Positions 1 to 64,000 of a stretch of DNA of 64,000 nucleotides are shown here, piece after piece. Both the position numbers and the translations under genes were made by a program. The notes beneath the pieces are model-generated. The model was not told the origin of the DNA and did no database searches. It worked only from the letters and a program-made list of their open reading frames with translations. Numbering within the stretch: the stretch's first letter is position 1; every line of letters begins with the position of its first letter. Source of the stretch: Vicinamibacterales bacterium (GTDB taxonomy: Bacteria > Acidobacteriota > Vicinamibacteria > Vicinamibacterales > UBA2999); assembly GCA_050185275.1 (NCBI GenBank), contig JBFWZN010000003.1, positions 147,436 to 211,435 of the forward strand, read 5' to 3'.

Positions 1-80
1 TGCCCTCGCGTCAGGCCCCAGACGGGTTCGAGGCGCTGCAAGAGTATTGCGGGGTCTACCGCGCGGGTCCCGATGCCACG

Positions 81-1292
81 ATGGGTATCGACCGGTTCAT
101 CAACGACGGCGGGGATGGAGTGCTCCTGTGGACGGATCACGGGACAGGCGCCGTCCGGCGCATGTTCGAGGAGGCGCCGGACACGTATGCCACTGGACCC
201 GCATTCAATACGCGAGACCCACTGCAGCGGATGTTCCGCTTCCAGCGGGACGACCGCGGGCGTCTCGTCGGTGTTGTCGCGCAGCCGATCGCCGGGGCCG
301 GTATCGAGATCCCGAAGGACGACACGCGGGACGTCGCGATCACGTTCAGCCAGGGCGACGCCATGCTGCAGGGGACGCTCATCCTGCCAGAGGGCGTGGG
401 GCCACATCCGGCCATCCTGCTGCTGCACGGTTCCGGTCCGTTGACGCGCTACTCCTTTGGTCCCTATCCTCGCTTCTTCAGCGCGCTTGGCTTTGCCGTC
501 CTGGTTTTCGACAAGCGTGGCACGGGAGCCTCGACAGGATGGCGCGTGGATGCCTCGACTGGCGCCCCGGACGAGCTGTCCCCCGCGTTCTACCCGGACG
601 ACCTGCTGGCCGACGCCCTGGCCGCCGAGGCGCTCCTGCGGAGCCGTTCCGACATCGACGGGCAGCGCATCGGCTTCTGGGGGTCGAGCGAGGGAGGCAT
701 GCTGGCGACGCAGGTGCCGGCACACTCGGCGGACGTCGCCTTTGCGATCAACTCCTCAGGGTTCATGGGGCCGTTGTGGCAGACGCTCCTGTACCAGGCC
801 GAGATCAACCTTCGTGCAACGGGGCATCCCGAACGCGAGATCGAGGAGGCCCTCGCGTTCAACCGGTTCGCGTTGAGCGTGGCCCGCACCGGCGATGGCT
901 ACCAGGCATTCCTCGCTCGGCGCGACGAGCTGGTGCGGACTGGCCGGGAAGACTGGCTGACCTGGTATCTCGACGAGTACACCTCACTCGCGCAGATGCG
1001 ATGGTCGTGGGACCACGTGTTGGCGTTCGATCCGTTGGCGACGCTCCGTGACGTCTCGTGTCCCGTGCTCGGGGTGTTCGGTCAGTTCGACCAATCGACC
1101 GACGCGTCCGTGGCGCCCGTGGCGATGCGCGACGCGCTGGTGGCCGGCGGGAATCCGAACGTCACAGTCCGGGTCATCCCCAGCGCGAGTCACTCGCTCA
1201 TGGAGAAGCATGGGTTCGGGGAGCCGAACGGAAGCCGACTCGCACCTGGTGTCCTCGTCCTCCTCCGCGAGTGGCTGGCTCGGGCTGTGTAG
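81..1292 (+). CDS. alpha/beta-fold hydrolase (dienelactone hydrolase / S9-like)
   Basis: 403-aa ORF with an LLLHGSGP motif. Nucleophile elbow G-x-S-x-G is present in GFWGSSEGG. A C-terminal SASHSL region supplies a candidate histidine. Confidence 0.7.
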   Translation: MGIDRFINDGGDGVLLWTDHGTGAVRRMFEEAPDTYATGPAFNTRDPLQRMFRFQRDDRGRLVGVVAQPIAGAGIEIPKDDTRDVAITFSQGDAMLQGTLILPEGVGPHPAILLLHGSGPLTRYSFGPYPRFFSALGFAVLVFDKRGTGASTGWRVDASTGAPDELSPAFYPDDLLADALAAEALLRSRSDIDGQRIGFWGSSEGGMLATQVPAHSADVAFAINSSGFMGPLWQTLLYQAEINLRATGHPEREIEEALAFNRFALSVARTGDGYQAFLARRDELVRTGREDWLTWYLDEYTSLAQMRWSWDHVLAFDPLATLRDVSCPVLGVFGQFDQSTDASVAPVAMRDALVAGGNPNVTVRVIPSASHSLMEKHGFGEPNGSRLAPGVLVLLREWLARAV

Positions 1293-1471
1293 CCAGCGAC
1301 GCCTCCGCCCGTTGCTGGCTCGCGGGTAGAATAGGCGCTCGGCGGCCTGCATTTCTGTTCGGTGCGGGACGCCGGCCGATGCCGAGGCCTCGCACAGGGG
1401 CCTGCCGCAGGCACCGGTGGCAGTGCATCCGGGGCCGTCCCTCATGGGGCGACGATCGCGGACGACGACGC

Positions 1472-1561
1472 GGAGGGATGGCCGAGTGGTTTAAGGCGGC
1501 GGTCTTGAAAACCGTTGGCTCCGAAAGGGGCCCGGGGGTTCGAATCCCTCTCCCTCCGCCA
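1472..1561 (+). tRNA. tRNA-Ser (anticodon UGA), with encoded CCA
   Basis: Acceptor stem GGAGGGA pairs with TCCCTCC, followed by discriminator G and CCA. D-arm is GCCGAGTGGTTTAAGGC. Anticodon stem GCGGT/ACCGT carries loop CTTGAAA. A long variable arm is typical of class II tRNAs. T-loop is GGTTCGAATCC. Confidence 0.88.
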
Positions 1562-1756
1562 CAGACGGCTGGTCCATTCCGGTCACATGGGTGACGGATT
1601 GTTCCGACGACAGGGGTAAGACTCTCGGGCCGGACGGATCGGCACCAGACGGCCGGTAGTCGCGGAATCCCAGCAATACACATCGGTGCTGTTCGACTGT
1701 CCTTGCTTTCGCCGTGGAGCACGCCAACACTTGCGCACTCGCAGCTGGGAGGCTCC

Positions 1757-2929
1757 ATGTCACAGCGCTACGCCCCGACGCCAGACGAACGCCGCGCCCT
1801 CGAACACCTCGCCGAAGCCGTGGTCGGCGTGCAACAGACCCTCGTCGACAATCATCCCAGGCTGACGCAACCGGATCGCGGCGCGCACCAGCCGCAGCTC
1901 GGCGCGGGCACGGTCCACTTGGGCGTGGACGACAACCTGCCCCCCGAACTCGACGGGCTCGGCATCTTCACGCCCACCGGTGCCACGCCGCGCATCGGCA
2001 TTGGGCGCATGTCGAACGGTCTTGGCTGTCCGCACGCCGAGACAGACGCCGACTTCCTCGGCCTAATGGTGGCGTTTCGCGCCCCGGACGGGCGCCGCGT
2101 GGATTTCATCACCATCAACGATCCGGGCGCACCGACGGACACGCCCACGGAGTTCGTCGCCCTGCTCAAGGCCACGGCCGCCGCCGCCGTGGGCAACGAT
2201 GGCGCCGGGCTCGTCAACGTGCTGGCGTCGCAGACGCGGCTCCTCGCGGGACTGGTGCGCCACGCCGGCCTTCGCGCGCCGGCCATTGCCGCGCAGGTGA
2301 TTCGGCAGACCGGGCGCACCACGCGGTCGAGCACGGCCTATCAGCCGTACTGGACTGGCGTGGTCCGTGCGCGCGACGTTCTCGGCAAGTTCACCTTCGT
2401 GCCGGCGCACGACGTCAACGAGCACCGGCCCCTTCAGGCCGGCGCTCGCTATCTGACCGAGGACTGGACGCGCCGCCAGGCGACCGGGCCGCTCGAGTTC
2501 CGGCTGTATTGGATTCCGTTTCTCGACGAGGCCAGGACCCCGCTGAAGGACCTGACGCGCGGATGGGAAGAAGACCACCGCACCAGGGTCGGCACGGTCA
2601 CGTTCCCGGTCGCCGATCCGGCGGCGCGGGAAACCTCACTCGTCGCGCTGCTCGCCACCGAGATGGGCGCCAACCAGGGCAACTGGATCGAGGACGACCG
2701 TGGCGGCGCGGCGCCCGACCTTCCGGCCACCGAGTACACGGCGGCACGATTCCTCGCCTACCGCGTCAGTCAGCGCATGCGCAACGCACTGCCGGAGGCT
2801 CTGTACGCGTCGTTCTTCGAGACCGGCGCCATCGAGCCAGCGCTGGAGGCCGAGCTCCTGAAACGGTACCAGCAGAAGCGCGCGGCCGGTCATCACGTCC
2901 CGGAGGTTGGCAACCTGCCGATCGGCTAG
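1757..2929 (+). CDS. catalase-related haem protein (small catalase-like family), putative
   Basis: GGGAGG RBS lies before the ATG at 1757. GTVHLG resembles the distal-His region (catalase VVHAxG). RMSNGLG resembles catalase RFS. ARFLAYRVSQRMR resembles the proximal-Tyr motif R-x-F-x-Y-x-x-x-Q-x-x-R. Confidence 0.5.
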   Translation: MSQRYAPTPDERRALEHLAEAVVGVQQTLVDNHPRLTQPDRGAHQPQLGAGTVHLGVDDNLPPELDGLGIFTPTGATPRIGIGRMSNGLGCPHAETDADFLGLMVAFRAPDGRRVDFITINDPGAPTDTPTEFVALLKATAAAAVGNDGAGLVNVLASQTRLLAGLVRHAGLRAPAIAAQVIRQTGRTTRSSTAYQPYWTGVVRARDVLGKFTFVPAHDVNEHRPLQAGARYLTEDWTRRQATGPLEFRLYWIPFLDEARTPLKDLTRGWEEDHRTRVGTVTFPVADPAARETSLVALLATEMGANQGNWIEDDRGGAAPDLPATEYTAARFLAYRVSQRMRNALPEALYASFFETGAIEPALEAELLKRYQQKRAAGHHVPEVGNLPIG

Positions 2930-3074
2930 CCCGCGCCCTCCTCCGCCCCGGCTCGACGCCGTGTCGTCGAGCGCCAGGACGGAGGTGTGGCTGGTTCGGC
3001 TGAGAACGTCCCCGGTAAGTGAGTTACCGGCAGGTGTTCGTGGAGTAGCGGAGACGATCGGACAGAACCGACGA

Positions 3075-3746
3075 CTACCCGACGGCCGACGCGAACCGAC
3101 GCGTCAGGCGCCACGAGAACGCCAGCGCACCTATCGCCAACAGCAGCGCGAGTCCGGGCTCTGGCACCGCCTGGAAGTTGGCGCTGGTGAAGTCTCCGAG
3201 CGCGGCCTGGCCAGCCGCACCAGTCATGTTCGTGAAACGCACGAGAATCGCCAGGTCGGCGGTGGGATCGGTCAGGTCGGTGGAGAACACCAGCCTCGGC
3301 AGGTCGAGCCCTTGGTTGAAGTAGATGAAGAACCCGGCACCAGGAGTTGTGACGGCGCCGGCAATCAGGTTCGCGGCGGTCCCCGCGTTGAAGGACGTCG
3401 CCAGGTTGTTGTCGTTGTCGAACGTCCGCAGCACGACGACGTTCGCGCCCGACGCGGGCACGCTCCCGATCTCCGCGTTCGCGACGCTGACAGCCGGGCC
3501 GAATCCATAGACCGCGTACGTTGCGAGATCGATGGCGATCGTGTCCGTGGCGGGATCGAACGCGGTGAAGGGCTCCCCACCGACGATCTGACGGCCCGGT
3601 GTCGTCAGCGCCGTCGATCCGGCAAATGGGTCGGTATCGAGCGTGATGACGGCTGCGGATGAGACGGCCGGGACTACCGCCGTCACGACCGTCGCCAGAG
3701 CGAGCAGCCAGCGACGAACCGGCCCTCTAGTGTGTGGCGTAGACAT
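3075..3746 (-). CDS. PEP-CTERM sorting-domain secreted protein
   Basis: N-terminal signal peptide MSTPHTRGPVRRWLLALATVVTAVVPAVSSAA. C-terminal VPEPGLALLLAIGALAFSWRLTRR is a PEP motif plus TM segment plus basic tail. The longer ORF upstream of 3746 was not used. Confidence 0.75.
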   Translation of the reverse strand: MSTPHTRGPVRRWLLALATVVTAVVPAVSSAAVITLDTDPFAGSTALTTPGRQIVGGEPFTAFDPATDTIAIDLATYAVYGFGPAVSVANAEIGSVPASGANVVVLRTFDNDNNLATSFNAGTAANLIAGAVTTPGAGFFIYFNQGLDLPRLVFSTDLTDPTADLAILVRFTNMTGAAGQAALGDFTSANFQAVPEPGLALLLAIGALAFSWRLTRRFASAVG

Positions 3747-4071
3747 CTGCGTACTCTCCTGTTTCCTGCGACAGCGAACGGCGCGACAGAACCTGCAACT
3801 AAATTCGAGTGCGCCGCCTTGCAATACAGATACCTGAGCCTGAACCTGGGCAATTTCCAGAATATTGCCCTGATGCGCACAGTTGAGTCGTCGCCCTGGA
3901 GGACTTAATGTCCGATGTCGGATGACAACGGAAGCACGGGGTGATGCTGAGCACCGGAGTACTCCGGATGCCGCTGGCGAATCCCAGCGAGGGCACGAGG
4001 TCGAAGGAACGCTGTCCCCCCTCTCGTATAATCCGCGCCAACCGGTTTCGTCCGACCGTGGTGAGGTGCCC

Positions 4072-5745
4072 ATGCGTACGCTTCTAGCCGTTGGCCTCAG
4101 CCTGGCTCTCGCAGCCTCGGCTGCGGCTCAGAACTCCCTCGTGTCGCTGCCGGAGGGTCACGAGTTCACCAATCCCGAGCGCGGGCCATTCTCGCTGTCT
4201 CCGGACGGAACGTCGTTGGTCTACCTGGCCAGGGCCACGGTATTCGTGAGGGCCATCGGAGGCGGTGCGTCGACGCTCATCCCGGGACCGCTCCAGGGAC
4301 GCGGCAAGAGCAATCCGGTGTTCTCTCCCGATGGGCGTCAGATTCTCTACTGGGCGCAAGACGACTCAGTGCTTCAACGCGTGGCGGTGTCCGGCGGCAC
4401 ACCCGTCACCATCGCGCGAGTGGGGAATCCGCTCGGCCTCAGTTGGGGTGAGGACGGACAGATCCTGGTTGGTGCCGGCCCCGATGGCGTCCAACGCGTG
4501 CAGGCATCAGGCGGTGTGGTGGAGACGATCATTCGGCTCGCACCGGGTGAATCGGCACGCCAGCCCCAGATGCTCCCTGGCGGAGACCTCGTCCTCTTCA
4601 CGCTCGCCGTGGGGACACCGACCAACTGGGAGCAGGCGCGCGTTGTCGTGCAGTCGCTGCGATCGGGGAACCGAACGGTGGTGACCTCCGGGCGTGACGC
4701 CCGGTTCGTGCCCTCCGGGCATCTCGTCTACGTCGCGGGTACGACGCTCGTGGCCTCGGCCTTCGACGCGCGCACGCTCGTCGCAGGACCACCGACGACC
4801 CTCGCCCCCTCTATTGCGTCGAACGCCGGTACTGGCGGGGCCTTGCTCAGCGTGGCCGCCAACGGGGCATTGGCGTATGTCAGCAACAACGTCGCACCAA
4901 TACAGCTCGAGCGCGTCGGGCTCGATGGAACGAGGCGCAAGCTCGGCGCTGTTCCAGCGGGCACCACCGCGCCGCGGGTGTCCCACGACGGCACAACGGT
5001 CACCTTTGCCGCAGCGGGGGACATCTACGTTGCAGACCTCGAGAACGTGGCCGGCGCGAAGAAGGTCATCGCCAACGGCACCTTCCCGCTCTTCAGCCCT
5101 GACGGTCAGTGGCTCGCGTTCGGCTCGCTGGGCACCACGCGAAACAACGGCGAGGAACGCTTGTTCATGCAACGCGCCGACGGCTCGGGCGAGGCGGAGT
5201 TGATCGTCAAGCCAGGTCGGGCCCCGGAACACTGGCGCGAGGGCGACCAGGGATTCACGTTCATCACGCATCGCGGCGGCGCCAACAACTACGATCTCTG
5301 GGTGTACGCGCCCGACAAGAAGGAAGTCGAGCCGCTCGTCGTCGTCAACGAGTCCGCTCAACTGAGCAGCGCGCTGTCTCCCGACCGGAAGTGGTTTGCC
5401 TACATGTCGTCCGAGTCGGGCGATTGGCAGATCTACGTGCAGCCGTATCCGGCGACCGGCGCGAAGTATCAGGCGACCACGACCGGAGGTCGCTCACCGA
5501 TGTGGACGGCGGACGGACGCCTCGTCTACGACAACGACGGGAAGCTCTTCGCCATTGCCACGACCCTCGGTGCACAGCCCCGGTTCGGCTCGCCGGTCGA
5601 GTTGCCGGTGGGAGGGCACATCCAGCCGCTCCTTCGGCGCAATTGGGACATGATGCCGAACGGCATGGAAATGCTCATGCTCTTTCGCCCGGGCCCCGCC
5701 ATTCAGGTCGTCCGCGACTGGACGGGTACGGTCCCGGCCCGTTGA
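4072..5745 (+). CDS. TolB-like / PD40 beta-propeller repeat secreted protein
   Basis: Signal peptide MRTLLAVGLSLALAASAAAQ. Repeated PD40-type motifs FSPDGRQILY, LFSPDGQWLAF and LSPDRKWFAY. GTGAGGTG lies upstream of the ATG at 4072. Confidence 0.7.
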   Translation: MRTLLAVGLSLALAASAAAQNSLVSLPEGHEFTNPERGPFSLSPDGTSLVYLARATVFVRAIGGGASTLIPGPLQGRGKSNPVFSPDGRQILYWAQDDSVLQRVAVSGGTPVTIARVGNPLGLSWGEDGQILVGAGPDGVQRVQASGGVVETIIRLAPGESARQPQMLPGGDLVLFTLAVGTPTNWEQARVVVQSLRSGNRTVVTSGRDARFVPSGHLVYVAGTTLVASAFDARTLVAGPPTTLAPSIASNAGTGGALLSVAANGALAYVSNNVAPIQLERVGLDGTRRKLGAVPAGTTAPRVSHDGTTVTFAAAGDIYVADLENVAGAKKVIANGTFPLFSPDGQWLAFGSLGTTRNNGEERLFMQRADGSGEAELIVKPGRAPEHWREGDQGFTFITHRGGANNYDLWVYAPDKKEVEPLVVVNESAQLSSALSPDRKWFAYMSSESGDWQIYVQPYPATGAKYQATTTGGRSPMWTADGRLVYDNDGKLFAIATTLGAQPRFGSPVELPVGGHIQPLLRRNWDMMPNGMEMLMLFRPGPAIQVVRDWTGTVPAR

Positions 5746-6016
5746 TGGGCACGGCGCCATGATGTACGCCCTGCGCGTTGCAGATCTGCATGGCGCGCCG
5801 GGCTGCTCCTGCGGTCTCTGCACTGCGCCTTGACCACCGCGGTGCCGACCCCGCCGATCGGACCAGGAGGCGCCTGGCGCTCTACGGCAATGTCACCAAG
5901 GCGGACGTCGCTGCGGCCGAGTACCTAGTGAACTCGGGTGTACCCGTCGTGCCGTTCGCCACGCCGATTGCGACGACGGTGGAGCAGTGGGGGTCCCTTC
6001 GGCGCTGGTCATGTCA

Positions 6017-6649
6017 TCAGCGGGCGCGAAACGGCACAGGGTCCGCTTCGTCGAGCACCCGACGGTAGTCGTCGGGAGTGTCCACGTCGACTCCGGCCTC
6101 GGGGCAGTCGACCACATGCGTCCGGTCGGTCTGCCTGGCGATGAGGCCCTTGCACCCTTCGCCCGGAGTGAGCTGTCGCAGGAGCAGGGCGCACGGCCCC
6201 GAGAAGAGCGCGGGCACGCCAACGGTGCCGAGATACCTGGATGCGACGATCGGCATGCCCGTCGCGTGCTGCGCGACGAGCAAACGTGCCACCGACGCAC
6301 GGTCGACGAGGGGCTGGTCGGCCAGCATGATCACCACGCGCTCGGCTCCGAGGTCGAGCGCCGCCGTTGCGCCGGCCCGGATGGACGTGCCGATGCCGTC
6401 GCTCCATTCCGGGTTCTCGACGAGCTGCGCCCGCACGCCGGCCAGCGCATCGCGGACGTGCGAGTGGTGCGCCCCAACGACCACGATGGCGTGATCCACG
6501 CCGGCCTCGAGCGCGGCGTTCACGGCGCGTCGAACCAGAGGCTCGCCACGGAAGGCGAGCACCTGCTTGGCACGTCCCATCCGCGTGGCGCCACCGGCGG
6601 CAAGCACGACGGCGGCAGAGCGCGCTGCGTCACGACGCCCGGCTGGCAC
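6017..6649 (-). CDS. MobA/MocA-like molybdenum cofactor nucleotidyltransferase
   Basis: AAVVLAAGGATRMGRAKQVLAFRGEPLV is the LAAGxSxRMG signature. It lies downstream of xdhC in the same operon. The start is uncertain: GTG at 6649 was chosen, and ATG at 6727 or 6763 is possible. Confidence 0.7.
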   Translation of the reverse strand: MPAGRRDAARSAAVVLAAGGATRMGRAKQVLAFRGEPLVRRAVNAALEAGVDHAIVVVGAHHSHVRDALAGVRAQLVENPEWSDGIGTSIRAGATAALDLGAERVVIMLADQPLVDRASVARLLVAQHATGMPIVASRYLGTVGVPALFSGPCALLLRQLTPGEGCKGLIARQTDRTHVVDCPEAGVDVDTPDDYRRVLDEADPVPFRAR

Positions 6650-7805
6650 CGATGACCTCGCAGAACCGCGGCCGTTCACCCCGCGTCGAGCCGACTGGGG
6701 TCGTACCGGCTTCTCGGACCGCGGCATGAATCGGCTCCAGCCGCCCGCGGAGCTCGCCTCCACGACGTCCGGCGATCACGGCCTGCACCTCCGCTGCGAT
6801 CGAGAGCGCCACACCGGCAGGGTCGTCTCCGCCGATGTCGTGCCCGATGGGCGCGTGGACCCACGACGGGACCGGCACACCAATCTCCCGGAAGAGCCGC
6901 TCGCTGCGGGCCCGCGGGCCGAGCAGTCCCAGGTACCTGGGGCGGCGGTCGAGAAGCGGCGGAAGCAGGCGCCGATCCAGGGGATAGTTGTGGGTCATCA
7001 TCACCACCACGGAGCTCTGGTCGATGTCGAGGTCGGCCGGCACCTCGCCTCGTCTCAAGAGCACCAGGCGCGTCGCGCCCGGGAATCGGTCGGTGGTTGC
7101 GTAGGCCGGCCGCCCGTCGGCCACCGTGACGCGCCAGCCGAGTGTCCTCGCCATCGACACGAGCGGCACCGCATCGTCTCCAGCGCCAAACACCACGACA
7201 TCCGGAGGCACCGCGAGCACCTCGACGAAGGCCTCACAGTCGTCGATCCGCGCCAGGCAGGACCGGCTGTCTGCCAAGCTCCGCGCGGCGTGCCCTGCCA
7301 CCACCGCTTCCAGTGCCGAGGTCGCGAGCGACCCGCCGCAGACCCCGGCAGCATCGACGAGCAATCGATCCCCGACCGCGCGACCGGAGCGACCCGTCGC
7401 AATCACGGTCGCCACCGCTGCCGGTGTACGGCTGCGGAGACGACCGTCGAGAAACGCCAGAGCCGACTCGGCCTCTGGCGTCCGTATTCGCTCGAGCAGG
7501 ACGTGGACCTGCCCGTTGCACCCGAGCCCGAACTCCCACGACCCATCGTCGTCGTCGCTCGTGTCGTAGATGCGAACGAGGGGCTGGCCCGACTCGGTGA
7601 GCCACCAGCACTTCCGCGCGAGATCCCCCTCGAGGCAGCCACCGCTGATGGTGCCCACCCGTCGGCCGTCGCGCAGGACGAGCATGCGTGCGCCGGGCCT
7701 TCGGTACGCGGAGCCGGTGACGTGTACCACCGTTGCCAGCACCGCGTCCTCGCCCCGCTCACGCAGCCCGCGCCATGCCCCGAGAACGGCGTCAAGCTCG
7801 CTCAT
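6630..7805 (-). CDS. XdhC/CoxI-family molybdoenzyme maturation factor
   Basis: N-terminus AVLATVVHVTGSAYRRPGARMLV...GTISGGCLEGDL is the typical XdhC_CoxI domain. The second half is Rossmann-like (VVVFGAGDDAVPL). Confidence 0.85.
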   Translation of the reverse strand: MSELDAVLGAWRGLRERGEDAVLATVVHVTGSAYRRPGARMLVLRDGRRVGTISGGCLEGDLARKCWWLTESGQPLVRIYDTSDDDDGSWEFGLGCNGQVHVLLERIRTPEAESALAFLDGRLRSRTPAAVATVIATGRSGRAVGDRLLVDAAGVCGGSLATSALEAVVAGHAARSLADSRSCLARIDDCEAFVEVLAVPPDVVVFGAGDDAVPLVSMARTLGWRVTVADGRPAYATTDRFPGATRLVLLRRGEVPADLDIDQSSVVVMMTHNYPLDRRLLPPLLDRRPRYLGLLGPRARSERLFREIGVPVPSWVHAPIGHDIGGDDPAGVALSIAAEVQAVIAGRRGGELRGRLEPIHAAVREAGTTPVGSTRGERPRFCEVIGASRAS

Positions 7806-7808
7806 GGC

Positions 7809-10100
7809 TCAGAGCCCACCCATGCGCGCCGTGGGGAAGAGCGGCAGGGTGCGAATGCGCCGTCCGCCCAGCGTGTAGCAGGCCGCCGCCAGCGCCGGCG
7901 CAAAGGTCGGCACACCAAGCTCGCCCGCCCCGCCGATGGCCGCGGTGCGATCCGCCACCGACGGATTCTGGAGGATCGTCACGTCGACATCCGGCATCTC
8001 GTTCAGCCGGATCATCCGACTGCTGTTGAAGTTCTTCACCTGGGCCGCGCCGTTTACGAACGTCTGCCGGCCGAACAGCGTGGCGTTCAGGCCGTGCACC
8101 ATACCGCCAACGAGCTGCGCTTCGATTGAGCCAGGGTTGACGGCCAGGTAGCAGTCGATCGCGATCCACACCTTGTTGATGCGCACGCTGGTTGTCGTAA
8201 GGTTCGAGGCCTCGACGACCTGCGCCACGATGCTGCCGAAGGCCGTGCCGATGGCGATGCCACGGGCGCGCCCTGCACGCGGTGGCGACAGCCAGCCGGA
8301 GCGGTCAGCCACCGCATCGAGCACCTGCATCCACCGTGAATCGGTGAGCAGCCCTCGCCGGAACAGATACGGATCCTGGGAGGCAGCCTCCGCGAGTTCG
8401 TCGATCATCGATTCGACGGCAAACGTGTTGAGCGAGGCGCCGACCGAGCGCCAGAATCCCACCGGGATGGGCGACGGGTGGGCAACGTACTCGATGGCCC
8501 GGGTGCCGAACGCGTACGGCAGGTGGGTGGCACCCTCGATGCCCTGGCTGTCGCCGAGGGCCCCGAGGACTCGACCGCGCTGTCCCAGGATGGATGGCGA
8601 CACGTTGCGATACGAGAAGCCGGTGACGTTGCCATCCTGAGCGAGACCCGCCCGCGCGCGGATGATCGCCATGGGGCGGTACTGGTCGTGCGTGAAGTCT
8701 TCCTCACGAGGCCACATCAGCTTCACGGGCCGGCCAACGGCCATGGCCACCTGAACGGCCTGGCTCACGAAGTCGTTCTCCGCCTTTCGCCCGAGGCCGC
8801 CGCCGAGATATGTAGTGTGCACGGTCACCCGGTCCGGCGACAGTCCCGTCAGCGCCACCACCAGGCCCAGGACGGATGTGGCCGACTGCGTCGGGGCGTA
8901 CACGTCGCACCGGACACCCGGCACATAGTCCACCGTGCAGTTGAGGACCTCCATGCATGCATGCGCGACGTATGGCAGCGAGTACACCGACTCGACGATG
9001 GTCGGCGACCCGTCAATGGCCGCCGTCGTGCTGCCCGCTTCACCCTCCACGGTGTACACGGTACCGGGCGGATTCTCACCGCCGGGGACGAAGGGCGTCC
9101 CCCCAGACGAGAGCGCCAGGCCGTCTGCCAGGAACCTATCGCTGCTGAGCGCCGAGGCATTCGCCGGCAGCCGCCAGGACACCTTGAGCCGTTTCGCGGC
9201 CTGCCACGCATCCCACGTGTTGGTCCCCACAACGGCCACGGCATTGACGTTGCCGACCGCCTCGCCTCCCCGCTCCGTACCGGCCACGATCTGCGTGGGA
9301 ACCACTGCAATCGTTCCGCTTGGACGCGAGGGCGTTCTGGCCAGTGTGCCTCCGATGCTCGGCGCGTGGCGGATCACGGCGTAGACCATGTTGGGCAACC
9401 GGATGTCGATGCCGTACTTCGCGCTGCCATCGACCTTGGCTGGAATGTCCAGCCTGGGCACGGTGCGGCCAATCACCGCGAACTCGGCGTCCGGCACGAG
9501 CGGCGCACTGGCGGGAGGAGGCAGGGCTGCTGCGTCGGCCGCCACCTCGCCGTAGGTGAGCGTTTGCCCGGAGGGGGCGTGTGTGATCACACCGTCCTGC
9601 ACCAGGTAGCGTGCACGATCCTTGTCGCCGATTCGGTTCATGGCCGCCTGCACGAGCATTTCGCGTGCGGCCGCGCCGGCATCGCGCATCCGCCAGAAGT
9701 TCCTCCGGATGACGCTGCTACCCACCGTGTTGATGGCCGAACCCACCGGCGCAGGGCTGACCAGTGTCGGGCCTCCCTGCACGGCGCGGATCCGCGAGTA
9801 GTCCACCATCAGATCTTCCGAGAGAATCTGCGCCAGGCCTGAGAAGGAGCCCTCGCCCATCTCCGACGAGCCGATGGTGAGGGTGATGCTGTTGTCGGCT
9901 CCGATCTCGAGCCAGCTGTTGACGGTGGCTCCCGTCGCGGCTGGCGGCGGGGGTACGCCTGCTTCTGCAAGGTCTACCCGGGAGAGGTTCTGCAGCACGA
10001 AGCCGAGCACCAGGCCGCCACCGGTGCGTACCAGGAAGTCCCGCCTGCTCACTCCGCGCGTGTCGCGTCCCGCTGATACATCAATCGTTCTGGTCGTCAC
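7809..10100 (-). CDS. xanthine dehydrogenase-family molybdopterin-binding subunit (IorB / aldehyde oxidoreductase large subunit-like), Tat-exported
   Basis: Twin-arginine signal SRRDFLVRTGGGLVLG. The body is about 760 aa and typical of IorB-like proteins. AAGGAG RBS lies 6 nt before the GTG at 10100. It sits immediately downstream of the 2Fe-2S subunit gene. Confidence 0.85.
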   Translation of the reverse strand: MTTRTIDVSAGRDTRGVSRRDFLVRTGGGLVLGFVLQNLSRVDLAEAGVPPPPAATGATVNSWLEIGADNSITLTIGSSEMGEGSFSGLAQILSEDLMVDYSRIRAVQGGPTLVSPAPVGSAINTVGSSVIRRNFWRMRDAGAAAREMLVQAAMNRIGDKDRARYLVQDGVITHAPSGQTLTYGEVAADAAALPPPASAPLVPDAEFAVIGRTVPRLDIPAKVDGSAKYGIDIRLPNMVYAVIRHAPSIGGTLARTPSRPSGTIAVVPTQIVAGTERGGEAVGNVNAVAVVGTNTWDAWQAAKRLKVSWRLPANASALSSDRFLADGLALSSGGTPFVPGGENPPGTVYTVEGEAGSTTAAIDGSPTIVESVYSLPYVAHACMEVLNCTVDYVPGVRCDVYAPTQSATSVLGLVVALTGLSPDRVTVHTTYLGGGLGRKAENDFVSQAVQVAMAVGRPVKLMWPREEDFTHDQYRPMAIIRARAGLAQDGNVTGFSYRNVSPSILGQRGRVLGALGDSQGIEGATHLPYAFGTRAIEYVAHPSPIPVGFWRSVGASLNTFAVESMIDELAEAASQDPYLFRRGLLTDSRWMQVLDAVADRSGWLSPPRAGRARGIAIGTAFGSIVAQVVEASNLTTTSVRINKVWIAIDCYLAVNPGSIEAQLVGGMVHGLNATLFGRQTFVNGAAQVKNFNSSRMIRLNEMPDVDVTILQNPSVADRTAAIGGAGELGVPTFAPALAAACYTLGGRRIRTLPLFPTARMGGL

Positions 10101-10117
10101 GGTCTGGCTCCTTCGGA

Positions 10118-10549
10118 TCAGAGGTTGGTGAGAGCCTTCTTGATGCGCGGGTAGGTGCCGCACACGCAAAGGTTCTTACACTCGGACGCGATTTCCTTCC
10201 CGCGATGCCCGTCGTTGATGGCGCCGGCCACGGTCATGAGCATGCCTGGCTGGCAGTAGCCGCACTGGGGCACCTGCTCGTCGATCCAGGCCTGCTGTGC
10301 AGGGTGCAGGCCTTCGGCGCCGAGTCCCTCGATGGTCACGATCTTCTTGCCGACCGCCGACGATGCGTCGAACACGCACGAGTGCTCGCGTTGTCCGTCG
10401 ATGAGCACCGTACACGCGCCGCACACTTCGATGCCGCATCCGTACTTCGTGCCGGTGAGTCCGATCAGATCCCGCAGTACCCACAGCAGCGGCATGTCAG
10501 GTTTGCTGACGGAAACTGTGTAGTTCTTCCCGTTCACGTTGAACGTCAT
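10118..10549 (-). CDS. (2Fe-2S)-binding small subunit of the molybdoenzyme (IorA-like)
   Basis: Plant-type and second [2Fe-2S] cysteine clusters are present: CGIEVCGACTV and CGYCQPGM. Confidence 0.9.
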   Translation of the reverse strand: MTFNVNGKNYTVSVSKPDMPLLWVLRDLIGLTGTKYGCGIEVCGACTVLIDGQREHSCVFDASSAVGKKIVTIEGLGAEGLHPAQQAWIDEQVPQCGYCQPGMLMTVAGAINDGHRGKEIASECKNLCVCGTYPRIKKALTNL

Positions 10550-11075
10550 GCGGCTCCTCCCCTAAGACAGAAATAAGACTCTCGCCTGCGTGTCTGGTGT
10601 CAGGCCAAGCGCCCGTGCGCTGAAGCAAGGAGGACGCCAGAAACAGCACACGCCGACGCGCCCGCACGAAGGGGCCGCCCAGTATCGCGATCGCGGCGCG
10701 CTGGAGAACAGGTGTCGGGCTGGAAGGTGAGCGCGTCACTCCAGGCACTTCTCGAGCGGCGACTCTCCGGGAGATGTCTCGGCGCCGTCAAGGCGCGATG
10801 GCCACGGACTGTATTGACCAGTGTCAGTACTGGTTTCGCAAATTACACGGTTGGTGTTCGGGCGGATGAACGCCTTTGATAAGACGAATCTAAGAGTCGC
10901 GGGATCTCGTGATGCGAATCGACCTCCCTGCTCCTGTGGTGGAGCACAGAGCTCCTGAAGCGATACCAGCAGAAGCGCGCGGTCGGTCTCACGCCCCGCA
11001 GATTGGCAGCCTGCCGAGCACCTGGAAGCCGGCCGAGCCGCTGCCGCAGACGCCCCGGCGGCGCCCGCACCGGCT

Positions 11076-13052
11076 GTGGCGGGGTTCGGCACCGACGGTG
11101 TATCGTTCGGGACTCCCCCCATGGCGTCCCACACCACCCGGCCACCCCGCCCGCCGCATCGCGAGCCGGCTGACGCCTTTGTGCACGAGGCGGAGCGGCA
11201 GCTGCGCGAGGAAGGCCTCTCCGGCGCCGACGAAGAGTTCTCCGCGCCTGCCGAGGCACTGCCCGCCGAGCCCGCACGCTTCATGCTGCACTTCCTCGGC
11301 TACTACCGGTGGCCGCTGGTGTTCATGTTCGCGCTCGAGCTGGGTCAGGCGGCGTGCCAGATCCTGATTCCGAAGGCGGTGCAGCGGCTCATCGACTCGG
11401 CGGTGGCGCTGCAGGGCACGACAACCGAGTCGGTGTGGACCGCGCTGGCCGGTCCCATGTGGTTCTTCGTGGCCCTCAACATCGGCATCCTGGTGTTCAG
11501 CCGCGTCAGCGGGGCCACCCTGGTGATGGTCGGCCCGGCGCTTCGGCGACGCGTGCGCAACAGCCTGTATGCCTATCTGCAGCGGCACTCGCAGCGCTAC
11601 TTCATGGGCAATTTCGCGGGCTCGCTGGCCAATCGCCTCTCCGAAGTGTCGATGGGCGTCAACCACTCGTTGTGGACGGTCCTGTTCGACTTCTGGCCCG
11701 TCACGGTCACGCTCGTCGTGTCCTTCGTCCTGCTCGCCCAGGTGAACGCGTGGCTGGCCATCGTGCTCGCCACGTGGACGGTGGCGTACGTGATCGTGTC
11801 GTACCGGCTGGCAATGCGGTGCCGGGAGTATGCGCGGACGTTCGCGGCGGCACGGAGCGCGGTGAGCGGCAAGATCGTGGACGCTGTCACCAACGTGATG
11901 AGTTCCAAGCTGTTCGCCCGCATGGAGCACGAGCGGCGCTACCTGAGTCACTACCTCGACCTGGAGGTGACGGCCGCGAAGCGCACGTTCTGGTTCATGG
12001 AGCGCATGCGCTGGTTCCAGTTCGTCGCGACGCTCTCGCTGCAGGTCGGCATGATTGGCTACGCTGCGGACCTATGGCTCGGTGGCGGCATCTCCGTGGG
12101 GTCGTTTGCCATGGTGGCGAGCCTGCTGCTGCTCGTCATCAACGACGTCCGCAATCTGAGCCGGCGGTTCCTCGAGTTCTTCGAGTACATCGGCAACATC
12201 ACCGACGGCGTGGGTGTGATCATCCGGCCCCACGAGGTCACGGACGCGGGCGCGGCGCGCGAGCTGCACGTCACGGGCGGCGAGATCCGGTTCGAGCAGG
12301 TGGACTTCCGGTACCCGGGCGGCATGGAGGTCTTTCGCGGGCTGTCGCTGACGATCCGGCCGGGCGAGCGCGTCGGCCTCGTCGGCTTCTCCGGCTCCGG
12401 CAAGTCCACGTTCGTGAACCTGATTCTTCGCCTCTACGACATTCAGGGCGGGCGCATTCTCATCGACGGCCAGGACATCCGGGAGGTGACGCAGGATTCG
12501 CTCAGACGGGCGGTGGCGATGATCTCCCAGGACCCGATGCTGTTCCACCGGTCGCTGCTCGAGAACGTGCGCTACGGCCGGCTGGATGCGAGTGACCAGG
12601 AAGTGCAGGACGCGGCCCGGCAGGCACACGCGCACGAGTTCATCGTGTCGTTGCCCGAAGGCTATGAATCGCTCGTCGGCGAACGCGGCGTGCGGCTGTC
12701 GGGCGGCCAGCGCCAGCGCATTGCCATCGCGCGGGCCATCCTGAAGGACGCGCCCATCTTCTTCATGGACGAAGCCACGTCGAGCCTCGATTCGGTCACC
12801 GAACGCCACATCCAGAACAGCATCGAGCGCCTGATGCGCAATCGCACGTCCATCGTCATTGCCCATCGGCTGTCGACGATCGCGCACCTGAACCGGATCG
12901 TGGTCTTCCACGAGGGCGAGGTCGTGGAGGACGGGACGCACGCGGAGCTGCTCGCGCGCGGCGGCCACTACGCGCGCCTCTGGAGCATGCAGGCCGGCGG
13001 GTTTCTGCCGGAGCACCTCGGGGAGGAAGCGTGGCTCCCGGAGGTCCGCTGA
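11076..13052 (+). CDS. ABC transporter, fused permease/ATP-binding exporter (MsbA/ABCB-like)
   Basis: Six-TM N-terminal half. Walker A GFSGSGKST, signature LSGGQRQRIAIARA, Walker B IFFMDEATSSLD. The start is ambiguous (11076 or 11121). Confidence 0.88.
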   Translation: MAGFGTDGVSFGTPPMASHTTRPPRPPHREPADAFVHEAERQLREEGLSGADEEFSAPAEALPAEPARFMLHFLGYYRWPLVFMFALELGQAACQILIPKAVQRLIDSAVALQGTTTESVWTALAGPMWFFVALNIGILVFSRVSGATLVMVGPALRRRVRNSLYAYLQRHSQRYFMGNFAGSLANRLSEVSMGVNHSLWTVLFDFWPVTVTLVVSFVLLAQVNAWLAIVLATWTVAYVIVSYRLAMRCREYARTFAAARSAVSGKIVDAVTNVMSSKLFARMEHERRYLSHYLDLEVTAAKRTFWFMERMRWFQFVATLSLQVGMIGYAADLWLGGGISVGSFAMVASLLLLVINDVRNLSRRFLEFFEYIGNITDGVGVIIRPHEVTDAGAARELHVTGGEIRFEQVDFRYPGGMEVFRGLSLTIRPGERVGLVGFSGSGKSTFVNLILRLYDIQGGRILIDGQDIREVTQDSLRRAVAMISQDPMLFHRSLLENVRYGRLDASDQEVQDAARQAHAHEFIVSLPEGYESLVGERGVRLSGGQRQRIAIARAILKDAPIFFMDEATSSLDSVTERHIQNSIERLMRNRTSIVIAHRLSTIAHLNRIVVFHEGEVVEDGTHAELLARGGHYARLWSMQAGGFLPEHLGEEAWLPEVR

Positions 13053-13065
13053 ACAGCCGTCGAAA

Positions 13066-13185
13066 CGCGCCAGTGATCCCGACGAGATTCTCGGGGACTA
13101 TCCGTACCTGGAGCCCGACGACATCACTGCCGTGCTGGAGTTTGCCGCGCGCCAGAACGGCCACCCGGTCCTCCGGAGCGCGTAG
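13066..13185 (+). pseudogene. C-terminal fragment of a DUF433-type antitoxin (5' end missing)
   Basis: The frame ending at TAG 13183-13185 reads SDPDEILGDYPYLEPDDITAVLEFAARQ. This matches the conserved C-terminus of DUF433 proteins. No N-terminal part or start codon exists, and it abuts the ABC gene stop. Confidence 0.5.
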
Positions 13186-13398
13186 GTGCGCTTCCTTGTC
13201 GACGCCCAGTTGCCCCCTGTCCTGGCCCGTCGGCTCGAATCTCTGGGTCATCGTGCCGAGCACGTGGCCGACCAGGGCTGGTTCGTCCGCGAGGTCGAGA
13301 AGGGCCTCGCGGAGATCGACGCCGGGGAAGTCCTGACCCACGACGCCGTAGGTGACCGCCTAGAGCAGAGGCTAGCTGAGCATCAGTCCCGTCGGTGA
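13186..13398 (+). pseudogene. DUF5615 (PIN-like toxin) N-terminal remnant fused to an unrelated antitoxin-like tail
   Basis: VRFLVDAQLPPVLARRLESLGHRAEHVAD matches the DUF5615 N-terminus. After about 30 aa the sequence changes to EKGLAEIDAGEVLTHDAVGDRLEQRL, which looks like a CopG/ParD-type antitoxin C-terminus. The 4-nt TAGGTG junction with the DUF433 fragment is typical of a former TA operon. Confidence 0.45.
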
Positions 13399-13433
13399 TG
13401 GAACTCCGGTGGTGATCCACCCAAGCCCAGGTC

Positions 13434-13640
13434 TCAGCGCGCGGTCCGCCTCGTCAGCCGGCGCCGGGCAACAGCACGGAGACGCGGCTCAGAGCCGCCG
13501 AGCGCCGCGAGCCTACGGGCGCTCTCGCGGGCAATCAGCGCGCGCAGGCCCTCGTGCACGAGGGCGGTCTGCTCCTGCACACCCGTGATCGCGCGGGCCT
13601 TGGCCACCAGTTCGTCGTCCAGGATCAGCGTCGTTCGCAC
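13434..13640 (-). CDS. VapB-type (DUF2191-like) type II antitoxin, apparently orphan
   Basis: MRTTLILDDELVAKARAITGVQEQTALVHEGLRALIARESARRLAALGG is the classic short VapB family pattern. No intact PIN toxin lies downstream. Confidence 0.6.
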   Translation of the reverse strand: MRTTLILDDELVAKARAITGVQEQTALVHEGLRALIARESARRLAALGGSEPRLRAVARRRLTRRTAR

Positions 13641-13793
13641 TGCATCAGTCTGGCGTCACGATGCATACGCGTCAACGAGCACTGTTGGAAAGCCCTTTGC
13701 CGACCTGTTGGCCGCAAGGCACACTAGTCGCCAAGAGGGCACTGATGAAGATAGCCCGGTTGCGCAACGATCGCTGCCACCAAAGAGGAGGGT

Positions 13794-14384
13794 ATGACTT
13801 TCTGTCCTGACTTCGGCGAAGTGACACAAATCACGGCCGGGAAGCATGTACGCGCGGTCGGCTGGCTGAGTATCAATCACGACTACACCACGGGCAATGC
13901 CCCCGGCGACTTCGTGGCGCGTCTGCGAGAGTTCTGCGCTAACTACTCGGCGTCCGAAGACGAGCTCGGGTTCGGCATGTTCTGTGGCTTCCACACGTGC
14001 GAATTCTGCGGCGACTGTCGTGGCATTGGAAACGTGGGAGTGCCCGCCGGCGATCTCCTCTACGTGGCGCCGGAGATGATTCATCACTACGTGACGGCGC
14101 ACCGGTATTTGCCGCCGGCTGAGTTCGTGGAGGCTGTCATGGCGTGCCCACTGCCGGGGACGGCAGAGTACAAGCGGCTTGCGCATCCCTTTCGCGAGCA
14201 TCAAGCCGCGTTCGAAAGGGAATGTTTCAACATCACGGTGCGAACGGCCGCGAAGTGGGCATTCGAGAACGGGGGCGAGTCGCGGATACCGACAGCGATA
14301 TCGTGCTACTTCATCAGCAGGGACGCGGAATGCGAGCGCTTGGTCCGCGCCGAGTTCGCGGCCCTCACCAACAGGAAGGGCTGA
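13794..14384 (+). CDS. hypothetical Cys-rich protein (conserved-looking core GFHTCEFCGDC...GNVGVP...LYVAPEMIHHYVTAHRYLPPAEFVEAV)
   Basis: 196-aa ORF in a locally lower-GC pocket with an AGGAGGG RBS before the ATG. The motif pattern resembles an uncharacterised actinobacterial/soil-bacterial DUF family. The family name was not verified. Confidence 0.5.
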   Translation: MTFCPDFGEVTQITAGKHVRAVGWLSINHDYTTGNAPGDFVARLREFCANYSASEDELGFGMFCGFHTCEFCGDCRGIGNVGVPAGDLLYVAPEMIHHYVTAHRYLPPAEFVEAVMACPLPGTAEYKRLAHPFREHQAAFERECFNITVRTAAKWAFENGGESRIPTAISCYFISRDAECERLVRAEFAALTNRKG

Positions 14385-14394
14385 CCGCGGCACC

Positions 14395-15963
14395 CTAAGC
14401 CCGCGCCGCCATCAGCGCCGCCAGCTCCCCCACGTTGCCCAGCGCGTCCAGCGCGTTCACCCGCTCCACGATGGCCTGCGCGCGCGCCTCGCCCAGCACT
14501 GGCGCGATGAGGCTGCGGGCCTTGTCCGCCACCTGCGCGTACGAGAGCGGGTTCTCCCGGGTGCCGGGCGCGTGGCGGGTGAACCGCTCCACCGTGCGCC
14601 CGTCGGCGAGCGTCACCTGCACCAGGCCGCTGCGCGGGGCGCTGGGGTCGTCCAGCTGCGGATCCCCGATGAGGGTCACGCGCTCCCGTACCGCGCGCAC
14701 GGCGGGGTCCGACATCCGTTCGCGCGAGTGGCTGGCGTCGAACGAGACGGTGCCGTCCACGAGTGCCACCGCCATGAGGTGCTGGCAGTTCACGTCGGGC
14801 ATCGGGCTGTTGTCCACGATGCCGGCGCCGTCGGGCGGCATGCGCACCACGATGCGCGACACCGAGGCCGGCGTGAGCGCGTGCTCCCGGTACAGGCTCA
14901 GGAACGCGTCGAGCGGTGACTGGATGGGATAGCCCACCGAAAACACCTTGATGGCTGTCTCCGACACGTAGAAGCGCGACCCGAGGTCGGCCACCAGTTC
15001 CTCGGGACGCGGCACGGTGGACAGCGCCTGCACCAGGCTGCGCGTGCCGTCCAGCACGTCGTCCACGCCGGTGAACCCCGCCATCACCATGGTGGCGCCC
15101 GCCACGCCGTTGCGCGCCCCCATGCCCGAGAAGTCGAACGCCTTCTCGGTGTGGTCTTCATCGCGGCGCCAGCTCCACAGCCCCGACATCTGTTGCGCGG
15201 CATAGGAGAGCGCAAAGCGCATCTGCCGTTCGTCGAACCGCGCCATCGCCGCCGCGGCGGCTGCGGCGCCAAACGTGGAACTCAGCCCCTCGGCGCTCCG
15301 GTGCGTGGCGCGCACATGATCCGGCCCCAGCGCCATCAGCACGCGGCAGCACAGGTCGTAGCCGAGCACCACGGCCCGGATGAACTCGCGCCCCGGCCGG
15401 CCCTGCCACTCACCCACCGCCAGCGCCGCCGGCACCACGCTGCAGCCGGGATGCGCCTTCGTCACCGGCTCGAAGTCGTCCGTCTCGTCGGCGTGCGCCA
15501 GCATCCCGCCGGCGAAGGCCGCGTTCACCGCCGTGGTGCGGATGTTGGTGCAGGCCACCGACGCCTGCGGCGTGCCGCCCTGCTCCCGCACGTAGGTCAT
15601 TGCCAGCTGGCCGGGCGGGAGCGACGAGCCAGACACGATGGCCGCCAGGGTGTCGAGGATGCGCGCCTTCGCGTCGTCCATGGCCTGCGCCGGGATGTCG
15701 CGGCCGGGGGCGGCGGCCATGTAGCGCGCGAGCCGGCCCGTGAGGTCGCTCCCGGCCTGGGCTGGAGCCGCCTGTGCTGCCTGGGCCGTCTGCGTCGCCA
15801 GTGCGGCCTGCGCCGCCTGCGCCAGCGTGGGCGTGGGCTGCATCACGTGCGCACCGGCCAGCAGGCCCGCCACGGCGCCGCCGGCGGTAGAGAGCGCCTC
15901 GCGACGCGTGGGCTGGTGCGCGCGGACTCGGGTGCGTGGCGATCGCCTGGTCATGGGCGCCAT
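14395..15963 (-). CDS. MmgE/PrpD-family protein with an N-terminal Tat-like signal
   Basis: ARILDTLAAIVSGSSLPPG and HADETDDFEPVTKAHPGCSVVPAALAVGE are typical PrpD-family motifs. The N-terminus TRREALSTAGGAVAGLLAG is followed by an AQ-rich linker. The start is 15963 or 15954. Confidence 0.8.
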   Translation of the reverse strand: MAPMTRRSPRTRVRAHQPTRREALSTAGGAVAGLLAGAHVMQPTPTLAQAAQAALATQTAQAAQAAPAQAGSDLTGRLARYMAAAPGRDIPAQAMDDAKARILDTLAAIVSGSSLPPGQLAMTYVREQGGTPQASVACTNIRTTAVNAAFAGGMLAHADETDDFEPVTKAHPGCSVVPAALAVGEWQGRPGREFIRAVVLGYDLCCRVLMALGPDHVRATHRSAEGLSSTFGAAAAAAAMARFDERQMRFALSYAAQQMSGLWSWRRDEDHTEKAFDFSGMGARNGVAGATMVMAGFTGVDDVLDGTRSLVQALSTVPRPEELVADLGSRFYVSETAIKVFSVGYPIQSPLDAFLSLYREHALTPASVSRIVVRMPPDGAGIVDNSPMPDVNCQHLMAVALVDGTVSFDASHSRERMSDPAVRAVRERVTLIGDPQLDDPSAPRSGLVQVTLADGRTVERFTRHAPGTRENPLSYAQVADKARSLIAPVLGEARAQAIVERVNALDALGNVGELAALMAARA

Positions 15964-16130
15964 TCTGCGGGGGATTGGGGCGGGGACACAAGCTGCGGAC
16001 GCAAGCCAGGCCTGCTCTCCGAGTAGCCTCGGGAACAACCCTCAGGAGTAGACCACCTGTTCCATTGTGCAGGCCGATCGTGCCTGCCACACTCGCACCC
16101 CATTCCGGGCCCTGCCCGCAAGGAGGCGTG

Positions 16131-16796
16131 ATGCACACGATGGTTGCCCTGCTCACCGCGGCGATGGTTCTCGCGGCGTCCCTGGCCGAAGGCGCGCCCC
16201 TGCTCGTGAACGGCAGCTTCGAGCAGGGCCCGCCGATGGGCGGGCTCCACGACGTGGACGTGCTGGCGGCCTCCACGTCCATCGTCGGCTGGACGGTGTT
16301 CGGCCAGTCGGTGGACTACATGGGGCCGCCGTGGGACGTCTCGGACGGCGCCCACGCGGTGGACCTGGACGGCCGCAACGCACTCTTCAGCGGCATCAGG
16401 CAGGCGTTTGCCACTGATGTCGGGGAGTGGTACCGCCTGTCGTTCGACCTGTCTGGCAACCCGCAGGGCGGCGCGGCCATCAAGCGCGTGCTGGTGTCGG
16501 TGGGTGTGATCACACGCGACTACCAGTTCGACACGTCGGGCCAGTCCGTCACCACCCTCCTCTGGGCACCCGTGTCGCTGCAGTTCCAGACCTTCGAGCC
16601 CTCGACCACGCTGTCGTTCATGAGCCTCACCGGAGCACCCAGCAGCTACGGCGCGGCCATCGACCATGTAGTGGTGGAGCGCGCTGTGCCGGTGCCGGAG
16701 CCGGGGGCGCTTCTGCTGCTCGTGTCGGGGCTCGCGGGCTGGGTGGTGGTCCGTCGGCAGCGGGCCGATGGTAGCATGACGCGGCCTGAGCCATGA
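16131..16796 (+). CDS. PEP-CTERM protein with DUF642-like lectin/jelly-roll domain
   Basis: AAGGAGG RBS and signal peptide MHTMVALLTAAMVLAASLAEG. LVNGSFE...GWTV...DGAHAVDLDG resembles DUF642. The C-terminus is VPVPEPGALLLLVSGLAGWVVVRRQR. Confidence 0.75.
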   Translation: MHTMVALLTAAMVLAASLAEGAPLLVNGSFEQGPPMGGLHDVDVLAASTSIVGWTVFGQSVDYMGPPWDVSDGAHAVDLDGRNALFSGIRQAFATDVGEWYRLSFDLSGNPQGGAAIKRVLVSVGVITRDYQFDTSGQSVTTLLWAPVSLQFQTFEPSTTLSFMSLTGAPSSYGAAIDHVVVERAVPVPEPGALLLLVSGLAGWVVVRRQRADGSMTRPEP

Positions 16797-17047
16797 ACGA
16801 GGACGTCAAGGGGGGGAAGCAAGCCCTCGAAGCCGGCAACCGCGCAGAGGCTCGAGCGTGCTTCGAGCGCGCACTCGATAGCCCAATAGCCCAGGTCAAG
16901 CGGATCGCCAGGAACCATCTGGATGACCTGAATCTACAGCCCGGGTACCCAAGCGAGTGGAAACGCTTGCCGCATCTCTATCATCTCGAGAAATGCGCTG
17001 CGAACCGGGCAACGTTTGACAGGATTCGTCAACGCTTCGCCGACTAG
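16793..17047 (+). CDS. small hypothetical protein (TPR-like helix pair?)
   Basis: 84-aa ORF with an ATGA overlap to the upstream stop. GC is lower than the flank. It has no recognisable motif beyond ALEAGNRAEARACFERAL. Confidence 0.3.
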   Translation: MNEDVKGGKQALEAGNRAEARACFERALDSPIAQVKRIARNHLDDLNLQPGYPSEWKRLPHLYHLEKCAANRATFDRIRQRFAD

Positions 17048-17384
17048 CGAGCGGCCGAGGCCGAGGGCCTTACGCCCTGCCCCACGTGCAAGCCGAGACC
17101 CACGGGAAGCAGAGCCCTCTAGTACGCGCTCGCTAGCCCCAGAGCGACATTCACCTCTTCAAGAGCGGCCTGAGCACCGACCCGGCGCGTGCTGCTCACC
17201 GCTTCTCAAAGCTGGTGGCTTCGCTCTTCATGAGCTCGTCGAACTAGACCAACTCACCTTGAGGCCTTAGGTCTTTGAGAAATCATACGACGGAGCATGG
17301 CCGCTGCAGCATCGCCGTCTGCTCACGGCCATTTCGCACGCAGCCTGTAGAGTTGCTCTCATCCTCCATGGTCACGCATAGTAA

Positions 17385-19478
17385 CTAGTGGTCCAGGGCT
17401 GCGGACCAGTGCGCGTCATCCGATCGGATGTTCCAGGAGCCAGTTTCCAGAAACGTCCGTGCCGTCGATTCGGCTACGAGGAGCGCATCGATCAACACGC
17501 TGGTCGGGTCCATCACGCCTGCGACTGCCAGATCCTCAGTCGATCGAGTCACCGCATTGAAGCCAACGTTGGGATCTGCGCGCAAGAGTTCTCCGATGAG
17601 CGCATCGGAATCAGTTCCACCTGCGACGGCTATCGCCCGCAGCGGCTCCTGCAGCGCCACCCGCGTCGCATCAACGCCCACCTGCTCCCCGTCGCTGTGT
17701 ACCGCGAGTTGTTTCAACGCATGCGATGCCATCTGAAGCGTACGACCGCCTCCTGGCACGCCACCCGCGATCACCGCCGCCGCAGCTGCGTGCAAAGAAC
17801 TTTCGGTTCGATATCTCTTCACATGCATTTCCTGTGGAGTTGTCGCACCTAGGTGGATCGTCACGACCGATCCTACGAGGTTGGCGATCCGCGCTCTCAG
17901 CAGCGCCGCGTCGTACGGCGATGCTGACTTCGCCGTCGCGCGCAAGACATCAACGTGTTCCTGCAATGCGCGATGATCTCCGCGGCCTCCAACGATTTCA
18001 GTCTGATCTCGGCCAACGATTACCTTGTCAGCACTGCCGAGGTGTTGACTGGCGGCTGTCCCTAGGTTGGCGCCGGCCTCGGGATCCAGAAGAGTCGCTC
18101 CGGTCAGGATCGCTAGGTCTTGCAGGATCTCGCGGCGACGTCCTTCCGAACGCGGTGCACGCACGGCAACGCAAAGCAGCGTCCCTTTTTTGACATTGAC
18201 AATCAACGTGGCCAGCGCTTCGCCTGCCACGTCGTCTGCGACAATGAGCAGCGGCTGCCCTCTCCTAGCGACAACCTCCAAGAGAGGGAGCAACTCTTGC
18301 ATTGACGTGACCTTGCTCGCGTAGAGAAGAATTGCGCAGCCATCAAGCACGCACTCATGGCGTGGGTAGCATGTAACGAGCTCAGGGTGAAGTGCTCCTC
18401 GGTCGAGGGTCATGTGATCGACTCTCGTGACGGAGCTGCTAGCACCGCGACTCTCCTCCACGAGGACGATGCCGTTCGGGCCGGCAGATGTGAACGCGGC
18501 CCACACGTCTATCTCGAGCCGACCGTGCGAAGCTGTATCAACGACTGCTCGCCCGCAATCAGCTCCGTCTACCGATGATTGACGGAGGTAGTCGACGGCA
18601 GCGGCGATCGCCTTGGAGATTCCATTCAGTAGCTCGGACCGTGCCGCGCCCCGGCCGATTGCCGCCAGCGCCTCCTCAATCAGGGCGTGGGAAACAATCA
18701 CTGGCAGTTTGGAGCCATCGCCTCCCTTCTCGACCAACTGAGCGGCGGCTCCGGCCATCAGGCGTATGCCCGCCTCCTCGAATGGGTTGGCGGATCGGAT
18801 CGCTCGCGCGATCTCGATGCCGCGCCTCTCAAGCCGCACGCCACCACCGCGACTGTCGACTCCCAAGCCTACGCCGTCCGGCCCGTACGCCCGTCTGATC
18901 GCAGTGGCCACTGCTCGCACGCCATGAAGCGCCAGCTCCTGCTGTTGCGCGGGCGCAACATCGCTCAGATCGGGCGCTGATGTTGCCAGTTCGGCCCTAA
19001 TGATGTTCAAGACCGGATTGGTGTAGGGCTCGTCACCCGCCTCCCAGCGTCTCAGCTTCTCAATGAGGTGGCCTTCGAGCGGCCGGTAGTCGTAGGGGTC
19101 GTACGGGTGTGTGTAGAAGCCATAGATGTCAAAAATTCGCCGGTTGTCGGTCTGCTGCTCCCGGATGAGGATCACTGGTCGCACCGAGGTCGCCAACCTG
19201 ACACCAAGTTCGTACATTACGTTCGGATTGGGATCGACACCGGACAGATCCGCCACGACGATGTCCGCGCGACACAGGTCGCGAATGATTTCCGCATTAA
19301 TGTCGAAAGATTGACCCGATCGGTAGACCTCGTATCGGTCGCGCAGGTCAGCACTCTCAATCGGTCGCTTGATGTTGTTCTCGAAGAATGCCGTGAGCTG
19401 TGCTTCATTCCTGCTTCCTCCATCAATGAACGGCATGATGACGAAGACGCGTCGAAGTACCCGATCAACGGCTGACAT
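17385..19478 (-). CDS. fusion protein: N-terminal nucleoside 2-deoxyribosyltransferase/TIR-like domain plus full-length GroEL/Cpn60-like chaperonin module
   Basis: Residues 1-110 carry [29 protein letters not shown] and PVILIRE (NDT/Rcl-type pattern). Residues about 180-690 are colinear with E. coli GroEL. Paired segments (this protein / GroEL): YGPDG / [11 protein letters not shown] / GDGTTT; MTLDRG / [41 protein letters not shown] / [56 protein letters not shown] / [31 protein letters not shown] / KVGAATEVEM; VPGGG / [12 protein letters not shown] / ILDPTKV. There is no GGM tail and no groES neighbour. Confidence 0.85.
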   Translation of the reverse strand: [697 protein letters not shown]

Positions 19479-19961
19479 GTGTGAAGGGACGGATATCCAT
19501 TATGGTCGGAACACCCTGTGCCTCTGCTCGCGATCGACAGCAATTTGTTGCCTGACGAGTCTTGACACTGCGAAAGCCCGGATGCTCATGCCGGGGCCAT
19601 CGCCGCCCCGGAGGGCTTCTACGAGTCATCGTCTATTGATCCGTCTCGACCAGCCTTGGCGGCGATGGACGCCAGGGCCGACAGTTCCGCAGCGCTGCTA
19701 TGCCATGTGCCTGCATGTTGCGACTCGCGGTGACGCAGCTGCTTACCCTAAACCTGCTTGGCGGAGTCAGAGACGTCTTCGGCTCCTCCTCGTCAGCGGC
19801 CGCGGCCTACCGGTTCGGGCACCCGCGAACCTCGGGGAACGACTTCGGCTCCGTCTTCGCGTCAATGCGACGGCCATGCACCGCGCAGCCGCGCAGGCCA
19901 GTAACGCTGCAACCTGATAGCAGACCTGTCAGCTTGGCCCGTGGGCACCGCAGGCGGCTTG

Positions 19962-19986
19962 CCGGCGGAGTCTAGCACTCCGCCGG
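19962..19986. other. perfect 10-bp stem / 5-nt loop hairpin in the long spacer
   Basis: CCGGCGGAGT-ctagc-ACTCCGCCGG, with no U-tract on either strand. Confidence 0.4.
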
Positions 19987-20331
19987 AAAGGCACAAAGCG
20001 GGACGGCAGCGCCTGCTGCGTAGCTACTCGTCACGGCGGTAGGAGAGGCAGTGACGGCAGCTGGCCAATCCTCGTTTCGTTCAGGTCCGTAGGACGCGGG
20101 CGGACACGAAGACAGGCATCGGCAAGGAGGCCTTCCCGGAGATGCCCGGCGGCACACCGGGGTCCGTGCCGCTCGCTCGTAGGGCGATCGCGCCCCCGAT
20201 GACCCGTCCTTTCTCCTGCAAAGGGGCATTCCCACCCCGTTGCAGGCTCACCCTCCACGGCCTCGCAGGTAGAATGCCAGCTCGTCCGGAATGGGCGTGT
20301 GCCTCTCGTTCTTCGTCCTGGAGTGTCTAGC

Positions 20332-22317
20332 GTGGATAACGGCAACCTGAGCTGGATCACCAGCTTCATCTGGGGCATCGCCGACGACGTGCTCCGCGAC
20401 CTGTACGTCCGGGGCAAGTACCGGGATGTCATCCTGCCGATGACCGTCCTGCGCCGGCTCGACGCCGTTCTCGAGCCGACGAAGCAGGCCGTGCTCGACA
20501 TGAAGGCTTCGCTCGACAAGGCGAAGATCACGAACCAGGACCAGGCCTTGCGCCAGGCAGCCGGGCAGGCGTTCTACAACACCTCGAAATTCACGCTCCG
20601 CGACCTGAAGGCCCGCGCCAGCCAGCAGCAGCTCAAAGCCGACTTCGAGGCCTACCTCGACGGCTTCTCGCCGAACGTCCAGGACATCCTCGAAAACTTC
20701 GAGTTTCGCAACCAGATCCCGCGGCTCTCGAAGGCCGACGCGCTGGGCACGATGATCGCGAAGCTCCTGTCGCCCGACATCAACCTGAGCCCGAATCCCG
20801 TCCTGAACGATGACGGCTCGGTGAAGCATCCCGGCCTCGACAATCACGGGATGGGCTCGGTCTTCGAGGAGCTGGTTCGCAAGTTCAACGAGGAGAACAA
20901 CGAAGAGGCCGGCGAGCACTGGACGCCCCGCGACGCGGTGCGGCTCATGACAAGGCTCATGTTCCTGCCCATCGCCGAGCGGATCGAGTCGGGCACCTAC
21001 CTGCTCTACGACGGCGCCTGCGGCACGGGCGGCATGCTCACGGTCGCGGAGGAGACGCTCCAGCAGCTCGCGCGGGAGCACGGCAAGCAGGTGGCGACTC
21101 ACCTCTACGGCCAGGAGATCAACGCCGAGACCTATGCCATCTGCAAGGCAGACCTGCTGCTCAAGGGCGAGGGCGACGCGGCGGACAACATCGTCGGCGG
21201 CCCGGAGCACTCCACGCTCGCGAACGATGCCTTCCCTTCGCGCGAGTTCGACTTCATGCTCTCGAACCCGCCTTACGGCAAGAGTTGGAAGAGCGACCTC
21301 GAGCGCATGGGCGGCAAGGACGGCCTCAAGGACCCGCGCTTCCTGATCGAGCACGCGGGCGATCCGGAGTACTCGCTCATCACCCGCTCGAGCGACGGCC
21401 AGATGCTCTTCCTCGCCAACATGCTCTCGAAGATGAAGCACGCCACCGTGCTCGGCAGCCGGATCGCCGAGGTGCACAACGGCAGCTCGCTTTTTACCGG
21501 CGACGCCGGCCAGGGCGAGAGCAACATCCGCCGCTGGATCATCGAGAACGACTGGCTCGAGGCCATCGTCGCCCTGCCGCTCAACATGTTCTACAACACC
21601 GGCATCGCCACCTACATCTGGGTGCTGTCGAACCGCAAGCCGGCGCCCCGCAAGGGCAAGGTGCAGCTCATCGATGCCACGCAGTGGTTCAAGCCGCTGC
21701 GCAAGAACCTCGGCAAGAAGAACTGCGAGCTCTCCGACGAGGACATCGCGCGCATCTGCGACACCTTCCTCGCCTTCGAGGAGACCGAGCAGTCGAAGAT
21801 CTTCCCGAACGTCGCCTTCGGCTACTGGAGGGTCACCGTCGAGCGGCCGCTGCGCCTGAAGGGCATCGACCCCGAGCGCGCGTACGCCGCCAAGGAGATC
21901 AAGACGCTCAAGGAGACGGCCGAGCGCGCCAACGATGCCCCGCCGGTCATCAAGAAGATCCACAAGAAGGGCACGGCGGCCGATCCGCTGCGCGGCCTCT
22001 TCGAGGCCACGATCGGCGGCAAGCCCGCCGTGGTCGAGTACGAGCCCGACTCCGACCTGCGCGACACCGAGCAGGTGCCCCTGCTCGAAGAGGGCGGCAT
22101 CGAGGCCTTCCTGCGCCGCGAGGTCCTGCCGCACGCCGCCGACGCCTGGTACGTGGGGGACAGCGTCAAGACTGGCTACGAGATCAGCTTCACCCGCTAC
22201 TTCTACAAGCCGCTGCCGCTGCGCACGCTGGAGGAGATCCGCGCCGACATCCTGGCATTGGAGAAGGAGACCGAGGGGCTGCTGGGCGAAATCATCGGGT
22301 CCACTAACACCCAGTGA
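20332..22317 (+). CDS. hsdM: type I restriction-modification system, DNA methyltransferase subunit M
   Basis: HsdM N-terminus LSWITSFIWGIADDVLRDLYVRGKYRDVILPMTVLRRLD. SAM motif YDGACGTGGML and catalytic NPPYG (FMLSNPPYGKSW). GTG at 20332 has a GGAG 8 nt upstream; the ORF extends to 20299. Confidence 0.92.
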   Translation: MDNGNLSWITSFIWGIADDVLRDLYVRGKYRDVILPMTVLRRLDAVLEPTKQAVLDMKASLDKAKITNQDQALRQAAGQAFYNTSKFTLRDLKARASQQQLKADFEAYLDGFSPNVQDILENFEFRNQIPRLSKADALGTMIAKLLSPDINLSPNPVLNDDGSVKHPGLDNHGMGSVFEELVRKFNEENNEEAGEHWTPRDAVRLMTRLMFLPIAERIESGTYLLYDGACGTGGMLTVAEETLQQLAREHGKQVATHLYGQEINAETYAICKADLLLKGEGDAADNIVGGPEHSTLANDAFPSREFDFMLSNPPYGKSWKSDLERMGGKDGLKDPRFLIEHAGDPEYSLITRSSDGQMLFLANMLSKMKHATVLGSRIAEVHNGSSLFTGDAGQGESNIRRWIIENDWLEAIVALPLNMFYNTGIATYIWVLSNRKPAPRKGKVQLIDATQWFKPLRKNLGKKNCELSDEDIARICDTFLAFEETEQSKIFPNVAFGYWRVTVERPLRLKGIDPERAYAAKEIKTLKETAERANDAPPVIKKIHKKGTAADPLRGLFEATIGGKPAVVEYEPDSDLRDTEQVPLLEEGGIEAFLRREVLPHAADAWYVGDSVKTGYEISFTRYFYKPLPLRTLEEIRADILALEKETEGLLGEIIGSTNTQ

Positions 22318-22350
22318 GACCAGAACAATGAACGCCCGAAGGGAAAACCG

Positions 22351-24942
22351 ATGGCGCTAGAGGAGCTCATCGTCGCCTGGAGCAAGGAGCGCCCCGCATG
22401 GCAACGGGAAGTCATGCGTCGGGTGGCAACCGGTGAGACGCTCTCCGACAAGGAGTACGACCGGCTAGTTGAAGTCATCGTGGAGGCGAAGGAGCTCCCG
22501 GCGGGCGACTTCGGACTTGAGCAGTTTCCCCGGACGGAGGCTGAAGACCTTCCCGTCTGCCTCGCGGCGATCGAGAAGCCTGAACACGTCAACGCGCTGG
22601 AATCCAAGGAGCCTCTGACCTTCGAGCCGCGAGGCTTAACCATTGTGTACGGCGACAATGGGAGCGGAAAGTCCGGCTACGCGAGGCTGCTGAAGCGCAT
22701 CACGCGGGCTCGTCACAGAGAGGACGTCCTGACGGACGTTTTTCGCGACACCTCCCTGGCACAACCGACCGCTGCGCTTTCCGTCCGGATCGGGAACGCG
22801 CAGGAGTCCCTTTCTTGGCCGGAGTCCTCCCGTCCTGAGCTGCAGCGCATGCTCTTCTATGACGCCGCCTGTGGCAGTGCGTACATTGCGAGTGAGTCCG
22901 ATTTCCCGTATCGCCCCTCCGCGCTCTTTGTCATGGACGGACTGATCGAGGCCTGCGTGGCGGTCCGCGCACGCCTTGATACCAAGCTCGCGGAGAACGG
23001 CGTTTCAGCCAACCCGCTGCCTACCGTCCCCGACCAATTGCGAGAGAGTGATGCCGGCCGGTTCCTGTCTTCCTTCTCGGCGCAATCCTCCGTCGAGAAG
23101 CTAGATCAGTTGATCGAGAGGTTCGACACGGCCAAGGAGACGATCGAGGATCTAAAGAACCAAGAAGCACGCCTGCGCAGCGCTGACACGACCAAGGCCC
23201 GTCAGCAACTCACCCGGCAGTGCGAGAAACTCCTGGCGCTGCGCAACCACCTAGGAAACCTTGACGCGGTGCTGGGCAGCGTGGCTCTCGCTGAGTTTCG
23301 ACAGCACCAGGCCGGGGTCAAGACACTCGAAGGTGCGGCAGCCCTGCTTGCCCGGTCCTTCGAATCTGAGCCCCTGCCGGGCGTTGGAAGCAGTCCCTGG
23401 AAGGCCTTGTGGGAAGCGGCCCAGCGCTTCTCGAGGGAGCACACATACCCGGACCACGACTTCCCCTTCCTGGGGAGTGATTGCCGGTGCGTCCTGTGCC
23501 AGCAACCGCTGGAGGCGGAGGGCCGAGATCGCTTCGCTCGCTTCGACGAGTTCGTTCGCAACGACACTCAAGTCCGCCTACAGGATGCGAAGCGCACCTA
23601 CGACCAGAAGGCAAAGATTTTGCGAGAGATTCAGGTCTCGCCGGAGGCCATCGCGAACAACCTCAAGGATCTGGAAGAGACGAATGGCGACGTCGTCTCC
23701 GATGTGCGCGCGCTACTCACGAAATACGACGCGGTAAATGCACAGGTGCGCGAGTCACTGGCCAACCAGCGGGAGCTTCCTTCGATCGCAATCGAGCAGG
23801 CAACGACCATCGACCTCCTCAATGGAGCCAATGACGCGGCAATGGCCGCTGCCGAGGAACTCGCGAACCCAGAGGGGATCCAGAAGCACCTCGAGGCTCT
23901 CACTGCGAGACGGGCGGAGCTTGAGCTGCTAGAGCTGCTCAAGAAGTCGCGGCAAGCGATCGCCAAGGAGATCGCGCGCTTAAGGGAGCGTGAGGCGCTG
24001 GAAGCGGCCAAGAGCGCTGCCGCGACGACGGGTATCACGAAGAAGATACTGGAGCTCTCCGAGGAGAGCATCACTGAGGTGGTTCGCGACACCTTCACGA
24101 GAGAGTCAGAAAGGCTCCGGCTCGAACGTGTGACGATCGCCCGTACCCGTGCGGATAAGGGAGCCCTGCTTCACCAACCGAAGCTCGTCGGGGCGCGCCA
24201 GCAGGTTACGTTGCCCAAAGTGTTTAGCGAGGGCGAGCGGACTGCGCTGGGACTGGCAGCGTTCTTCACCGAGGCACACCTCGACGGCTCGAAGTCGGCT
24301 CTCATCCTAGATGATCCCGTGACGTCGCTCGATCACATCCGCCGCGGTCTCGTCGCGACGCGGATTGCGGCCCTCGCCGAGACTCGACAGGTGATCCTGT
24401 TCACCCACGACATCGCGTTCGTGGCAGACCTCAAGCGCGAGGCCAGTGCCAAGGGTGTTCAGGTTGCGGAGCGGTCGGTCATGAGGAGCCGGGCGGACGA
24501 GCGTAAGCCTGGTGCCTGCACAACAAAGCACCCCTGGAAGGCCAAGGACGTACCGGCCCGCCTCGAAGAGCTCCGACAGGAGCTCAGCAGAATCAAGAAG
24601 GAGAGCACCGCCTGGGAAGAACAACAGTATGAGGATGCCGTGGCAGTCTGGGCCGGCAATCTGTCGGAGACCTGGGAGCGCATCTTCAGCCAGGAGATCG
24701 TCGGGCCCGTCCTCGCGGAAGGTGGTCTCGAGGTGCGCCCGATGATGGTGAAGGTCTTGGCTCGCTTCTCCGACGACGATCACCATGAGTTCGAGGGCAG
24801 CTACGGCCGGGTGTCGCAGTGGGCGAGGCGGCACGACAAGAGCGCCGCCGTCAATTACGTCGCCCCCGACATCGAGAAGCTCGAGGAAGAGCTTCGCTCG
24901 GTGGACGGCTGGTTCAAGCGCGTCAAGGGATACAAGGCATGA
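22351..24942 (+). CDS. AAA_13-type ABC/SMC-like ATPase with coiled-coil and CxxC hook; RloC/PrrC-like candidate anticodon nuclease
   Basis: Walker A GDNGSGKSG (22651-22674). Long heptad-rich region contains CRCVLCQQPL (23482-23499). ABC-signature-like FSEGERTALGLAAFF, Walker B LILDDPVTSLDH and H-loop-like LFTHD are present. A C-terminal domain of about 170 aa contains TWERIFSQE...RRHDKS. The gene sits between hsdM and hsdS. Confidence 0.8.
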   Translation: MALEELIVAWSKERPAWQREVMRRVATGETLSDKEYDRLVEVIVEAKELPAGDFGLEQFPRTEAEDLPVCLAAIEKPEHVNALESKEPLTFEPRGLTIVYGDNGSGKSGYARLLKRITRARHREDVLTDVFRDTSLAQPTAALSVRIGNAQESLSWPESSRPELQRMLFYDAACGSAYIASESDFPYRPSALFVMDGLIEACVAVRARLDTKLAENGVSANPLPTVPDQLRESDAGRFLSSFSAQSSVEKLDQLIERFDTAKETIEDLKNQEARLRSADTTKARQQLTRQCEKLLALRNHLGNLDAVLGSVALAEFRQHQAGVKTLEGAAALLARSFESEPLPGVGSSPWKALWEAAQRFSREHTYPDHDFPFLGSDCRCVLCQQPLEAEGRDRFARFDEFVRNDTQVRLQDAKRTYDQKAKILREIQVSPEAIANNLKDLEETNGDVVSDVRALLTKYDAVNAQVRESLANQRELPSIAIEQATTIDLLNGANDAAMAAAEELANPEGIQKHLEALTARRAELELLELLKKSRQAIAKEIARLREREALEAAKSAAATTGITKKILELSEESITEVVRDTFTRESERLRLERVTIARTRADKGALLHQPKLVGARQQVTLPKVFSEGERTALGLAAFFTEAHLDGSKSALILDDPVTSLDHIRRGLVATRIAALAETRQVILFTHDIAFVADLKREASAKGVQVAERSVMRSRADERKPGACTTKHPWKAKDVPARLEELRQELSRIKKESTAWEEQQYEDAVAVWAGNLSETWERIFSQEIVGPVLAEGGLEVRPMMVKVLARFSDDDHHEFEGSYGRVSQWARRHDKSAAVNYVAPDIEKLEEELRSVDGWFKRVKGYKA

Positions 24943-26381
24943 TCGCTGACCTAAGGCCCTATAACGCGATGAAGGACTCCGGCGTGCCGTGGCTGGGGGA
25001 GGTGCCGGAACATTGGGAGGTGAGAAAGCTCCGACAGGTGCTGACTCGCTGCGCCGAACGGAACCGGCCTGACTTGCCCCTTCTATCCGTAGTTCGCGAA
25101 CGGGGAGTGATCCTCCGCGATACAACAGGTGGCGATGAGAATCACAACTACATCCCTGACGACTTGAGCAACTACAAGGTGGTTCGTTCAGGCCAGTTTG
25201 CCATGAACAAAATGAAGGCCTGGCAGGGCTCGTATGGTGTGTCCCGGTATGACGGCATCGTCAGTCCTGCCTACTTCGTCTTCGAGCTTTGCGACGTCAG
25301 TGGGTCGTTTTTCAACGCGTCAATCCGCTCACGAGCGTACGTGCCTGCTTTCACGCAGGCGTCCGACGGCGTCCGAATCGGCCAGTGGGACTTGTCCGAG
25401 ACTCGAATGCGCGAAATCTCGTTCGTGGCCCCACCCCTCCCCGAACAAGCCGCCATCGTCCGTTTCCTCGACCACGCGGACCGGCGGATTCGGCGTTACA
25501 TCCGCGCCAAGCAGAAGCTGATCAAGCTGCTGGAGGAGCAGAAGCAGGCCATCATCCACCGCGCCGTCACCCGCGGCCTCGACCCCAACGTCCGCCTCAA
25601 GCCCTCCGGCGTGGAGTGGCTGGGGGATGTGCCGGAGCACTGGAAGGTGGTGCGACTTAAGTCACTGGTGTCCCGTGTGACAAGTGGTTCTCGCGGGTGG
25701 TCCAATTTCGCGGCCGACTCTGGAGTACTTTTCATTCGGATCGGAAACCTTACACGAGCGTCGCTCGATCTCGATCTCGAAAGCAGCGTCCGCCTTCAGC
25801 TACCCGCGAACGTGCTCGGCGAAGCCGCCAGAACCCGGGTTCAGCCGGACGACATCCTCCTGTCGATCACCGCGTTTATTGGGTCTGTGGCAGTCGTGCC
25901 CTCTGAGATCGAGGAGGCATACGTCAGCCAGCATGTCGCTTGCTGTCGACCTCGTGCGGGGGTCGCCAACTCACGCTGGGTTGGATACGTGCTGCTGTCG
26001 AACGTCGGTCAGACGCACGGGCAGCTCAGTATGTATGGAGGAACAAAGCAGGGCCTGTCACTCGATGACGTCAAGAACTACGTGGTTATGGTTCCTCCGC
26101 GGAACGAGCAAGATCGGCTCGTCGAATGGATTGAGCACGCGACGGCGACACTGAGCGCGCGCATCAGGAGCGCTCAGCGCAAGGTCGCCCTCCTCCGCGA
26201 ATACCGCACCCGCCTGATCGCGGATGTGGTCACTGGTAAGCGCGACGTGCGCGAGGCGGCGGCGCGGCTGCCGGACGAAGTCGAAGAACCAGAGCCGCTC
26301 GACGAGATCGAGGCCAATGGCGACACCGAAGAGGCAGGCGTCGACGACACCGACGCCGTGCCGGAGGGGGCGGAGGCATGA
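24939..26381 (+). CDS. hsdS: type I restriction-modification system, specificity subunit S (two target-recognition domains)
   Basis: Duplicated TRD entry motifs VPWLGEVPEHWEVRKL and VEWLGDVPEHWKVVRLKSL. Two conserved coiled-coil spacers: EQAAIVRFLDHADRRIRRYIRAKQKLIKLLEEQKQAIIHRAV and EQDRLVEWIEHATATLSARIRSAQRKVALLREYRTRLIADVV. ATGA overlaps occur with both neighbouring genes. Confidence 0.92.
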   Translation: MIADLRPYNAMKDSGVPWLGEVPEHWEVRKLRQVLTRCAERNRPDLPLLSVVRERGVILRDTTGGDENHNYIPDDLSNYKVVRSGQFAMNKMKAWQGSYGVSRYDGIVSPAYFVFELCDVSGSFFNASIRSRAYVPAFTQASDGVRIGQWDLSETRMREISFVAPPLPEQAAIVRFLDHADRRIRRYIRAKQKLIKLLEEQKQAIIHRAVTRGLDPNVRLKPSGVEWLGDVPEHWKVVRLKSLVSRVTSGSRGWSNFAADSGVLFIRIGNLTRASLDLDLESSVRLQLPANVLGEAARTRVQPDDILLSITAFIGSVAVVPSEIEEAYVSQHVACCRPRAGVANSRWVGYVLLSNVGQTHGQLSMYGGTKQGLSLDDVKNYVVMVPPRNEQDRLVEWIEHATATLSARIRSAQRKVALLREYRTRLIADVVTGKRDVREAAARLPDEVEEPEPLDEIEANGDTEEAGVDDTDAVPEGAEA

Positions 26382-29380
26382 CCACCGACACCTCCGAACG
26401 CGGGCTCGAGCGGCTGATCTGCACGGTGCTCACCGGGGCGGCCTGCGATCCGGGGGCGGTCAAGGCAGATGCCGTCCGCGAGCGTCCCGCCGTCTATGGC
26501 GCGGGCTGGAGCTGCGGCGCGCCCGAGGACTACGACCGCGAGTACTGCGTGGACCTCGCCCAGCTCTTGGCCTTCCTGCTCGAGACGCAGCCGGACGTGG
26601 CCGACGCGCTCGACCTGGGTGAGGACGGGCCGACGCGGCGCAAATTCCTGGCGCGGCTCCAGGGCGAGATCACCAAGCGCGGCACCATCGACGTGCTGCG
26701 CCACGGGCTCAAGCACGGGCCGCACCACCTCGACATCTTCTACGGCACGCCCTCGCCGGGCAACGCCAGGGCCGCCGAGCGCTACGCCCAGAACCGCTTC
26801 AGCGTCACCCGCCAGCTCCGCTACAGCCGCGACGAGACGCAGCGCGCGCTCGACCTGGGCCTGTTCATCAACGGCCTGCCCGTCGCCACCTTCGAGCTGA
26901 AGAACAGCCTGACCAAGCAGACGGTCGCCGACGCCGTGGAGCAGTACCAGCGCGACCGCGACTCGCGCGAGAAGCTCTTCGAGTTCGGCCGCTGCGTGGT
27001 GCACTTCGCCGTGGACGACCACGAGGTGCGCTTCTGCACGCACCTGAAGGGCAAGGGCTCGTGGTTCCTGCCCTTCAACCAGGGCTGGAACGACGGCGCC
27101 GGCAACCCGCCCAACCCGAACGGCCTCAAGACCGACTACCTGTGGAAGCGCGTCCTCACCCGTGAGGGGCTCACCGACATCCTCGAGAACTATGCGCAGG
27201 TCGTCGAGACCAAGGACGAGAAGACCGGAAGGAAGAAGGCGGTGCAGATCTGGCCGCGCTTCCACCAGCTCGATGTGGTGCGACGGCTGCTCGCCGACGC
27301 GCAGGCGAGCGGCGCAGGCCGGCGCTACCTGATCCAGCACTCGGCGGGCAGCGGCAAGTCCAACTCGATCGCCTGGCTCGCGCACCAGCTCATCGGGCTG
27401 AAGAAGGACGAGGCGACGGTCTTCGACTCGATCATCGTCGTCACCGACCGCAGGATCCTCGACCAGCAGATCAAGGACACCATCAAGCAGTTCGCGCAGG
27501 TGGGCGCCACGGTCGGCCACGCCGAGCGCTCGGGCGACCTGCGCAAGTTCATCGCCGAGGGGAAGAAGATCATCATCTCCACGGTGCAGAAGTTCCCGTT
27601 CATCCTCGACGAGGTCGGGAGTGAGCACCGCGGGCGACGCTTCGCGATCGTGATCGACGAGGCGCATTCGAGCCAGGGCGGGCGGACCTCGGCCGCATTG
27701 TCGATGGCGCTCTCCACCACCGGGGCCGGGGAGGACGACGACACCCTCGAGGACCAGATCAACCGGCTCATGAAGGCGAAGAAGCTGCTGCCCAACGCCA
27801 GCTACTTCGCCTTCACCGCCACGCCCAAGAACAAGACGCTCGAGATCTTCGGATATCCCGAGCCGCAGACCGATGGCACGGTGAAGCACCGGCCGTTCCA
27901 CAGCTACACGATGAAGCAGGCGATTCAAGAGGGCTTCATCCTGGACGTGCTCGAGCACTACACGCCGGTCGAGAGCTACTACAAGCTGGTCAAGAAGGTG
28001 GAGGGCGACCCCGAGTTCGACACCAAGCGCGCGAAGAAGAAGCTGCGCCGCTATGTGGAGAGCCACGACCACGCGATCCGCCTAAAGGCCGAGATCATGG
28101 TGGACCACTTCCACGAACAGGTGCTTGCGCTGAGAAAGATCGGCGGCGAGGCCCGCGCGATGGTGGTGACCAGCGGCATCGAGCGCGCGATCCAGTATTA
28201 TTTCGCGATTCGCGACTACCTCACCGAGCGCAAGAGCCGATATCAGGCCATTGTGGCGTTCTCGGGCGAGCACGAGTACGGCGGCGCGAAGGTGACGGAG
28301 GCGTCGCTCAACGGCTTTCCGTCGAGCCAGATCGCCGACACGATCCAGGTGGATCCGTACCGGTTCCTGGTCTGTGCCGACAAGTTCCAGACCGGCTACG
28401 ACGAGCCGCTGCTGCACACGATGTACGTGGACAAGGTGCTCTCGGGCATCAAGGCGGTGCAGACGCTGTCGCGGCTCAACCGCGCGCACCCGAAGAAGCA
28501 CGACGTGTTCGTGCTCGACTTCATGAACGACTTGGACACGATCCAGGAAGCGTTCGCGGACTACTACCGCACCACGGCGCTGGCCGAAGAAACCGACCCG
28601 AACAAGCTGCACGACCTGAAGGCCGCGCTCGATGGCTACCAGGTCTACACCCGGTTGCAGGTGGACGGCCTCGCAGCGCTCTACCTGGGTGAGGCGGACC
28701 GCGACCGGCTCGATCCCATCCTCGACGCGTGTGTCGCCGACTACCGGGAGCAGCTCGACGAAGACGGGCAGGTGGATTTCAAGGGCAAGGCCAAGGCCTT
28801 CCTGCGGGCCTATGGGTTCCTCTCAGCGATCCTGCCGTACACCAACGCCGACTGGGAGAAGCTCTCCATCTTCCTCACGTTCCTCGTGCCCAAGCTGCCG
28901 GCGCCCGTTGAGGAAGACCTGGCCAAGGGCATCCTCGAGGCGATCGACATGGACAGCTACCGTGTGGAGAAGCAGGCGGTGGCCAGAATCCAGCTCCCGG
29001 ACGCGGATGCGGAGATCGAACCGGTGCCGACCACCGGTGGCGGCCACAAGCCCGAGCCGGAGCTCGACCGGCTGTCGAACATCTTGAAGACCTTCAACGA
29101 CCAGTTCGGGAACATCCCTTGGGCAGATGCGGACCGAATCTACCGCAAGATCACCGAAGACATTCCGTCGAGGGTTGCGGCTGACCCTGCATTTCAGAAC
29201 GCGACCAAGAACTCGGACAGGCAGAACGCGCGCATCGAGCACGACATGGCGCTTCAGCGAGTCGTGGTGGGCATGATGAAGGACGACACCGAGCTGTTCA
29301 AACAGTTCATGGACAACGAAGGGTTCCGGCGCTGGATGACGGACACCGTCTTCAAGCTGACCTACGAAGCGGCTGGCTAG
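26378..29380 (+). CDS. hsdR: type I restriction endonuclease subunit R (SF2 helicase/translocase-nuclease)
   Basis: N-terminal PD-(D/E)xK region ALDLGLFINGLPVATFELKN. Helicase motif I HSAGSGKSNSIAW and DEAH box VIDEAHSSQGG. The C-terminal region is typical of HsdR. Confidence 0.93.
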   Translation: MTTDTSERGLERLICTVLTGAACDPGAVKADAVRERPAVYGAGWSCGAPEDYDREYCVDLAQLLAFLLETQPDVADALDLGEDGPTRRKFLARLQGEITKRGTIDVLRHGLKHGPHHLDIFYGTPSPGNARAAERYAQNRFSVTRQLRYSRDETQRALDLGLFINGLPVATFELKNSLTKQTVADAVEQYQRDRDSREKLFEFGRCVVHFAVDDHEVRFCTHLKGKGSWFLPFNQGWNDGAGNPPNPNGLKTDYLWKRVLTREGLTDILENYAQVVETKDEKTGRKKAVQIWPRFHQLDVVRRLLADAQASGAGRRYLIQHSAGSGKSNSIAWLAHQLIGLKKDEATVFDSIIVVTDRRILDQQIKDTIKQFAQVGATVGHAERSGDLRKFIAEGKKIIISTVQKFPFILDEVGSEHRGRRFAIVIDEAHSSQGGRTSAALSMALSTTGAGEDDDTLEDQINRLMKAKKLLPNASYFAFTATPKNKTLEIFGYPEPQTDGTVKHRPFHSYTMKQAIQEGFILDVLEHYTPVESYYKLVKKVEGDPEFDTKRAKKKLRRYVESHDHAIRLKAEIMVDHFHEQVLALRKIGGEARAMVVTSGIERAIQYYFAIRDYLTERKSRYQAIVAFSGEHEYGGAKVTEASLNGFPSSQIADTIQVDPYRFLVCADKFQTGYDEPLLHTMYVDKVLSGIKAVQTLSRLNRAHPKKHDVFVLDFMNDLDTIQEAFADYYRTTALAEETDPNKLHDLKAALDGYQVYTRLQVDGLAALYLGEADRDRLDPILDACVADYREQLDEDGQVDFKGKAKAFLRAYGFLSAILPYTNADWEKLSIFLTFLVPKLPAPVEEDLAKGILEAIDMDSYRVEKQAVARIQLPDADAEIEPVPTTGGGHKPEPELDRLSNILKTFNDQFGNIPWADADRIYRKITEDIPSRVAADPAFQNATKNSDRQNARIEHDMALQRVVVGMMKDDTELFKQFMDNEGFRRWMTDTVFKLTYEAAG

Positions 29381-29491
29381 CGGACCACACGGGTAGAGAT
29401 CACCCACGGGTTCACGCTGAACATGGCGCCGTCTCGGCCGAACGCGTTGGTCGCCGGAATGACTGGTGACGGCGTGTGCAGAGGCTGCCGT

Positions 29492-30514
29492 TCACGCAAC
29501 CAGGGCCAGCAGGTCTTGATGGATCGCCTGCCAGGGCTGGGCAAGGTTGATCGTTCGGATGCTGATCCGATGGTCGTTGTACATGTAGGAGGCTGACAGC
29601 GCCGTATCGGCCGTCGGGTACAGCAGGATGGCCTCGCACCCCGCATCCTCCGACGGCAGGTTGTCCAGATACGCGTTCAATTGGTACAGGTGCGCTGAGC
29701 GCAGTGTGTGCGCATCAGACATGTAGTGGCGCTGCGTCACAAGCGGCGTGTACTTGCACTCGATGATGATCTTCCTGTCCTCGGCTGTCAGGCTCACGTC
29801 TGTCTGCATCCGCGGGAGCAGGTCGTCGGCGCCATGATCTTCAGGAACCCAGCCGAACCGGATGTTCTCGCGTTTCACGCGATACCGGCTGTGCAGGCGG
29901 TAGAAGTGCCTGACGAACCCCTCGTAGAGCGCCGCCATCTGCTTCTCGTCGCGTGTGAAGTCGTTGAAGCTGCTCCGGCCAGGCGTTTCGGAGATCAGTA
30001 GGTTCCGATGGATCAGCTCGCACACCTTCATCAGGAAGTCGTAGAACCGGTTGTTTCTATGCAGCTGCACCTGGCCGAAGAGCCGGCTTCGGATCTCGAT
30101 GTCGCGCACATCAGACAGCTGGCGCACCAGGCCTGTAAGGGCCGCCGCATTGTTGCGCGATACGCCTCGCACGTGAAGCAGTTGGCGGGCTGTCGCCTTG
30201 AGAAGCTGGTTGTGCAGGATGTCGTAGCTCAGCTCGTCGAACTCGCAGGGCAGGGTCGCTGTCAGCACACCCGCCTTCGTTGCGGCATCGAAGAGCAGCT
30301 TGCCTCGCAAGCGGCCCGTCCACTCCTCGTGTGCCACATAACTCCGGTCGAAGCCGCGCTTCAGGAGGTGATTCGTACCGGTGACGAGCACCCGTGCGAA
30401 CAGGTTGACGAGTTCCGTGACACCGACCGCGTCCACATCGACGACATCCCTCTCTTCTAGCTTGTCCCAGGCGTAGCACAGCAGGAAGTAGATGTTCTGG
30501 ATCGGGATCTCCAT
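29492..30514 (-). CDS. mcrC: McrC-like nuclease subunit of a McrBC modification-dependent restriction system
   Basis: Typical McrC N-terminus IQNIYFLLCYAWDKLEERD. PD-(D/E)xK core MQTDVSL...KIIIECKYT. It lies directly downstream of mcrB. Confidence 0.88.
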   Translation of the reverse strand: MEIPIQNIYFLLCYAWDKLEERDVVDVDAVGVTELVNLFARVLVTGTNHLLKRGFDRSYVAHEEWTGRLRGKLLFDAATKAGVLTATLPCEFDELSYDILHNQLLKATARQLLHVRGVSRNNAAALTGLVRQLSDVRDIEIRSRLFGQVQLHRNNRFYDFLMKVCELIHRNLLISETPGRSSFNDFTRDEKQMAALYEGFVRHFYRLHSRYRVKRENIRFGWVPEDHGADDLLPRMQTDVSLTAEDRKIIIECKYTPLVTQRHYMSDAHTLRSAHLYQLNAYLDNLPSEDAGCEAILLYPTADTALSASYMYNDHRISIRTINLAQPWQAIHQDLLALVA

Positions 30515-30524
30515 CGGCTACGTC

Positions 30525-33065
30525 TCAGGCCAGCAGCGCCTTCCGCTGCTCGTCGACCTTCCGCTCATCGTCGAACCAGTACTCCTGAATCAGCGGGACG
30601 ATCTCCTGCGACACGATCCGGCGGTACCACTGTTCGTCGGCACGGTCTCCGTTCCGAAGACAGAAATAGCTGTGCCCGATCTCGTATCCTGGGCCCAGGT
30701 TCTTCGTGTCTGCACAGATGACCTCGTTGAGCGCCTGCATCCGGGTCACGATCCGCGTGGCCAGATCGCGGTCGACGCCGTGGTTCGCCAGATGAGTGGC
30801 GAACGCTCCGTTGGTGAACTCGGGACGTAGAGCCAGGAACCGGAACCTGCGCCGCAGTGCATAGTCGACCATGGCCAGTGAGCGATCGGCGGTGTTCATC
30901 GTCCCGATGAGGTAAACGTTCTCGGGGATGTAGAACGTGTCGCTCGAATCGCTTGCATATGCGAGCGGGATCGCGAACTCGCTGCCGCGCTTGTCCGGCT
31001 CGACGAGCATCATCAGCTCGCCGAGAATCTTGCTCAGATTTCCCCGGTTGATCTCATCGATGATGAATACGTAGGCAAGGTTCTTGGCTTCATCCCGCTG
31101 GGCGCGCCGGCAGAACTGGTGGAACACTCCGTATCTGAGGTCGAACGTCCCCTTCGCTGTCGGCCGAAAGCCCTCTACGAAATCCTCGTAGGAATAGGAC
31201 TGGTGAAACTGGATCATCTCGATGCGCTGGGGATCGTCTGAGCCAATCAACGCTCGTGCGAGGCGCCGTGCCACGAATGTCTTGCCGACGCCTGGCGGTC
31301 CCTGAAGCACGATGTTCTTCTTCTCGCGCATCGCCTCCAGCGCGTCGTCGAACTGCGTCTCCGTGAGGAACAACCCGTCCATCGCCATGTGCTTTGTGTA
31401 GCGCTTCGGCTCGCGCGTCCGTGCGGGATTCGCGTCGTCGATGAGGCTACGAATGGCTTCGTATTCCTCCTCACGGAGCTTGAAGAGGCTCCCTTGATGG
31501 TTGACTAGCGGTTCGGCAGCCTCGAGTTCAGGAATGCCCTTCAGGGCCTCGTAGAGCACTGGCTTCCCAAGCCGCTCGATCTTCTCCAGCTCGATCTGCT
31601 CTCCGTGCTCCCCTTGGTGAAGCCCCTTCGTGATCCTGCAGATGCCGACGATCTCCCGCTGTGGGCTCGTGACGTAGCCGATGACGAGATCGCCCGGGCG
31701 GACGTCGGCGAAGTACTTGTACTTCTGCCGCTTGTTCCCCTTCTCGTTGTGCGACGTATACCACTGGGTTCCGCCCACGGGCATGTCTTCGAAGCTCCAC
31801 ACTTGTGGATTCGCGTTCAGCCACCAGTGAGAGACGCCCCTTGTCGATGCCGTGGCCGAAGAGGAGGTCGCAGGCTCTGCTGGGGCCTCCCTCTCGAAGG
31901 CGACCAGCTTCCCGAGGCGTTCGACGAGGTCCGGATACCGAGTGATGTCCGTCAGGGTCTTGACGGGCAGGCGCTCGTCGTCTAATTGCCATTCGCCCCT
32001 CTTGAGCCAGCGCATGGCTCTTCGGTGCTTGAAGGCGTCACGAGCGCTGTCGTACTCGTAGTCGCCGAGAACGATGCCGTAGCCGACAATCAGGTGCATC
32101 CCCTGCTTCACGAACACCACGTCGCCCGGGCGCATACCGTGCACGAACTGCCAGCAGGCGAGCGTGTCGTTCGCCTTTGAGGACGTGCTGTGATTGATCT
32201 CTTGCAGCGCCTCTCGGATGGCAGCTTTGTCGCGATAGGACCTGAGGTCGGCCGTGCCCTCCCAGTCGACCGCGATGACGCTCTGGTCGTGAAACTCCTG
32301 CCAGTGAGTAGCTCTCTTGCCAGGCGCATACACCCAGTAGCGACGCGCTGTTGCGGGCTCGTCGTCGGGGACGTCACCCTCGCCAGCCAGACCCCTCGTG
32401 GAGGCCCACACGTGCGCGTCGTGTGAGATTTGCGGGCCGCTATCGGTGCCGGCGGCGAACATCGCGCGAGTCCACTCTGCGTAGCTGGTGTAGTCGTTCG
32501 GCTCGACGAAGACGCCCTTGTGCTGGGCGTACCCCCGAGTCTTCCGGTCGCACGGCAGGAACTGCTCGGGATTAACCCAGAATAGCCCGATCGTCAGCTT
32601 GCTGATCTTCGTGCCACGAATGTGCCGGCACTGCTCGAAGAGCTGCTTGTCAATCTGTTCAACCGTTCCTGTGGCGGCCTGCCTGACCAGCTCCCAGAGT
32701 TGGCCGACGTCGTGTGTTCCTCGCGTGTCCGCGTAGGAGACGAACCACGAACTCATGTTGTTCACGATCGGAATGCCGCTGAAGTCGTCGGGCACTGCGG
32801 CTGCGAGGCCCCACCGCTCCTTCAGGAACCGCCAGTTGTTCTTGCGGGCGTCGTCTCGGAGACCACGGTTGAAGGAGGCGAGAAACGTCAGTGGATCGAT
32901 CTCGGCGAGCGGAATGGATGTGGTGCCGTCCCGGTCCGTCAGGCTGATCACCTTGAGCTGCTTCTCCTCCATCTCACGGAGCACGGCCAGGAGTGCCCGC
33001 TGCGGCTGTTCAAGATCAAGTAGCTTACGAACGGCTTCCTTGTGAATGGGAATCCACGTGAACAT
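30525..33065 (-). CDS. mcrB: McrB-like AAA+ GTPase with extended multi-domain N-terminus (two PUA/EVE-like modules)
   Basis: AAA+ core NIVLQGPPGVGKTF, FIIDEINRGNLSKILGELMMLVE and IGTMNTADRSLAMVDYALRRRF. N-terminal modules: residues 1-220 (unknown), 240-395 (YWVYAPG...GMRPGDVVFV...GYGIV) and 410-545 (HWWLNANPQVW...VRPGDLVIGYVTSPQREIVGICRI). Confidence 0.9.
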   Translation of the reverse strand: MFTWIPIHKEAVRKLLDLEQPQRALLAVLREMEEKQLKVISLTDRDGTTSIPLAEIDPLTFLASFNRGLRDDARKNNWRFLKERWGLAAAVPDDFSGIPIVNNMSSWFVSYADTRGTHDVGQLWELVRQAATGTVEQIDKQLFEQCRHIRGTKISKLTIGLFWVNPEQFLPCDRKTRGYAQHKGVFVEPNDYTSYAEWTRAMFAAGTDSGPQISHDAHVWASTRGLAGEGDVPDDEPATARRYWVYAPGKRATHWQEFHDQSVIAVDWEGTADLRSYRDKAAIREALQEINHSTSSKANDTLACWQFVHGMRPGDVVFVKQGMHLIVGYGIVLGDYEYDSARDAFKHRRAMRWLKRGEWQLDDERLPVKTLTDITRYPDLVERLGKLVAFEREAPAEPATSSSATASTRGVSHWWLNANPQVWSFEDMPVGGTQWYTSHNEKGNKRQKYKYFADVRPGDLVIGYVTSPQREIVGICRITKGLHQGEHGEQIELEKIERLGKPVLYEALKGIPELEAAEPLVNHQGSLFKLREEEYEAIRSLIDDANPARTREPKRYTKHMAMDGLFLTETQFDDALEAMREKKNIVLQGPPGVGKTFVARRLARALIGSDDPQRIEMIQFHQSYSYEDFVEGFRPTAKGTFDLRYGVFHQFCRRAQRDEAKNLAYVFIIDEINRGNLSKILGELMMLVEPDKRGSEFAIPLAYASDSSDTFYIPENVYLIGTMNTADRSLAMVDYALRRRFRFLALRPEFTNGAFATHLANHGVDRDLATRIVTRMQALNEVICADTKNLGPGYEIGHSYFCLRNGDRADEQWYRRIVSQEIVPLIQEYWFDDERKVDEQRKALLA

Positions 33066-33340
33066 TGTTGATTCTCGGCGAGGAAGTGCACGTCGAGGTG
33101 CACGACTGACGTTCGTTCACTGCGAGATGAACCCGGGATCAAGCAGGCATAGGCCACGAGGGCGCTCGAGCCGTGCGTATGGTAACCGACGGCGCCACGT
33201 CTGGCTAACGCACGCCCTCCGTGGCTCCGATATCCAGAAGGCGCCCAGTGGTAGCACGTCAGCCGGATGCGACGCCGCTGCCCCGTTGATTCCTCTGCGT
33301 GCTGGGACCTCCGGCGCCATGGAGTAGGGAGGAGCCTTCG

Positions 33341-34114
33341 ATGATTCGAACTACTCGGTTCGTCCTCTCAGCGGCGCTCCTGCTCCTGCCTGCAGTGGCA
33401 CTGTGCCATGAGATCCTTGCCATCCCTCAGGACGCCACGCTCGCCGGCCGCCTTGCCGGCGCGGAGTCTGCCGCCGTCGTGCGAGTGGTCAGCAGCCCCG
33501 AGATCGTCGAGGGGCCCAATCCCGCGGAGCCGGCGCTGCTCGAGCAGAGCGGACCCGTGTGGGACGTTGTCGTTCCTGAGGACGCCACGCTCGCCGGGCG
33601 CCTTGCCCGCGCGGAGTCTGCCGCCATCGTGCGAGTGGTCAGCGGCCCGGAGATCGTCGAGCGGCCCAATCCACTGGAGCAGGCGGTATTCGAGCAGAGC
33701 GGAGCCGTAATGGAGCTGGAGCCGCTGGTCTTCAGCGTCTACCAGGTGGAGGTGGTGGAAGTCCTGAAGGTGGGCTCGCGGGTGGGCGTGGCCGGCGCGC
33801 AGGTCGGCCTGGTTCTTCGAGGCCTCCACGACGGCCAAGGAGCGGTGCAAGGGGCCACGGACACTCCTCCGCTCACGCGGAACGGGGAGTACCTGATGTT
33901 CTTCCGGCGGTCAGACCTCGCGCTGGGCGGTGTCACGGCATTGGTGTTCGACCAGTTCGAGCTGCGGGACGGTCGCGTCGTGGGTTCGGGCTACACGAAC
34001 CAGCTGCGCTACGCCTCTCAGCTGATAGGCATCGAGCGGCATGTCGCGGCCGACCTGGTGAGGAGTGCCGCGCTGCGCGGTCAAGCTACGGAGCCTTCGC
34101 CGCGGGAGCCGTGA
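33341..34114 (+). CDS. secreted hypothetical protein with an internal 50-aa tandem duplication
   Basis: GGGAGGAG RBS and signal peptide MIRTTRFVLSAALLLLPAVALC. Two near-identical blocks read DATLAGRLA.AESAA.VRVVS.PEIVE.PNP. Confidence 0.6.
   Translation: MIRTTRFVLSAALLLLPAVALCHEILAIPQDATLAGRLAGAESAAVVRVVSSPEIVEGPNPAEPALLEQSGPVWDVVVPEDATLAGRLARAESAAIVRVVSGPEIVERPNPLEQAVFEQSGAVMELEPLVFSVYQVEVVEVLKVGSRVGVAGAQVGLVLRGLHDGQGAVQGATDTPPLTRNGEYLMFFRRSDLALGGVTALVFDQFELRDGRVVGSGYTNQLRYASQLIGIERHVAADLVRSAALRGQATEPSPREP
33425..33724 (+). repeat. 2 x 150-bp in-frame tandem direct repeat
   Basis: Copy 1 spans 33425-33574 and copy 2 spans 33575-33724. Both begin CCTSAGGACGCCACGCTCGCCGG and are highly similar over roughly the first 110 nt. 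Confidence 0.8.
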
Positions 34115-34230
34115 GGGGCAGGACTCGGCTTGCAGCAGCACGGAGGGCTACAAGATGGCCGGCATTGGACGCGTCAGATGGTCGCCCCCAAGGACGTCCC
34201 GTGACGTGCGCGGCGGGGCTATACTGCCGC

Positions 34231-34617
34231 ATGACTCCGCCGGTGCCCATCAAACCCGTTGTCGATCGGGCCGCGTTCAGCGTGCAGTTGCTGCACGACA
34301 CGCCCGACGATCGCGGCTGGTGGTGGGGGCGCACGCCGCTCGAACGCCTGGCGGCCATCGAATGCATGCGCCGGGTGGTCTATGGACGCGCCGCTATTAC
34401 CGGACGACTTCAAAGAGTTCTTGAGATTGCTCAACGCGAACGGCGTTGACATTCTGCCCCCATCGACGGCATGGAGTACGAGGCATGTCGCCGGAACGCC
34501 GTGGTCTTCCAGCTGAACGACGTGACACTGCCGGTCATCTCAATCGGAGACCTGAAAACCAACAAGCGCGCCGCTGGAAGGAACAAGGATCTCGCGGATC
34601 TGGATCAGCTGCCGTAG
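34231..34617 (+). pseudogene. decayed locus: small ORF (73 aa) followed by internally deleted/frameshifted nucleotidyltransferase-fold gene
   Basis: ORF 34231-34449 contains WWWGRTPLERLAAIECMRRVVYG...RLQRVLEIAQRE. The next frame reads DFKEFLRLLNANGVD. A third frame reads IDGMEYEACRRNAVVFQLNDVTLPVISIGDLKTNKRAAGRNKDLADLDQLP*, which looks like an NTase C-terminus. The central catalytic part is absent. Confidence 0.5.
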
Positions 34618-34835
34618 TAGACGCCGCCCCGTCCGTCACGTTGATCGTCACCAGACGGGCCCTCAAGGACGCGGAGGGCCACTCTCAGCCTTCCCGCCCT
34701 CAGCCCTTCCGTCCGCCCTCCCTCAGGCCCCCCGCGCCGCTGTAACGCACTCCCCGGTCACCACACATACGGGGTGTTGCCGCCGGCCCACCCCGGACCG
34801 GCGCCCGGATGCGCACACAGGACAAGGAGGACACG

Positions 34836-35717
34836 ATGGATTCCCTGACGAGCTTCTCGCCCCGACAGGTGGCACCTGACACGTTCGTGCTGCCCGCCTT
34901 CACCCCGCTGCCCTTCGGCGGCGTGCTGCCGCTGCACGCATTCCTCATCAAGGGCGCCGAGCCGGTGCTCATCGATACGGGCGCGGGTCCGTTGCGCGAT
35001 GCCTTCGTCCGGCACCTGGAGACGCTGGTAGACCTGCGCGACCTGCGCTACGTGTGGCTCACGCACACCGACCCGGACCACACCGGCGCGCTCGACCTGG
35101 TGCTGCGCGCGGCGCCGCAGGCCCGCGTGGTGGTGGGCATGATGGGCGCGGCCAAGTTCGGGCTCACGGGCGCGGTGCCGGCCGAGCGGCTGCACGTGCT
35201 GGCGCCGGGCGACCGTCTCGACTTGGAGGGGCGCACGCTCACGGCCCTGCGTCCACCCACCTACGATGCGCCGGAGACGATTGCAGCCTTCGACGGCACG
35301 ACGCGGACGTTCTTTGCCGCGGACTCGTTTGCCAGCGTGCTGCAGGCGCCGGCCGAATGGGCCGAGGCCATTGCGCCGACGCAGGTGCGGGAGGGCATGG
35401 TGGGCTGGGCCACGGTGGACACGCCGTGGCTCGGTCAGGTGGATGCCGCCCGCTTCCGCCAGGGGCTCGAGGCCATCCGGCGCCTGCAGCCGGAGCGGAT
35501 CCTGAGCAGTCACCTGCCGCCCGCGGCGGGCATGACCGATGCCCTGCTGGCGCACCTCGCGGCCACCGCGGACGCGCTGGTCGCCGCAGAGACGCGGATG
35601 GCAGAGGACACGCCGATGGCAGAGGAGACGCCGGTGACGGCCGAGGGGCCGATGCCAGCCGAGACGCTGGCGGCTGGGACGCTGCCCGCCGAGATGCCGG
35701 CAGCCGTGGCGGGATGA
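34836..35717 (+). CDS. MBL-fold metallo-hydrolase
   Basis: AAGGAGG RBS before the ATG at 34836. The H-x-H-x-D-H-type motif reads WLTHTDPDHTGAL. The tail is acidic and Pro/Ala-rich. Confidence 0.8.
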   Translation: MDSLTSFSPRQVAPDTFVLPAFTPLPFGGVLPLHAFLIKGAEPVLIDTGAGPLRDAFVRHLETLVDLRDLRYVWLTHTDPDHTGALDLVLRAAPQARVVVGMMGAAKFGLTGAVPAERLHVLAPGDRLDLEGRTLTALRPPTYDAPETIAAFDGTTRTFFAADSFASVLQAPAEWAEAIAPTQVREGMVGWATVDTPWLGQVDAARFRQGLEAIRRLQPERILSSHLPPAAGMTDALLAHLAATADALVAAETRMAEDTPMAEETPVTAEGPMPAETLAAGTLPAEMPAAVAG

Positions 35718-35742
35718 CGCCTCGTTCGGTAGAATCCGCCCC

Positions 35743-36315
35743 GTGTTGGATGCCACGCGTGGTACGACACTCAGCGACGCGGAGCTGGCTGCACGCATTG
35801 CCGGTGCGTCGGCCGGCGAGGCCGGGGCGGAGGAAGAGGAGCTGTGCCGCCGGTTCGGCCGGCGGCTGCACCTCTACGGCCTGCGCCACCTGCGACAGGA
35901 GCACGTGGCCGCGGACCTCGCGCAGCGGGTGCTGCTCGTGATGCTCGAGAAGCTGCGTGCGGGCGAGGTGCGCGACCCGTCACGCATCGGGGCCTTCGCG
36001 TTTGGCGTGGCGCACATGCTGGTGCGCGACGCCCGGCGCGGCGGCCGGCCCACCGAGCCCCTCTCGGACGACGGACGCGAGCTGCCCCCCGAACCGCCCG
36101 TGGAGCCGGATCCGTTCGCGTCCGCGCGTCTGGCCCGCTGCCTGTCCGCCCTCGCCGAGCGTGCGCGGTCCATCGTGCTGCTCACCTACTACGGCGAGCG
36201 CGCCGGGCGGCAGATTGCCGAAGCCTTGGGCATGACCGAAACGCACGTGCGCGTGCTGCGCCATCGCGCGCTGGCGCAGTTGCGCACCTGCATGGAAGCG
36301 GAGGTGGTGTCGTGA
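35743..36315 (+). CDS. ECF-type RNA polymerase sigma-70 family factor
   Basis: Region 2 contains RRLHLYGLRHLRQEHVAADLAQRVLLVMLEKL. Region 4 HTH is AGRQIAEALGMTETHVRVLRHRALAQLR. Confidence 0.85.
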   Translation: MLDATRGTTLSDAELAARIAGASAGEAGAEEEELCRRFGRRLHLYGLRHLRQEHVAADLAQRVLLVMLEKLRAGEVRDPSRIGAFAFGVAHMLVRDARRGGRPTEPLSDDGRELPPEPPVEPDPFASARLARCLSALAERARSIVLLTYYGERAGRQIAEALGMTETHVRVLRHRALAQLRTCMEAEVVS

Positions 36316-36887
36316 CCCCCACGTGCGAGTCGCCCGTCCCGTTCGACACGCTCGTGGACGGCAGCCTGGGCGAGCTGCCCGGCGAGGCGCAGGACCGCTT
36401 CGACGAACACATGCTGTCGTGCGAGTCCTGCCACGCGCGGCTCGAGGCCGTGGTGCGGCTGGGCGCCGACATCGCGCGCGCGGTGTCCACGGGCGCCGTG
36501 TCGGCCTGGGTCACCGAGGATCTCGTCCGGCAGATCGAAGCCGCCGGTCGCCACGTGCGTCACTACCGCCTGCGCCCAGGCGAGACCGTGCCGTGCACCG
36601 TGTCGCCCGACGACGTGTTCGTGGCCACGCACCTCACCGGGCCCTTCCCCGACGACCGCCCCGTGCGCGGCGACATAAACTTCCACGACCTCACCACTGG
36701 CGCGCGGCAGACCTGGCCTGTCGGCGAGCTGCCCATCGACCGCGACACCGGCACCGTGGTGATGCTGAACCCGGGCGCGGTGATGCGCGCCTACCCGCGC
36801 AGCCACATCACCGTCGAACTCCGAACCGACGACGGCAGCCCCATCGGTACCTATCACTTCGACCACACGCCCTGGGAGTCGCGGTAG
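36312..36887 (+). CDS. anti-sigma factor (zf-HC2 type), cytoplasmic
   Basis: GTGA overlap with the sigma factor gene. H-x3-C-x2-C motif is present in FDEHMLSCESCHARL. Confidence 0.7.
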   Translation: MTPTCESPVPFDTLVDGSLGELPGEAQDRFDEHMLSCESCHARLEAVVRLGADIARAVSTGAVSAWVTEDLVRQIEAAGRHVRHYRLRPGETVPCTVSPDDVFVATHLTGPFPDDRPVRGDINFHDLTTGARQTWPVGELPIDRDTGTVVMLNPGAVMRAYPRSHITVELRTDDGSPIGTYHFDHTPWESR

Positions 36888-37071
36888 CCCCGGATCCGCG
36901 CCGCCCGGCCCGACGAGTGTTCCGTCCGGCCTTCCGCACCGTCCGCTGTCCGCCCGCATGTGTCCCGGCCCAGAACGCTGCCCCGGGTTCCGTCAAGACA
37001 CCCCGGCTCGACCGTGGTCAGCCGGGGCGCTTCGAGCCGGATGCGGCGATTAGGGTGCCTATTCGCCGCAA

Positions 37072-37116
37072 CATTCGCGGCAAATACCCGCCATTCGCGG
37101 CGATTGCCGCTATAAT
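37072..37116 (+). promoter_or_regulatory. candidate fic promoter/operator: 2 x CATTCGCGGC direct repeats (20-bp period) plus TATAAT
   Basis: CATTCGCGGC occurs at 37072-37081 and 37092-37101, with a related ATTCGCCGC at 37061-37069. TATAAT at 37111-37116 lies 20 nt upstream of the fic ATG. No good -35 element was found. Confidence 0.3.
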
Positions 37117-37136
37117 CACCGCATTTAGAGCGGTGA

Positions 37137-38243
37137 ATGCCTGATTACATCCACGAGCTACCCGACTGGCCCAGGTTCCGCTGGGACGAGCGCCGCCTGG
37201 CCGCGCCCCTGGCGGCAGCCCGCCACCAGCAGGGGCGCCTGCTTGGCCACATGGAGGCGCTCGGCTTCACGCTGCGGGACGAGGCCGCGCTGCGAGCCCT
37301 CACCGACGATGTCGTGAAGAGCAGCGACATCGAGGGCGAGACGCTGGATGCCGACCAGGTGCGCTCGTCGGTTGCGCGCCGCCTGGGTCTCGACGTCGGC
37401 GGGCTGCCGGCGGCGGACCGGCACGTCGAAGGCGTGGTGGAGATGATGCTCGACGCGACGCAGCGCTGCGACGAGCCGCTGACGGTGGAGCGGCTCTTCG
37501 GCTGGCACGCGTCGCTCTTCCCCACCGGACGCAGCGGCATGCACCGGATCGCGGTGGGCGCGTGGCGAGACGATCGCGCGGCACCGATGCAGGTGGTGTC
37601 TGGTCCCGTGGGGCGCGAACGCGTGCACTTCCAGGCCCCGGCCGCCGAGCGACTCGATGATGAGGTGCGTCAGTTCCTCGCGTGGTTCAACGCGGACACC
37701 ACCATCGAACCCGTGCTCAAGGCTGCGCTCGCGCACCTGTGGTTCGTGACGCTTCATCCCTTCGACGACGGCAACGGCCGCATCGCACGGGCGCTGGGCG
37801 ACATGCTGCTTGCACGGTCGGAAGGCGGCGCGCAGCGGTTCTACAGCATGTCCGCGCAGATCCGCGCGGAGCGCGCCGACTACTACGGCATCCTGGAACG
37901 CACGCAGCAGGGCACGATGGACGTCACGTCGTGGATGGACTGGTTCCTCGGGTGCCTCACCCGTGCCATCCTCGGCGCGCAGGCCGGGCTCTCGGGCGTC
38001 ATCGAGAAGGCCCGCTACTGGGAGCGGCTGCGGGACGTGTCGCTCAACGACCGTCAGCGGCTGGTGATCGGCAGGCTCCTCGACGGCTTCGAGGGCCACC
38101 TCACCACGTCGAAGTGGGCGGCGCTCACGAAGTGCTCGAACGACACGGCGCTGCGCGACATCCAGCAGCTCGTCGAGCGCGGCGTGCTGGTGCGCAACCA
38201 GGCCGGCGGCCGGAGCACCAGCTACGCGCTCACCGCCGGCTGA
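37137..38243 (+). CDS. Fic-family protein (AMPylase-type) with N-terminal inhibitory motif and C-terminal wHTH
   Basis: Active-site motif HPFDDGNGRIARAL matches HxFx(D/E)GNGRxxR. The inhibitory (S/T)xxxE(G/N) motif is present in KSSDIEGE. The N-terminus IHELPDWPRFRWD is typical of DUF4172-Fic proteins. Confidence 0.9.
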   Translation: MPDYIHELPDWPRFRWDERRLAAPLAAARHQQGRLLGHMEALGFTLRDEAALRALTDDVVKSSDIEGETLDADQVRSSVARRLGLDVGGLPAADRHVEGVVEMMLDATQRCDEPLTVERLFGWHASLFPTGRSGMHRIAVGAWRDDRAAPMQVVSGPVGRERVHFQAPAAERLDDEVRQFLAWFNADTTIEPVLKAALAHLWFVTLHPFDDGNGRIARALGDMLLARSEGGAQRFYSMSAQIRAERADYYGILERTQQGTMDVTSWMDWFLGCLTRAILGAQAGLSGVIEKARYWERLRDVSLNDRQRLVIGRLLDGFEGHLTTSKWAALTKCSNDTALRDIQQLVERGVLVRNQAGGRSTSYALTAG

Positions 38244-38277
38244 TGCGGGCGGCGCGCGACGATTCAGCCCCCGAGGT

Positions 38278-38817
38278 TTACGGCTGGCTGGAGATGGCCG
38301 CGTAGCGCGACACGAGATCGCTCTCGCCGAGCGCCTCCTCAAGCAGCCGGAGGAGGTGCGTGATGCGCTGTGTGTCGATATCCCCGCGATGCAGCGTGAA
38401 TAGGGCGCGAGCGTCATCCAGGTCCTTTGTTCGCCCCGCAAGAACCTTGGCGATGATCAGGTCGCTCAATTCGATGAGGGGCACGCGAGTACCCCCGATG
38501 TCGGTCGCGACGGCGCGCTGAAGAAACTCGTCCTCGAGGCCGGATCCGGCAAGGACCACGTCCAGCGGCATGCCGGTTGGCTGGTGAACGAACGGCATCA
38601 CGCGAGTGCGCCTGACGAAGTCTGGATCGTCAACCCGGAGGCGGAAGTCTGCCGTCTCCATGTCGCGTGCGAATTGCGGGGACCCATTCGGATCGAGCGC
38701 CAGCGTCACATCGACGTCCGCGCTCAGCCGGGGGACGCCGTAGACGACCACGGCCTGCGCCCCGAACACGTACCAGCGACCCCACCGGTCTGCGATGGGT
38801 GCAAGCGCCGCAAGCAA
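38278..38817 (-). CDS. nucleotidyltransferase-fold protein (MNT/DUF6036-like)
   Basis: WYVFGAQAVVVYGVPRLSADVDVTL matches a G-x-x-A...R-x-T-x-D-x-D NTase pattern. LSDLIIAKVLAGRTKDLDDARAL is a typical C-terminal helix. A TTG start at 38817 overlaps the upstream stop. Alternatively this is a single gene frameshifted relative to 38819-39073. Confidence 0.6.
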   Translation of the reverse strand: MLAALAPIADRWGRWYVFGAQAVVVYGVPRLSADVDVTLALDPNGSPQFARDMETADFRLRVDDPDFVRRTRVMPFVHQPTGMPLDVVLAGSGLEDEFLQRAVATDIGGTRVPLIELSDLIIAKVLAGRTKDLDDARALFTLHRGDIDTQRITHLLRLLEEALGESDLVSRYAAISSQP

Positions 38818-38818
38818 C

Positions 38819-39073
38819 TCAACCGCGGCGGATGGCACCGGCACGACGGAACCGCTCGGCGAGAGAGACGTGGAATCGCAAGTCGGCCTCGCGAGTCTCC
38901 GCGTCAGGCCAGCCGGGAGCACGCTGAAGCATCTGGTGCCGAAGTGCCTCGGCGACGCGAAGGCCTTCGAGGGCACCGAGACGTCCAATGCGCTCGCCCC
39001 AGTAGCGCTCCTTGCTCTCGCGAGCTGCGCCCCAGTCGCGTGCGACGAACTCACGGATGCCACGCGTGATCAC
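38819..39073 (-). CDS. small upstream partner ORF (84 aa) of the NTase-fold gene
   Basis: Translationally coupled to 38278-38817. It contains DWGAARESKERYWGERI...EADLRFHVSLAERFRRAG. The gene order matches the decayed locus at 34231-34617. Confidence 0.45.
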   Translation of the reverse strand: MITRGIREFVARDWGAARESKERYWGERIGRLGALEGLRVAEALRHQMLQRAPGWPDAETREADLRFHVSLAERFRRAGAIRRG

Positions 39074-39346
39074 GCCGCCATTCTACCGCTGTGGCCGCCT
39101 GCCGCTCGCGCGAGCCCCGAACACCGCGGGGCCCTGCTCTCCCGACAAGCCGTGTGCCCTCGTCGCCGACCCCAAGGTCCGGCCCTCACGCCGCCCGTTT
39201 CTGCACGCTTTCGCACTTGGTAAGTTGTGACAGCAAGAAATTCGCGATTCGTCGCGGATCGTGGCCTACCTCTGGTGTAGCATCGGCCCTTCAATGATTT
39301 CGAGGTCCCTGAGTCCTCGATGTTCCCCAGGTCAGGAGGCCTCCCC

Positions 39347-40393
39347 ATGCGCGCGCGCACTTCCATCAGCACCATCGCCCTGCTGCTGTTTGCCGCCACG
39401 GCGTCAGCTGCTCCCATCGCGCTCTCCTCGACGTTCAACGCCGACTTCTCGGCCGCGCAGAGCCTCTGGGCGGGAGGACCGAACGCGGGCCTCGACGAGT
39501 CTGGCCGCACCGGCGGCAGCGTGGGGCTGTACTACTCCGTGAAGGCGAACACGGGCACCGTGGCGGCCACGCAGAACGCCGCCCTCATGGCCAGCTACCT
39601 CAGTGAGACGGCCGCCGGCTCGCTCACCACCATCGCCCTCGACTTCATGGGCGACCCGAACGGCGGGACGGTGGAGGCGGCCTTCGGCGCGGCAGCGTCC
39701 ACCGGCATGTTCCTCGACATCAACGGATGCGTGGGCGTCGTCGTGCTGGGGTCGTGTGTGGGCGTTCCGTACAACATCGATGTGGACATCCCGGTCATCG
39801 ACGAAGGCTTCTTCCTGGACCCGAGCACTACGCACACACCAGTGATCGACACGCAGCGGACGGCGAACGCCGCGGCGCAGACGTTTGGCGTCGGAAGCCT
39901 GGACGTGGTGATTGGCAACCTCGGGCCCAGCATGAACCTGGACCTGGACCAGAACATCTACTTCACGCCCACGGGCATTTCCGGCACGGCGTCGTACCGC
40001 AACGTGACGTCGGGGGCCACCGGCTCTTCGCTGTTCCTGATTCCCACCGACGCTCCCCGCAACCTGCAGCTGGCGCTGGGTGTGGGCACGTGGGAGATCT
40101 CGTTCCTCGACATCATGTTGCACAACACCTTCCGCAACGACATCAACCTCGAACTGCGGCCCGCGTTCGACTACATCGTGGGCAGCTGGCCGCCGCCCGG
40201 CAACGGCCTGTTCAGTTTCGACCTCATCGATCAGACCTTCGCGCTCGGCTTCAACCAGATCCAGAGCCTCGGCACCATCCGCGTGGATGTCGTGGCCGCG
40301 CCGGCCCCCGTCCCCGAGCCCACCCTGCTGGTGCTGTTCGGATTCGGGCTCGCGGGCGTCGCGGTGAGGCGGCTCCGGCTGCGCGGCCGGTAA
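39347..40393 (+). CDS. PEP-CTERM sorting-domain secreted protein
   Basis: AGGAGG RBS and signal peptide MRARTSISTIALLLFAATASAAP. The C-terminus is PVPEPTLLVLFGFGLAGVAVRRLRLRGR. Confidence 0.8.
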   Translation: MRARTSISTIALLLFAATASAAPIALSSTFNADFSAAQSLWAGGPNAGLDESGRTGGSVGLYYSVKANTGTVAATQNAALMASYLSETAAGSLTTIALDFMGDPNGGTVEAAFGAAASTGMFLDINGCVGVVVLGSCVGVPYNIDVDIPVIDEGFFLDPSTTHTPVIDTQRTANAAAQTFGVGSLDVVIGNLGPSMNLDLDQNIYFTPTGISGTASYRNVTSGATGSSLFLIPTDAPRNLQLALGVGTWEISFLDIMLHNTFRNDINLELRPAFDYIVGSWPPPGNGLFSFDLIDQTFALGFNQIQSLGTIRVDVVAAPAPVPEPTLLVLFGFGLAGVAVRRLRLRGR

Positions 40394-40568
40394 CGATCGT
40401 TCGTGTGGCGGTGGGCGCGGACCGGCCTGGGCCGGCGCGTTCCGCCGACACGCACACCACGCCAGGCGGCACTGCAGCGGGTGGGGGATGGGGCCGATTT
40501 CGCTTCTCGGGGCACCCATGGTAGAAAACCAGCTGTCGAGTTGGACACCCTCAACCGAGGAGCGAGAG

Positions 40569-41621
40569 ATGCGAATGCAGCGCACGCCGGGAAGCCGGCT
40601 CTGGGCAACGGTGGCAACAATGGCGGCGGTGGCGCTGGCCACGAGCGCCGCACAGGCTCAGGTGACGGGGCCGCGGCAGGGCCAGGGCGGCAGCGTCGTG
40701 CAGGGCGCGGCCGGCACGAGCGGGTCCACCGGCGACAGCGGTCTCGAGCACTGCGACCAGCCGATGGGCGCGCTCGCGGTCGTCGAGCCGCAGGACTACG
40801 TGATGCAGGCGCTCTCGCGCTACAACCTGTCGTCGCCCGTGGGGCTCATCCGGATGATGGTGCAGCAGTCCAACTGCTTCATCGTCGTCGAGCGCGGCCA
40901 GGGCATGCAGAACATGATGCAGGAGCGCGCGCTGGCCAATTCGGGCGAGCTGCGCCAGAACTCGAACGTTGGCGGCGGCCAGATGGTGGCGGCCGACTTC
41001 ATCATGACGCCCGCCGTGGTGTTCTCCGAGGGTAATGCCGGTGGCGTGGGCGGCGCGATTGGTGGCCTGCTGCGGCGTCGCGCGCCGGTGGCCGGCGCCA
41101 TTGCCGGCGGCCTGAAGTTCCAGGAGGCGCAGACCAGCATGCTGGTGGCCGACGCCCGGAGCGGCGTGCAGGTGGCCGCGGCGGAAGGCAGCACCAAGAA
41201 CGCCGACCTGCGTATCGGCGGCGCGATCTTCGGCGGCGGCGTGGGCGTCGGCGCCGGCGGCTACGGCAACACCAACGAGGGCAAGATCATCGCGGCCGCG
41301 TTCCTCGACAACTACAACAACATCGTTCAGGTCGTGCGCAACGATCCCAGCCTGCAGCGCAACGTCGGCACTCTCAGCCAGGAGGCCGCGGCTGGTGGCC
41401 AGACGCAGGCCGGCGCCGTATTCTCCGAAGGCGACGTGGTGATGCCCAAGATCGCCAACGTCAAGGTGATGGCCGAGCCATCGGACACCGCAGCCACCGT
41501 GGCCACGCTTGGCCGCGCCGACGAACTGGTGGTGATTGGCGGAGTGATGAACGGCTTCGTCAATGTGCAGGGCGCGAACGGCGCCGGGTGGGTGAAGGTG
41601 GTGCTCGTGTCGCCGCGGTAG
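40569..41621 (+). CDS. CsgG/HfaB-like secreted protein with C-terminal SH3-like domain
   Basis: Signal peptide MRMQRTPGSRLWATVATMAAVALATSAAQAQ. NCFIVVERGQGMQNMMQERALANSGEL...ADFIMTPAVV resembles the CsgG family. The C-terminal GDVVMPKIANVKVMAEPSDTAATVATLGRADELVVIG...GWVKV is SH3_3-like. Confidence 0.55.
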   Translation: MRMQRTPGSRLWATVATMAAVALATSAAQAQVTGPRQGQGGSVVQGAAGTSGSTGDSGLEHCDQPMGALAVVEPQDYVMQALSRYNLSSPVGLIRMMVQQSNCFIVVERGQGMQNMMQERALANSGELRQNSNVGGGQMVAADFIMTPAVVFSEGNAGGVGGAIGGLLRRRAPVAGAIAGGLKFQEAQTSMLVADARSGVQVAAAEGSTKNADLRIGGAIFGGGVGVGAGGYGNTNEGKIIAAAFLDNYNNIVQVVRNDPSLQRNVGTLSQEAAAGGQTQAGAVFSEGDVVMPKIANVKVMAEPSDTAATVATLGRADELVVIGGVMNGFVNVQGANGAGWVKVVLVSPR

Positions 41622-41673
41622 CGTCTCTCGGGACGCAGGCCGCCGCTCGTGGGCGGAAGGCACTGAATGCATG

Positions 41674-41697
41674 ACGGGCCGGCCAATGTGTGCCGGC
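41674..41697 (+). terminator. candidate intrinsic terminator hairpin
   Basis: GGGCCGGC-caatgtgt-GCCGGCCC is followed by GTGCTGTTTGC. It lies 53 nt after the stop at 41621. The U-tract is weak. Confidence 0.35.
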
Positions 41698-41860
41698 CCG
41701 TGCTGTTTGCGGGAGATTGCGATGTTGCGGCCCCTCGGCTTCATGAGGTGAACGATGCAGCTCACGGTGTTTCAGCTTGGGGAACTCATGGCGTCCATCG
41801 CCACGGCGGCGGCGCTGGTCACGGAGTCGTCGCGCCGGAGGACAGGGGCGGAGTGCTACG

Positions 41861-42070
41861 CCGAGCCGCAAGCGGCGCGAGGCGTTCGCGCTGCTCGAGG
41901 CCGCGGGGGTGATCGACCCCGCGCTCTCGGATCGCCTGAAGAAGATGGTGGGGTTTAGCAACGTCGCGCTCCACGACTACCAGAAGCTGAGCCTCGACAT
42001 CGTGCGGCGGATCATCGTCGAGCGTCTCGACGACTTCCTGGTGTTCACCCGCGTCCTGTTGCGGTCCTGA
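41861..42070 (+). pseudogene. HepT/DUF86-type toxin C-terminal remnant
   Basis: REAFALLEAAGVIDPALSDRLKKMVGFSNVALHDYQKLSLDIVRRIIVERLDDF matches the DUF86 C-terminal half. The RxxxxHxY motif reads SNVALHDY, so Arg is replaced by Ser. The N-terminal half is out of frame or missing, and no MntA partner is present. Confidence 0.55.
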
Positions 42071-42367
42071 CTCCGCTGCGTCGGTCGTCGCCGACCGCCC
42101 GCCGCGATGGAGTCGGCACCCGTCGTGCTGGAGCCGCTGCCGAGCCGCTGCCGATGAGCCGGGCCTACCCGAGCGGTCTTGTAACCGCTGCAGCCGACGT
42201 GTAAGCGGCGCGCGCCGTCTCCCCTGCGTGCCGGCCGCATTCGCCCGTTTCCGAAGGAATCCCAGCACTCGCGACCGGCCCGGACCCGGCGCTCCTGGTA
42301 CCCGTGTTGCCCCTCGTGTTCGAGCACGACCGCGCAGGAGCGCGTGGTCAGCAGAACAGGAGCCAAC

Positions 42368-42571
42368 ATGGAGCCGAGAAGACCAGTGGATGAGCCGGTG
42401 GGCCCGCGGGGTCCGCGCGACAGGATGAACCGCCCCGGAGAGCGGGCGCAGCCCGGGGATGTGGTGGGCATTGAAGAGGATGGCAAGGTCACCGAGCTTG
42501 GCGACACCCGCGAGGACGAGGAAGAGCGCCTGCGCGACGCCGAGGAGAAGGCCCGCGACGAGGACCGCTGA
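42368..42571 (+). CDS. small acidic hypothetical protein (67 aa)
   Basis: CAGGAG RBS 6 nt before the ATG. No motif is recognised. Confidence 0.3.
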   Translation: MEPRRPVDEPVGPRGPRDRMNRPGERAQPGDVVGIEEDGKVTELGDTREDEEERLRDAEEKARDEDR

Positions 42572-42686
42572 CGTCATTGCGACAGCGGGGCTGCACCCCC
42601 CGCTGTCGCCTTGGCGGCCTTCCAGCTCCCTCGAGGCGAGTCAACGGGCGCGCGACGCGATACGGCGGCTTCTTGCAGGCCGCCCC

Positions 42687-43298
42687 ATGGCCGCGCTCGT
42701 CCAAACCACCGTGCGTACCCTGCTGCGCGGTCCTCTTCTCGTCCTTCTGCTCGCCGGCATCGGCGGAAGCCTGAGCGTAGAGGTACGTGCGCAGGAGGCC
42801 AAGCCGCAGGGCAGGGCTCAGGAGCAGAGCGCTCAGGAACAGGGGCATGAAGAAGAGAGGCCCACGGAGGACCCGCACCGCTACGGGGTGGCGCATCGGC
42901 GAAGCCGTCCGATTACCGAGACTGCCGAACGCGTGGCGCGTGAGCTATGGCCGACCGACGTGCGAGCCATCGAGGATACCGATGACGAGCGGCCGCGGTT
43001 CCGAGCATCCGTCACCGTGGAACTCCCGCCGCTCCCTCCGCCCTGGTACGACCCCGATGCCCCGACCGTCCAGCAGCGTGGCACCCTCTATCACCGGGAG
43101 TTCCTGGCCAGCGTGACGCCCGAGGCGTTTCGCGCGAGTCAGCTGGTGCGCTCGACCGGTGGCGTGAGCGTTGACCCGGGCACCATGTTCGACCCCATCA
43201 AGCGCACGTGGCGCGAGTGGCAGGCCAGGCGCATCCGCGCCCGCATCCAGGAAGAACTCGCACACCTCCGCGTGGTCGGCGACGACGCGGAACCGTAG
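42687..43298 (+). CDS. hypothetical secreted/membrane-anchored protein
   Basis: N-terminal hydrophobic segment LLRGPLLVLLLAGIGGSL is followed by a QE-rich linker. No family is recognised. Confidence 0.45.
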   Translation: MAALVQTTVRTLLRGPLLVLLLAGIGGSLSVEVRAQEAKPQGRAQEQSAQEQGHEEERPTEDPHRYGVAHRRSRPITETAERVARELWPTDVRAIEDTDDERPRFRASVTVELPPLPPPWYDPDAPTVQQRGTLYHREFLASVTPEAFRASQLVRSTGGVSVDPGTMFDPIKRTWREWQARRIRARIQEELAHLRVVGDDAEP

Positions 43299-43393
43299 CG
43301 CGCTCTGCTGCACCGGCCGCCGCGCCTTCCTGAGCGGGCCTGCGGCGTGGGTTCCTGCTCGCGGAAGCCGCTCGCGAGCCTGCGCCGCCCAGG

Positions 43394-43918
43394 TCAGCGC
43401 GCGCAGTGCGCGTCAGGACGACGATAAATCCGGTGGCAGGTGCTGCACGACTCCGCCAGCGTGATGGCGGCTTCACCAACGCGTTCCTGGTTCTTCGTCC
43501 GCGCCGCCACGGCCACGGCGCCGGCTGCCTCGCGCAACTCCCGCACGGCGGCCGTCCATGCGGCCTCGTCCACCGGCACGGCCGTACCGTTGGCGCACAG
43601 GCGGCCACGCAGGTCCAGCAGGTCGGCAGATTCCATCAGGGCCAGGCCGCTGTTCTCCACCGCCTGCCATCCGCCGTACAGGCCGGTGAGCGGGTCGGTG
43701 GAGGCCGCCGGCCGCGCGTCGCGCGGCATGGCGGCCGGGTCCTGGCCCTCGGCGACGAAGATCACGTTGGCGTTGGGAAAGAGGACCGCCTGCATCAGCT
43801 GCGCGACGGTGGAGGCGGGACGGGGCGCCGGCGTCTGCGCCTGCACGAGGGCAAGCGCGGCGACGCCGGCGATCAGGAAGACGGGGACGACACGCCGCCA
43901 GGACGCGCCGGCAGCCAC
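43394..43918 (-). CDS. class II-like c-type cytochrome (cytochrome c'/c556-like four-helix type)
   Basis: Signal peptide (V)AAGASWRRVVPVFLIAGVAALALVQAQ. A single CxxCH (CSTCH) lies close to the C-terminus, as in class II cytochromes c. Confidence 0.55.
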   Translation of the reverse strand: MAAGASWRRVVPVFLIAGVAALALVQAQTPAPRPASTVAQLMQAVLFPNANVIFVAEGQDPAAMPRDARPAASTDPLTGLYGGWQAVENSGLALMESADLLDLRGRLCANGTAVPVDEAAWTAAVRELREAAGAVAVAARTKNQERVGEAAITLAESCSTCHRIYRRPDAHCAR

Positions 43919-43926
43919 GAGAACGC

Positions 43927-44694
43927 CTACTGCGAGTCCGAGGCGCGGCAGTTGCCGCCCGGGCAGCGGTTGTTCTCTTCGCACACGTACTCGAGCAGGC
44001 CCAGGTTCTCCCAGTCGGGACGATGCGTGAGCGTGAAGTCCTGCGACCACGGGCGCTCGAAGATCTTCGAGTCGTCGATCGTGATCCGGTACCGCAGCGT
44101 GTCGCCCACCCGCTCCAGCCGCTCGGTGGTCTTCAACGCATCGGTGTGCCAGCGGCTCTTCGTGGGATCCGTGTAGTGATAGTCGTCGAGGATCCACGGC
44201 TTGAAGTTGACCGTCTCGATGACGAGCGCATCCCCGTCCCAGCGGCCCACCGAGTCGCCGTAGTAGCTCGGCTCGATGTCCTCGCGGTGCGGACGCCCGT
44301 CGGTCGGGATGATGCGGGCGGCCCGCTGCAGCTCGGGGATGATGACGATGTGATCCGGGTTCTGCACGATTTGAATCGGCAGGATGTACAGCATGCCCGA
44401 TGGAAAGCCCGCCGGCAGGCACGCGGCGCGCGGCTCGTCCTCGCGCACGTTGCCGGTGCGCGCGCGATAGAGCAGCGACTCGGCGCCCGGCTTCACCGGC
44501 GCCATCTTGTCGGCATTGAAGATCAGGTTGCCGCGCGGCCCCTGGGCGTTGACGGTGGCTGGCGGCGTGTACATGCCGGAGAAGTCGGGCTTGCCGTTCG
44601 CCATGCGGGGCACGTCCTGTGCCTCGATGTGACTGCCGGCCAGCAGCGCCAGCGCGCCTGCGACCACGACGGCGCCGATCGCGCGGCGGCTCAT
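43927..44694 (-). CDS. secreted hypothetical protein, paralogue of 59829-60728
   Basis: Signal peptide MSRRAIGAVVVAGALALLAGSHIEAQ. Shared blocks with the paralogue include C-LPG-P, DGR-H, S-GRWDGD-LVI--V-F and D-L---ER. Confidence 0.6.
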   Translation of the reverse strand: MSRRAIGAVVVAGALALLAGSHIEAQDVPRMANGKPDFSGMYTPPATVNAQGPRGNLIFNADKMAPVKPGAESLLYRARTGNVREDEPRAACLPAGFPSGMLYILPIQIVQNPDHIVIIPELQRAARIIPTDGRPHREDIEPSYYGDSVGRWDGDALVIETVNFKPWILDDYHYTDPTKSRWHTDALKTTERLERVGDTLRYRITIDDSKIFERPWSQDFTLTHRPDWENLGLLEYVCEENNRCPGGNCRASDSQ

Positions 44695-45086
44695 CGCCCG
44701 CCCTCCGTCGGCGTCAGCACGTTGCGGCCGTCCGCGAAAGTCACGCGCCGTGTGGACGCGTTGGTCGAGCCGTCACGGGCACGGGCACCCTCGACGAGCA
44801 CCACCTCGCCAATCTTGAAGTTGGCTTTGGTGACGCCGCGGCGGATGAGCGCCCCGGGGGGCGCGGTCGAGAAGCCCCACGTGGTGAGGCTGCCGTCCGG
44901 CTCCTTCACCTCGACATAGAACCAGACGTGCGGGTTCTGCCACTCGACGTTCTTCAATGTGCCGCTGACCTTCACCGGCTTGTCCGGGTCGAACTCGGCG
45001 ATCTCCGAATGGTGTGCACGCACGAGCGTGGCCGTGGCCAGCAGGGCCACGCCGACGACGAGCGGGAGCAGTCTGTTGCGCGTCAT
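44691..45086 (-). CDS. DUF6152-like small secreted protein, paralogue of 60725-61144
   Basis: The signal peptide ends AHHS. NVEWQNPHVWFYVEV corresponds to RVEFRNPHIWIFLDV in the paralogue. A 4-nt ATGA-type overlap with the downstream gene occurs in both loci. Confidence 0.6.
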   Translation of the reverse strand: MTRNRLLPLVVGVALLATATLVRAHHSEIAEFDPDKPVKVSGTLKNVEWQNPHVWFYVEVKEPDGSLTTWGFSTAPPGALIRRGVTKANFKIGEVVLVEGARARDGSTNASTRRVTFADGRNVLTPTEGGR

Positions 45087-45149
45087 GAAAGCACCTCGCA
45101 AAAAGCAGATAGAGCTGCCGGAGACTTTAGGTGGGTGGGCCGGCAACCG

Positions 45150-45641
45150 TCAACCAAGCTCGGGGAAATAGGGCAGCATCCGGCCGAAATACAGCACGGC
45201 AAACCAGGCCAGCAGTGAGACCGCCCCGACAATCTTGAAGGTCGCCGGCGTGTCCTTCCCCGCCCCCAGGGACAGCACGCGGGCGCCCTGCGTGGTCTCG
45301 AAGAACATGGCGTTCAGGCCGGCCACGAGCAGGAAAGCCATCTTGCCCCACCAGGCCCAGCTCACCGCATATTGCGGCGGGAACGTCAGGAAGAACAGGG
45401 TGCCCGTCACCAGGTTGATGGCGAATCCGATGAGCGCCAGGGGCATGAACTGTCGGATCGTCGCGATTGGCACCGCCTTCATGAAGCCGAGGAGCCGCAG
45501 GTCGAGCAGGCCGGTGGCCCCGATGAGCAGGGTGAGCCCGATGAAGTGCAGTGTTTCCGACAGCGGCCACAGCCACACCGCCTGCGACTGCAGGAAGAGC
45601 GAGACCGGCGTGTCCTGGAGGTATTGCGCGTACGTGCCCAT
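45150..45641 (-). CDS. four-TM membrane protein (uncharacterised family)
   Basis: Four hydrophobic segments. It is paralogous to the adjacent 45664-46134 gene (shared H--G--L--G----L--RLLG pattern). Confidence 0.6.
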   Translation of the reverse strand: MGTYAQYLQDTPVSLFLQSQAVWLWPLSETLHFIGLTLLIGATGLLDLRLLGFMKAVPIATIRQFMPLALIGFAINLVTGTLFFLTFPPQYAVSWAWWGKMAFLLVAGLNAMFFETTQGARVLSLGAGKDTPATFKIVGAVSLLAWFAVLYFGRMLPYFPELG

Positions 45642-45663
45642 CAGTACCGTTCCGGTCCTGGGT

Positions 45664-46134
45664 CTACCGGATGTAGGCCATCATCCGCCCAGCGACAATC
45701 GCGCTGGCCCAAGCCGCCAGGGATACGACGGCGAGCACCCGCACGTGTACCGGGACCGCGCCGGGCTGGCCGTGGTGCCTGACGATGCGGGCGAGCGGCG
45801 CCGTGACGAGCAGGGCGAGGGCGACGAGCGACAGCTTGATCCAGAAGATCGCCTGCGCGGCCTTCGCCGTGGCGGCGATGGCGAACAGGATGAAGCCGCT
45901 GATCGCGTTGACGGAGAAGCCCACCCACAGAATGGGAAACAGCAGGCCGAAGGCAGAAAGGGGCGCCGAGCGGCCTAGGCCGAGCAGCCGGGCGTTCAGG
46001 ACTACCGCCGATCCCACGGTGAGGGCGAGGCCGGCCGTGTGCAGGACCAGAATCGTCGGGTACCCCCAGATCGACCCGGACTCCGAGATGGTAACGAACA
46101 CGGGCAGGTCCTGCAGCCGCTCGAGCACTGACAC
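45664..46134 (-). CDS. four-TM membrane protein (paralogue of 45150-45641)
   Basis: Same topology and shared motifs: LHTAGLALTVGSAVVLNARLLGL here and LHFIGLTLLIGATGLLDLRLLGF in the neighbour. Confidence 0.6.
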   Translation of the reverse strand: MSVLERLQDLPVFVTISESGSIWGYPTILVLHTAGLALTVGSAVVLNARLLGLGRSAPLSAFGLLFPILWVGFSVNAISGFILFAIAATAKAAQAIFWIKLSLVALALLVTAPLARIVRHHGQPGAVPVHVRVLAVVSLAAWASAIVAGRMMAYIR

Positions 46135-46287
46135 CGGACGATCCTAATCCAGCCCCGCCGCCGGCGGCGGGCGGATTCGATGGGCGCTTGGCGCCTCCGG
46201 GCGGCGAGCGAGCGAGGCGTGGTCCGGCCGTGTGGAACGGCACGATGCCGGAGCACGGGCGCACCACCTCGTATAGAGTACGCGCGC

Positions 46288-48501
46288 ATGTGCAGAGCCG
46301 CCTGTCTGGCGCTGGTCGCCCTCGTCGCGTTCACCGGTGAGGGGCGGGCGCAGCAGGCGCCCGCGGAGGCCCGGCGCACCGCCGTGGTCACCACCGCCAC
46401 CTCCCCCCTGTCGATCGACGGTGTCCTCGACGAAGCGGCCTGGGAGACCGCCGCGCCCATCGGCGAACTGGTGCAGCGCCAGCCACGCGTGGGCGAAGCG
46501 CCGACCGAGCGCACGGTCATCCGCCTCCTGCACGATGCCGACAACCTGTATGTCGGCGTGCAGGCCTACGACACCGAGCCGGGCAACATCGTCGCCACGC
46601 AGATGGAGCGTGATGCGGGGCTCGGTTCGGACGACCGCATCGAGCTGGTGTTCGACACCTTCCGCGATCAGAGCAACGCGTTCTACTTCGCCACCAATCC
46701 CGCCGGCACCTACGTGGACGGCATCGCCTTCATCAACGGCGACCTCAACTCCGAGTGGGACACCATCTGGGACGTGCGCACGCAGCGCACCGCCGAAGGG
46801 TGGACCGCCGAGTTCGCCATCCCGTTCAAGAGCCTCAACTTCCCCGAAGGGCAGTCGGTGTGGGGCTTCAACGTGGCGCGCACCATCAGCCGCAAGCTCG
46901 AAGAGAACCGATGGTCGGGGGCCCGCTTGGATGTCACCCGGTTTGCGCAGGTGTCCGACGCCGGAGAGATCTCGGGCCTCGGCGAGCTGACGCAGGGCAA
47001 GGGGCTCGACATCCGCCCTTTCCTGGCGGGCCGCCGGCTCGACCTGCGTGCAGCCGATGAGGCCACGTATCTCGGCAAGCCGGGATTCAACCTGTTCTAC
47101 AACTTCACCCCGAGCCTGAAGCTCTCGGCCACGGTGAACACGGACTTCGGCGAGACGGAGGTGGACGCGCGGCAGATCAACCTGTCGCGGTTCTCGGTGC
47201 TCTTTCCCGAACGGCGGCAGTTCTTCCTCGAGGACGCCGGCGTCTTCAGCTTCGCGAGTACCGGACCCACGCCGGCCGCGGGCATCCCCGGCACCGGCGC
47301 CGAGGTGTTTCCCTTCTTCAGCCGGCAGGTGGGGCTCTTGGGCGGTCAGGAGGTGCCCATCGACTTCGGGCTGAAGCTCACGGGGAAGGTGGGCCAGACC
47401 GACGTGGGCTTCCTCGACGTGCGCACGCGCGACGTCGCCATCTCCGACGCCAAGAACTTCGTCATCGGCCGGGTGCGGCAGAACTTCTCGCAGCAGTCCT
47501 ACATTGGCGCCATCTTCACCGACGGGGACCCGTCGCGTTCGGCCTCGAGCCGCACGTTCGGCGCCGACGTCCGACTGGCGACGGCGCGCTTCCTGGGCCG
47601 CCCGCGCAACCTCGTGGTCAACGCCTACGCGCTGCGCAGCGCCAACGAGGGTGTGTCAGGCAAGGACGCGTCCTACGGCTTCTCGGTGGCGTATCCGAAC
47701 GACCGGTACAGCGCGCAGTTCGTGATGCGCGAGATCCAGGAGAACTTCCGGCCCGCCATCGGGTTCGTGCAACGCGGCAACGTGCGGCTGCTGCGCGCGG
47801 CGTTCAGCTTCAACCCGCGCCCGCGGTTCCTCAACCTGCAGCAGATGTTCCACGACTTCTACTACACGCGTTTCACCAGCCTCGCCAACAACCAGCTGGT
47901 GAGCCAGGACTTCTACATGACGCTCCTGGACTGGCACCTGCGCACCGGCGACTCCTTCCACGGCATGCTCGACCTGAACGTCGTCAACGAGCATCTCTTC
48001 GCGCCGTTCGTCATCTCGCCCGGTGTCGTGCTCCCGGTCGGCGAATACACGTTCACGCGCTTCCGGAGCAATTTCCTCACGTCAGCCACGCGCCGGCGGG
48101 TATCGGGCAACTTCACCGTGTCGTGGGGCGACTACTGGTCGGGCACGGCCGAGCAAGTGCAGGCGGGCATTGCCTTCCGCATGCCGCCGACATTGACGCT
48201 GAGCGTCAACACCAACCAGACGTTCGCCACGCTGCCCGAGGGGTCGTTCACCGCCCGCATCTTCACCGCCAACGCGAACTATGCGGTCTCCGCCCGCCTG
48301 TCGTTCAGCAACCTCGTGCAGTACGACAACCGGTCGGAGAACCTCGGGTGGCAGAGCCGCGTGCGGTGGACGCTTCGCCCGGGCGACGACCTGTTCGTGT
48401 CCTTCAACCAGGGCTGGATTCGCGAGGACGGCGAGGACGTGCGCTTCCGGACGGAAGACAATCGCCTCGCCGTGAAGTTGCAGTACGCCTTCCGCTTCTG
48501 A
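46288..48501 (+). CDS. DUF5916 / CBM9-like domain outer-membrane protein
   Basis: Signal peptide MCRAACLALVALVAFTGEGRAQ. ATSPLSIDGVLDEAAWETAAPIGELVQ...NLYVGVQAYD is CBM9-like. The beta-rich C-terminal body ends in YAFRF, an OMP-type terminal Phe. Confidence 0.7.
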   Translation: MCRAACLALVALVAFTGEGRAQQAPAEARRTAVVTTATSPLSIDGVLDEAAWETAAPIGELVQRQPRVGEAPTERTVIRLLHDADNLYVGVQAYDTEPGNIVATQMERDAGLGSDDRIELVFDTFRDQSNAFYFATNPAGTYVDGIAFINGDLNSEWDTIWDVRTQRTAEGWTAEFAIPFKSLNFPEGQSVWGFNVARTISRKLEENRWSGARLDVTRFAQVSDAGEISGLGELTQGKGLDIRPFLAGRRLDLRAADEATYLGKPGFNLFYNFTPSLKLSATVNTDFGETEVDARQINLSRFSVLFPERRQFFLEDAGVFSFASTGPTPAAGIPGTGAEVFPFFSRQVGLLGGQEVPIDFGLKLTGKVGQTDVGFLDVRTRDVAISDAKNFVIGRVRQNFSQQSYIGAIFTDGDPSRSASSRTFGADVRLATARFLGRPRNLVVNAYALRSANEGVSGKDASYGFSVAYPNDRYSAQFVMREIQENFRPAIGFVQRGNVRLLRAAFSFNPRPRFLNLQQMFHDFYYTRFTSLANNQLVSQDFYMTLLDWHLRTGDSFHGMLDLNVVNEHLFAPFVISPGVVLPVGEYTFTRFRSNFLTSATRRRVSGNFTVSWGDYWSGTAEQVQAGIAFRMPPTLTLSVNTNQTFATLPEGSFTARIFTANANYAVSARLSFSNLVQYDNRSENLGWQSRVRWTLRPGDDLFVSFNQGWIREDGEDVRFRTEDNRLAVKLQYAFRF

Positions 48502-48728
48502 GCGCCGTGTGCGCTTCGGCGTCGCGCTCCGACACGCTCCTCCGGCGCGACGACGTGGGAACACGATGCTCCAGGGGATTCAGTCACTCCCCTTGCGCAT
48601 CGCGTTCCAAGCTGACGCTGTCACGTCGTGCGCAAGTCGGATCGGGCCAGAGCGCGACGCCGAACCGAACATCGCGCTAAGCGCGGGCGTCAGCCGGCGT
48701 TGCCGGACCCGAGCAATCGTTCGAAGGC

Positions 48729-49328
48729 CTACTCGGGCCGCCGGAACAGCCCGCCGTACACCGCCTTGCCCAGGATGTGACCCTGCATGGCCTGGAACAC
48801 CTGGGTGCGCGTCTCGAAGGCATCCCCCGCAGGCGCCATGGTGATCGGGATGTCGAGTGCGTAGATCTCGAACATGTAGTGATGCTTCGGGCCCGTGCCC
48901 CGTGCGCCGGGTCCCCGGTACAGCGGGCCGGTGGCGCTGATCTGGTAGGCGCCGTTGGGCAGCGTGGAGCCGCGGGGCAGGCCTTCGGGCAGGCTCGTCA
49001 CCGAGGCGGGAATGTTCCACACCAGCCAGTGCGCCTGGTCCTCGGTGGTCCGGTTGCGGGCCACGTCGAGGTCGCGCATGTGGAGCACGAACGACTGCGT
49101 GCCGGCGGGCACGTTGGTCCAGGCAATGGCCGGCGACGTGCCCCCACCTGGCTCGGCGCCAGGAGCCGCCTGGCTGAAGCGGACGGGGATGTCCGCGCCA
49201 TCCGCGAAGCCCATCACCGTGAGCGTGAGCGGGGGCCCGGCGGGTGCCTGCGCCGGCGCCTGGGCCGTCAGCGCGGCCACCGCCAGGATTGGGGCCGTCA
49301 CCATCACCATCCAGCGTGCGTGCGTCAT
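48729..49328 (-). CDS. YbhB/YbcL-family PEBP (Raf kinase inhibitor-like) protein, secreted
   Basis: GAGGAG RBS and a signal peptide. SPAIAWTNVPAGTQSFVLHMRDLD...HWLVWNIP...GPKHHYMFEIYALD are typical PEBP motifs. Confidence 0.85.
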   Translation of the reverse strand: MTHARWMVMVTAPILAVAALTAQAPAQAPAGPPLTLTVMGFADGADIPVRFSQAAPGAEPGGGTSPAIAWTNVPAGTQSFVLHMRDLDVARNRTTEDQAHWLVWNIPASVTSLPEGLPRGSTLPNGAYQISATGPLYRGPGARGTGPKHHYMFEIYALDIPITMAPAGDAFETRTQVFQAMQGHILGKAVYGGLFRRPE

Positions 49329-49677
49329 CGTGTCTCCTCGTGGCCCACGCATGTGGGCGTCCTGTTCAGCGCTGTGAGGCCCATGCCTGTGGGCAGCCCC
49401 CTCAGCACGGTGTGTGCATGGGTGCGTGAACGTCCTCATGGAATACCAGATCCGCTGCCGATCGCCAATCGGGATCGCGTCTGCGGCAGGGCTGCCCCGC
49501 CGGTGGCCGCTCACACCAGACGGCCGGATGTCCCGGGTCGGTCGCCTGGAACCGGGCCGGCGCGGCGGGCTCACGCCTCGGCCCGGGCGAAGGGTGGACA
49601 AAGACGTCGCCCGGACCGCGGGCACCGGCCGTCTCCAGCGCACCGAGCGGCGGCAGACCGCGATACAGTGTCGCCTC

Positions 49678-51219
49678 GTGGAGACGCCTGCTGCGGAAGC
49701 CCGGATCTTCATCAGCTACCGGCGCGCCGATGCGGCCGCCGATGCCGGTCGGCTTGCCGATCACCTGCAGCGCCGCCTCGGGCCTGGCCGCGTGTTCATG
49801 GACGTGGATGCCATCGAGCCTGGCGCCGACTTCGTGCAGACGCTGCAGCACTCGCTGGCGCACACGGCCGCCACGCTCGTGGTGATCGGGCGCCAGTGGA
49901 CGACCATTCCGAATGCCGAGGGGCGTCCGCGGCTCCACGACCCTGCGGACTTCGTGCGCCGGGAGGTGGAAGCGGCCCTGCAGGGGCAGGCGCCGGTGAT
50001 TCCGGTGCTGGTGCAGGGGGCATCGATGCCGCGCGCGGACGAACTGCCCGCGTCGCTGGCCGCCTTGGTGACCCGGCAGGCAGTGACGCTCGACCACGCC
50101 GAGTTCCACGACGACGCCCAGCGTCTCTGCGACCGGCTCGCGCCCCTCGTGGCGCCTGCGGACGACGGGGTGGTGGGCATCGGGCGGCCACGCCGGCGCG
50201 TGATGGCTGCCGTGGCCGCGCTCGGCCTGCTGGCGCTGGCCGGGTGGTACGGCCTCCAGGTGCGGGCACGCGCGATCCAGGCCGAAGAGGCACGGGTGCG
50301 CGCCGAACAGGTGCGTGCGCTCGTCGAGGAAGCAGGGCAGGCGGAGCAGCGCCGGCAGTGGCCCGAGGCACTGGCCGCGCTCGACCGTGCCCGCGACCTC
50401 GATCCCGCGTCGGCCGACGTGCGCGCCGCGGAGGCCGGCGTGGCGATGCGGTGGATCCGCGAGGCCGCGGTCCGCGACGGGCAGTCCACCTTTGCCGAGG
50501 CCATCGCCCCGGCGCTGGCCGTGATCGACCGACACCTGCCGTCCGCCACGGGCACCGAGCGGGCGGATCTGCTGGCGCACCAGGGGTGGGCTACCTTTCT
50601 GCTCTGGCGCGATGGCGATCGGCGGCTGGCACCCGCGGATCGGTATCGCGAAGCGCTGGCCCTCGACCCGGGCAACCCGTACGCGAACGCGATGCTCGCG
50701 CACTGGCTCCTGTGGCAGGGGGGCGGTGTCGCAGAGGCTGCCGCGCTGTTCGAGACCGCGTCGGGGGACGACCGCGCGCGCGACGTCGTCCGCCGTCTGC
50801 AGTGGGCCGCGTACGGGAACGACGGTTCGCCGGCGGCGTACGCGGAACTGCTCCGGCTGTCGGACCGCATGCGCCGCGAGGAGGTGCCGCTGTCGGCCGA
50901 GCAGGCCCAGGCGCTCTGGGCACCCTACTACTTCTCGCTGGGCGGATCGTCCACCGCGGCCTGGCCCGTGCTTCGTAGCGCGCTGTCGCCCGACGACCAC
51001 GCGACCACGCTGGCCTGGGCCTTCGGGGACTATGTGGCCGGACAGGAGGCGCGGGTGCAGACGCTGCGCTTCTACCAGGCGCTCCTCGCCAGGGACGCGG
51101 GCCGGGTGAGCGAGGCGCAGGCTGCGCTCGAGACGCTGGCGCAGGAGATGGCTGCCGACGCCGGCACGCTCCCGGACGCCGTGCGCGCCGCGTTACGGCG
51201 CAGCCCCCAGACACCCTGA
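49678..51219 (+). CDS. TIR-domain protein with a single TM helix and C-terminal TPR-like region
   Basis: RIFISYRRADAAADAGRLADHLQRRLG...VFMDVDAIEPGADF...LVVIGRQW...FVRREVEAAL resembles TIR_2. TM helix MAAVAALGLLALAGWYGLQV lies at about 50203-50262. An Ala/Leu-rich helical repeat region follows. The start is uncertain: GTG at 49678 was chosen; ATG at 49528 or 49414 is possible. Confidence 0.75.
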   Translation: METPAAEARIFISYRRADAAADAGRLADHLQRRLGPGRVFMDVDAIEPGADFVQTLQHSLAHTAATLVVIGRQWTTIPNAEGRPRLHDPADFVRREVEAALQGQAPVIPVLVQGASMPRADELPASLAALVTRQAVTLDHAEFHDDAQRLCDRLAPLVAPADDGVVGIGRPRRRVMAAVAALGLLALAGWYGLQVRARAIQAEEARVRAEQVRALVEEAGQAEQRRQWPEALAALDRARDLDPASADVRAAEAGVAMRWIREAAVRDGQSTFAEAIAPALAVIDRHLPSATGTERADLLAHQGWATFLLWRDGDRRLAPADRYREALALDPGNPYANAMLAHWLLWQGGGVAEAAALFETASGDDRARDVVRRLQWAAYGNDGSPAAYAELLRLSDRMRREEVPLSAEQAQALWAPYYFSLGGSSTAAWPVLRSALSPDDHATTLAWAFGDYVAGQEARVQTLRFYQALLARDAGRVSEAQAALETLAQEMAADAGTLPDAVRAALRRSPQTP

Positions 51220-51346
51220 GGCCCCGCGTCGGCGCCGTCGGGCGACCTCGCCAACTGGCGTTCGCGCGAGACGGCCTGAGCTGCTACGCTCAGCGAACGA
51301 TCGGCCTCCGTGCAGGCCGAACGGTCACGGCTCGAGACGGAGGAAC

Positions 51347-51820
51347 ATGATGCTGCGATGGGTGATGACGGGCGCACTCCTGCTGGCCGGTACCGCGCCG
51401 GCGCTGGCCCAGCGGGCCGAGGTGAGCGCGGCCGAGGAGGCCAACAAGAAGGTGGTCCACGAGTTCTACCGGCAGGTGTGGGAGACCGGCAACGCCGATC
51501 TGCTCGGCCAGTTCTATGCGGCTGATTTCATCGAACACAACCCGGCCGTGCCCCCCGGGGGCCTCGACGGCCTGAAGGCCTTCCTGCGTCGGCGCTTCCC
51601 CGAGCCCAGGCCCGCCGGCGCGGATCTGCGGAATCCACCGTCGCTCGTGCTCGTGGACGGCGACGTGGTGACCTGGATCTTCCAGCGCGAGCAGAAGGAT
51701 CCGCGGGACGGGTCGCCCTATCCCAGCTTCTGGTTCGACGCCTACCGCGTGCGCAACGGCAAGGTCGTGGAGCACTGGGACGCCGCGACGCGACCCACGC
51801 CGCCGCCGGCGGCGCGCTGA
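51347..51820 (+). CDS. SnoaL-like / NTF2-fold protein (ester cyclase-like), secreted
   Basis: A signal peptide is present. NKKVVHEFYRQVWETGNADLLGQFYAADFIEHNP and GKVVEHWD are typical of the family. Confidence 0.7.
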   Translation: MMLRWVMTGALLLAGTAPALAQRAEVSAAEEANKKVVHEFYRQVWETGNADLLGQFYAADFIEHNPAVPPGGLDGLKAFLRRRFPEPRPAGADLRNPPSLVLVDGDVVTWIFQREQKDPRDGSPYPSFWFDAYRVRNGKVVEHWDAATRPTPPPAAR

Positions 51821-51865
51821 GCGCCCGCATCAGCGGTTCGCGCGCGGTTGCCGTGGGGGCTCGCC

Positions 51866-52516
51866 TCAGAGCTCGCTGCGGAACTGCTCGAGGGCGACGC
51901 GCACCAGCTGGCTCCTGGTGCGCACGCCCGTCTTGTTGAAGAGGACCTGCAGCGCGGCCTTCACCGCGCTCTCGGAGATGCCGAGCGCGGAGGCCACTTC
52001 CTTGTTGGCGAGGCCCTCGATGAGGTAGCCGAGAATCTGCCGTTCACGCGGCGTGAGCCGCGGGACGCGAGAGGCTTCGCCGGCCGCCACCTGCACCAGC
52101 TTGCGCAGGTAGTGCTCGTCGATGAGGACCTTGCCGTCGTGCACCTCGCGGATGCTGCGCTTGAGGTCGTCGGCCGCGTGGTGCTTGTGGAAGATGCCGG
52201 CGACGCCGGCGCCAATCATCTGGAGCGCCTCGCGGTCGGGCAGGCCGGCCGTCACCAGCAGGATGCGGCCCGCGAAGCCCTGCTGGCGCAGGCGCGTCAC
52301 CATGTCCGCCGCCGGCTGCTCGCCGAACATGTAGTCGAGCAGCAGGACGTCCACATCCTCCTTCTGCAGGCGTTGAAGGGCGAGTTCCGGCACACCCTCG
52401 ATGCCGACGATCTCGAACTCCGCGTCGGCTGCCAGCAGCCGGCCCAGGCCGTCGCGGAACAACGCGTGATCGTCCACGAGGAACAGCCGAATCACCCGGT
52501 TCGCGCTAACTGGCAC
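51866..52516 (-). CDS. two-component response regulator, NarL/FixJ (LuxR HTH) family
   Basis: Receiver domain contains IRLFLVDDH and LLLDYMF. HTH is LTPRERQILGYLIEGLANKEVASALGISESAVKA. GTG at 52516 has a GAGGA RBS; the ORF extends to 52540. Confidence 0.88.
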   Translation of the reverse strand: MPVSANRVIRLFLVDDHALFRDGLGRLLAADAEFEIVGIEGVPELALQRLQKEDVDVLLLDYMFGEQPAADMVTRLRQQGFAGRILLVTAGLPDREALQMIGAGVAGIFHKHHAADDLKRSIREVHDGKVLIDEHYLRKLVQVAAGEASRVPRLTPRERQILGYLIEGLANKEVASALGISESAVKAALQVLFNKTGVRTRSQLVRVALEQFRSEL

Positions 52517-53948
52517 GGAGGTCCTCACGATCGGCGGCACGCATAGCCAGCGGCACGACCACGCGGAACGTGGCTCCGCTTCCCGACGGGACGTACCGCA
52601 GATCGCCGCCGACGCTGCGCGCGAGTTCGCGCGAGATGTAGAGGCCCAGGCCGGCGCCCTCGCTGTCGGAGCGTACGGGGTGCAGGTGGAAGAGCGCCTC
52701 CGGTTTCGCGACGCCAGGCCCGTTGTCGCGGAACTCCAGCACGAGATCGTCCGCGTCCGCCTGGGCCGAGATGGTGAGCCGGCGCTCGGCGCGGCCCTCG
52801 ACGGCCCGCAGGCTGTTCTGGCACAGGTTGAGGAAGATCTGCAGCAGCCCGTGTGCGTTGGCGGCCACCGCCGGCAGCACCTCGGGCACCTCCCACACCA
52901 CCTCGCCGCCCGTCTCCTCCCAGTCGGGTTCGATCACCACGCGAAGGTGATCGAGCACGACGCGGATGTCCACCACCGACCCCTGCGCCACGAACCGTTT
53001 GCCCAGCTCGATGGACGCAATCTCCATCAGGCCGTTCACGAGGCGGACGAGGGCCTCGAAGTCCGCACTGCCCCGCAGGTCGGCGCGGCGATCCAGATTG
53101 GAGCACACCACCGACAGGGCCGAGCACAGGTTGCGGATCTCGTGCGACACGGCGCTTGCGAGCAGCCGGTTGTAGTCGAGCAGTTGCTCGAAGTGCACCC
53201 GTTCGCGGTCCCGCACCTCCTCGGACATGTCCACGAAGATGGCGGCGAGGCGTCGATTGGTGCCGTGTCCGTACACGGAGAACCACGCCTGAATGGGAAA
53301 TCCGTGGCCGTCGCGACGGTGGGCCCAGCCGTCCACCGAGGCACGCACCGCGCGATCGGAGGCCGCCACGTCGAGGGCGCTGGCCAGCACGGGCAGGTTG
53401 TGGGCCACGGATGTGCCGACCAGCGCACCGGGTCGCACACCGAGCATCTCGTGTGCGGCGCGGTTCGCGCCCAGCACCTCCGCCCGCGCGTTGAGCGTGA
53501 GGATGGCGGCCGGGCTGCTGTCGGCCAAAACGCGCAGCTGCTCCTCGGCCTGCTCGCGCAGGCGCTGCTCCTGCTGCACGCGCGCGAGACTCTCGATGAC
53601 GCGCCGGCGGTTGTTGCTCATCTCGACGAGCAGCAGGCCCGTGCCCGTGTACGCGAGGCTCGCCATCGTGAACTTGAGCAGGGCCTCGAGTCCCGACGCG
53701 GCAGGCGTGAACGGCGTGCGCGCCAGCGCCGCAAAGAGGCCGAAGAGCACGATTTGCCAGCGGCTGAGGGCCGACGAGGCAATGAGCACCGGGATGATGT
53801 ACAGGACGCCGAGTGAGAAATCGAGCTGTGAGTACCACTCGACGATCGTGAGTGCCGCGACGAAGAGCACCGCCACGGGGAGCACGCGGCGGCTCTGGAT
53901 CGCGTTCTCCGGAATGCGAACGCCGAAGACGGACAGGCGGGTCGGCAC
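52506..53948 (-). CDS. sensor histidine kinase (TM + PAS + HisKA + HATPase_c)
   Basis: N-terminal TM segments and a PAS-like region. H-box is SAVSHEIRNLCSAL. N and G boxes include NLCQNSLRAV and GAGLGLYISRELARSVGGDL. Confidence 0.88.
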   Translation of the reverse strand: MPTRLSVFGVRIPENAIQSRRVLPVAVLFVAALTIVEWYSQLDFSLGVLYIIPVLIASSALSRWQIVLFGLFAALARTPFTPAASGLEALLKFTMASLAYTGTGLLLVEMSNNRRRVIESLARVQQEQRLREQAEEQLRVLADSSPAAILTLNARAEVLGANRAAHEMLGVRPGALVGTSVAHNLPVLASALDVAASDRAVRASVDGWAHRRDGHGFPIQAWFSVYGHGTNRRLAAIFVDMSEEVRDRERVHFEQLLDYNRLLASAVSHEIRNLCSALSVVCSNLDRRADLRGSADFEALVRLVNGLMEIASIELGKRFVAQGSVVDIRVVLDHLRVVIEPDWEETGGEVVWEVPEVLPAVAANAHGLLQIFLNLCQNSLRAVEGRAERRLTISAQADADDLVLEFRDNGPGVAKPEALFHLHPVRSDSEGAGLGLYISRELARSVGGDLRYVPSGSGATFRVVVPLAMRAADREDLRAS

Positions 53949-54005
53949 CCCGATATTCTTGCCGCAAGCACGGGCCCGAGGGAATACCGGGAACGGTGCT
54001 ATCGA

Positions 54006-54036
54006 TGGATAGATTCTTGCTGTCCGTTGGATAGAT
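54006..54036. promoter_or_regulatory. 2 x TGGATAGAT direct repeats (22-bp period) in the AT-richer divergent HK/SulP intergenic region
   Basis: TGGATAGAT occurs at 54006-54014 and 54028-54036, within the only AT-rich patch between 53948 and 54199. Confidence 0.3.
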
Positions 54037-54198
54037 ATTCACTATCCCCGCAGGGCCCGTGCGGTGCCGGTCCTGCATGTCCCACCAGCCAATCGAGATC
54101 CGAAAGGTAGCGGCGCGTCTGCGCACGGCGGCGATAGCCTGCGGTCAGTCCTCGATATGCCTCCCGTCACCGGGACCGGAGGTGGAGTGGTCACCGAC

Positions 54199-55539
54199 AT
54201 GCTGAGCCGACTTACACAGTTCATGACGATCTTCGACGATCGGTTCGAGGATCTCGAGCGTCACAACTGGAAGCCCACGGTCTATCGCGACTTCAGCGCC
54301 GGTCTCATCGTGGCCATGACGGCCATCCCCATGGCCATGGGATTCGCCATGGCCAGCGGCCTGCGTCCCGAGCAGGGCATCATCGCCGGCGCCGTGGCCT
54401 GCCTGGTGGGCCGCACCTTCGGTGGATCCAAGTACCAGGTGTACGGGCCGACCGCGGCCTTCATCCCGGTGATTGCCTCGCTCATGGGCAAGTACGACCA
54501 TGGGTTCCTCATCCTGTGCTCCGGCATCTCGGGCGTCATCCTGATGCTGATGGGCCTGTTCGGCACGGGTCGCATCGTGAAGCTGGTGCCCAACTCGATC
54601 GTCGTGGGCTTCACCGTGGGCATCGGCGTCACGATCGCGCTCACCAACCTCGATTCGGTGCTGGGTCTCAGGATCGACGGGGGCGGACTCGTCAACGTGC
54701 TCGCCGGCATCTTCGCCAACATCGGCGACCTGAACGGCTATGCGCTCGTCATCGGCCTGATGACGTTCCTGGTGACGCGCTACCTGCTGCGCGTGTCCAT
54801 CTTCATTCCGGCGCCCCTCATCGCCCTCGGTGGGGCCACGCTGCTGGCCGGCACCGCCTGGCAGGGATCCGGGCTCACGCTCATCCAGGACCGCTACGGC
54901 GAGATTCCCAACAACTTCTTCGTGTTCACCGCGCCCACCCTGCCCGCCGTGTCGCCGGCGATGCTGCTGGACATGAGCTACTACGTGATCGCCATCGTCT
55001 TCGTGTCGGCGGTGGAGAGCCTGCTGTGCTCGTCGATGGCCGATCGCCTGGCCGGCAACCGGAAGACGCCGTTCAACCCGGACAAGGAATTCTGGGGCCA
55101 GGGGCTGGTGCAGATCATCACGCCGCTCATCAACGGCTTCCCCTGCACGGGCGCCCTTGCGCGCACGGCCACCAGCATCAAGTCGGGCGCCGTGACGCCG
55201 CTCGCGGGCTACTTCAAGTTCGCGCTGAAGCTCGCGATGGCCTACTACATGGCGCAGTACCTCAATCTCGTGCCGATGGCGTGCATCGGCGGCATCCTGC
55301 TGTGGGTGTCCACCAACATGATCAAGCCGGCCGAGATCCGCTACGTGTGGTCGGCCGACCGCGCGCACGGACTGCTGATGGCATACACCGCCATCATGGT
55401 GCCGGTCACCGACTTCCTCACCGGTGTGCTCTCGGCCCTGATCCTCTACTTCATCTTCCGCAAGAGTTTCGGAGAGCTGCCGGACCCCGGTCATGCGCCG
55501 GCCATCCGTCCGAAGGCGGGCCAGCCTGTTCCCGCCTGA
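54199..55539 (+). CDS. SulP-family inorganic anion transporter (no STAS domain)
   Basis: RDFSAGLIVAMTAIPMAMGFAMASGLRPEQGIIAG is the SulP signature region. About 10-12 TM segments follow. The start is uncertain (54199 or 54157). Confidence 0.85.
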   Translation: MLSRLTQFMTIFDDRFEDLERHNWKPTVYRDFSAGLIVAMTAIPMAMGFAMASGLRPEQGIIAGAVACLVGRTFGGSKYQVYGPTAAFIPVIASLMGKYDHGFLILCSGISGVILMLMGLFGTGRIVKLVPNSIVVGFTVGIGVTIALTNLDSVLGLRIDGGGLVNVLAGIFANIGDLNGYALVIGLMTFLVTRYLLRVSIFIPAPLIALGGATLLAGTAWQGSGLTLIQDRYGEIPNNFFVFTAPTLPAVSPAMLLDMSYYVIAIVFVSAVESLLCSSMADRLAGNRKTPFNPDKEFWGQGLVQIITPLINGFPCTGALARTATSIKSGAVTPLAGYFKFALKLAMAYYMAQYLNLVPMACIGGILLWVSTNMIKPAEIRYVWSADRAHGLLMAYTAIMVPVTDFLTGVLSALILYFIFRKSFGELPDPGHAPAIRPKAGQPVPA

Positions 55540-55549
55540 GGACCACACC

Positions 55550-56464
55550 ATGGCCTGTCTCGAACAACTCGTCGTGGCGCTCGCCTCACCGGAGGGCGAC
55601 CAGTCGCTGGTGGCCTACGCCGCCATCCTGGCGCGGCTCGGCAAGACCGCCGAGGTGCGCTTCGTCCATGTGGCCGAGCCGTCCGCCCCGGCGGGGTTGC
55701 TGCGCGGACGGATGCGCGACCACGTGAAGGCTGTCTTCGGCGAGACGTCGGCCAGCCTCGAGTGCGACGTGCTGCACGGCGCGCTCACGGACCGCCTGCT
55801 CGCCCACGTCAGCGAGTTCCAGGCCGATCTCATCGTGATCGGCAGTCGCAAGCATCGGCTGGGCGCACGACTCGCAATGCTGGCCCCGTGCGCGGTGGCC
55901 ATCGTGCCCAACGACTTCGAGCCTCGCCTGTCGCACGTGCTGGTGCCGGTGGACTTCTCCGCCGATACCGTGCAGACCCTGGACTGGACGACGGCGCTCG
56001 TCGCGGGAAAGGACGTGCGGTGCAGCGCCCTCCACGTGATGACCCACGAGTCCATGGACCTGTTCGGCGGGGAAGCCAGCGAGGCCCAGCAGCAGGAAGC
56101 CATGCGGCGCCTGCTGGCCGGCACGACGAAGCACGCCGTCACGGTCGAGGCCCGTCTCGTGGGGGTCTCGAGAACGACCGACGTCGGCCATAGCCACCCG
56201 TTCTCGTTTCCGGCCTCCATCCAGGGCAGCGACATCGCCCACACCATCCTGACCGAGGCCACCACGACCGGCGCCGACTGCATTGCGATGAGCACCAGGG
56301 GCCGGAGTCGATCGGCGTCCATCTTGCTGGGGAGCGTGACGGACAAGGTCATCGAGCGGGCCGCCGTGCCCGTACTCGTGGCCAAGCACCGCGGGCGCAA
56401 CCTCGGCCTCGCGTCCATTCTGCTCGGTCGCGCCGGTGCGCAGCCGGGCATCCGGGCCAACTGA
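55550..56464 (+). CDS. universal stress protein (tandem Usp domains)
   Basis: Two Usp-like halves. The terminal ATP-binding-type motif reads MSTRGRSRSASILLGSVTDKVIERAAVPVLV. Confidence 0.8.
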   Translation: MACLEQLVVALASPEGDQSLVAYAAILARLGKTAEVRFVHVAEPSAPAGLLRGRMRDHVKAVFGETSASLECDVLHGALTDRLLAHVSEFQADLIVIGSRKHRLGARLAMLAPCAVAIVPNDFEPRLSHVLVPVDFSADTVQTLDWTTALVAGKDVRCSALHVMTHESMDLFGGEASEAQQQEAMRRLLAGTTKHAVTVEARLVGVSRTTDVGHSHPFSFPASIQGSDIAHTILTEATTTGADCIAMSTRGRSRSASILLGSVTDKVIERAAVPVLVAKHRGRNLGLASILLGRAGAQPGIRAN

Positions 56465-56492
56465 ACGGGACCACCGTCGAGGGGGAGGAGCG

Positions 56493-57434
56493 ATGCTCGA
56501 GACCACCGATTTCCGGCTCCTTCTGGCCACCGATTTTTCCGAGGCGTGTCAGCGGACGGCACAGGCCGTGGTGCGGCTGGCGGACCAGTGCCGGCTGCAC
56601 GTGACGCTCGTGCACGTGACTCGCCCTGGCGACGCGACGACGCAGGCGAGCCGGACGCTCGACTCGATGCTGCGCGGCGTGAGGGGACTGGCCGGTTGCC
56701 GGCGCGTCGTCGTCGAGAGCCCGCGACCCGCCGATGCCGTGGCGTCGCTCTGCGAGCACGGGACGTTCGACCTGGTCGTCGCCCCGCCGTCGCGACGCCG
56801 CTACGGTATCGAGACGCTGCTCCAGGGCTCCTTTCGCGCACGCCTGCATGCGCGGAGCGCGGTGCCCCTGTGGACGGGCGGTTCCACCGCCACTCGTGGC
56901 GGCCTCGTGTCGCCGTTGCGTACGGTGGCGTGCCTGGTGGATAGCGACGACCGTCCCGAGGTGCTCCTGTCGGCCGCCGGCACGCTGGCCGCGCGCCTGG
57001 GTGCCCGGGTATCCGCGCTGATGGCGCTCGCGCCCATCGACGACTCGCTCATGGCGGCGGCGGCGCATGGCGGTCGGCCCGTCACGCCGGCCGAAGCCGC
57101 CGACGCGGTGTGGGCCATGGTGGGGCCTGCGCCACCGGCGCCCGTTGACGTCGTCCCCCTGGTCACCGGCGATGCGCTCCAGGCGCTCCTGCGCCGCTGT
57201 GGCGCCGACGTGCTCATCGTCTGCGCGCGGCGCGTGCGAACGGGCTCGCTGCCGTTCCGGTTTCCCCGCTGGCTCGATCGGCTGCCCTGCCCGGTCGTCT
57301 GCGTCCCGGCGCCGACGCGCCGGCCCGCACCGTGGCCCCGCGTCGAGCAGCACGAGCGGAACCGCGTGGGCGACTGGACACCGGCCGGGGCCACCGCCGA
57401 CACACCACTCGTCGTCTCGCAGAGCCGGGCCTGA
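56493..57434 (+). CDS. universal stress protein-like (tandem, divergent)
   Basis: GGGGGAGGAG RBS. FRLLLATDFSEACQRTAQAVVRLADQCRLHVTLVHV is a Usp N-terminal pattern. The second half is degenerate. Confidence 0.65.
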   Translation: MLETTDFRLLLATDFSEACQRTAQAVVRLADQCRLHVTLVHVTRPGDATTQASRTLDSMLRGVRGLAGCRRVVVESPRPADAVASLCEHGTFDLVVAPPSRRRYGIETLLQGSFRARLHARSAVPLWTGGSTATRGGLVSPLRTVACLVDSDDRPEVLLSAAGTLAARLGARVSALMALAPIDDSLMAAAAHGGRPVTPAEAADAVWAMVGPAPPAPVDVVPLVTGDALQALLRRCGADVLIVCARRVRTGSLPFRFPRWLDRLPCPVVCVPAPTRRPAPWPRVEQHERNRVGDWTPAGATADTPLVVSQSRA

Positions 57435-57551
57435 CTGCGCGTCAGGTCTGTTGCGTCTGCTGAGCCGGCCTCCCCGGGCCGTGCCCGCTGGACTTCGCCG
57501 CGCGCCTGGTGCAGAGTCTCGGCACACAACTCACCCGGAGGACCGTCCACG

Positions 57552-59678
57552 ATGCGCATCAGACGAGTCGTCGCGTTGTTCGGACTCTGCGGGCTCGTGC
57601 TCGCGGCTGCCCTGCTCACCTCCGTGCGCGCCCAGCAAGGCGCCCCTGTTTCGCCAGTGACCGTGGACGCCGACGACATCGGTGGCGTCGTCACCGGGCC
57701 GAATGGCCCGGAAGCGGGCGTCTGGGTGATCGCCGAGACCGAGACCCTGTCCACGCCGCTCAAGAAGATCGTCGTCACCGACGATGCGGGACGCTACCTC
57801 CTGCCCGATCTGCCGCAGGCCACCTACCGCGTGTGGGTGCGCGGCTACGGCCTGGTCGATTCACCCGCCGTGGAGGCGAGGCCCGGCGACACACGAACGC
57901 TGACGGCGGTGCTGGCCCCGAACGCGCGCGCCGCCGCGCAGTACTATCCGGCCAACTACTGGTATTCGCTCCTCGAGGTGCCCGAGGCGCGTGAGTTTCC
58001 CGGCACCGGGCCGCAGGGCAACGGCATCGACCCGGCCATCACGACGCAGCACGAGTGGATCAGCCGCATCAAGGCCGGCTGCAACGTGTGCCACCAGCTG
58101 GGCAACACCGCCACGCGCGAGATTCCGCCCGTGTTCGCCGAGGGCCGCTCGAGCGTGGAGGCGTGGCACCTGCGGGTGCAGTCGGGCCAGGACGGTGCCG
58201 GCATGAGCAACGCGGTCACGGCGCTTGGCCGCGATCGCGCGCTCAAGATGTTTGCGGACTGGACCGACCGCATCGCGGCCGGCGCGGTGCCAGCCGTCGC
58301 GCCCCCGCGTCCGCAAGGCGTGGAGCGGAATCTCGTCCTCACCCTGTGGGACTGGGGCGGGACCGCCACGTTCGCGCACGATGAGCTGTCCACCGACAAG
58401 CGCAACCCCACGGCCAACGCGCGCGGGCCGATCTACGGTGTGGACTGGGGCAACGACGCCTTCCTGATCCTGGATCCGCTGACGAACGAGACCACCGAGC
58501 TGCGCGTGCCGGTGCTCGACCCGGACACGCCGCCCGGCAAGGCGCAGCGCATGCCGGTGCCGTCGGCCTACTGGGGCAATCAGCTGTACTGGTACGACCC
58601 GGCCATTCCCAACCACGCGGCCATGGACAGCAAGGGCCGGGTGTGGATGTCGGGCCGCTTCCGCAAGCCCGAGGACCAGCCGCAGTTCTGCCGCGCGCAT
58701 CCGTCGGCCCGGCTCGCGCCCATGGAGACCGGCTTCCGCCAGCTGCAGTACTTCGATCCCCAGACGCGCCAGTTCCATCAGGTGGACATCTGCTTCGACA
58801 CGCACCACGTGGCGTTTGCCGGCGACGCGGACGAGACCATCTACGGCAACGGGCCGTTTGCGGGCGCCATCGGCTGGGTGAAGACCCGCGTGCTCGAGGA
58901 GACGGGCGACCTGGCGGCCGCGCAGGGCTGGTGCCAGGGCTACTTCGACATCGACGGCGACGGCCGCGTGGACCCGGCCGTGGACCGGCCCATTCCAATG
59001 GGCGGCGTGTACAGCGTGATTCCCAACAACGCCGACGGCAGCGTCTGGGGCGCCGTGCTCAACCCGATGCCCGGCAAGATCGTGCGGATCGATCCAGCCA
59101 CGTGCGTGGGCGAGGCCTACGAGCCACCCTTCGGCGCGGGTGTGGCGACGACCGGCTATACGCCGCGCGGCATCGACATCGACGAGAACGGCGTCATCTG
59201 GACGGGCCTGGCGGGCAGCGGCCACCTGGCCAGCTTCGACCGCCGCCGGTGCGAGGTGCGCAGCGGCCCGCAGGCCACCGGGCAGCACTGCCCCGAGGGC
59301 TGGACGCTCTATCGTCATCCGGGCCCGTCGTTCCGCAACGCACCGGAGGACATCGCCACCGGCTTCATCTACTACAACTTCGTGGACCGCTTCGACACGC
59401 TCGGCCTCGGGCGCAACGTTCCGCTCGCGACGGGAACGACGTCCGACTCGCTGCTGGCGCTGGTGGACGGCAAGTGGGTGGATCTGCGCGTGCCCTATCC
59501 GATGGGATTCTTCTCGCGCGGCCTCGATGGCCGCATCGACGACCCGGACGCGGGCTGGAAGGGGCGCGGCATCTACGCCAACTACGGCCCCAACGCCGTG
59601 TGGCACATCGAGGGCGGGCTCGGCACGCGCAGCAAGGTGGTGCGCTTCCAGCTCCGGCCCGATCCGCTGGCGCGCTAG
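57552..59678 (+). CDS. secreted protein: carboxypeptidase-regulatory-like domain + single CxxCH haem motif + beta-propeller-like body
   Basis: A signal peptide is present. GVVTGPNGPEAGVWVIAE...TDDAGRYLLPDLPQATYRVWVRGYG resembles CarboxypepD_reg. The haem motif is CNVCH. Confidence 0.7.
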   Translation: MRIRRVVALFGLCGLVLAAALLTSVRAQQGAPVSPVTVDADDIGGVVTGPNGPEAGVWVIAETETLSTPLKKIVVTDDAGRYLLPDLPQATYRVWVRGYGLVDSPAVEARPGDTRTLTAVLAPNARAAAQYYPANYWYSLLEVPEAREFPGTGPQGNGIDPAITTQHEWISRIKAGCNVCHQLGNTATREIPPVFAEGRSSVEAWHLRVQSGQDGAGMSNAVTALGRDRALKMFADWTDRIAAGAVPAVAPPRPQGVERNLVLTLWDWGGTATFAHDELSTDKRNPTANARGPIYGVDWGNDAFLILDPLTNETTELRVPVLDPDTPPGKAQRMPVPSAYWGNQLYWYDPAIPNHAAMDSKGRVWMSGRFRKPEDQPQFCRAHPSARLAPMETGFRQLQYFDPQTRQFHQVDICFDTHHVAFAGDADETIYGNGPFAGAIGWVKTRVLEETGDLAAAQGWCQGYFDIDGDGRVDPAVDRPIPMGGVYSVIPNNADGSVWGAVLNPMPGKIVRIDPATCVGEAYEPPFGAGVATTGYTPRGIDIDENGVIWTGLAGSGHLASFDRRRCEVRSGPQATGQHCPEGWTLYRHPGPSFRNAPEDIATGFIYYNFVDRFDTLGLGRNVPLATGTTSDSLLALVDGKWVDLRVPYPMGFFSRGLDGRIDDPDAGWKGRGIYANYGPNAVWHIEGGLGTRSKVVRFQLRPDPLAR

Positions 59679-59828
59679 GGCGCCAGCGGCACCGACGCGC
59701 CCTTGTGGCGGGCGTGGCGGTTGTAGGGGGCCTGGAGGACGGCGGTGCGGAGGTCCCTGGACTGGTGTCTAGCGCGAGCGCGTGCGCCCGCGCCAGCCGT
59801 CCTTCCGCCGCTGCCCAGCCCGCGCGGC

Positions 59829-60728
59829 CTACTGCTGTCCGCCGCGGCCGCCTCCGCCGCCGGTCCCACCGCCGGGGCCCGGCCCGCCGCCGCGCGGCTG
59901 CACGGGAGGCAAGGGCATCGCGGTGCCGTCGCGGCCCGAGCCGTCGAGCGGTCCGGGCTGCAGGTTGCCCGACGCGCTCACCTCGTTGAAGTCGGTGCAG
60001 GCGTACTCGGCCAGCTCCCAGGCGGGGTTGGCCAGGGGCATGATCCAGCCGTTGGTCCACGGCCGCGTGTAGAACTTCGGGTCGTCGATCGTGGCCTCGT
60101 AGCGGATCTGATCCGCGCTGATGCGCGTCCACCGCTCGATCACGTGCAGCGCGTCGCTGTGGCGGTTGCCGTGATCGTCGAGCCACGTGCGATCGGTGAA
60201 GCCCACCGAGTCGATGACCAGCGTGTCCCCGTCCCACCTGCCCACCGAGTGCCCCATCAGCTGCGGCAGGTAGTCCTGCGGGTGGTCACGTCCGTCGGTG
60301 TAGATGATGCGGTGATTGTGCATGTACTCGTACAGCATGATCACCTTGTCCTGCAGGTGCACGATCTGCATCGGGTACGGCGAGTTGTTGACACGCGGCA
60401 CGCCCGGCAGCACGCAGCGGCTGGTGGGATCCACGTGGTTCCACACGTCGTTGTAGGCCTTGAGTCCTTCGGGTGTAAAGGGCAGCGGCTGCACGCCCGA
60501 GGCCATGTTGGTGCCGCCGTAGGGCCGCTTGTTCCACAGGCCCGAGAGGTCGGCCTGGCCCCAGGGCGTTCTCGGCACCGGCGTGCCGTTGGGCTCGCGG
60601 CCGGCCTGCACGAACGGCTTGGCCGGCTCGTCGCCCCGGCGGCTTGCGATCTGGCCGTCGAGCACCAGCGTGGAGACCGCCACCGCCACGCCGGTGGCCA
60701 CCACAGTCCAGAGCATCCGCGTCTTCAT
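59829..60728 (-). CDS. secreted hypothetical protein, paralogue of 43927-44694, with Gly/Pro-rich tail
   Basis: Signal peptide MKTRMLWTVVATGVAVAVSTLVL. Shared blocks with the paralogue are CVLPGVP, TDGRDHP, SVGRWDGDTLVIDSVGF and DALHVIERW. Confidence 0.65.
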   Translation of the reverse strand: MKTRMLWTVVATGVAVAVSTLVLDGQIASRRGDEPAKPFVQAGREPNGTPVPRTPWGQADLSGLWNKRPYGGTNMASGVQPLPFTPEGLKAYNDVWNHVDPTSRCVLPGVPRVNNSPYPMQIVHLQDKVIMLYEYMHNHRIIYTDGRDHPQDYLPQLMGHSVGRWDGDTLVIDSVGFTDRTWLDDHGNRHSDALHVIERWTRISADQIRYEATIDDPKFYTRPWTNGWIMPLANPAWELAEYACTDFNEVSASGNLQPGPLDGSGRDGTAMPLPPVQPRGGGPGPGGGTGGGGGRGGQQ

Positions 60729-61144
60729 CGCTGTCCTCCCGTCTGTCCCGGCGTCGTGGGTGCGCCGTCGTTCGCCTGGCCTGCAAACACGCGCTTGCCG
60801 TCTGGGCCGATCAGCACGCGCAGGTTGCAGATGGGCTGACCGCTCCGGGCCGCGAAGCCCTCGAGGCTGACCTTGTCGCCGGCCTTGAGCGTGTCGGGAC
60901 GCCACCCCTGGCGGAACAACTGGTTGGGTGCCGCGCCCTCGCAGCCCCAGTTCACCATGCCGCCGTCGCCCTGCACGTCGAGGAAGATCCAGATGTGGGG
61001 ATTGCGGAACTCCACCCGCGTAATGGTGCCGGTGAGCGCCACGGCCTTCGTGGCATCGTAGGTGGCTGCAAAGGAATGGTGAGCGACCACTGCCAGGGGA
61101 GTTGCGAACAGGCTGCCGAGGACGAGGCCGAGGATCGCGCGCAT
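60725..61144 (-). CDS. DUF6152-like small secreted protein
   Basis: MRAILGLVLGSLFATPLAVVAHHS, then TRVEFRNPHIWIFLDV. Only the last 139 codons of the 697-aa ORF 60725-62818 are taken as real. Confidence 0.6.
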   Translation of the reverse strand: MRAILGLVLGSLFATPLAVVAHHSFAATYDATKAVALTGTITRVEFRNPHIWIFLDVQGDGGMVNWGCEGAAPNQLFRQGWRPDTLKAGDKVSLEGFAARSGQPICNLRVLIGPDGKRVFAGQANDGAPTTPGQTGGQR

Positions 61145-61333
61145 GGTGCCTCCTGACCGCCGAACGGGTTTCGCGGGAGCGGAACGTGGGGGAGTCTGCA
61201 CCTGACGCTCCACGGCGTCAAGGGGCTTACGCGGCCGTGTGGTTGTCCCGCCGTGCACGCGGCAGATGATCCAGAATCCACCCGTTCCGTTCGGCGATAG
61301 CCCTCTCACCCCGACCTCCCGGAGCGTACGCGC

Positions 61334-62710
61334 ATGCGACGACCCACGTCCCTTCTCCTGCTGACGGCCGGCCTGGCCGTCGTGGCCGCCTGCGCCTCGG
61401 CCGAGGCGCCCTCCGATCCACCCGCCGGGACGGCCAACGGCGTCGCGGCTCCCGGTGCACCGCTCGCCCTTGTGGGCGGCACGCTCATCGACGGGGGTGA
61501 GGGCCCGCCCGTTCGCAACAGCGTGGTGCTCGTGCGCGACGGCCGCATCGAGCAGGTGGGAACGGTGGCGGACACGCCCGTCCCCGAGGGGTACGCCGTG
61601 GTGGACACCAACGGCATGAGCGTCCTGCCGGGGCTGTGGGACGCGCACGTCCACCTGCTCTACGCCGGGCACACCCAGCTTCCCGCCTGGCACGAGACCT
61701 ACACGGAGCGGTTCGCCACCGAGATCATGCCCGCCACGGCACGCCAGCACCTGCTGGCCGGCGTCACCAGCGTGCGGGACCTGGGCGCACCGCCCGACGC
61801 CATCCTGTCGGTCCGCGACCGCATTGCCGCGGGTGAACTGGAAGGGCCCACGGTGTACGCGGCCGGTCCGCAGCTCAATCGGAGCTTTCCCGAGTGGGCG
61901 CGCTTCTACAGGCGTGCGGTGGCAGACCCGGAGGATGCCGCTCGCGTCGCCAACGCGCTCATCGATGCCGGCGTGGACGCGCTGAAGATCACCAACGCCG
62001 AGGGCATGACCGTGGCCGACATCCGCGCCATCACGGACGCGGCGCACGCGCGTGGCGTCATCGTGGCCGCGCACGGCCGCAGCAACGCCGAGATCAGGAT
62101 GGGCCTCGAGGGCGGCGTGGACGAGTTCGAGCACGTGGGCCTGACCGGCGACGACGATGCCGGGTACCCCCCAGACCTGCTGGCGGCCATCCGCGCGCGT
62201 GTGGTGTCCGGCCCGCCCCTCTACTGGACGCTCACGGTGGGGCTCGCCCTGCGCGGCGCCGACATGGCGCGCGACCGGGAGTTGCTCGACGCGTCCGAAG
62301 CCTACGAGGGGCTGCCGCCCGACGTCGCGGCCGACGTCCGCACGGCGGTGGCCGGCTTCGCGGCCGAGCCGGCCAACCGCGAGGCCATCGTCCGGAAGGT
62401 GCGGCAGTTGCGTGATGCGGGCGTCGAGTTCCTGGTGGGCAGCGATGCCGGGCTCGCCGGCAACTTCCACGCGCAGGCGCTCTGGCAGGAGATGGATGCC
62501 TGGGTGCGGGTCCTCGGCATCGAGCCACTCGAGGTGATCCGTCGCGCGACAGCGGTCCCGGCGGCGGCCCTCGGTCGCGGGGGCGAAGTGGGAGTGGTGG
62601 CGCCTGGCCAGGTGGCCGACGTAATTGCCGTGGCGGGCGATCCGCTGGTGCACATGAACGTGGTCCGGCACCCTGCGGTCGTGATCGCGCGCGGGCGCCG
62701 GGTCCGGTAA
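61334..62710 (+). CDS. amidohydrolase-family lipoprotein (imidazolonepropionase/prolidase-like)
   Basis: Lipobox LLLTAGLAVVAAC. Metal-binding entry motif VLPGLWDAHVHL is followed by further His/Asp motifs (AAHGRS, GSDAG). Confidence 0.82.
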   Translation: MRRPTSLLLLTAGLAVVAACASAEAPSDPPAGTANGVAAPGAPLALVGGTLIDGGEGPPVRNSVVLVRDGRIEQVGTVADTPVPEGYAVVDTNGMSVLPGLWDAHVHLLYAGHTQLPAWHETYTERFATEIMPATARQHLLAGVTSVRDLGAPPDAILSVRDRIAAGELEGPTVYAAGPQLNRSFPEWARFYRRAVADPEDAARVANALIDAGVDALKITNAEGMTVADIRAITDAAHARGVIVAAHGRSNAEIRMGLEGGVDEFEHVGLTGDDDAGYPPDLLAAIRARVVSGPPLYWTLTVGLALRGADMARDRELLDASEAYEGLPPDVAADVRTAVAGFAAEPANREAIVRKVRQLRDAGVEFLVGSDAGLAGNFHAQALWQEMDAWVRVLGIEPLEVIRRATAVPAAALGRGGEVGVVAPGQVADVIAVAGDPLVHMNVVRHPAVVIARGRRVR

Positions 62711-62793
62711 CGCGCCGCGCCCGACGCTTCGTGTACCCTGCTGGAGCACACGGACCCGCACGTTCGTCCCTTCAGCGAAAGGTGAGTACTCAC

Positions 62794-63216
62794 ATGGCCG
62801 TATCGACCGCGCAGGCAACCTGGACGGGCACGCTCAAGGAAGGCTCCGGCTCCATGGCCGGAGGGACAGGACACTTCAGTGCGCCTTTCACGTTCGTGTC
62901 CCGGTTCGAGGGCGCCGCCAGCGGCACCAACCCGGAGGAACTGATCGGAGCGGCGCACGCCGGCTGCTTCTCGATGTTCCTGGCGGCGCAGCTCACGAGC
63001 GCCGGCCATCCGCCCACCCGTATCGAGACCACCGCCACCGTGTACCTGGGCGCCGGGCCCGCCATCGAGAAGATCGAGCTGATGACCGTGGCCGAGGTGC
63101 CCGGCGTGTCGGTCGATGTCTTCAACGAGAAGGTGGCCTTCTCGAAGCAGAACTGTCCCGTCTCCAAGGCCTTGGCCAGCGTGCCCACGATCACGATCGC
63201 CGCGACGTTGCGCTGA
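62794..63216 (+). CDS. OsmC-family peroxiredoxin
   Basis: ATWTGTLKEGSGSM...TNPEELIGAAHAGCFSM...NCPVSKAL carries both conserved Cys residues. Confidence 0.88.
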   Translation: MAVSTAQATWTGTLKEGSGSMAGGTGHFSAPFTFVSRFEGAASGTNPEELIGAAHAGCFSMFLAAQLTSAGHPPTRIETTATVYLGAGPAIEKIELMTVAEVPGVSVDVFNEKVAFSKQNCPVSKALASVPTITIAATLR

Positions 63217-63236
63217 CAGGGGATTCGTCCGCACTC

Positions 63237-63854
63237 ATGCTGCCGCGGGCCGAGATCGGGGAACTGTTCGGCGAGATCGACATCTATCTTTTCGACCAGC
63301 TGGCGCGCGGGCGCTTCGACACGCGCCGGCGGGTGCTCGACGTCGGGTGTGGCGACGGACGCAACCTCCACTATTTGCTCCGGCGGGGCTATGACTGTCA
63401 TGGCCTCGACCGGAGCCGCGCATCCGTCGATCGCCTCCTGGCGGCAGCCCGCGAGGTCGAGCCGTCGGCGCCGCCCGACCGCTTCGTGGTGGGCGAGGCT
63501 GATGCGCTGCCGTGGGAGGACGGGCGCTTCGACGTGGTGATCAGCAGCGCGGTGCTGCACTTCGCCGAGGACACGCCACACTTCGGGCGCATGGTCAGCG
63601 AGGCGTGGCGGGTGCTGGCGGCCGGCGGTTTGTTCTTCGCGCGCCTGGCGTCGGTGACGGGGCTCGACGGCTTTGCCGACGCCGCCGGTCGGCGGACGCG
63701 GCTGCCGGACGGATCCGACCGCTACGTGGTGAGCGACGCCGTGCTGCTCCACTGGACGGAGCGCCTGGGCGCCCGGCTGGCCGACCCGATCAAGACGACC
63801 AACGTGCAGGGCGCCCGGTGCATGACGACCTGGTGCCTGTTCAAGCAACCCTGA
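63237..63854 (+). CDS. class I SAM-dependent methyltransferase
   Basis: Motif I is VLDVGCGDGRN. The post-I acidic residue is in GLD. Motif II/III reads FDVVISSAVLHF. Confidence 0.85.
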   Translation: MLPRAEIGELFGEIDIYLFDQLARGRFDTRRRVLDVGCGDGRNLHYLLRRGYDCHGLDRSRASVDRLLAAAREVEPSAPPDRFVVGEADALPWEDGRFDVVISSAVLHFAEDTPHFGRMVSEAWRVLAAGGLFFARLASVTGLDGFADAAGRRTRLPDGSDRYVVSDAVLLHWTERLGARLADPIKTTNVQGARCMTTWCLFKQP

Positions 63855-64000
63855 CGCGGTGTGCGCCCGGTGGAGCGCGCTGGCCCGTCGAGCGGAGGGC
63901 CGGGCCGACGGGCCCGCGCGCCCCACCGTCGGGCACACCGTACTAGTCCTTGTCGCGCGAGCCGAGCGCTCGCGCCAGGCCGACCCCTCCTGCCACCAGC

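Follow-up and report, generated by a model that had tools for sequence, protein, structure and literature searches.

Few molecular machines are understood as well as GroEL, whose name derives from phage growth defects. Many phages need the host GroEL for the folding of their capsid or portal proteins, or they bring their own GroES-like co-chaperonins. E. coli GroEL variants carrying D398A or D52A/D398A reportedly bind ATP and GroES and hydrolyse ATP extremely slowly, which sets a precedent for binding without cycling in a chaperonin. Chaperonin-derived modules with divergent nucleotide sites also act as interaction or assembly platforms in the Cpn60_TCP1-like domain of PIKfyve/Fab1 and in BBS6/10/12, but these are eukaryotic, of group II chaperonin origin and not known to be linked to immunity effectors. 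In prokaryotic immunity, Avs/STAND proteins as well as TIR- and caspase-fusion proteins follow a common logic, in which an N-terminal enzymatic effector is joined to a C-terminal sensing or oligomerising module and encoded by a stand-alone gene with sporadic distribution and a location in defence islands. An NDT-like effector (nucleoside 2-deoxyribosyltransferase superfamily), whose dimerisation is required for defence, has been described for retron Ec86 (Retron-Eco1; bioRxiv 10.1101/2023.08.16.553469), and chaperone-linked sensing has a precedent in bNACHT25, which reportedly senses via DnaJ (PMC12169576). A full-text literature search for a GroEL–effector fusion returned no published description, the matches being loading-control or unrelated mentions.

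In the window, by which we mean the whole analysed stretch of 64,000 nucleotides from a Vicinamibacterales bacterium, a gene of a defence island appears to encode an immune protein with a repurposed chaperonin as its sensor or scaffold. The ORF at 17385..19478 (minus strand, as are all features within it) encodes a protein of 697 aa with an N-terminal NDT-like effector domain, a linker and a full three-domain GroEL module, and the span 17385-18941 on which the first-pass annotation had concentrated corresponds to residues 180–697 plus the stop codon. The protein has the architecture, the stand-alone gene, the defence-island location and the sporadic distribution in common with the effector–sensor fusions mentioned above but differs from them in carrying a chaperonin in the place of the sensor or scaffold. 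Compared to housekeeping GroEL (E. coli, TIGR02348) it shares the complete fold, 35% identity, the residues of helices H and I, G32-P33, D87-G88, the GGG turn and D495 (GroEL numbering), whereas it has lost D52, D398 and T30, K51 is changed to R and DGTTT to DG[ST]K, the GGM tail, the conserved inter-ring contacts and a groES partner are missing and an enzyme domain is added at the N-terminus. All family-wide counts refer to a set of 57 full-length homologues that spans at least four phyla and whose GroEL modules show an average pairwise identity of 31%. Intact ORFs of about 680–720 aa with conserved domain order are present in 57 or more homologues, and the alignment contains 19 invariant columns.

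The NDT-like domain (residues 1–150; 19029..19478), a predicted N-glycosidase effector, is the best-conserved part of the protein in the alignment of the 57 homologues. Its match to PF05014 (E 8e-4, 20 bits) does not reach the gathering score (28.8); PF05014 is matched at E<=0.01 by 53 of the 57 homologues with a best E-value of 1.5e-5. The E-values of 0.02 against PDB profiles are likewise weak in sequence terms. A Foldseek search with the model of the domain (pLDDT 84) returned NDTs as its top 25 matches, followed by BcmB, MilB and DNPH1, with E-values from 9e-6 to 4e-3 to NDT-family structures and a modest TM score of about 0.5; BcmB and MilB among these matches are CMP N-glycosidases. Within the motif N84-P-N-V-M-Y-E90-L-G92 (19203..19229) the residues N84, N86, V87, E90, L91 and G92 are invariant across the 57 sequences. 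In the profile alignment E90 is placed on E88 of the Chroococcidiopsis NDT, the residue mutated in the PDB entries named E88Q and E88A, and on the glutamic acid of the FEVG motif in the T. brucei NDT. E90 is thus aligned with the catalytic glutamic acid of the x-E-L/V-G motif of NDTs and is the putative catalytic nucleophile. We also considered a TIR identity for this domain, as it shows a weak match to the PADLOC ‘Effector TIR’ (E 4.8e-6), the only match of the protein in PADLOC-DB v2.0.0, where no model matches the GroEL part. There is no Pfam TIR or TIR_2 match and no TIR structure among the top 50 Foldseek matches of the domain model, and the NDT-like assignment was preferred. The domain also occurs on other C-terminal modules and is found in prophages and plasmids; a word-indexed search using the N-terminal domain alone returned mostly short fragments and missed full-length fusions, and other C-termini exist among its matches. 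As in retron Ec86, an NDT-like domain of the N-glycosidase type would be the antiphage effector and would depend on a dimer or oligomer, but in the retron the effector is regulated by the reverse transcriptase and msDNA and not by a fused chaperonin module. The following helical linker (residues 151–179; 18942..19028), recognised from secondary structure and pLDDT of the model and from the alignment, stands in for roughly the first 13 GroEL residues including the N-terminal strand, with residue 183 corresponding to GroEL L17.

The GroEL-like module (residues 180–680; 17439..18941) comprises equatorial, intermediate and apical domains. It scores 390 bits with the NCBIfam model PRK12849 and passes the looser subfamily model NF009487 (390 vs 352), the match to PF00118 has an E-value of 8e-32, and the 364.5 bits obtained with the GroEL equivalog TIGR02348 are below its cut-off of 582.1. 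An AlphaFold2 model of the whole protein has a mean pLDDT of 90.1, and its comparison with GroEL structures by Foldseek gave a TM score of 0.91 and an rmsd of 1.8–2.1 Å to GroES-bound subunits (8wuc_A, 1aon_A), so that a complete three-domain Cpn60 fold is present in the predicted structure. The modelled monomer is nearer to the GroES-bound open subunit (rmsd about 2 Å) than to apo GroEL (about 12–13 Å), a resemblance which we leave uninterpreted as a template-free monomer prediction may mirror what the method has learned.

In canonical GroEL, the attacking water lies between D52 and D398, and hydrolysis depends on K+ (PMC10723157). The first-pass annotation had proposed from a hand alignment to E. 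coli GroEL that this nucleotide pocket is remodelled, and its register was reproduced exactly by phmmer against GroELs from the PDB (E 1e-80 to 2e-90), by pairwise local alignment with E. coli GroEL under BLOSUM62 (496 columns, 35% identity) and by a MAFFT alignment of 83 sequences, none of which reveals a canonical DGTTT, D52 or D398 in a shifted register. The phosphate loop D87-G-T-T-T reads D254-G-S-K257-L258 (18705..18719); family-wide D87 is kept in 53/57 and G88 in 56/57, T90 is replaced by K in 56/57 (K257 here) and the loop reads DG[ST]K. T50-K51-D52-G53 has become E217-R218-R219-G220 (18819..18830) with loss of the catalytic D52, a position occupied by R (28), Q (9), T (6) or S (4) and by D in just one of the 57 sequences, and K51 is semi-conserved (K 22, R 19; K or R in 41/57). 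The catalytic D398 is also lost: the GroEL sequence V-E-D398-A-L-H-A corresponds to T-E-S560-S-L-H-A (E559-S560-S561; 17796..17804), and the homologues show S (43), E (8), T (2) or R (2) and never D at this position (0/57). In A197-Y-G-P200 (18879..18890; GroEL T30-L31-G32-P33) T30 of the K+ site is replaced, by A in 48 and S in 9 homologues, and G32-P33 (G199-P200) is retained in 57/57 and 56/57, respectively. Retained as well are the nucleotide-contacting turn G576-G-G578 (17745..17753; GroEL G414 in 51/57, G415 in 39/57, G416 in 46/57) and the ribose-contacting aspartic acid in V655-M-D657 (17508..17516; GroEL I493-L-D495 with D495 in 56/57), which is followed by P as in the VMDP reading of the hand alignment. 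T150 is found in 54/57 and a deletion of S151 in 56/57 sequences; the register of GroEL 150–153 (ISAN) differs by one residue between pairwise and multiple alignment, and N153 is lost either way. Thus, the elements contacting the nucleoside and Mg2+ (G32-P33, D87-G88, G414/G416, D495) are retained, and the recurrence of the pocket pattern in homologues with a mean mutual identity of 31% is far beyond chance. Judged from these alignments, remodelling has brought the pocket into a new state that is itself conserved, a family signature and not decay or mere degradation. The same two positions are neutralised in the D398A and D52A/D398A laboratory variants, but according to the alignments the changes in the fusion are natural and family-wide and are accompanied by T30A, T90K, the loss of N153 and an effector. 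For K90, replacement of the K+ ion or a salt bridge to D87 was considered as a possible role.

The apical domain (residues 354–538; 17865..18419; GroEL 191–376) resembles GroEL more than any other part of the module does, with a mean identity to the canonical consensus of 0.41 versus 0.22–0.29 in the other domains and an identity to E. coli GroEL of 0.42 versus 0.31 for the equatorial domain, and its helices H and I are the best-preserved GroEL-like surface. Helix H (L396 to residue 406; 18261..18293; GroEL 233–243) forms one side of the groove for clients and GroES and helix I (A418 to residue 431; 18186..18227; GroEL 255–268) the other. The proposed retention of L234, L237, L259 and V264 and the conservative exchange of V263 to I hold in the computed alignments. 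In the family, position 234 is hydrophobic (L, I, V, M) in 50/57, position 237 carries L in 48 and M in 8 sequences, E238 is retained in 51/57, L259 in 42/57, T261 in 50/57 and N265 in 57/57 (the invariant N428 of this protein), and position 264 is hydrophobic. The replacement of Y199, Y203 and F204, also part of the first-pass annotation, is correct for this protein, where the segment Y199-L-S-P-Y203-F204 reads A362-L-H-P-E366-L367 (18378..18395) and forms an altered lower lip of the groove; Y199A and F204L are restricted to this subclade, however, with Y kept at 199 in 26/57 and F at 204 in 42/57, whereas Y203 is found in none of the 57 sequences and is D or E in 30. As Y203E in E. coli GroEL is said to abolish binding of both polypeptides and GroES, the groove is altered and may not bind generic clients.

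The module is followed by a C-terminal tail (residues 681–697; 17388..17438) that replaces the (GGM)n tail of GroEL, which is absent from the C-terminus; W682 in this tail is nearly invariant, the position of GroEL M520 being W in 55/57. The inter-ring contacts K105, A109, R452, E461, S463 and V464 are not conserved except for R452 in 30/57, and R197-E386 is, like other allosteric contacts, poorly preserved among the 57 homologues, which makes the signal transmission from the apical to the equatorial domain uncertain. A groES (Cpn10) partner is not adjacent to the gene in the window and not present in seven homologue contexts. That the module probably no longer cycles like a housekeeping chaperonin is supported by the family-wide replacement of catalytic and K+-site residues with retention of the nucleoside-contacting elements, by the missing groES neighbour and GGM tail and the unconserved inter-ring contacts, and by a separate TIR-GroEL lineage in which the equatorial ATP site is damaged and the apical domain preserved. 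A function as ATP-binding or ATP-independent scaffold or sensor, which had been suggested together with the loss of cycling, is in line with the position of the module behind NDT-like, TIR, caspase and STAND-like NTPase domains, and the comparative evidence supports both parts of this proposal.

We therefore favour, with somewhat better than even confidence, a stand-alone, horizontally mobile immune protein of the abortive-infection type in which a non-cycling chaperonin is the oligomeric sensor or scaffold for an NDT-like N-glycosidase effector. A divergent group I chaperonin module would have given up ATP-driven cycling but would still form a ring, probably a single one, and it may keep nucleotide binding without turnover. 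As the GroEL N-terminus is directed into the equatorial opening, such a ring would have its effector domains gathered at the equatorial face, the docking site of the second ring in canonical GroEL. A trigger, perhaps a phage protein that is non-native or depends on GroEL, or else a mobile loop like that of GroES, would dock in the apical groove, and its binding would shift the ring so that the NDT-like domains are brought together as active dimers or oligomers. In this state the effector could cut N-glycosidic bonds of nucleotides or NAD+ and the infected cell would be arrested. If this is true, the family represents a new type of sensor module for prokaryotic immunity, a testable route to phage detection via the dependence of phages on host chaperones and a source of natural hydrolysis-dead chaperonins for structural work, as it joins the loss of D52 and D398 and the T90K change to predicted cell-killing effectors while nucleoside site and apical groove are retained.

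Related architectures were found in an exhaustive profile search. From 38 newly retrieved proteins with the K90 pocket, 28 carry an NDT-like extension of about 170 aa; the remaining ones are a fusion of transmembrane and STAND-like NTPase domains to GroEL (P0163), with the GroEL-like module at the place where STAND proteins have their sensor repeats, a truncated fusion (P0192) and eight shorter proteins that are probably truncated as well. Profile matches of canonical length keep TKD, DGTTT and D. In addition we found TIR_2-GroEL proteins (P0202, P0241) and a caspase-GroEL protein (P0162) in which the P-loop segment is missing; P0182 and P0195, in which hepatitis B core antigen is fused to GroEL, were excluded since they resemble a synthetic construct. 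Substitutions at canonical-invariant sites affect 44/109 equatorial versus 10/86 apical positions in P0202 (Fisher p 1e-5) and 63/109 versus 7/86 in P0241 (Fisher p 9e-14), and in the TIR-GroELs they include T89S, T90A, T91I, D398G and inter-ring residues. The TIR-GroELs are 65–70% identical to canonical actinobacterial GroEL, and mainly from this identity, the neighbour-joining tree being one without support values, the lineage appears to have been recruited separately from actinobacterial GroEL.

A more far-reaching version, which we regard as a tentative possibility, would be an integrated chaperonin decoy, in which the non-cycling groove irreversibly captures phage proteins or mobile loops and thereby switches on the fused toxin. 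Such a decoy, a bacterial analogue of the integrated decoys of plant NLRs, would have been invented at least twice, once in the NDT-like K90 clade and once among the actinobacterial TIR-GroELs, and extended to further partners, namely caspase and STAND-like NTPase domains.

The signal might also be read by the remodelled pocket and not by the apical groove, the ring serving only to oligomerise and restrain the effector and the invariant K90 forming, together with the retained D87, D495 and GGG, a new ligand site without hydrolysis, at which a nucleotide or signalling nucleotide is bound or nucleotide depletion is sensed. The nucleoside-contacting residues are indeed retained and the new pocket state is strongly conserved instead of being randomised (K90, T150, the S151 deletion and S398, counted above), but we consider this unlikely, since the K90 state is absent from the TIR-GroEL and caspase-GroEL proteins, which are independently derived (their pockets read DGSAI/G398 or DGAAT/S398 or miss the P-loop segment), yet their apical domain is about 80% identical to that of canonical GroEL. 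This speaks for the apical domain as the part selected in all of them.

The gene is seemingly monocistronic, with hsdM upstream in divergent and a DUF642/PEP-CTERM gene downstream in convergent orientation; a scan around it gave no promoter-like site and a single weak terminator-like site (17287-17304, minus strand), no more than shuffles predict. Its defence neighbours in the window are hsdM, a PDC-S06 ATPase, hsdS and hsdR (type I R-M) and McrBC, and the neighbourhoods of homologues contain HigBA, ParE/Phd, transposases with YhcG, a relaxase with ArdC and a Cas3-like gene, or plasmid/ICE genes, an association that is drawn from the window and a handful of homologue contexts and is not a statistical enrichment. 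The GC3 of the fusion gene is 0.66 compared to 0.77–0.92 in the neighbouring genes, and among the best 80 loci from a scan of 185,579 GTDB species representatives only four were full fusions. The NDT family includes metabolic enzymes and one homologue is located in a polysaccharide biosynthesis (nucleotide-sugar) cluster, as would fit a non-immune paralogue with a chaperonin-like platform that stabilises or compartmentalises an enzyme of nucleoside salvage or nucleotide metabolism. We regard such a role as quite improbable in view of the sporadic distribution, the atypical codon GC, the mobile or defence-related neighbourhoods, the shuffling of the N-terminal domain onto other C-terminal modules in prophages and plasmids and the sister architectures with TIR, caspase and STAND-like domains.

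A decaying groEL duplicate or annotation artefact, i.e. a near-pseudogene joined by chance to an upstream ORF, would agree with the lost catalytic residues and the plain public label, but it is effectively refuted by the family-wide conservation, with intact ORFs of conserved domain order across phyla, the invariant columns, K257 and a model with a pLDDT of 90. The public annotation of the fusion protein is ‘chaperonin GroEL’, and this label is misleading for fusion genes of this kind, both in genome annotation and in cpn60-based marker surveys.

The GroEL-like module is part of a single ORF of 697 aa (window 17385-19478, minus strand), and the span 17385-18941 assigned to it in the first-pass annotation corresponds to residues 180-697 together with the stop codon. 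Residues from about 180 to 680 are a full-length GroEL homologue, matching PF00118 (E 8e-32) and NCBIfam PRK12849 (390 bits); using phmmer, PDB GroELs were matched across the entire module (E 1e-80 to 2e-90), and the BLOSUM62 local alignment to E. coli GroEL gave 35% identity over 496 columns. For TIGR02348, the strict GroEL equivalog, the protein only reached 364.5 against a cut-off of 582. The AlphaFold2 model of the fusion protein is confident (pLDDT 90.1) and GroES-bound GroEL subunits superpose on it at 1.8-2.6 Å. An identical protein from a Vicinamibacterales MAG (P0001) is publicly annotated as 'chaperonin GroEL' with 683 aa, starting at M15, 14 residues downstream of the start used here. 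This start drops the conserved first beta-strand (VFVIMPF; window 19437-19478, minus strand) present in all homologues, and the ATG at 19478 is more likely than M15 to be the true start.

The hand alignment to E. coli GroEL on which the first-pass annotation had based a remodelled nucleotide pocket was reproduced residue for residue by the BLOSUM62 local alignment and by a MAFFT alignment of 83 sequences. Both read DGTTT (87-91) as D254-G-S-K-L258, TKDG (50-53) as ERRG (217-220) and VEDALHA as TESSLHA with S560 at the position of D398, and retain G32-P33, GGG414-416 and D495. The apical changes of Y199, Y203 and F204 to A, E and L, the retention of L234, L237, L259 and V264 and the exchange of V263 for I were also recovered. 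The one uncertain stretch is GroEL 150-153, where the register can be set in two ways one residue apart, with N153 being lost in both.

A search of 5.8 billion proteins yielded another 56 full-length proteins of this two-domain organisation, 673-758 aa long, whose sources are Acidobacteriota, Gemmatimonadota, Verrucomicrobiota and Fibrobacteres. The mean pairwise identity of the GroEL modules is only 31%, about equal to the distance of each one from canonical GroEL, and the pocket changes, whose conservation had been proposed as a check, are nevertheless shared among the 57 fusion proteins. The phosphate loop has gained a lysine, here called invariant (K for T90 in 56/57). D398 is found in none of them (S 43, E 8, T 2, R 2) and D52 in one (R 28, Q 9, T 6, S 4); T30 is replaced by A (48) or S (9), I150 by T (54/57), N153 by A or S (49/57) and M520 by W (55/57), and S151 is deleted in 56/57. 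Retained are G32 and P33 (57/57 and 56/57), G53 (54/57), D87 and G88 (53/57 and 56/57), A152 (54/57), G414 and G416 (51/57 and 46/57), D495 (56/57) and N or D at 479 (53/57). In GroEL D87 is the Mg2+ ligand, and the retained elements are nucleoside contacts. Such a pocket has been remodelled and has not decayed. In GroEL the water attacking the gamma-phosphate is flanked by D52 and D398, and hydrolysis needs K+ (PMC10723157). Given these roles, the substitutions have removed both the hydrolytic machinery and the K+ site from the family and left a nucleoside-binding framework in place. ATP turnover has very probably been given up in the family, and the pocket may possibly bind ATP or another ligand.

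The preserved part of the module is the apical domain, which in the fusion family has an identity of 0.41 to the canonical consensus compared to 0.22-0.29 elsewhere. Across helices H and I, position 237 is occupied by L or M in 56/57, N265 is retained in all 57, E238 in 51, T261 in 50 and L259 in 42, and L234 and V264 remain hydrophobic. Y199 (Y in 26/57) and F204 (F in 42/57) are often retained; the A and L at these positions in the window protein are peculiar to its subclade. No family member has Y at 203, and 30/57 have D or E there; since Y203E in E. coli GroEL reportedly abolishes client and GroES binding, the specificity of the groove is probably altered. Neither the inter-ring contacts K105, A109, E461, S463 and V464 nor the R197-E386 pair are conserved among the 57 fusion proteins, and a tryptophan-containing segment stands in place of the GGM tail.

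Conservation in the fusion protein is highest in residues 1-150, where M15, P16, F17, I64, D77, N84, N86, V87, E90, L91, G92, F116, D117 and Y126 are invariant. PF05014 matches weakly in the window protein and is found in 53/57 homologues, and the model of this domain (pLDDT 84) matches nucleoside 2-deoxyribosyltransferases (NDT), the CMP N-glycosidases BcmB/MilB and DNPH1. By profile alignment, E90 corresponds to E88, the catalytic residue of Chroococcidiopsis NDT. Retron Ec86 likewise uses as its effector an NDT-like domain, the dimerisation of which is required for defence (bioRxiv 10.1101/2023.08.16.553469). Scanning the GTDB species representatives with a pattern confirmed 442 relatives, and among the 80 best loci kept only four carry the full fusion. 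Twenty of the 80 were examined and contain smaller ORFs of about 270-380 aa, except for a fusion copy in an Acidobacteriota MAG (L015). The C-termini of the smaller ORFs are unknown helical regions, or a PcrA/UvrD Tudor domain in 2/10 scanned against Pfam; the NDT-like domain is a portable module. The Tudor fusions are from Segetibacter aerophilus (L026, 6019-6819) and Paenibacillus hodogayensis (L036, 5938-6792). In helicases this domain is an RNA-polymerase-binding module, and the fusions suggest that this effector is also paired with a different sensor. The L015 homologue (6001-8954) extends over about 2.95 kb and about 685 residues with its first ORF stopping after 548 aa, and may be a disrupted or insertion-carrying copy. 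Temperate phages of Staphylococcus, Streptococcus and Dorea carry distant homologues of the domain (about 30-35% identity), and so do plasmids, with some of the plasmid copies annotated as 'TRAFs-binding domain-containing protein'.

The fusion gene has a GC3 of 0.66 compared to 0.77-0.92 for its neighbours and is transcribed alone, divergent from a type I R-M operon (window 20299-29380, plus strand). This comprises hsdM (20299-22317), an 863-aa ABC/AAA_13-type ATPase (22351-24942) matching PADLOC PDC-S06 end-to-end (E 1.9e-166), hsdS (about 24819-26381) and hsdR (26378-29380); PDC-S06 is a PADLOC candidate system. The operon is followed by a McrBC-like pair (29492-33065, minus strand) of McrC (29492-30514) and an 846-aa McrB homologue (30525-33065) with EVE and AAA_5 GTPase-type domains, whose N-terminal region matches PADLOC PDC-S02. 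EVE domains are modified-base readers. On the other side the low-GC3 insertion is flanked by genes for a DUF7919 protein (13794-14384, plus strand) and a DUF642/PEP-CTERM exported protein (15936-16796, plus strand), and a tRNA-Ser (TGA) is located at 1472-1561. In the contexts viewed in other genomes the homologue is also a single gene with no groES beside it. One context contains IS transposases and a YhcG nuclease, another HigBA, a third a STAND-like gene with ParE/Phd and an SNF2 helicase and a fourth a polysaccharide cluster, and one plasmid-like contig carries a relaxase, ArdC, a Cas3-like gene and ParA.

We rate the protein as a predicted effector-sensor fusion with a likely immune role and a sensor or scaffold module apparently without precedent; a chaperonin-effector fusion was found neither in PADLOC-DB v2 nor by searches of freely available full text. 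In GroEL the N-terminus points towards the equatorial opening of the ring. The cavity would be too small for seven NDT-like domains of ~19 kDa and the inter-ring contacts are lost, and because of both we propose that the protein forms a single ring, its effector domains being gathered at the equatorial face. A trigger at the apical groove, for which a sensor role is put forward tentatively, or else a ligand occupying the remodelled pocket could cause a shift of the ring that arranges the NDT-like domains as an active oligomer, and the activated effector would cleave a nucleotide or NAD+, leading to abortive infection.

A profile of the GroEL module alone was searched exhaustively against 1.84 billion cluster representatives. 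A D-x-[STA]-K pocket with non-Asp 398 mostly occurs together with an N-terminal extension of ~170 aa, the exceptions being a single STAND-like fusion and some shorter proteins that are probably truncated; matches of canonical GroEL length retain TKD, DGTTT and D398. The STAND-like fusion P0163 (1161 aa) has a transmembrane region and a P-loop NTPase in front of a C-terminal module with K at 90, and P0162 (1172 aa) combines a caspase (Peptidase_C14) with two GroEL-like segments without the N-terminal P-loop region, each being a single representative sequence. P0202 (DGSAI, G398) and P0241 (DGAAT, S398) are TIR_2-GroEL fusions. A neighbour-joining tree, which has no support values, groups all K90 modules including that of P0163 in one clade and places the TIR fusions apart among canonical actinobacterial GroELs. 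Ordinary Actinomycetota GroEL and the GroEL portion of P0202 share 65-70% identity, and therefore the recruitment in P0202 was recent and separate. Scored at positions invariant in 116 canonical relatives, P0202 is changed at 44/109 equatorial and 10/86 apical sites (Fisher p 1e-5) and P0241 at 63/109 and 7/86 (p 9e-14), with an apical identity of 0.80-0.82 and an equatorial one down to 0.54 and 0.38, respectively. The changes in P0202 include N51A, G53P, G86R, T89S, T90A, T91I, D398G and A480V as well as the inter-ring residues 105, 461, 462 and 464. As in the K90 family the equatorial part is damaged and the apical part spared, and thus the two lineages converge on a damaged ATP site and ring-ring interface with a preserved apical domain.

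Two proteins joining hepatitis B core antigen to a GroEL with canonical pocket (P0182, P0195) are almost certainly a synthetic construct and not a natural architecture. Four proteins of about 1080 aa (P0030, P0035, P0052, P0096) consist of two complete GroELs in tandem with canonical DGTTT and D398 in both halves. Six others (P0173, P0174, P0184, P0197, P0210, P0251; 777-1193 aa in total) carry long C-terminal extensions and mostly canonical pockets, three having a residue other than D at position 398 (G in P0184 and P0251, N in P0210) and P0184 showing DGSTT as phosphate loop.
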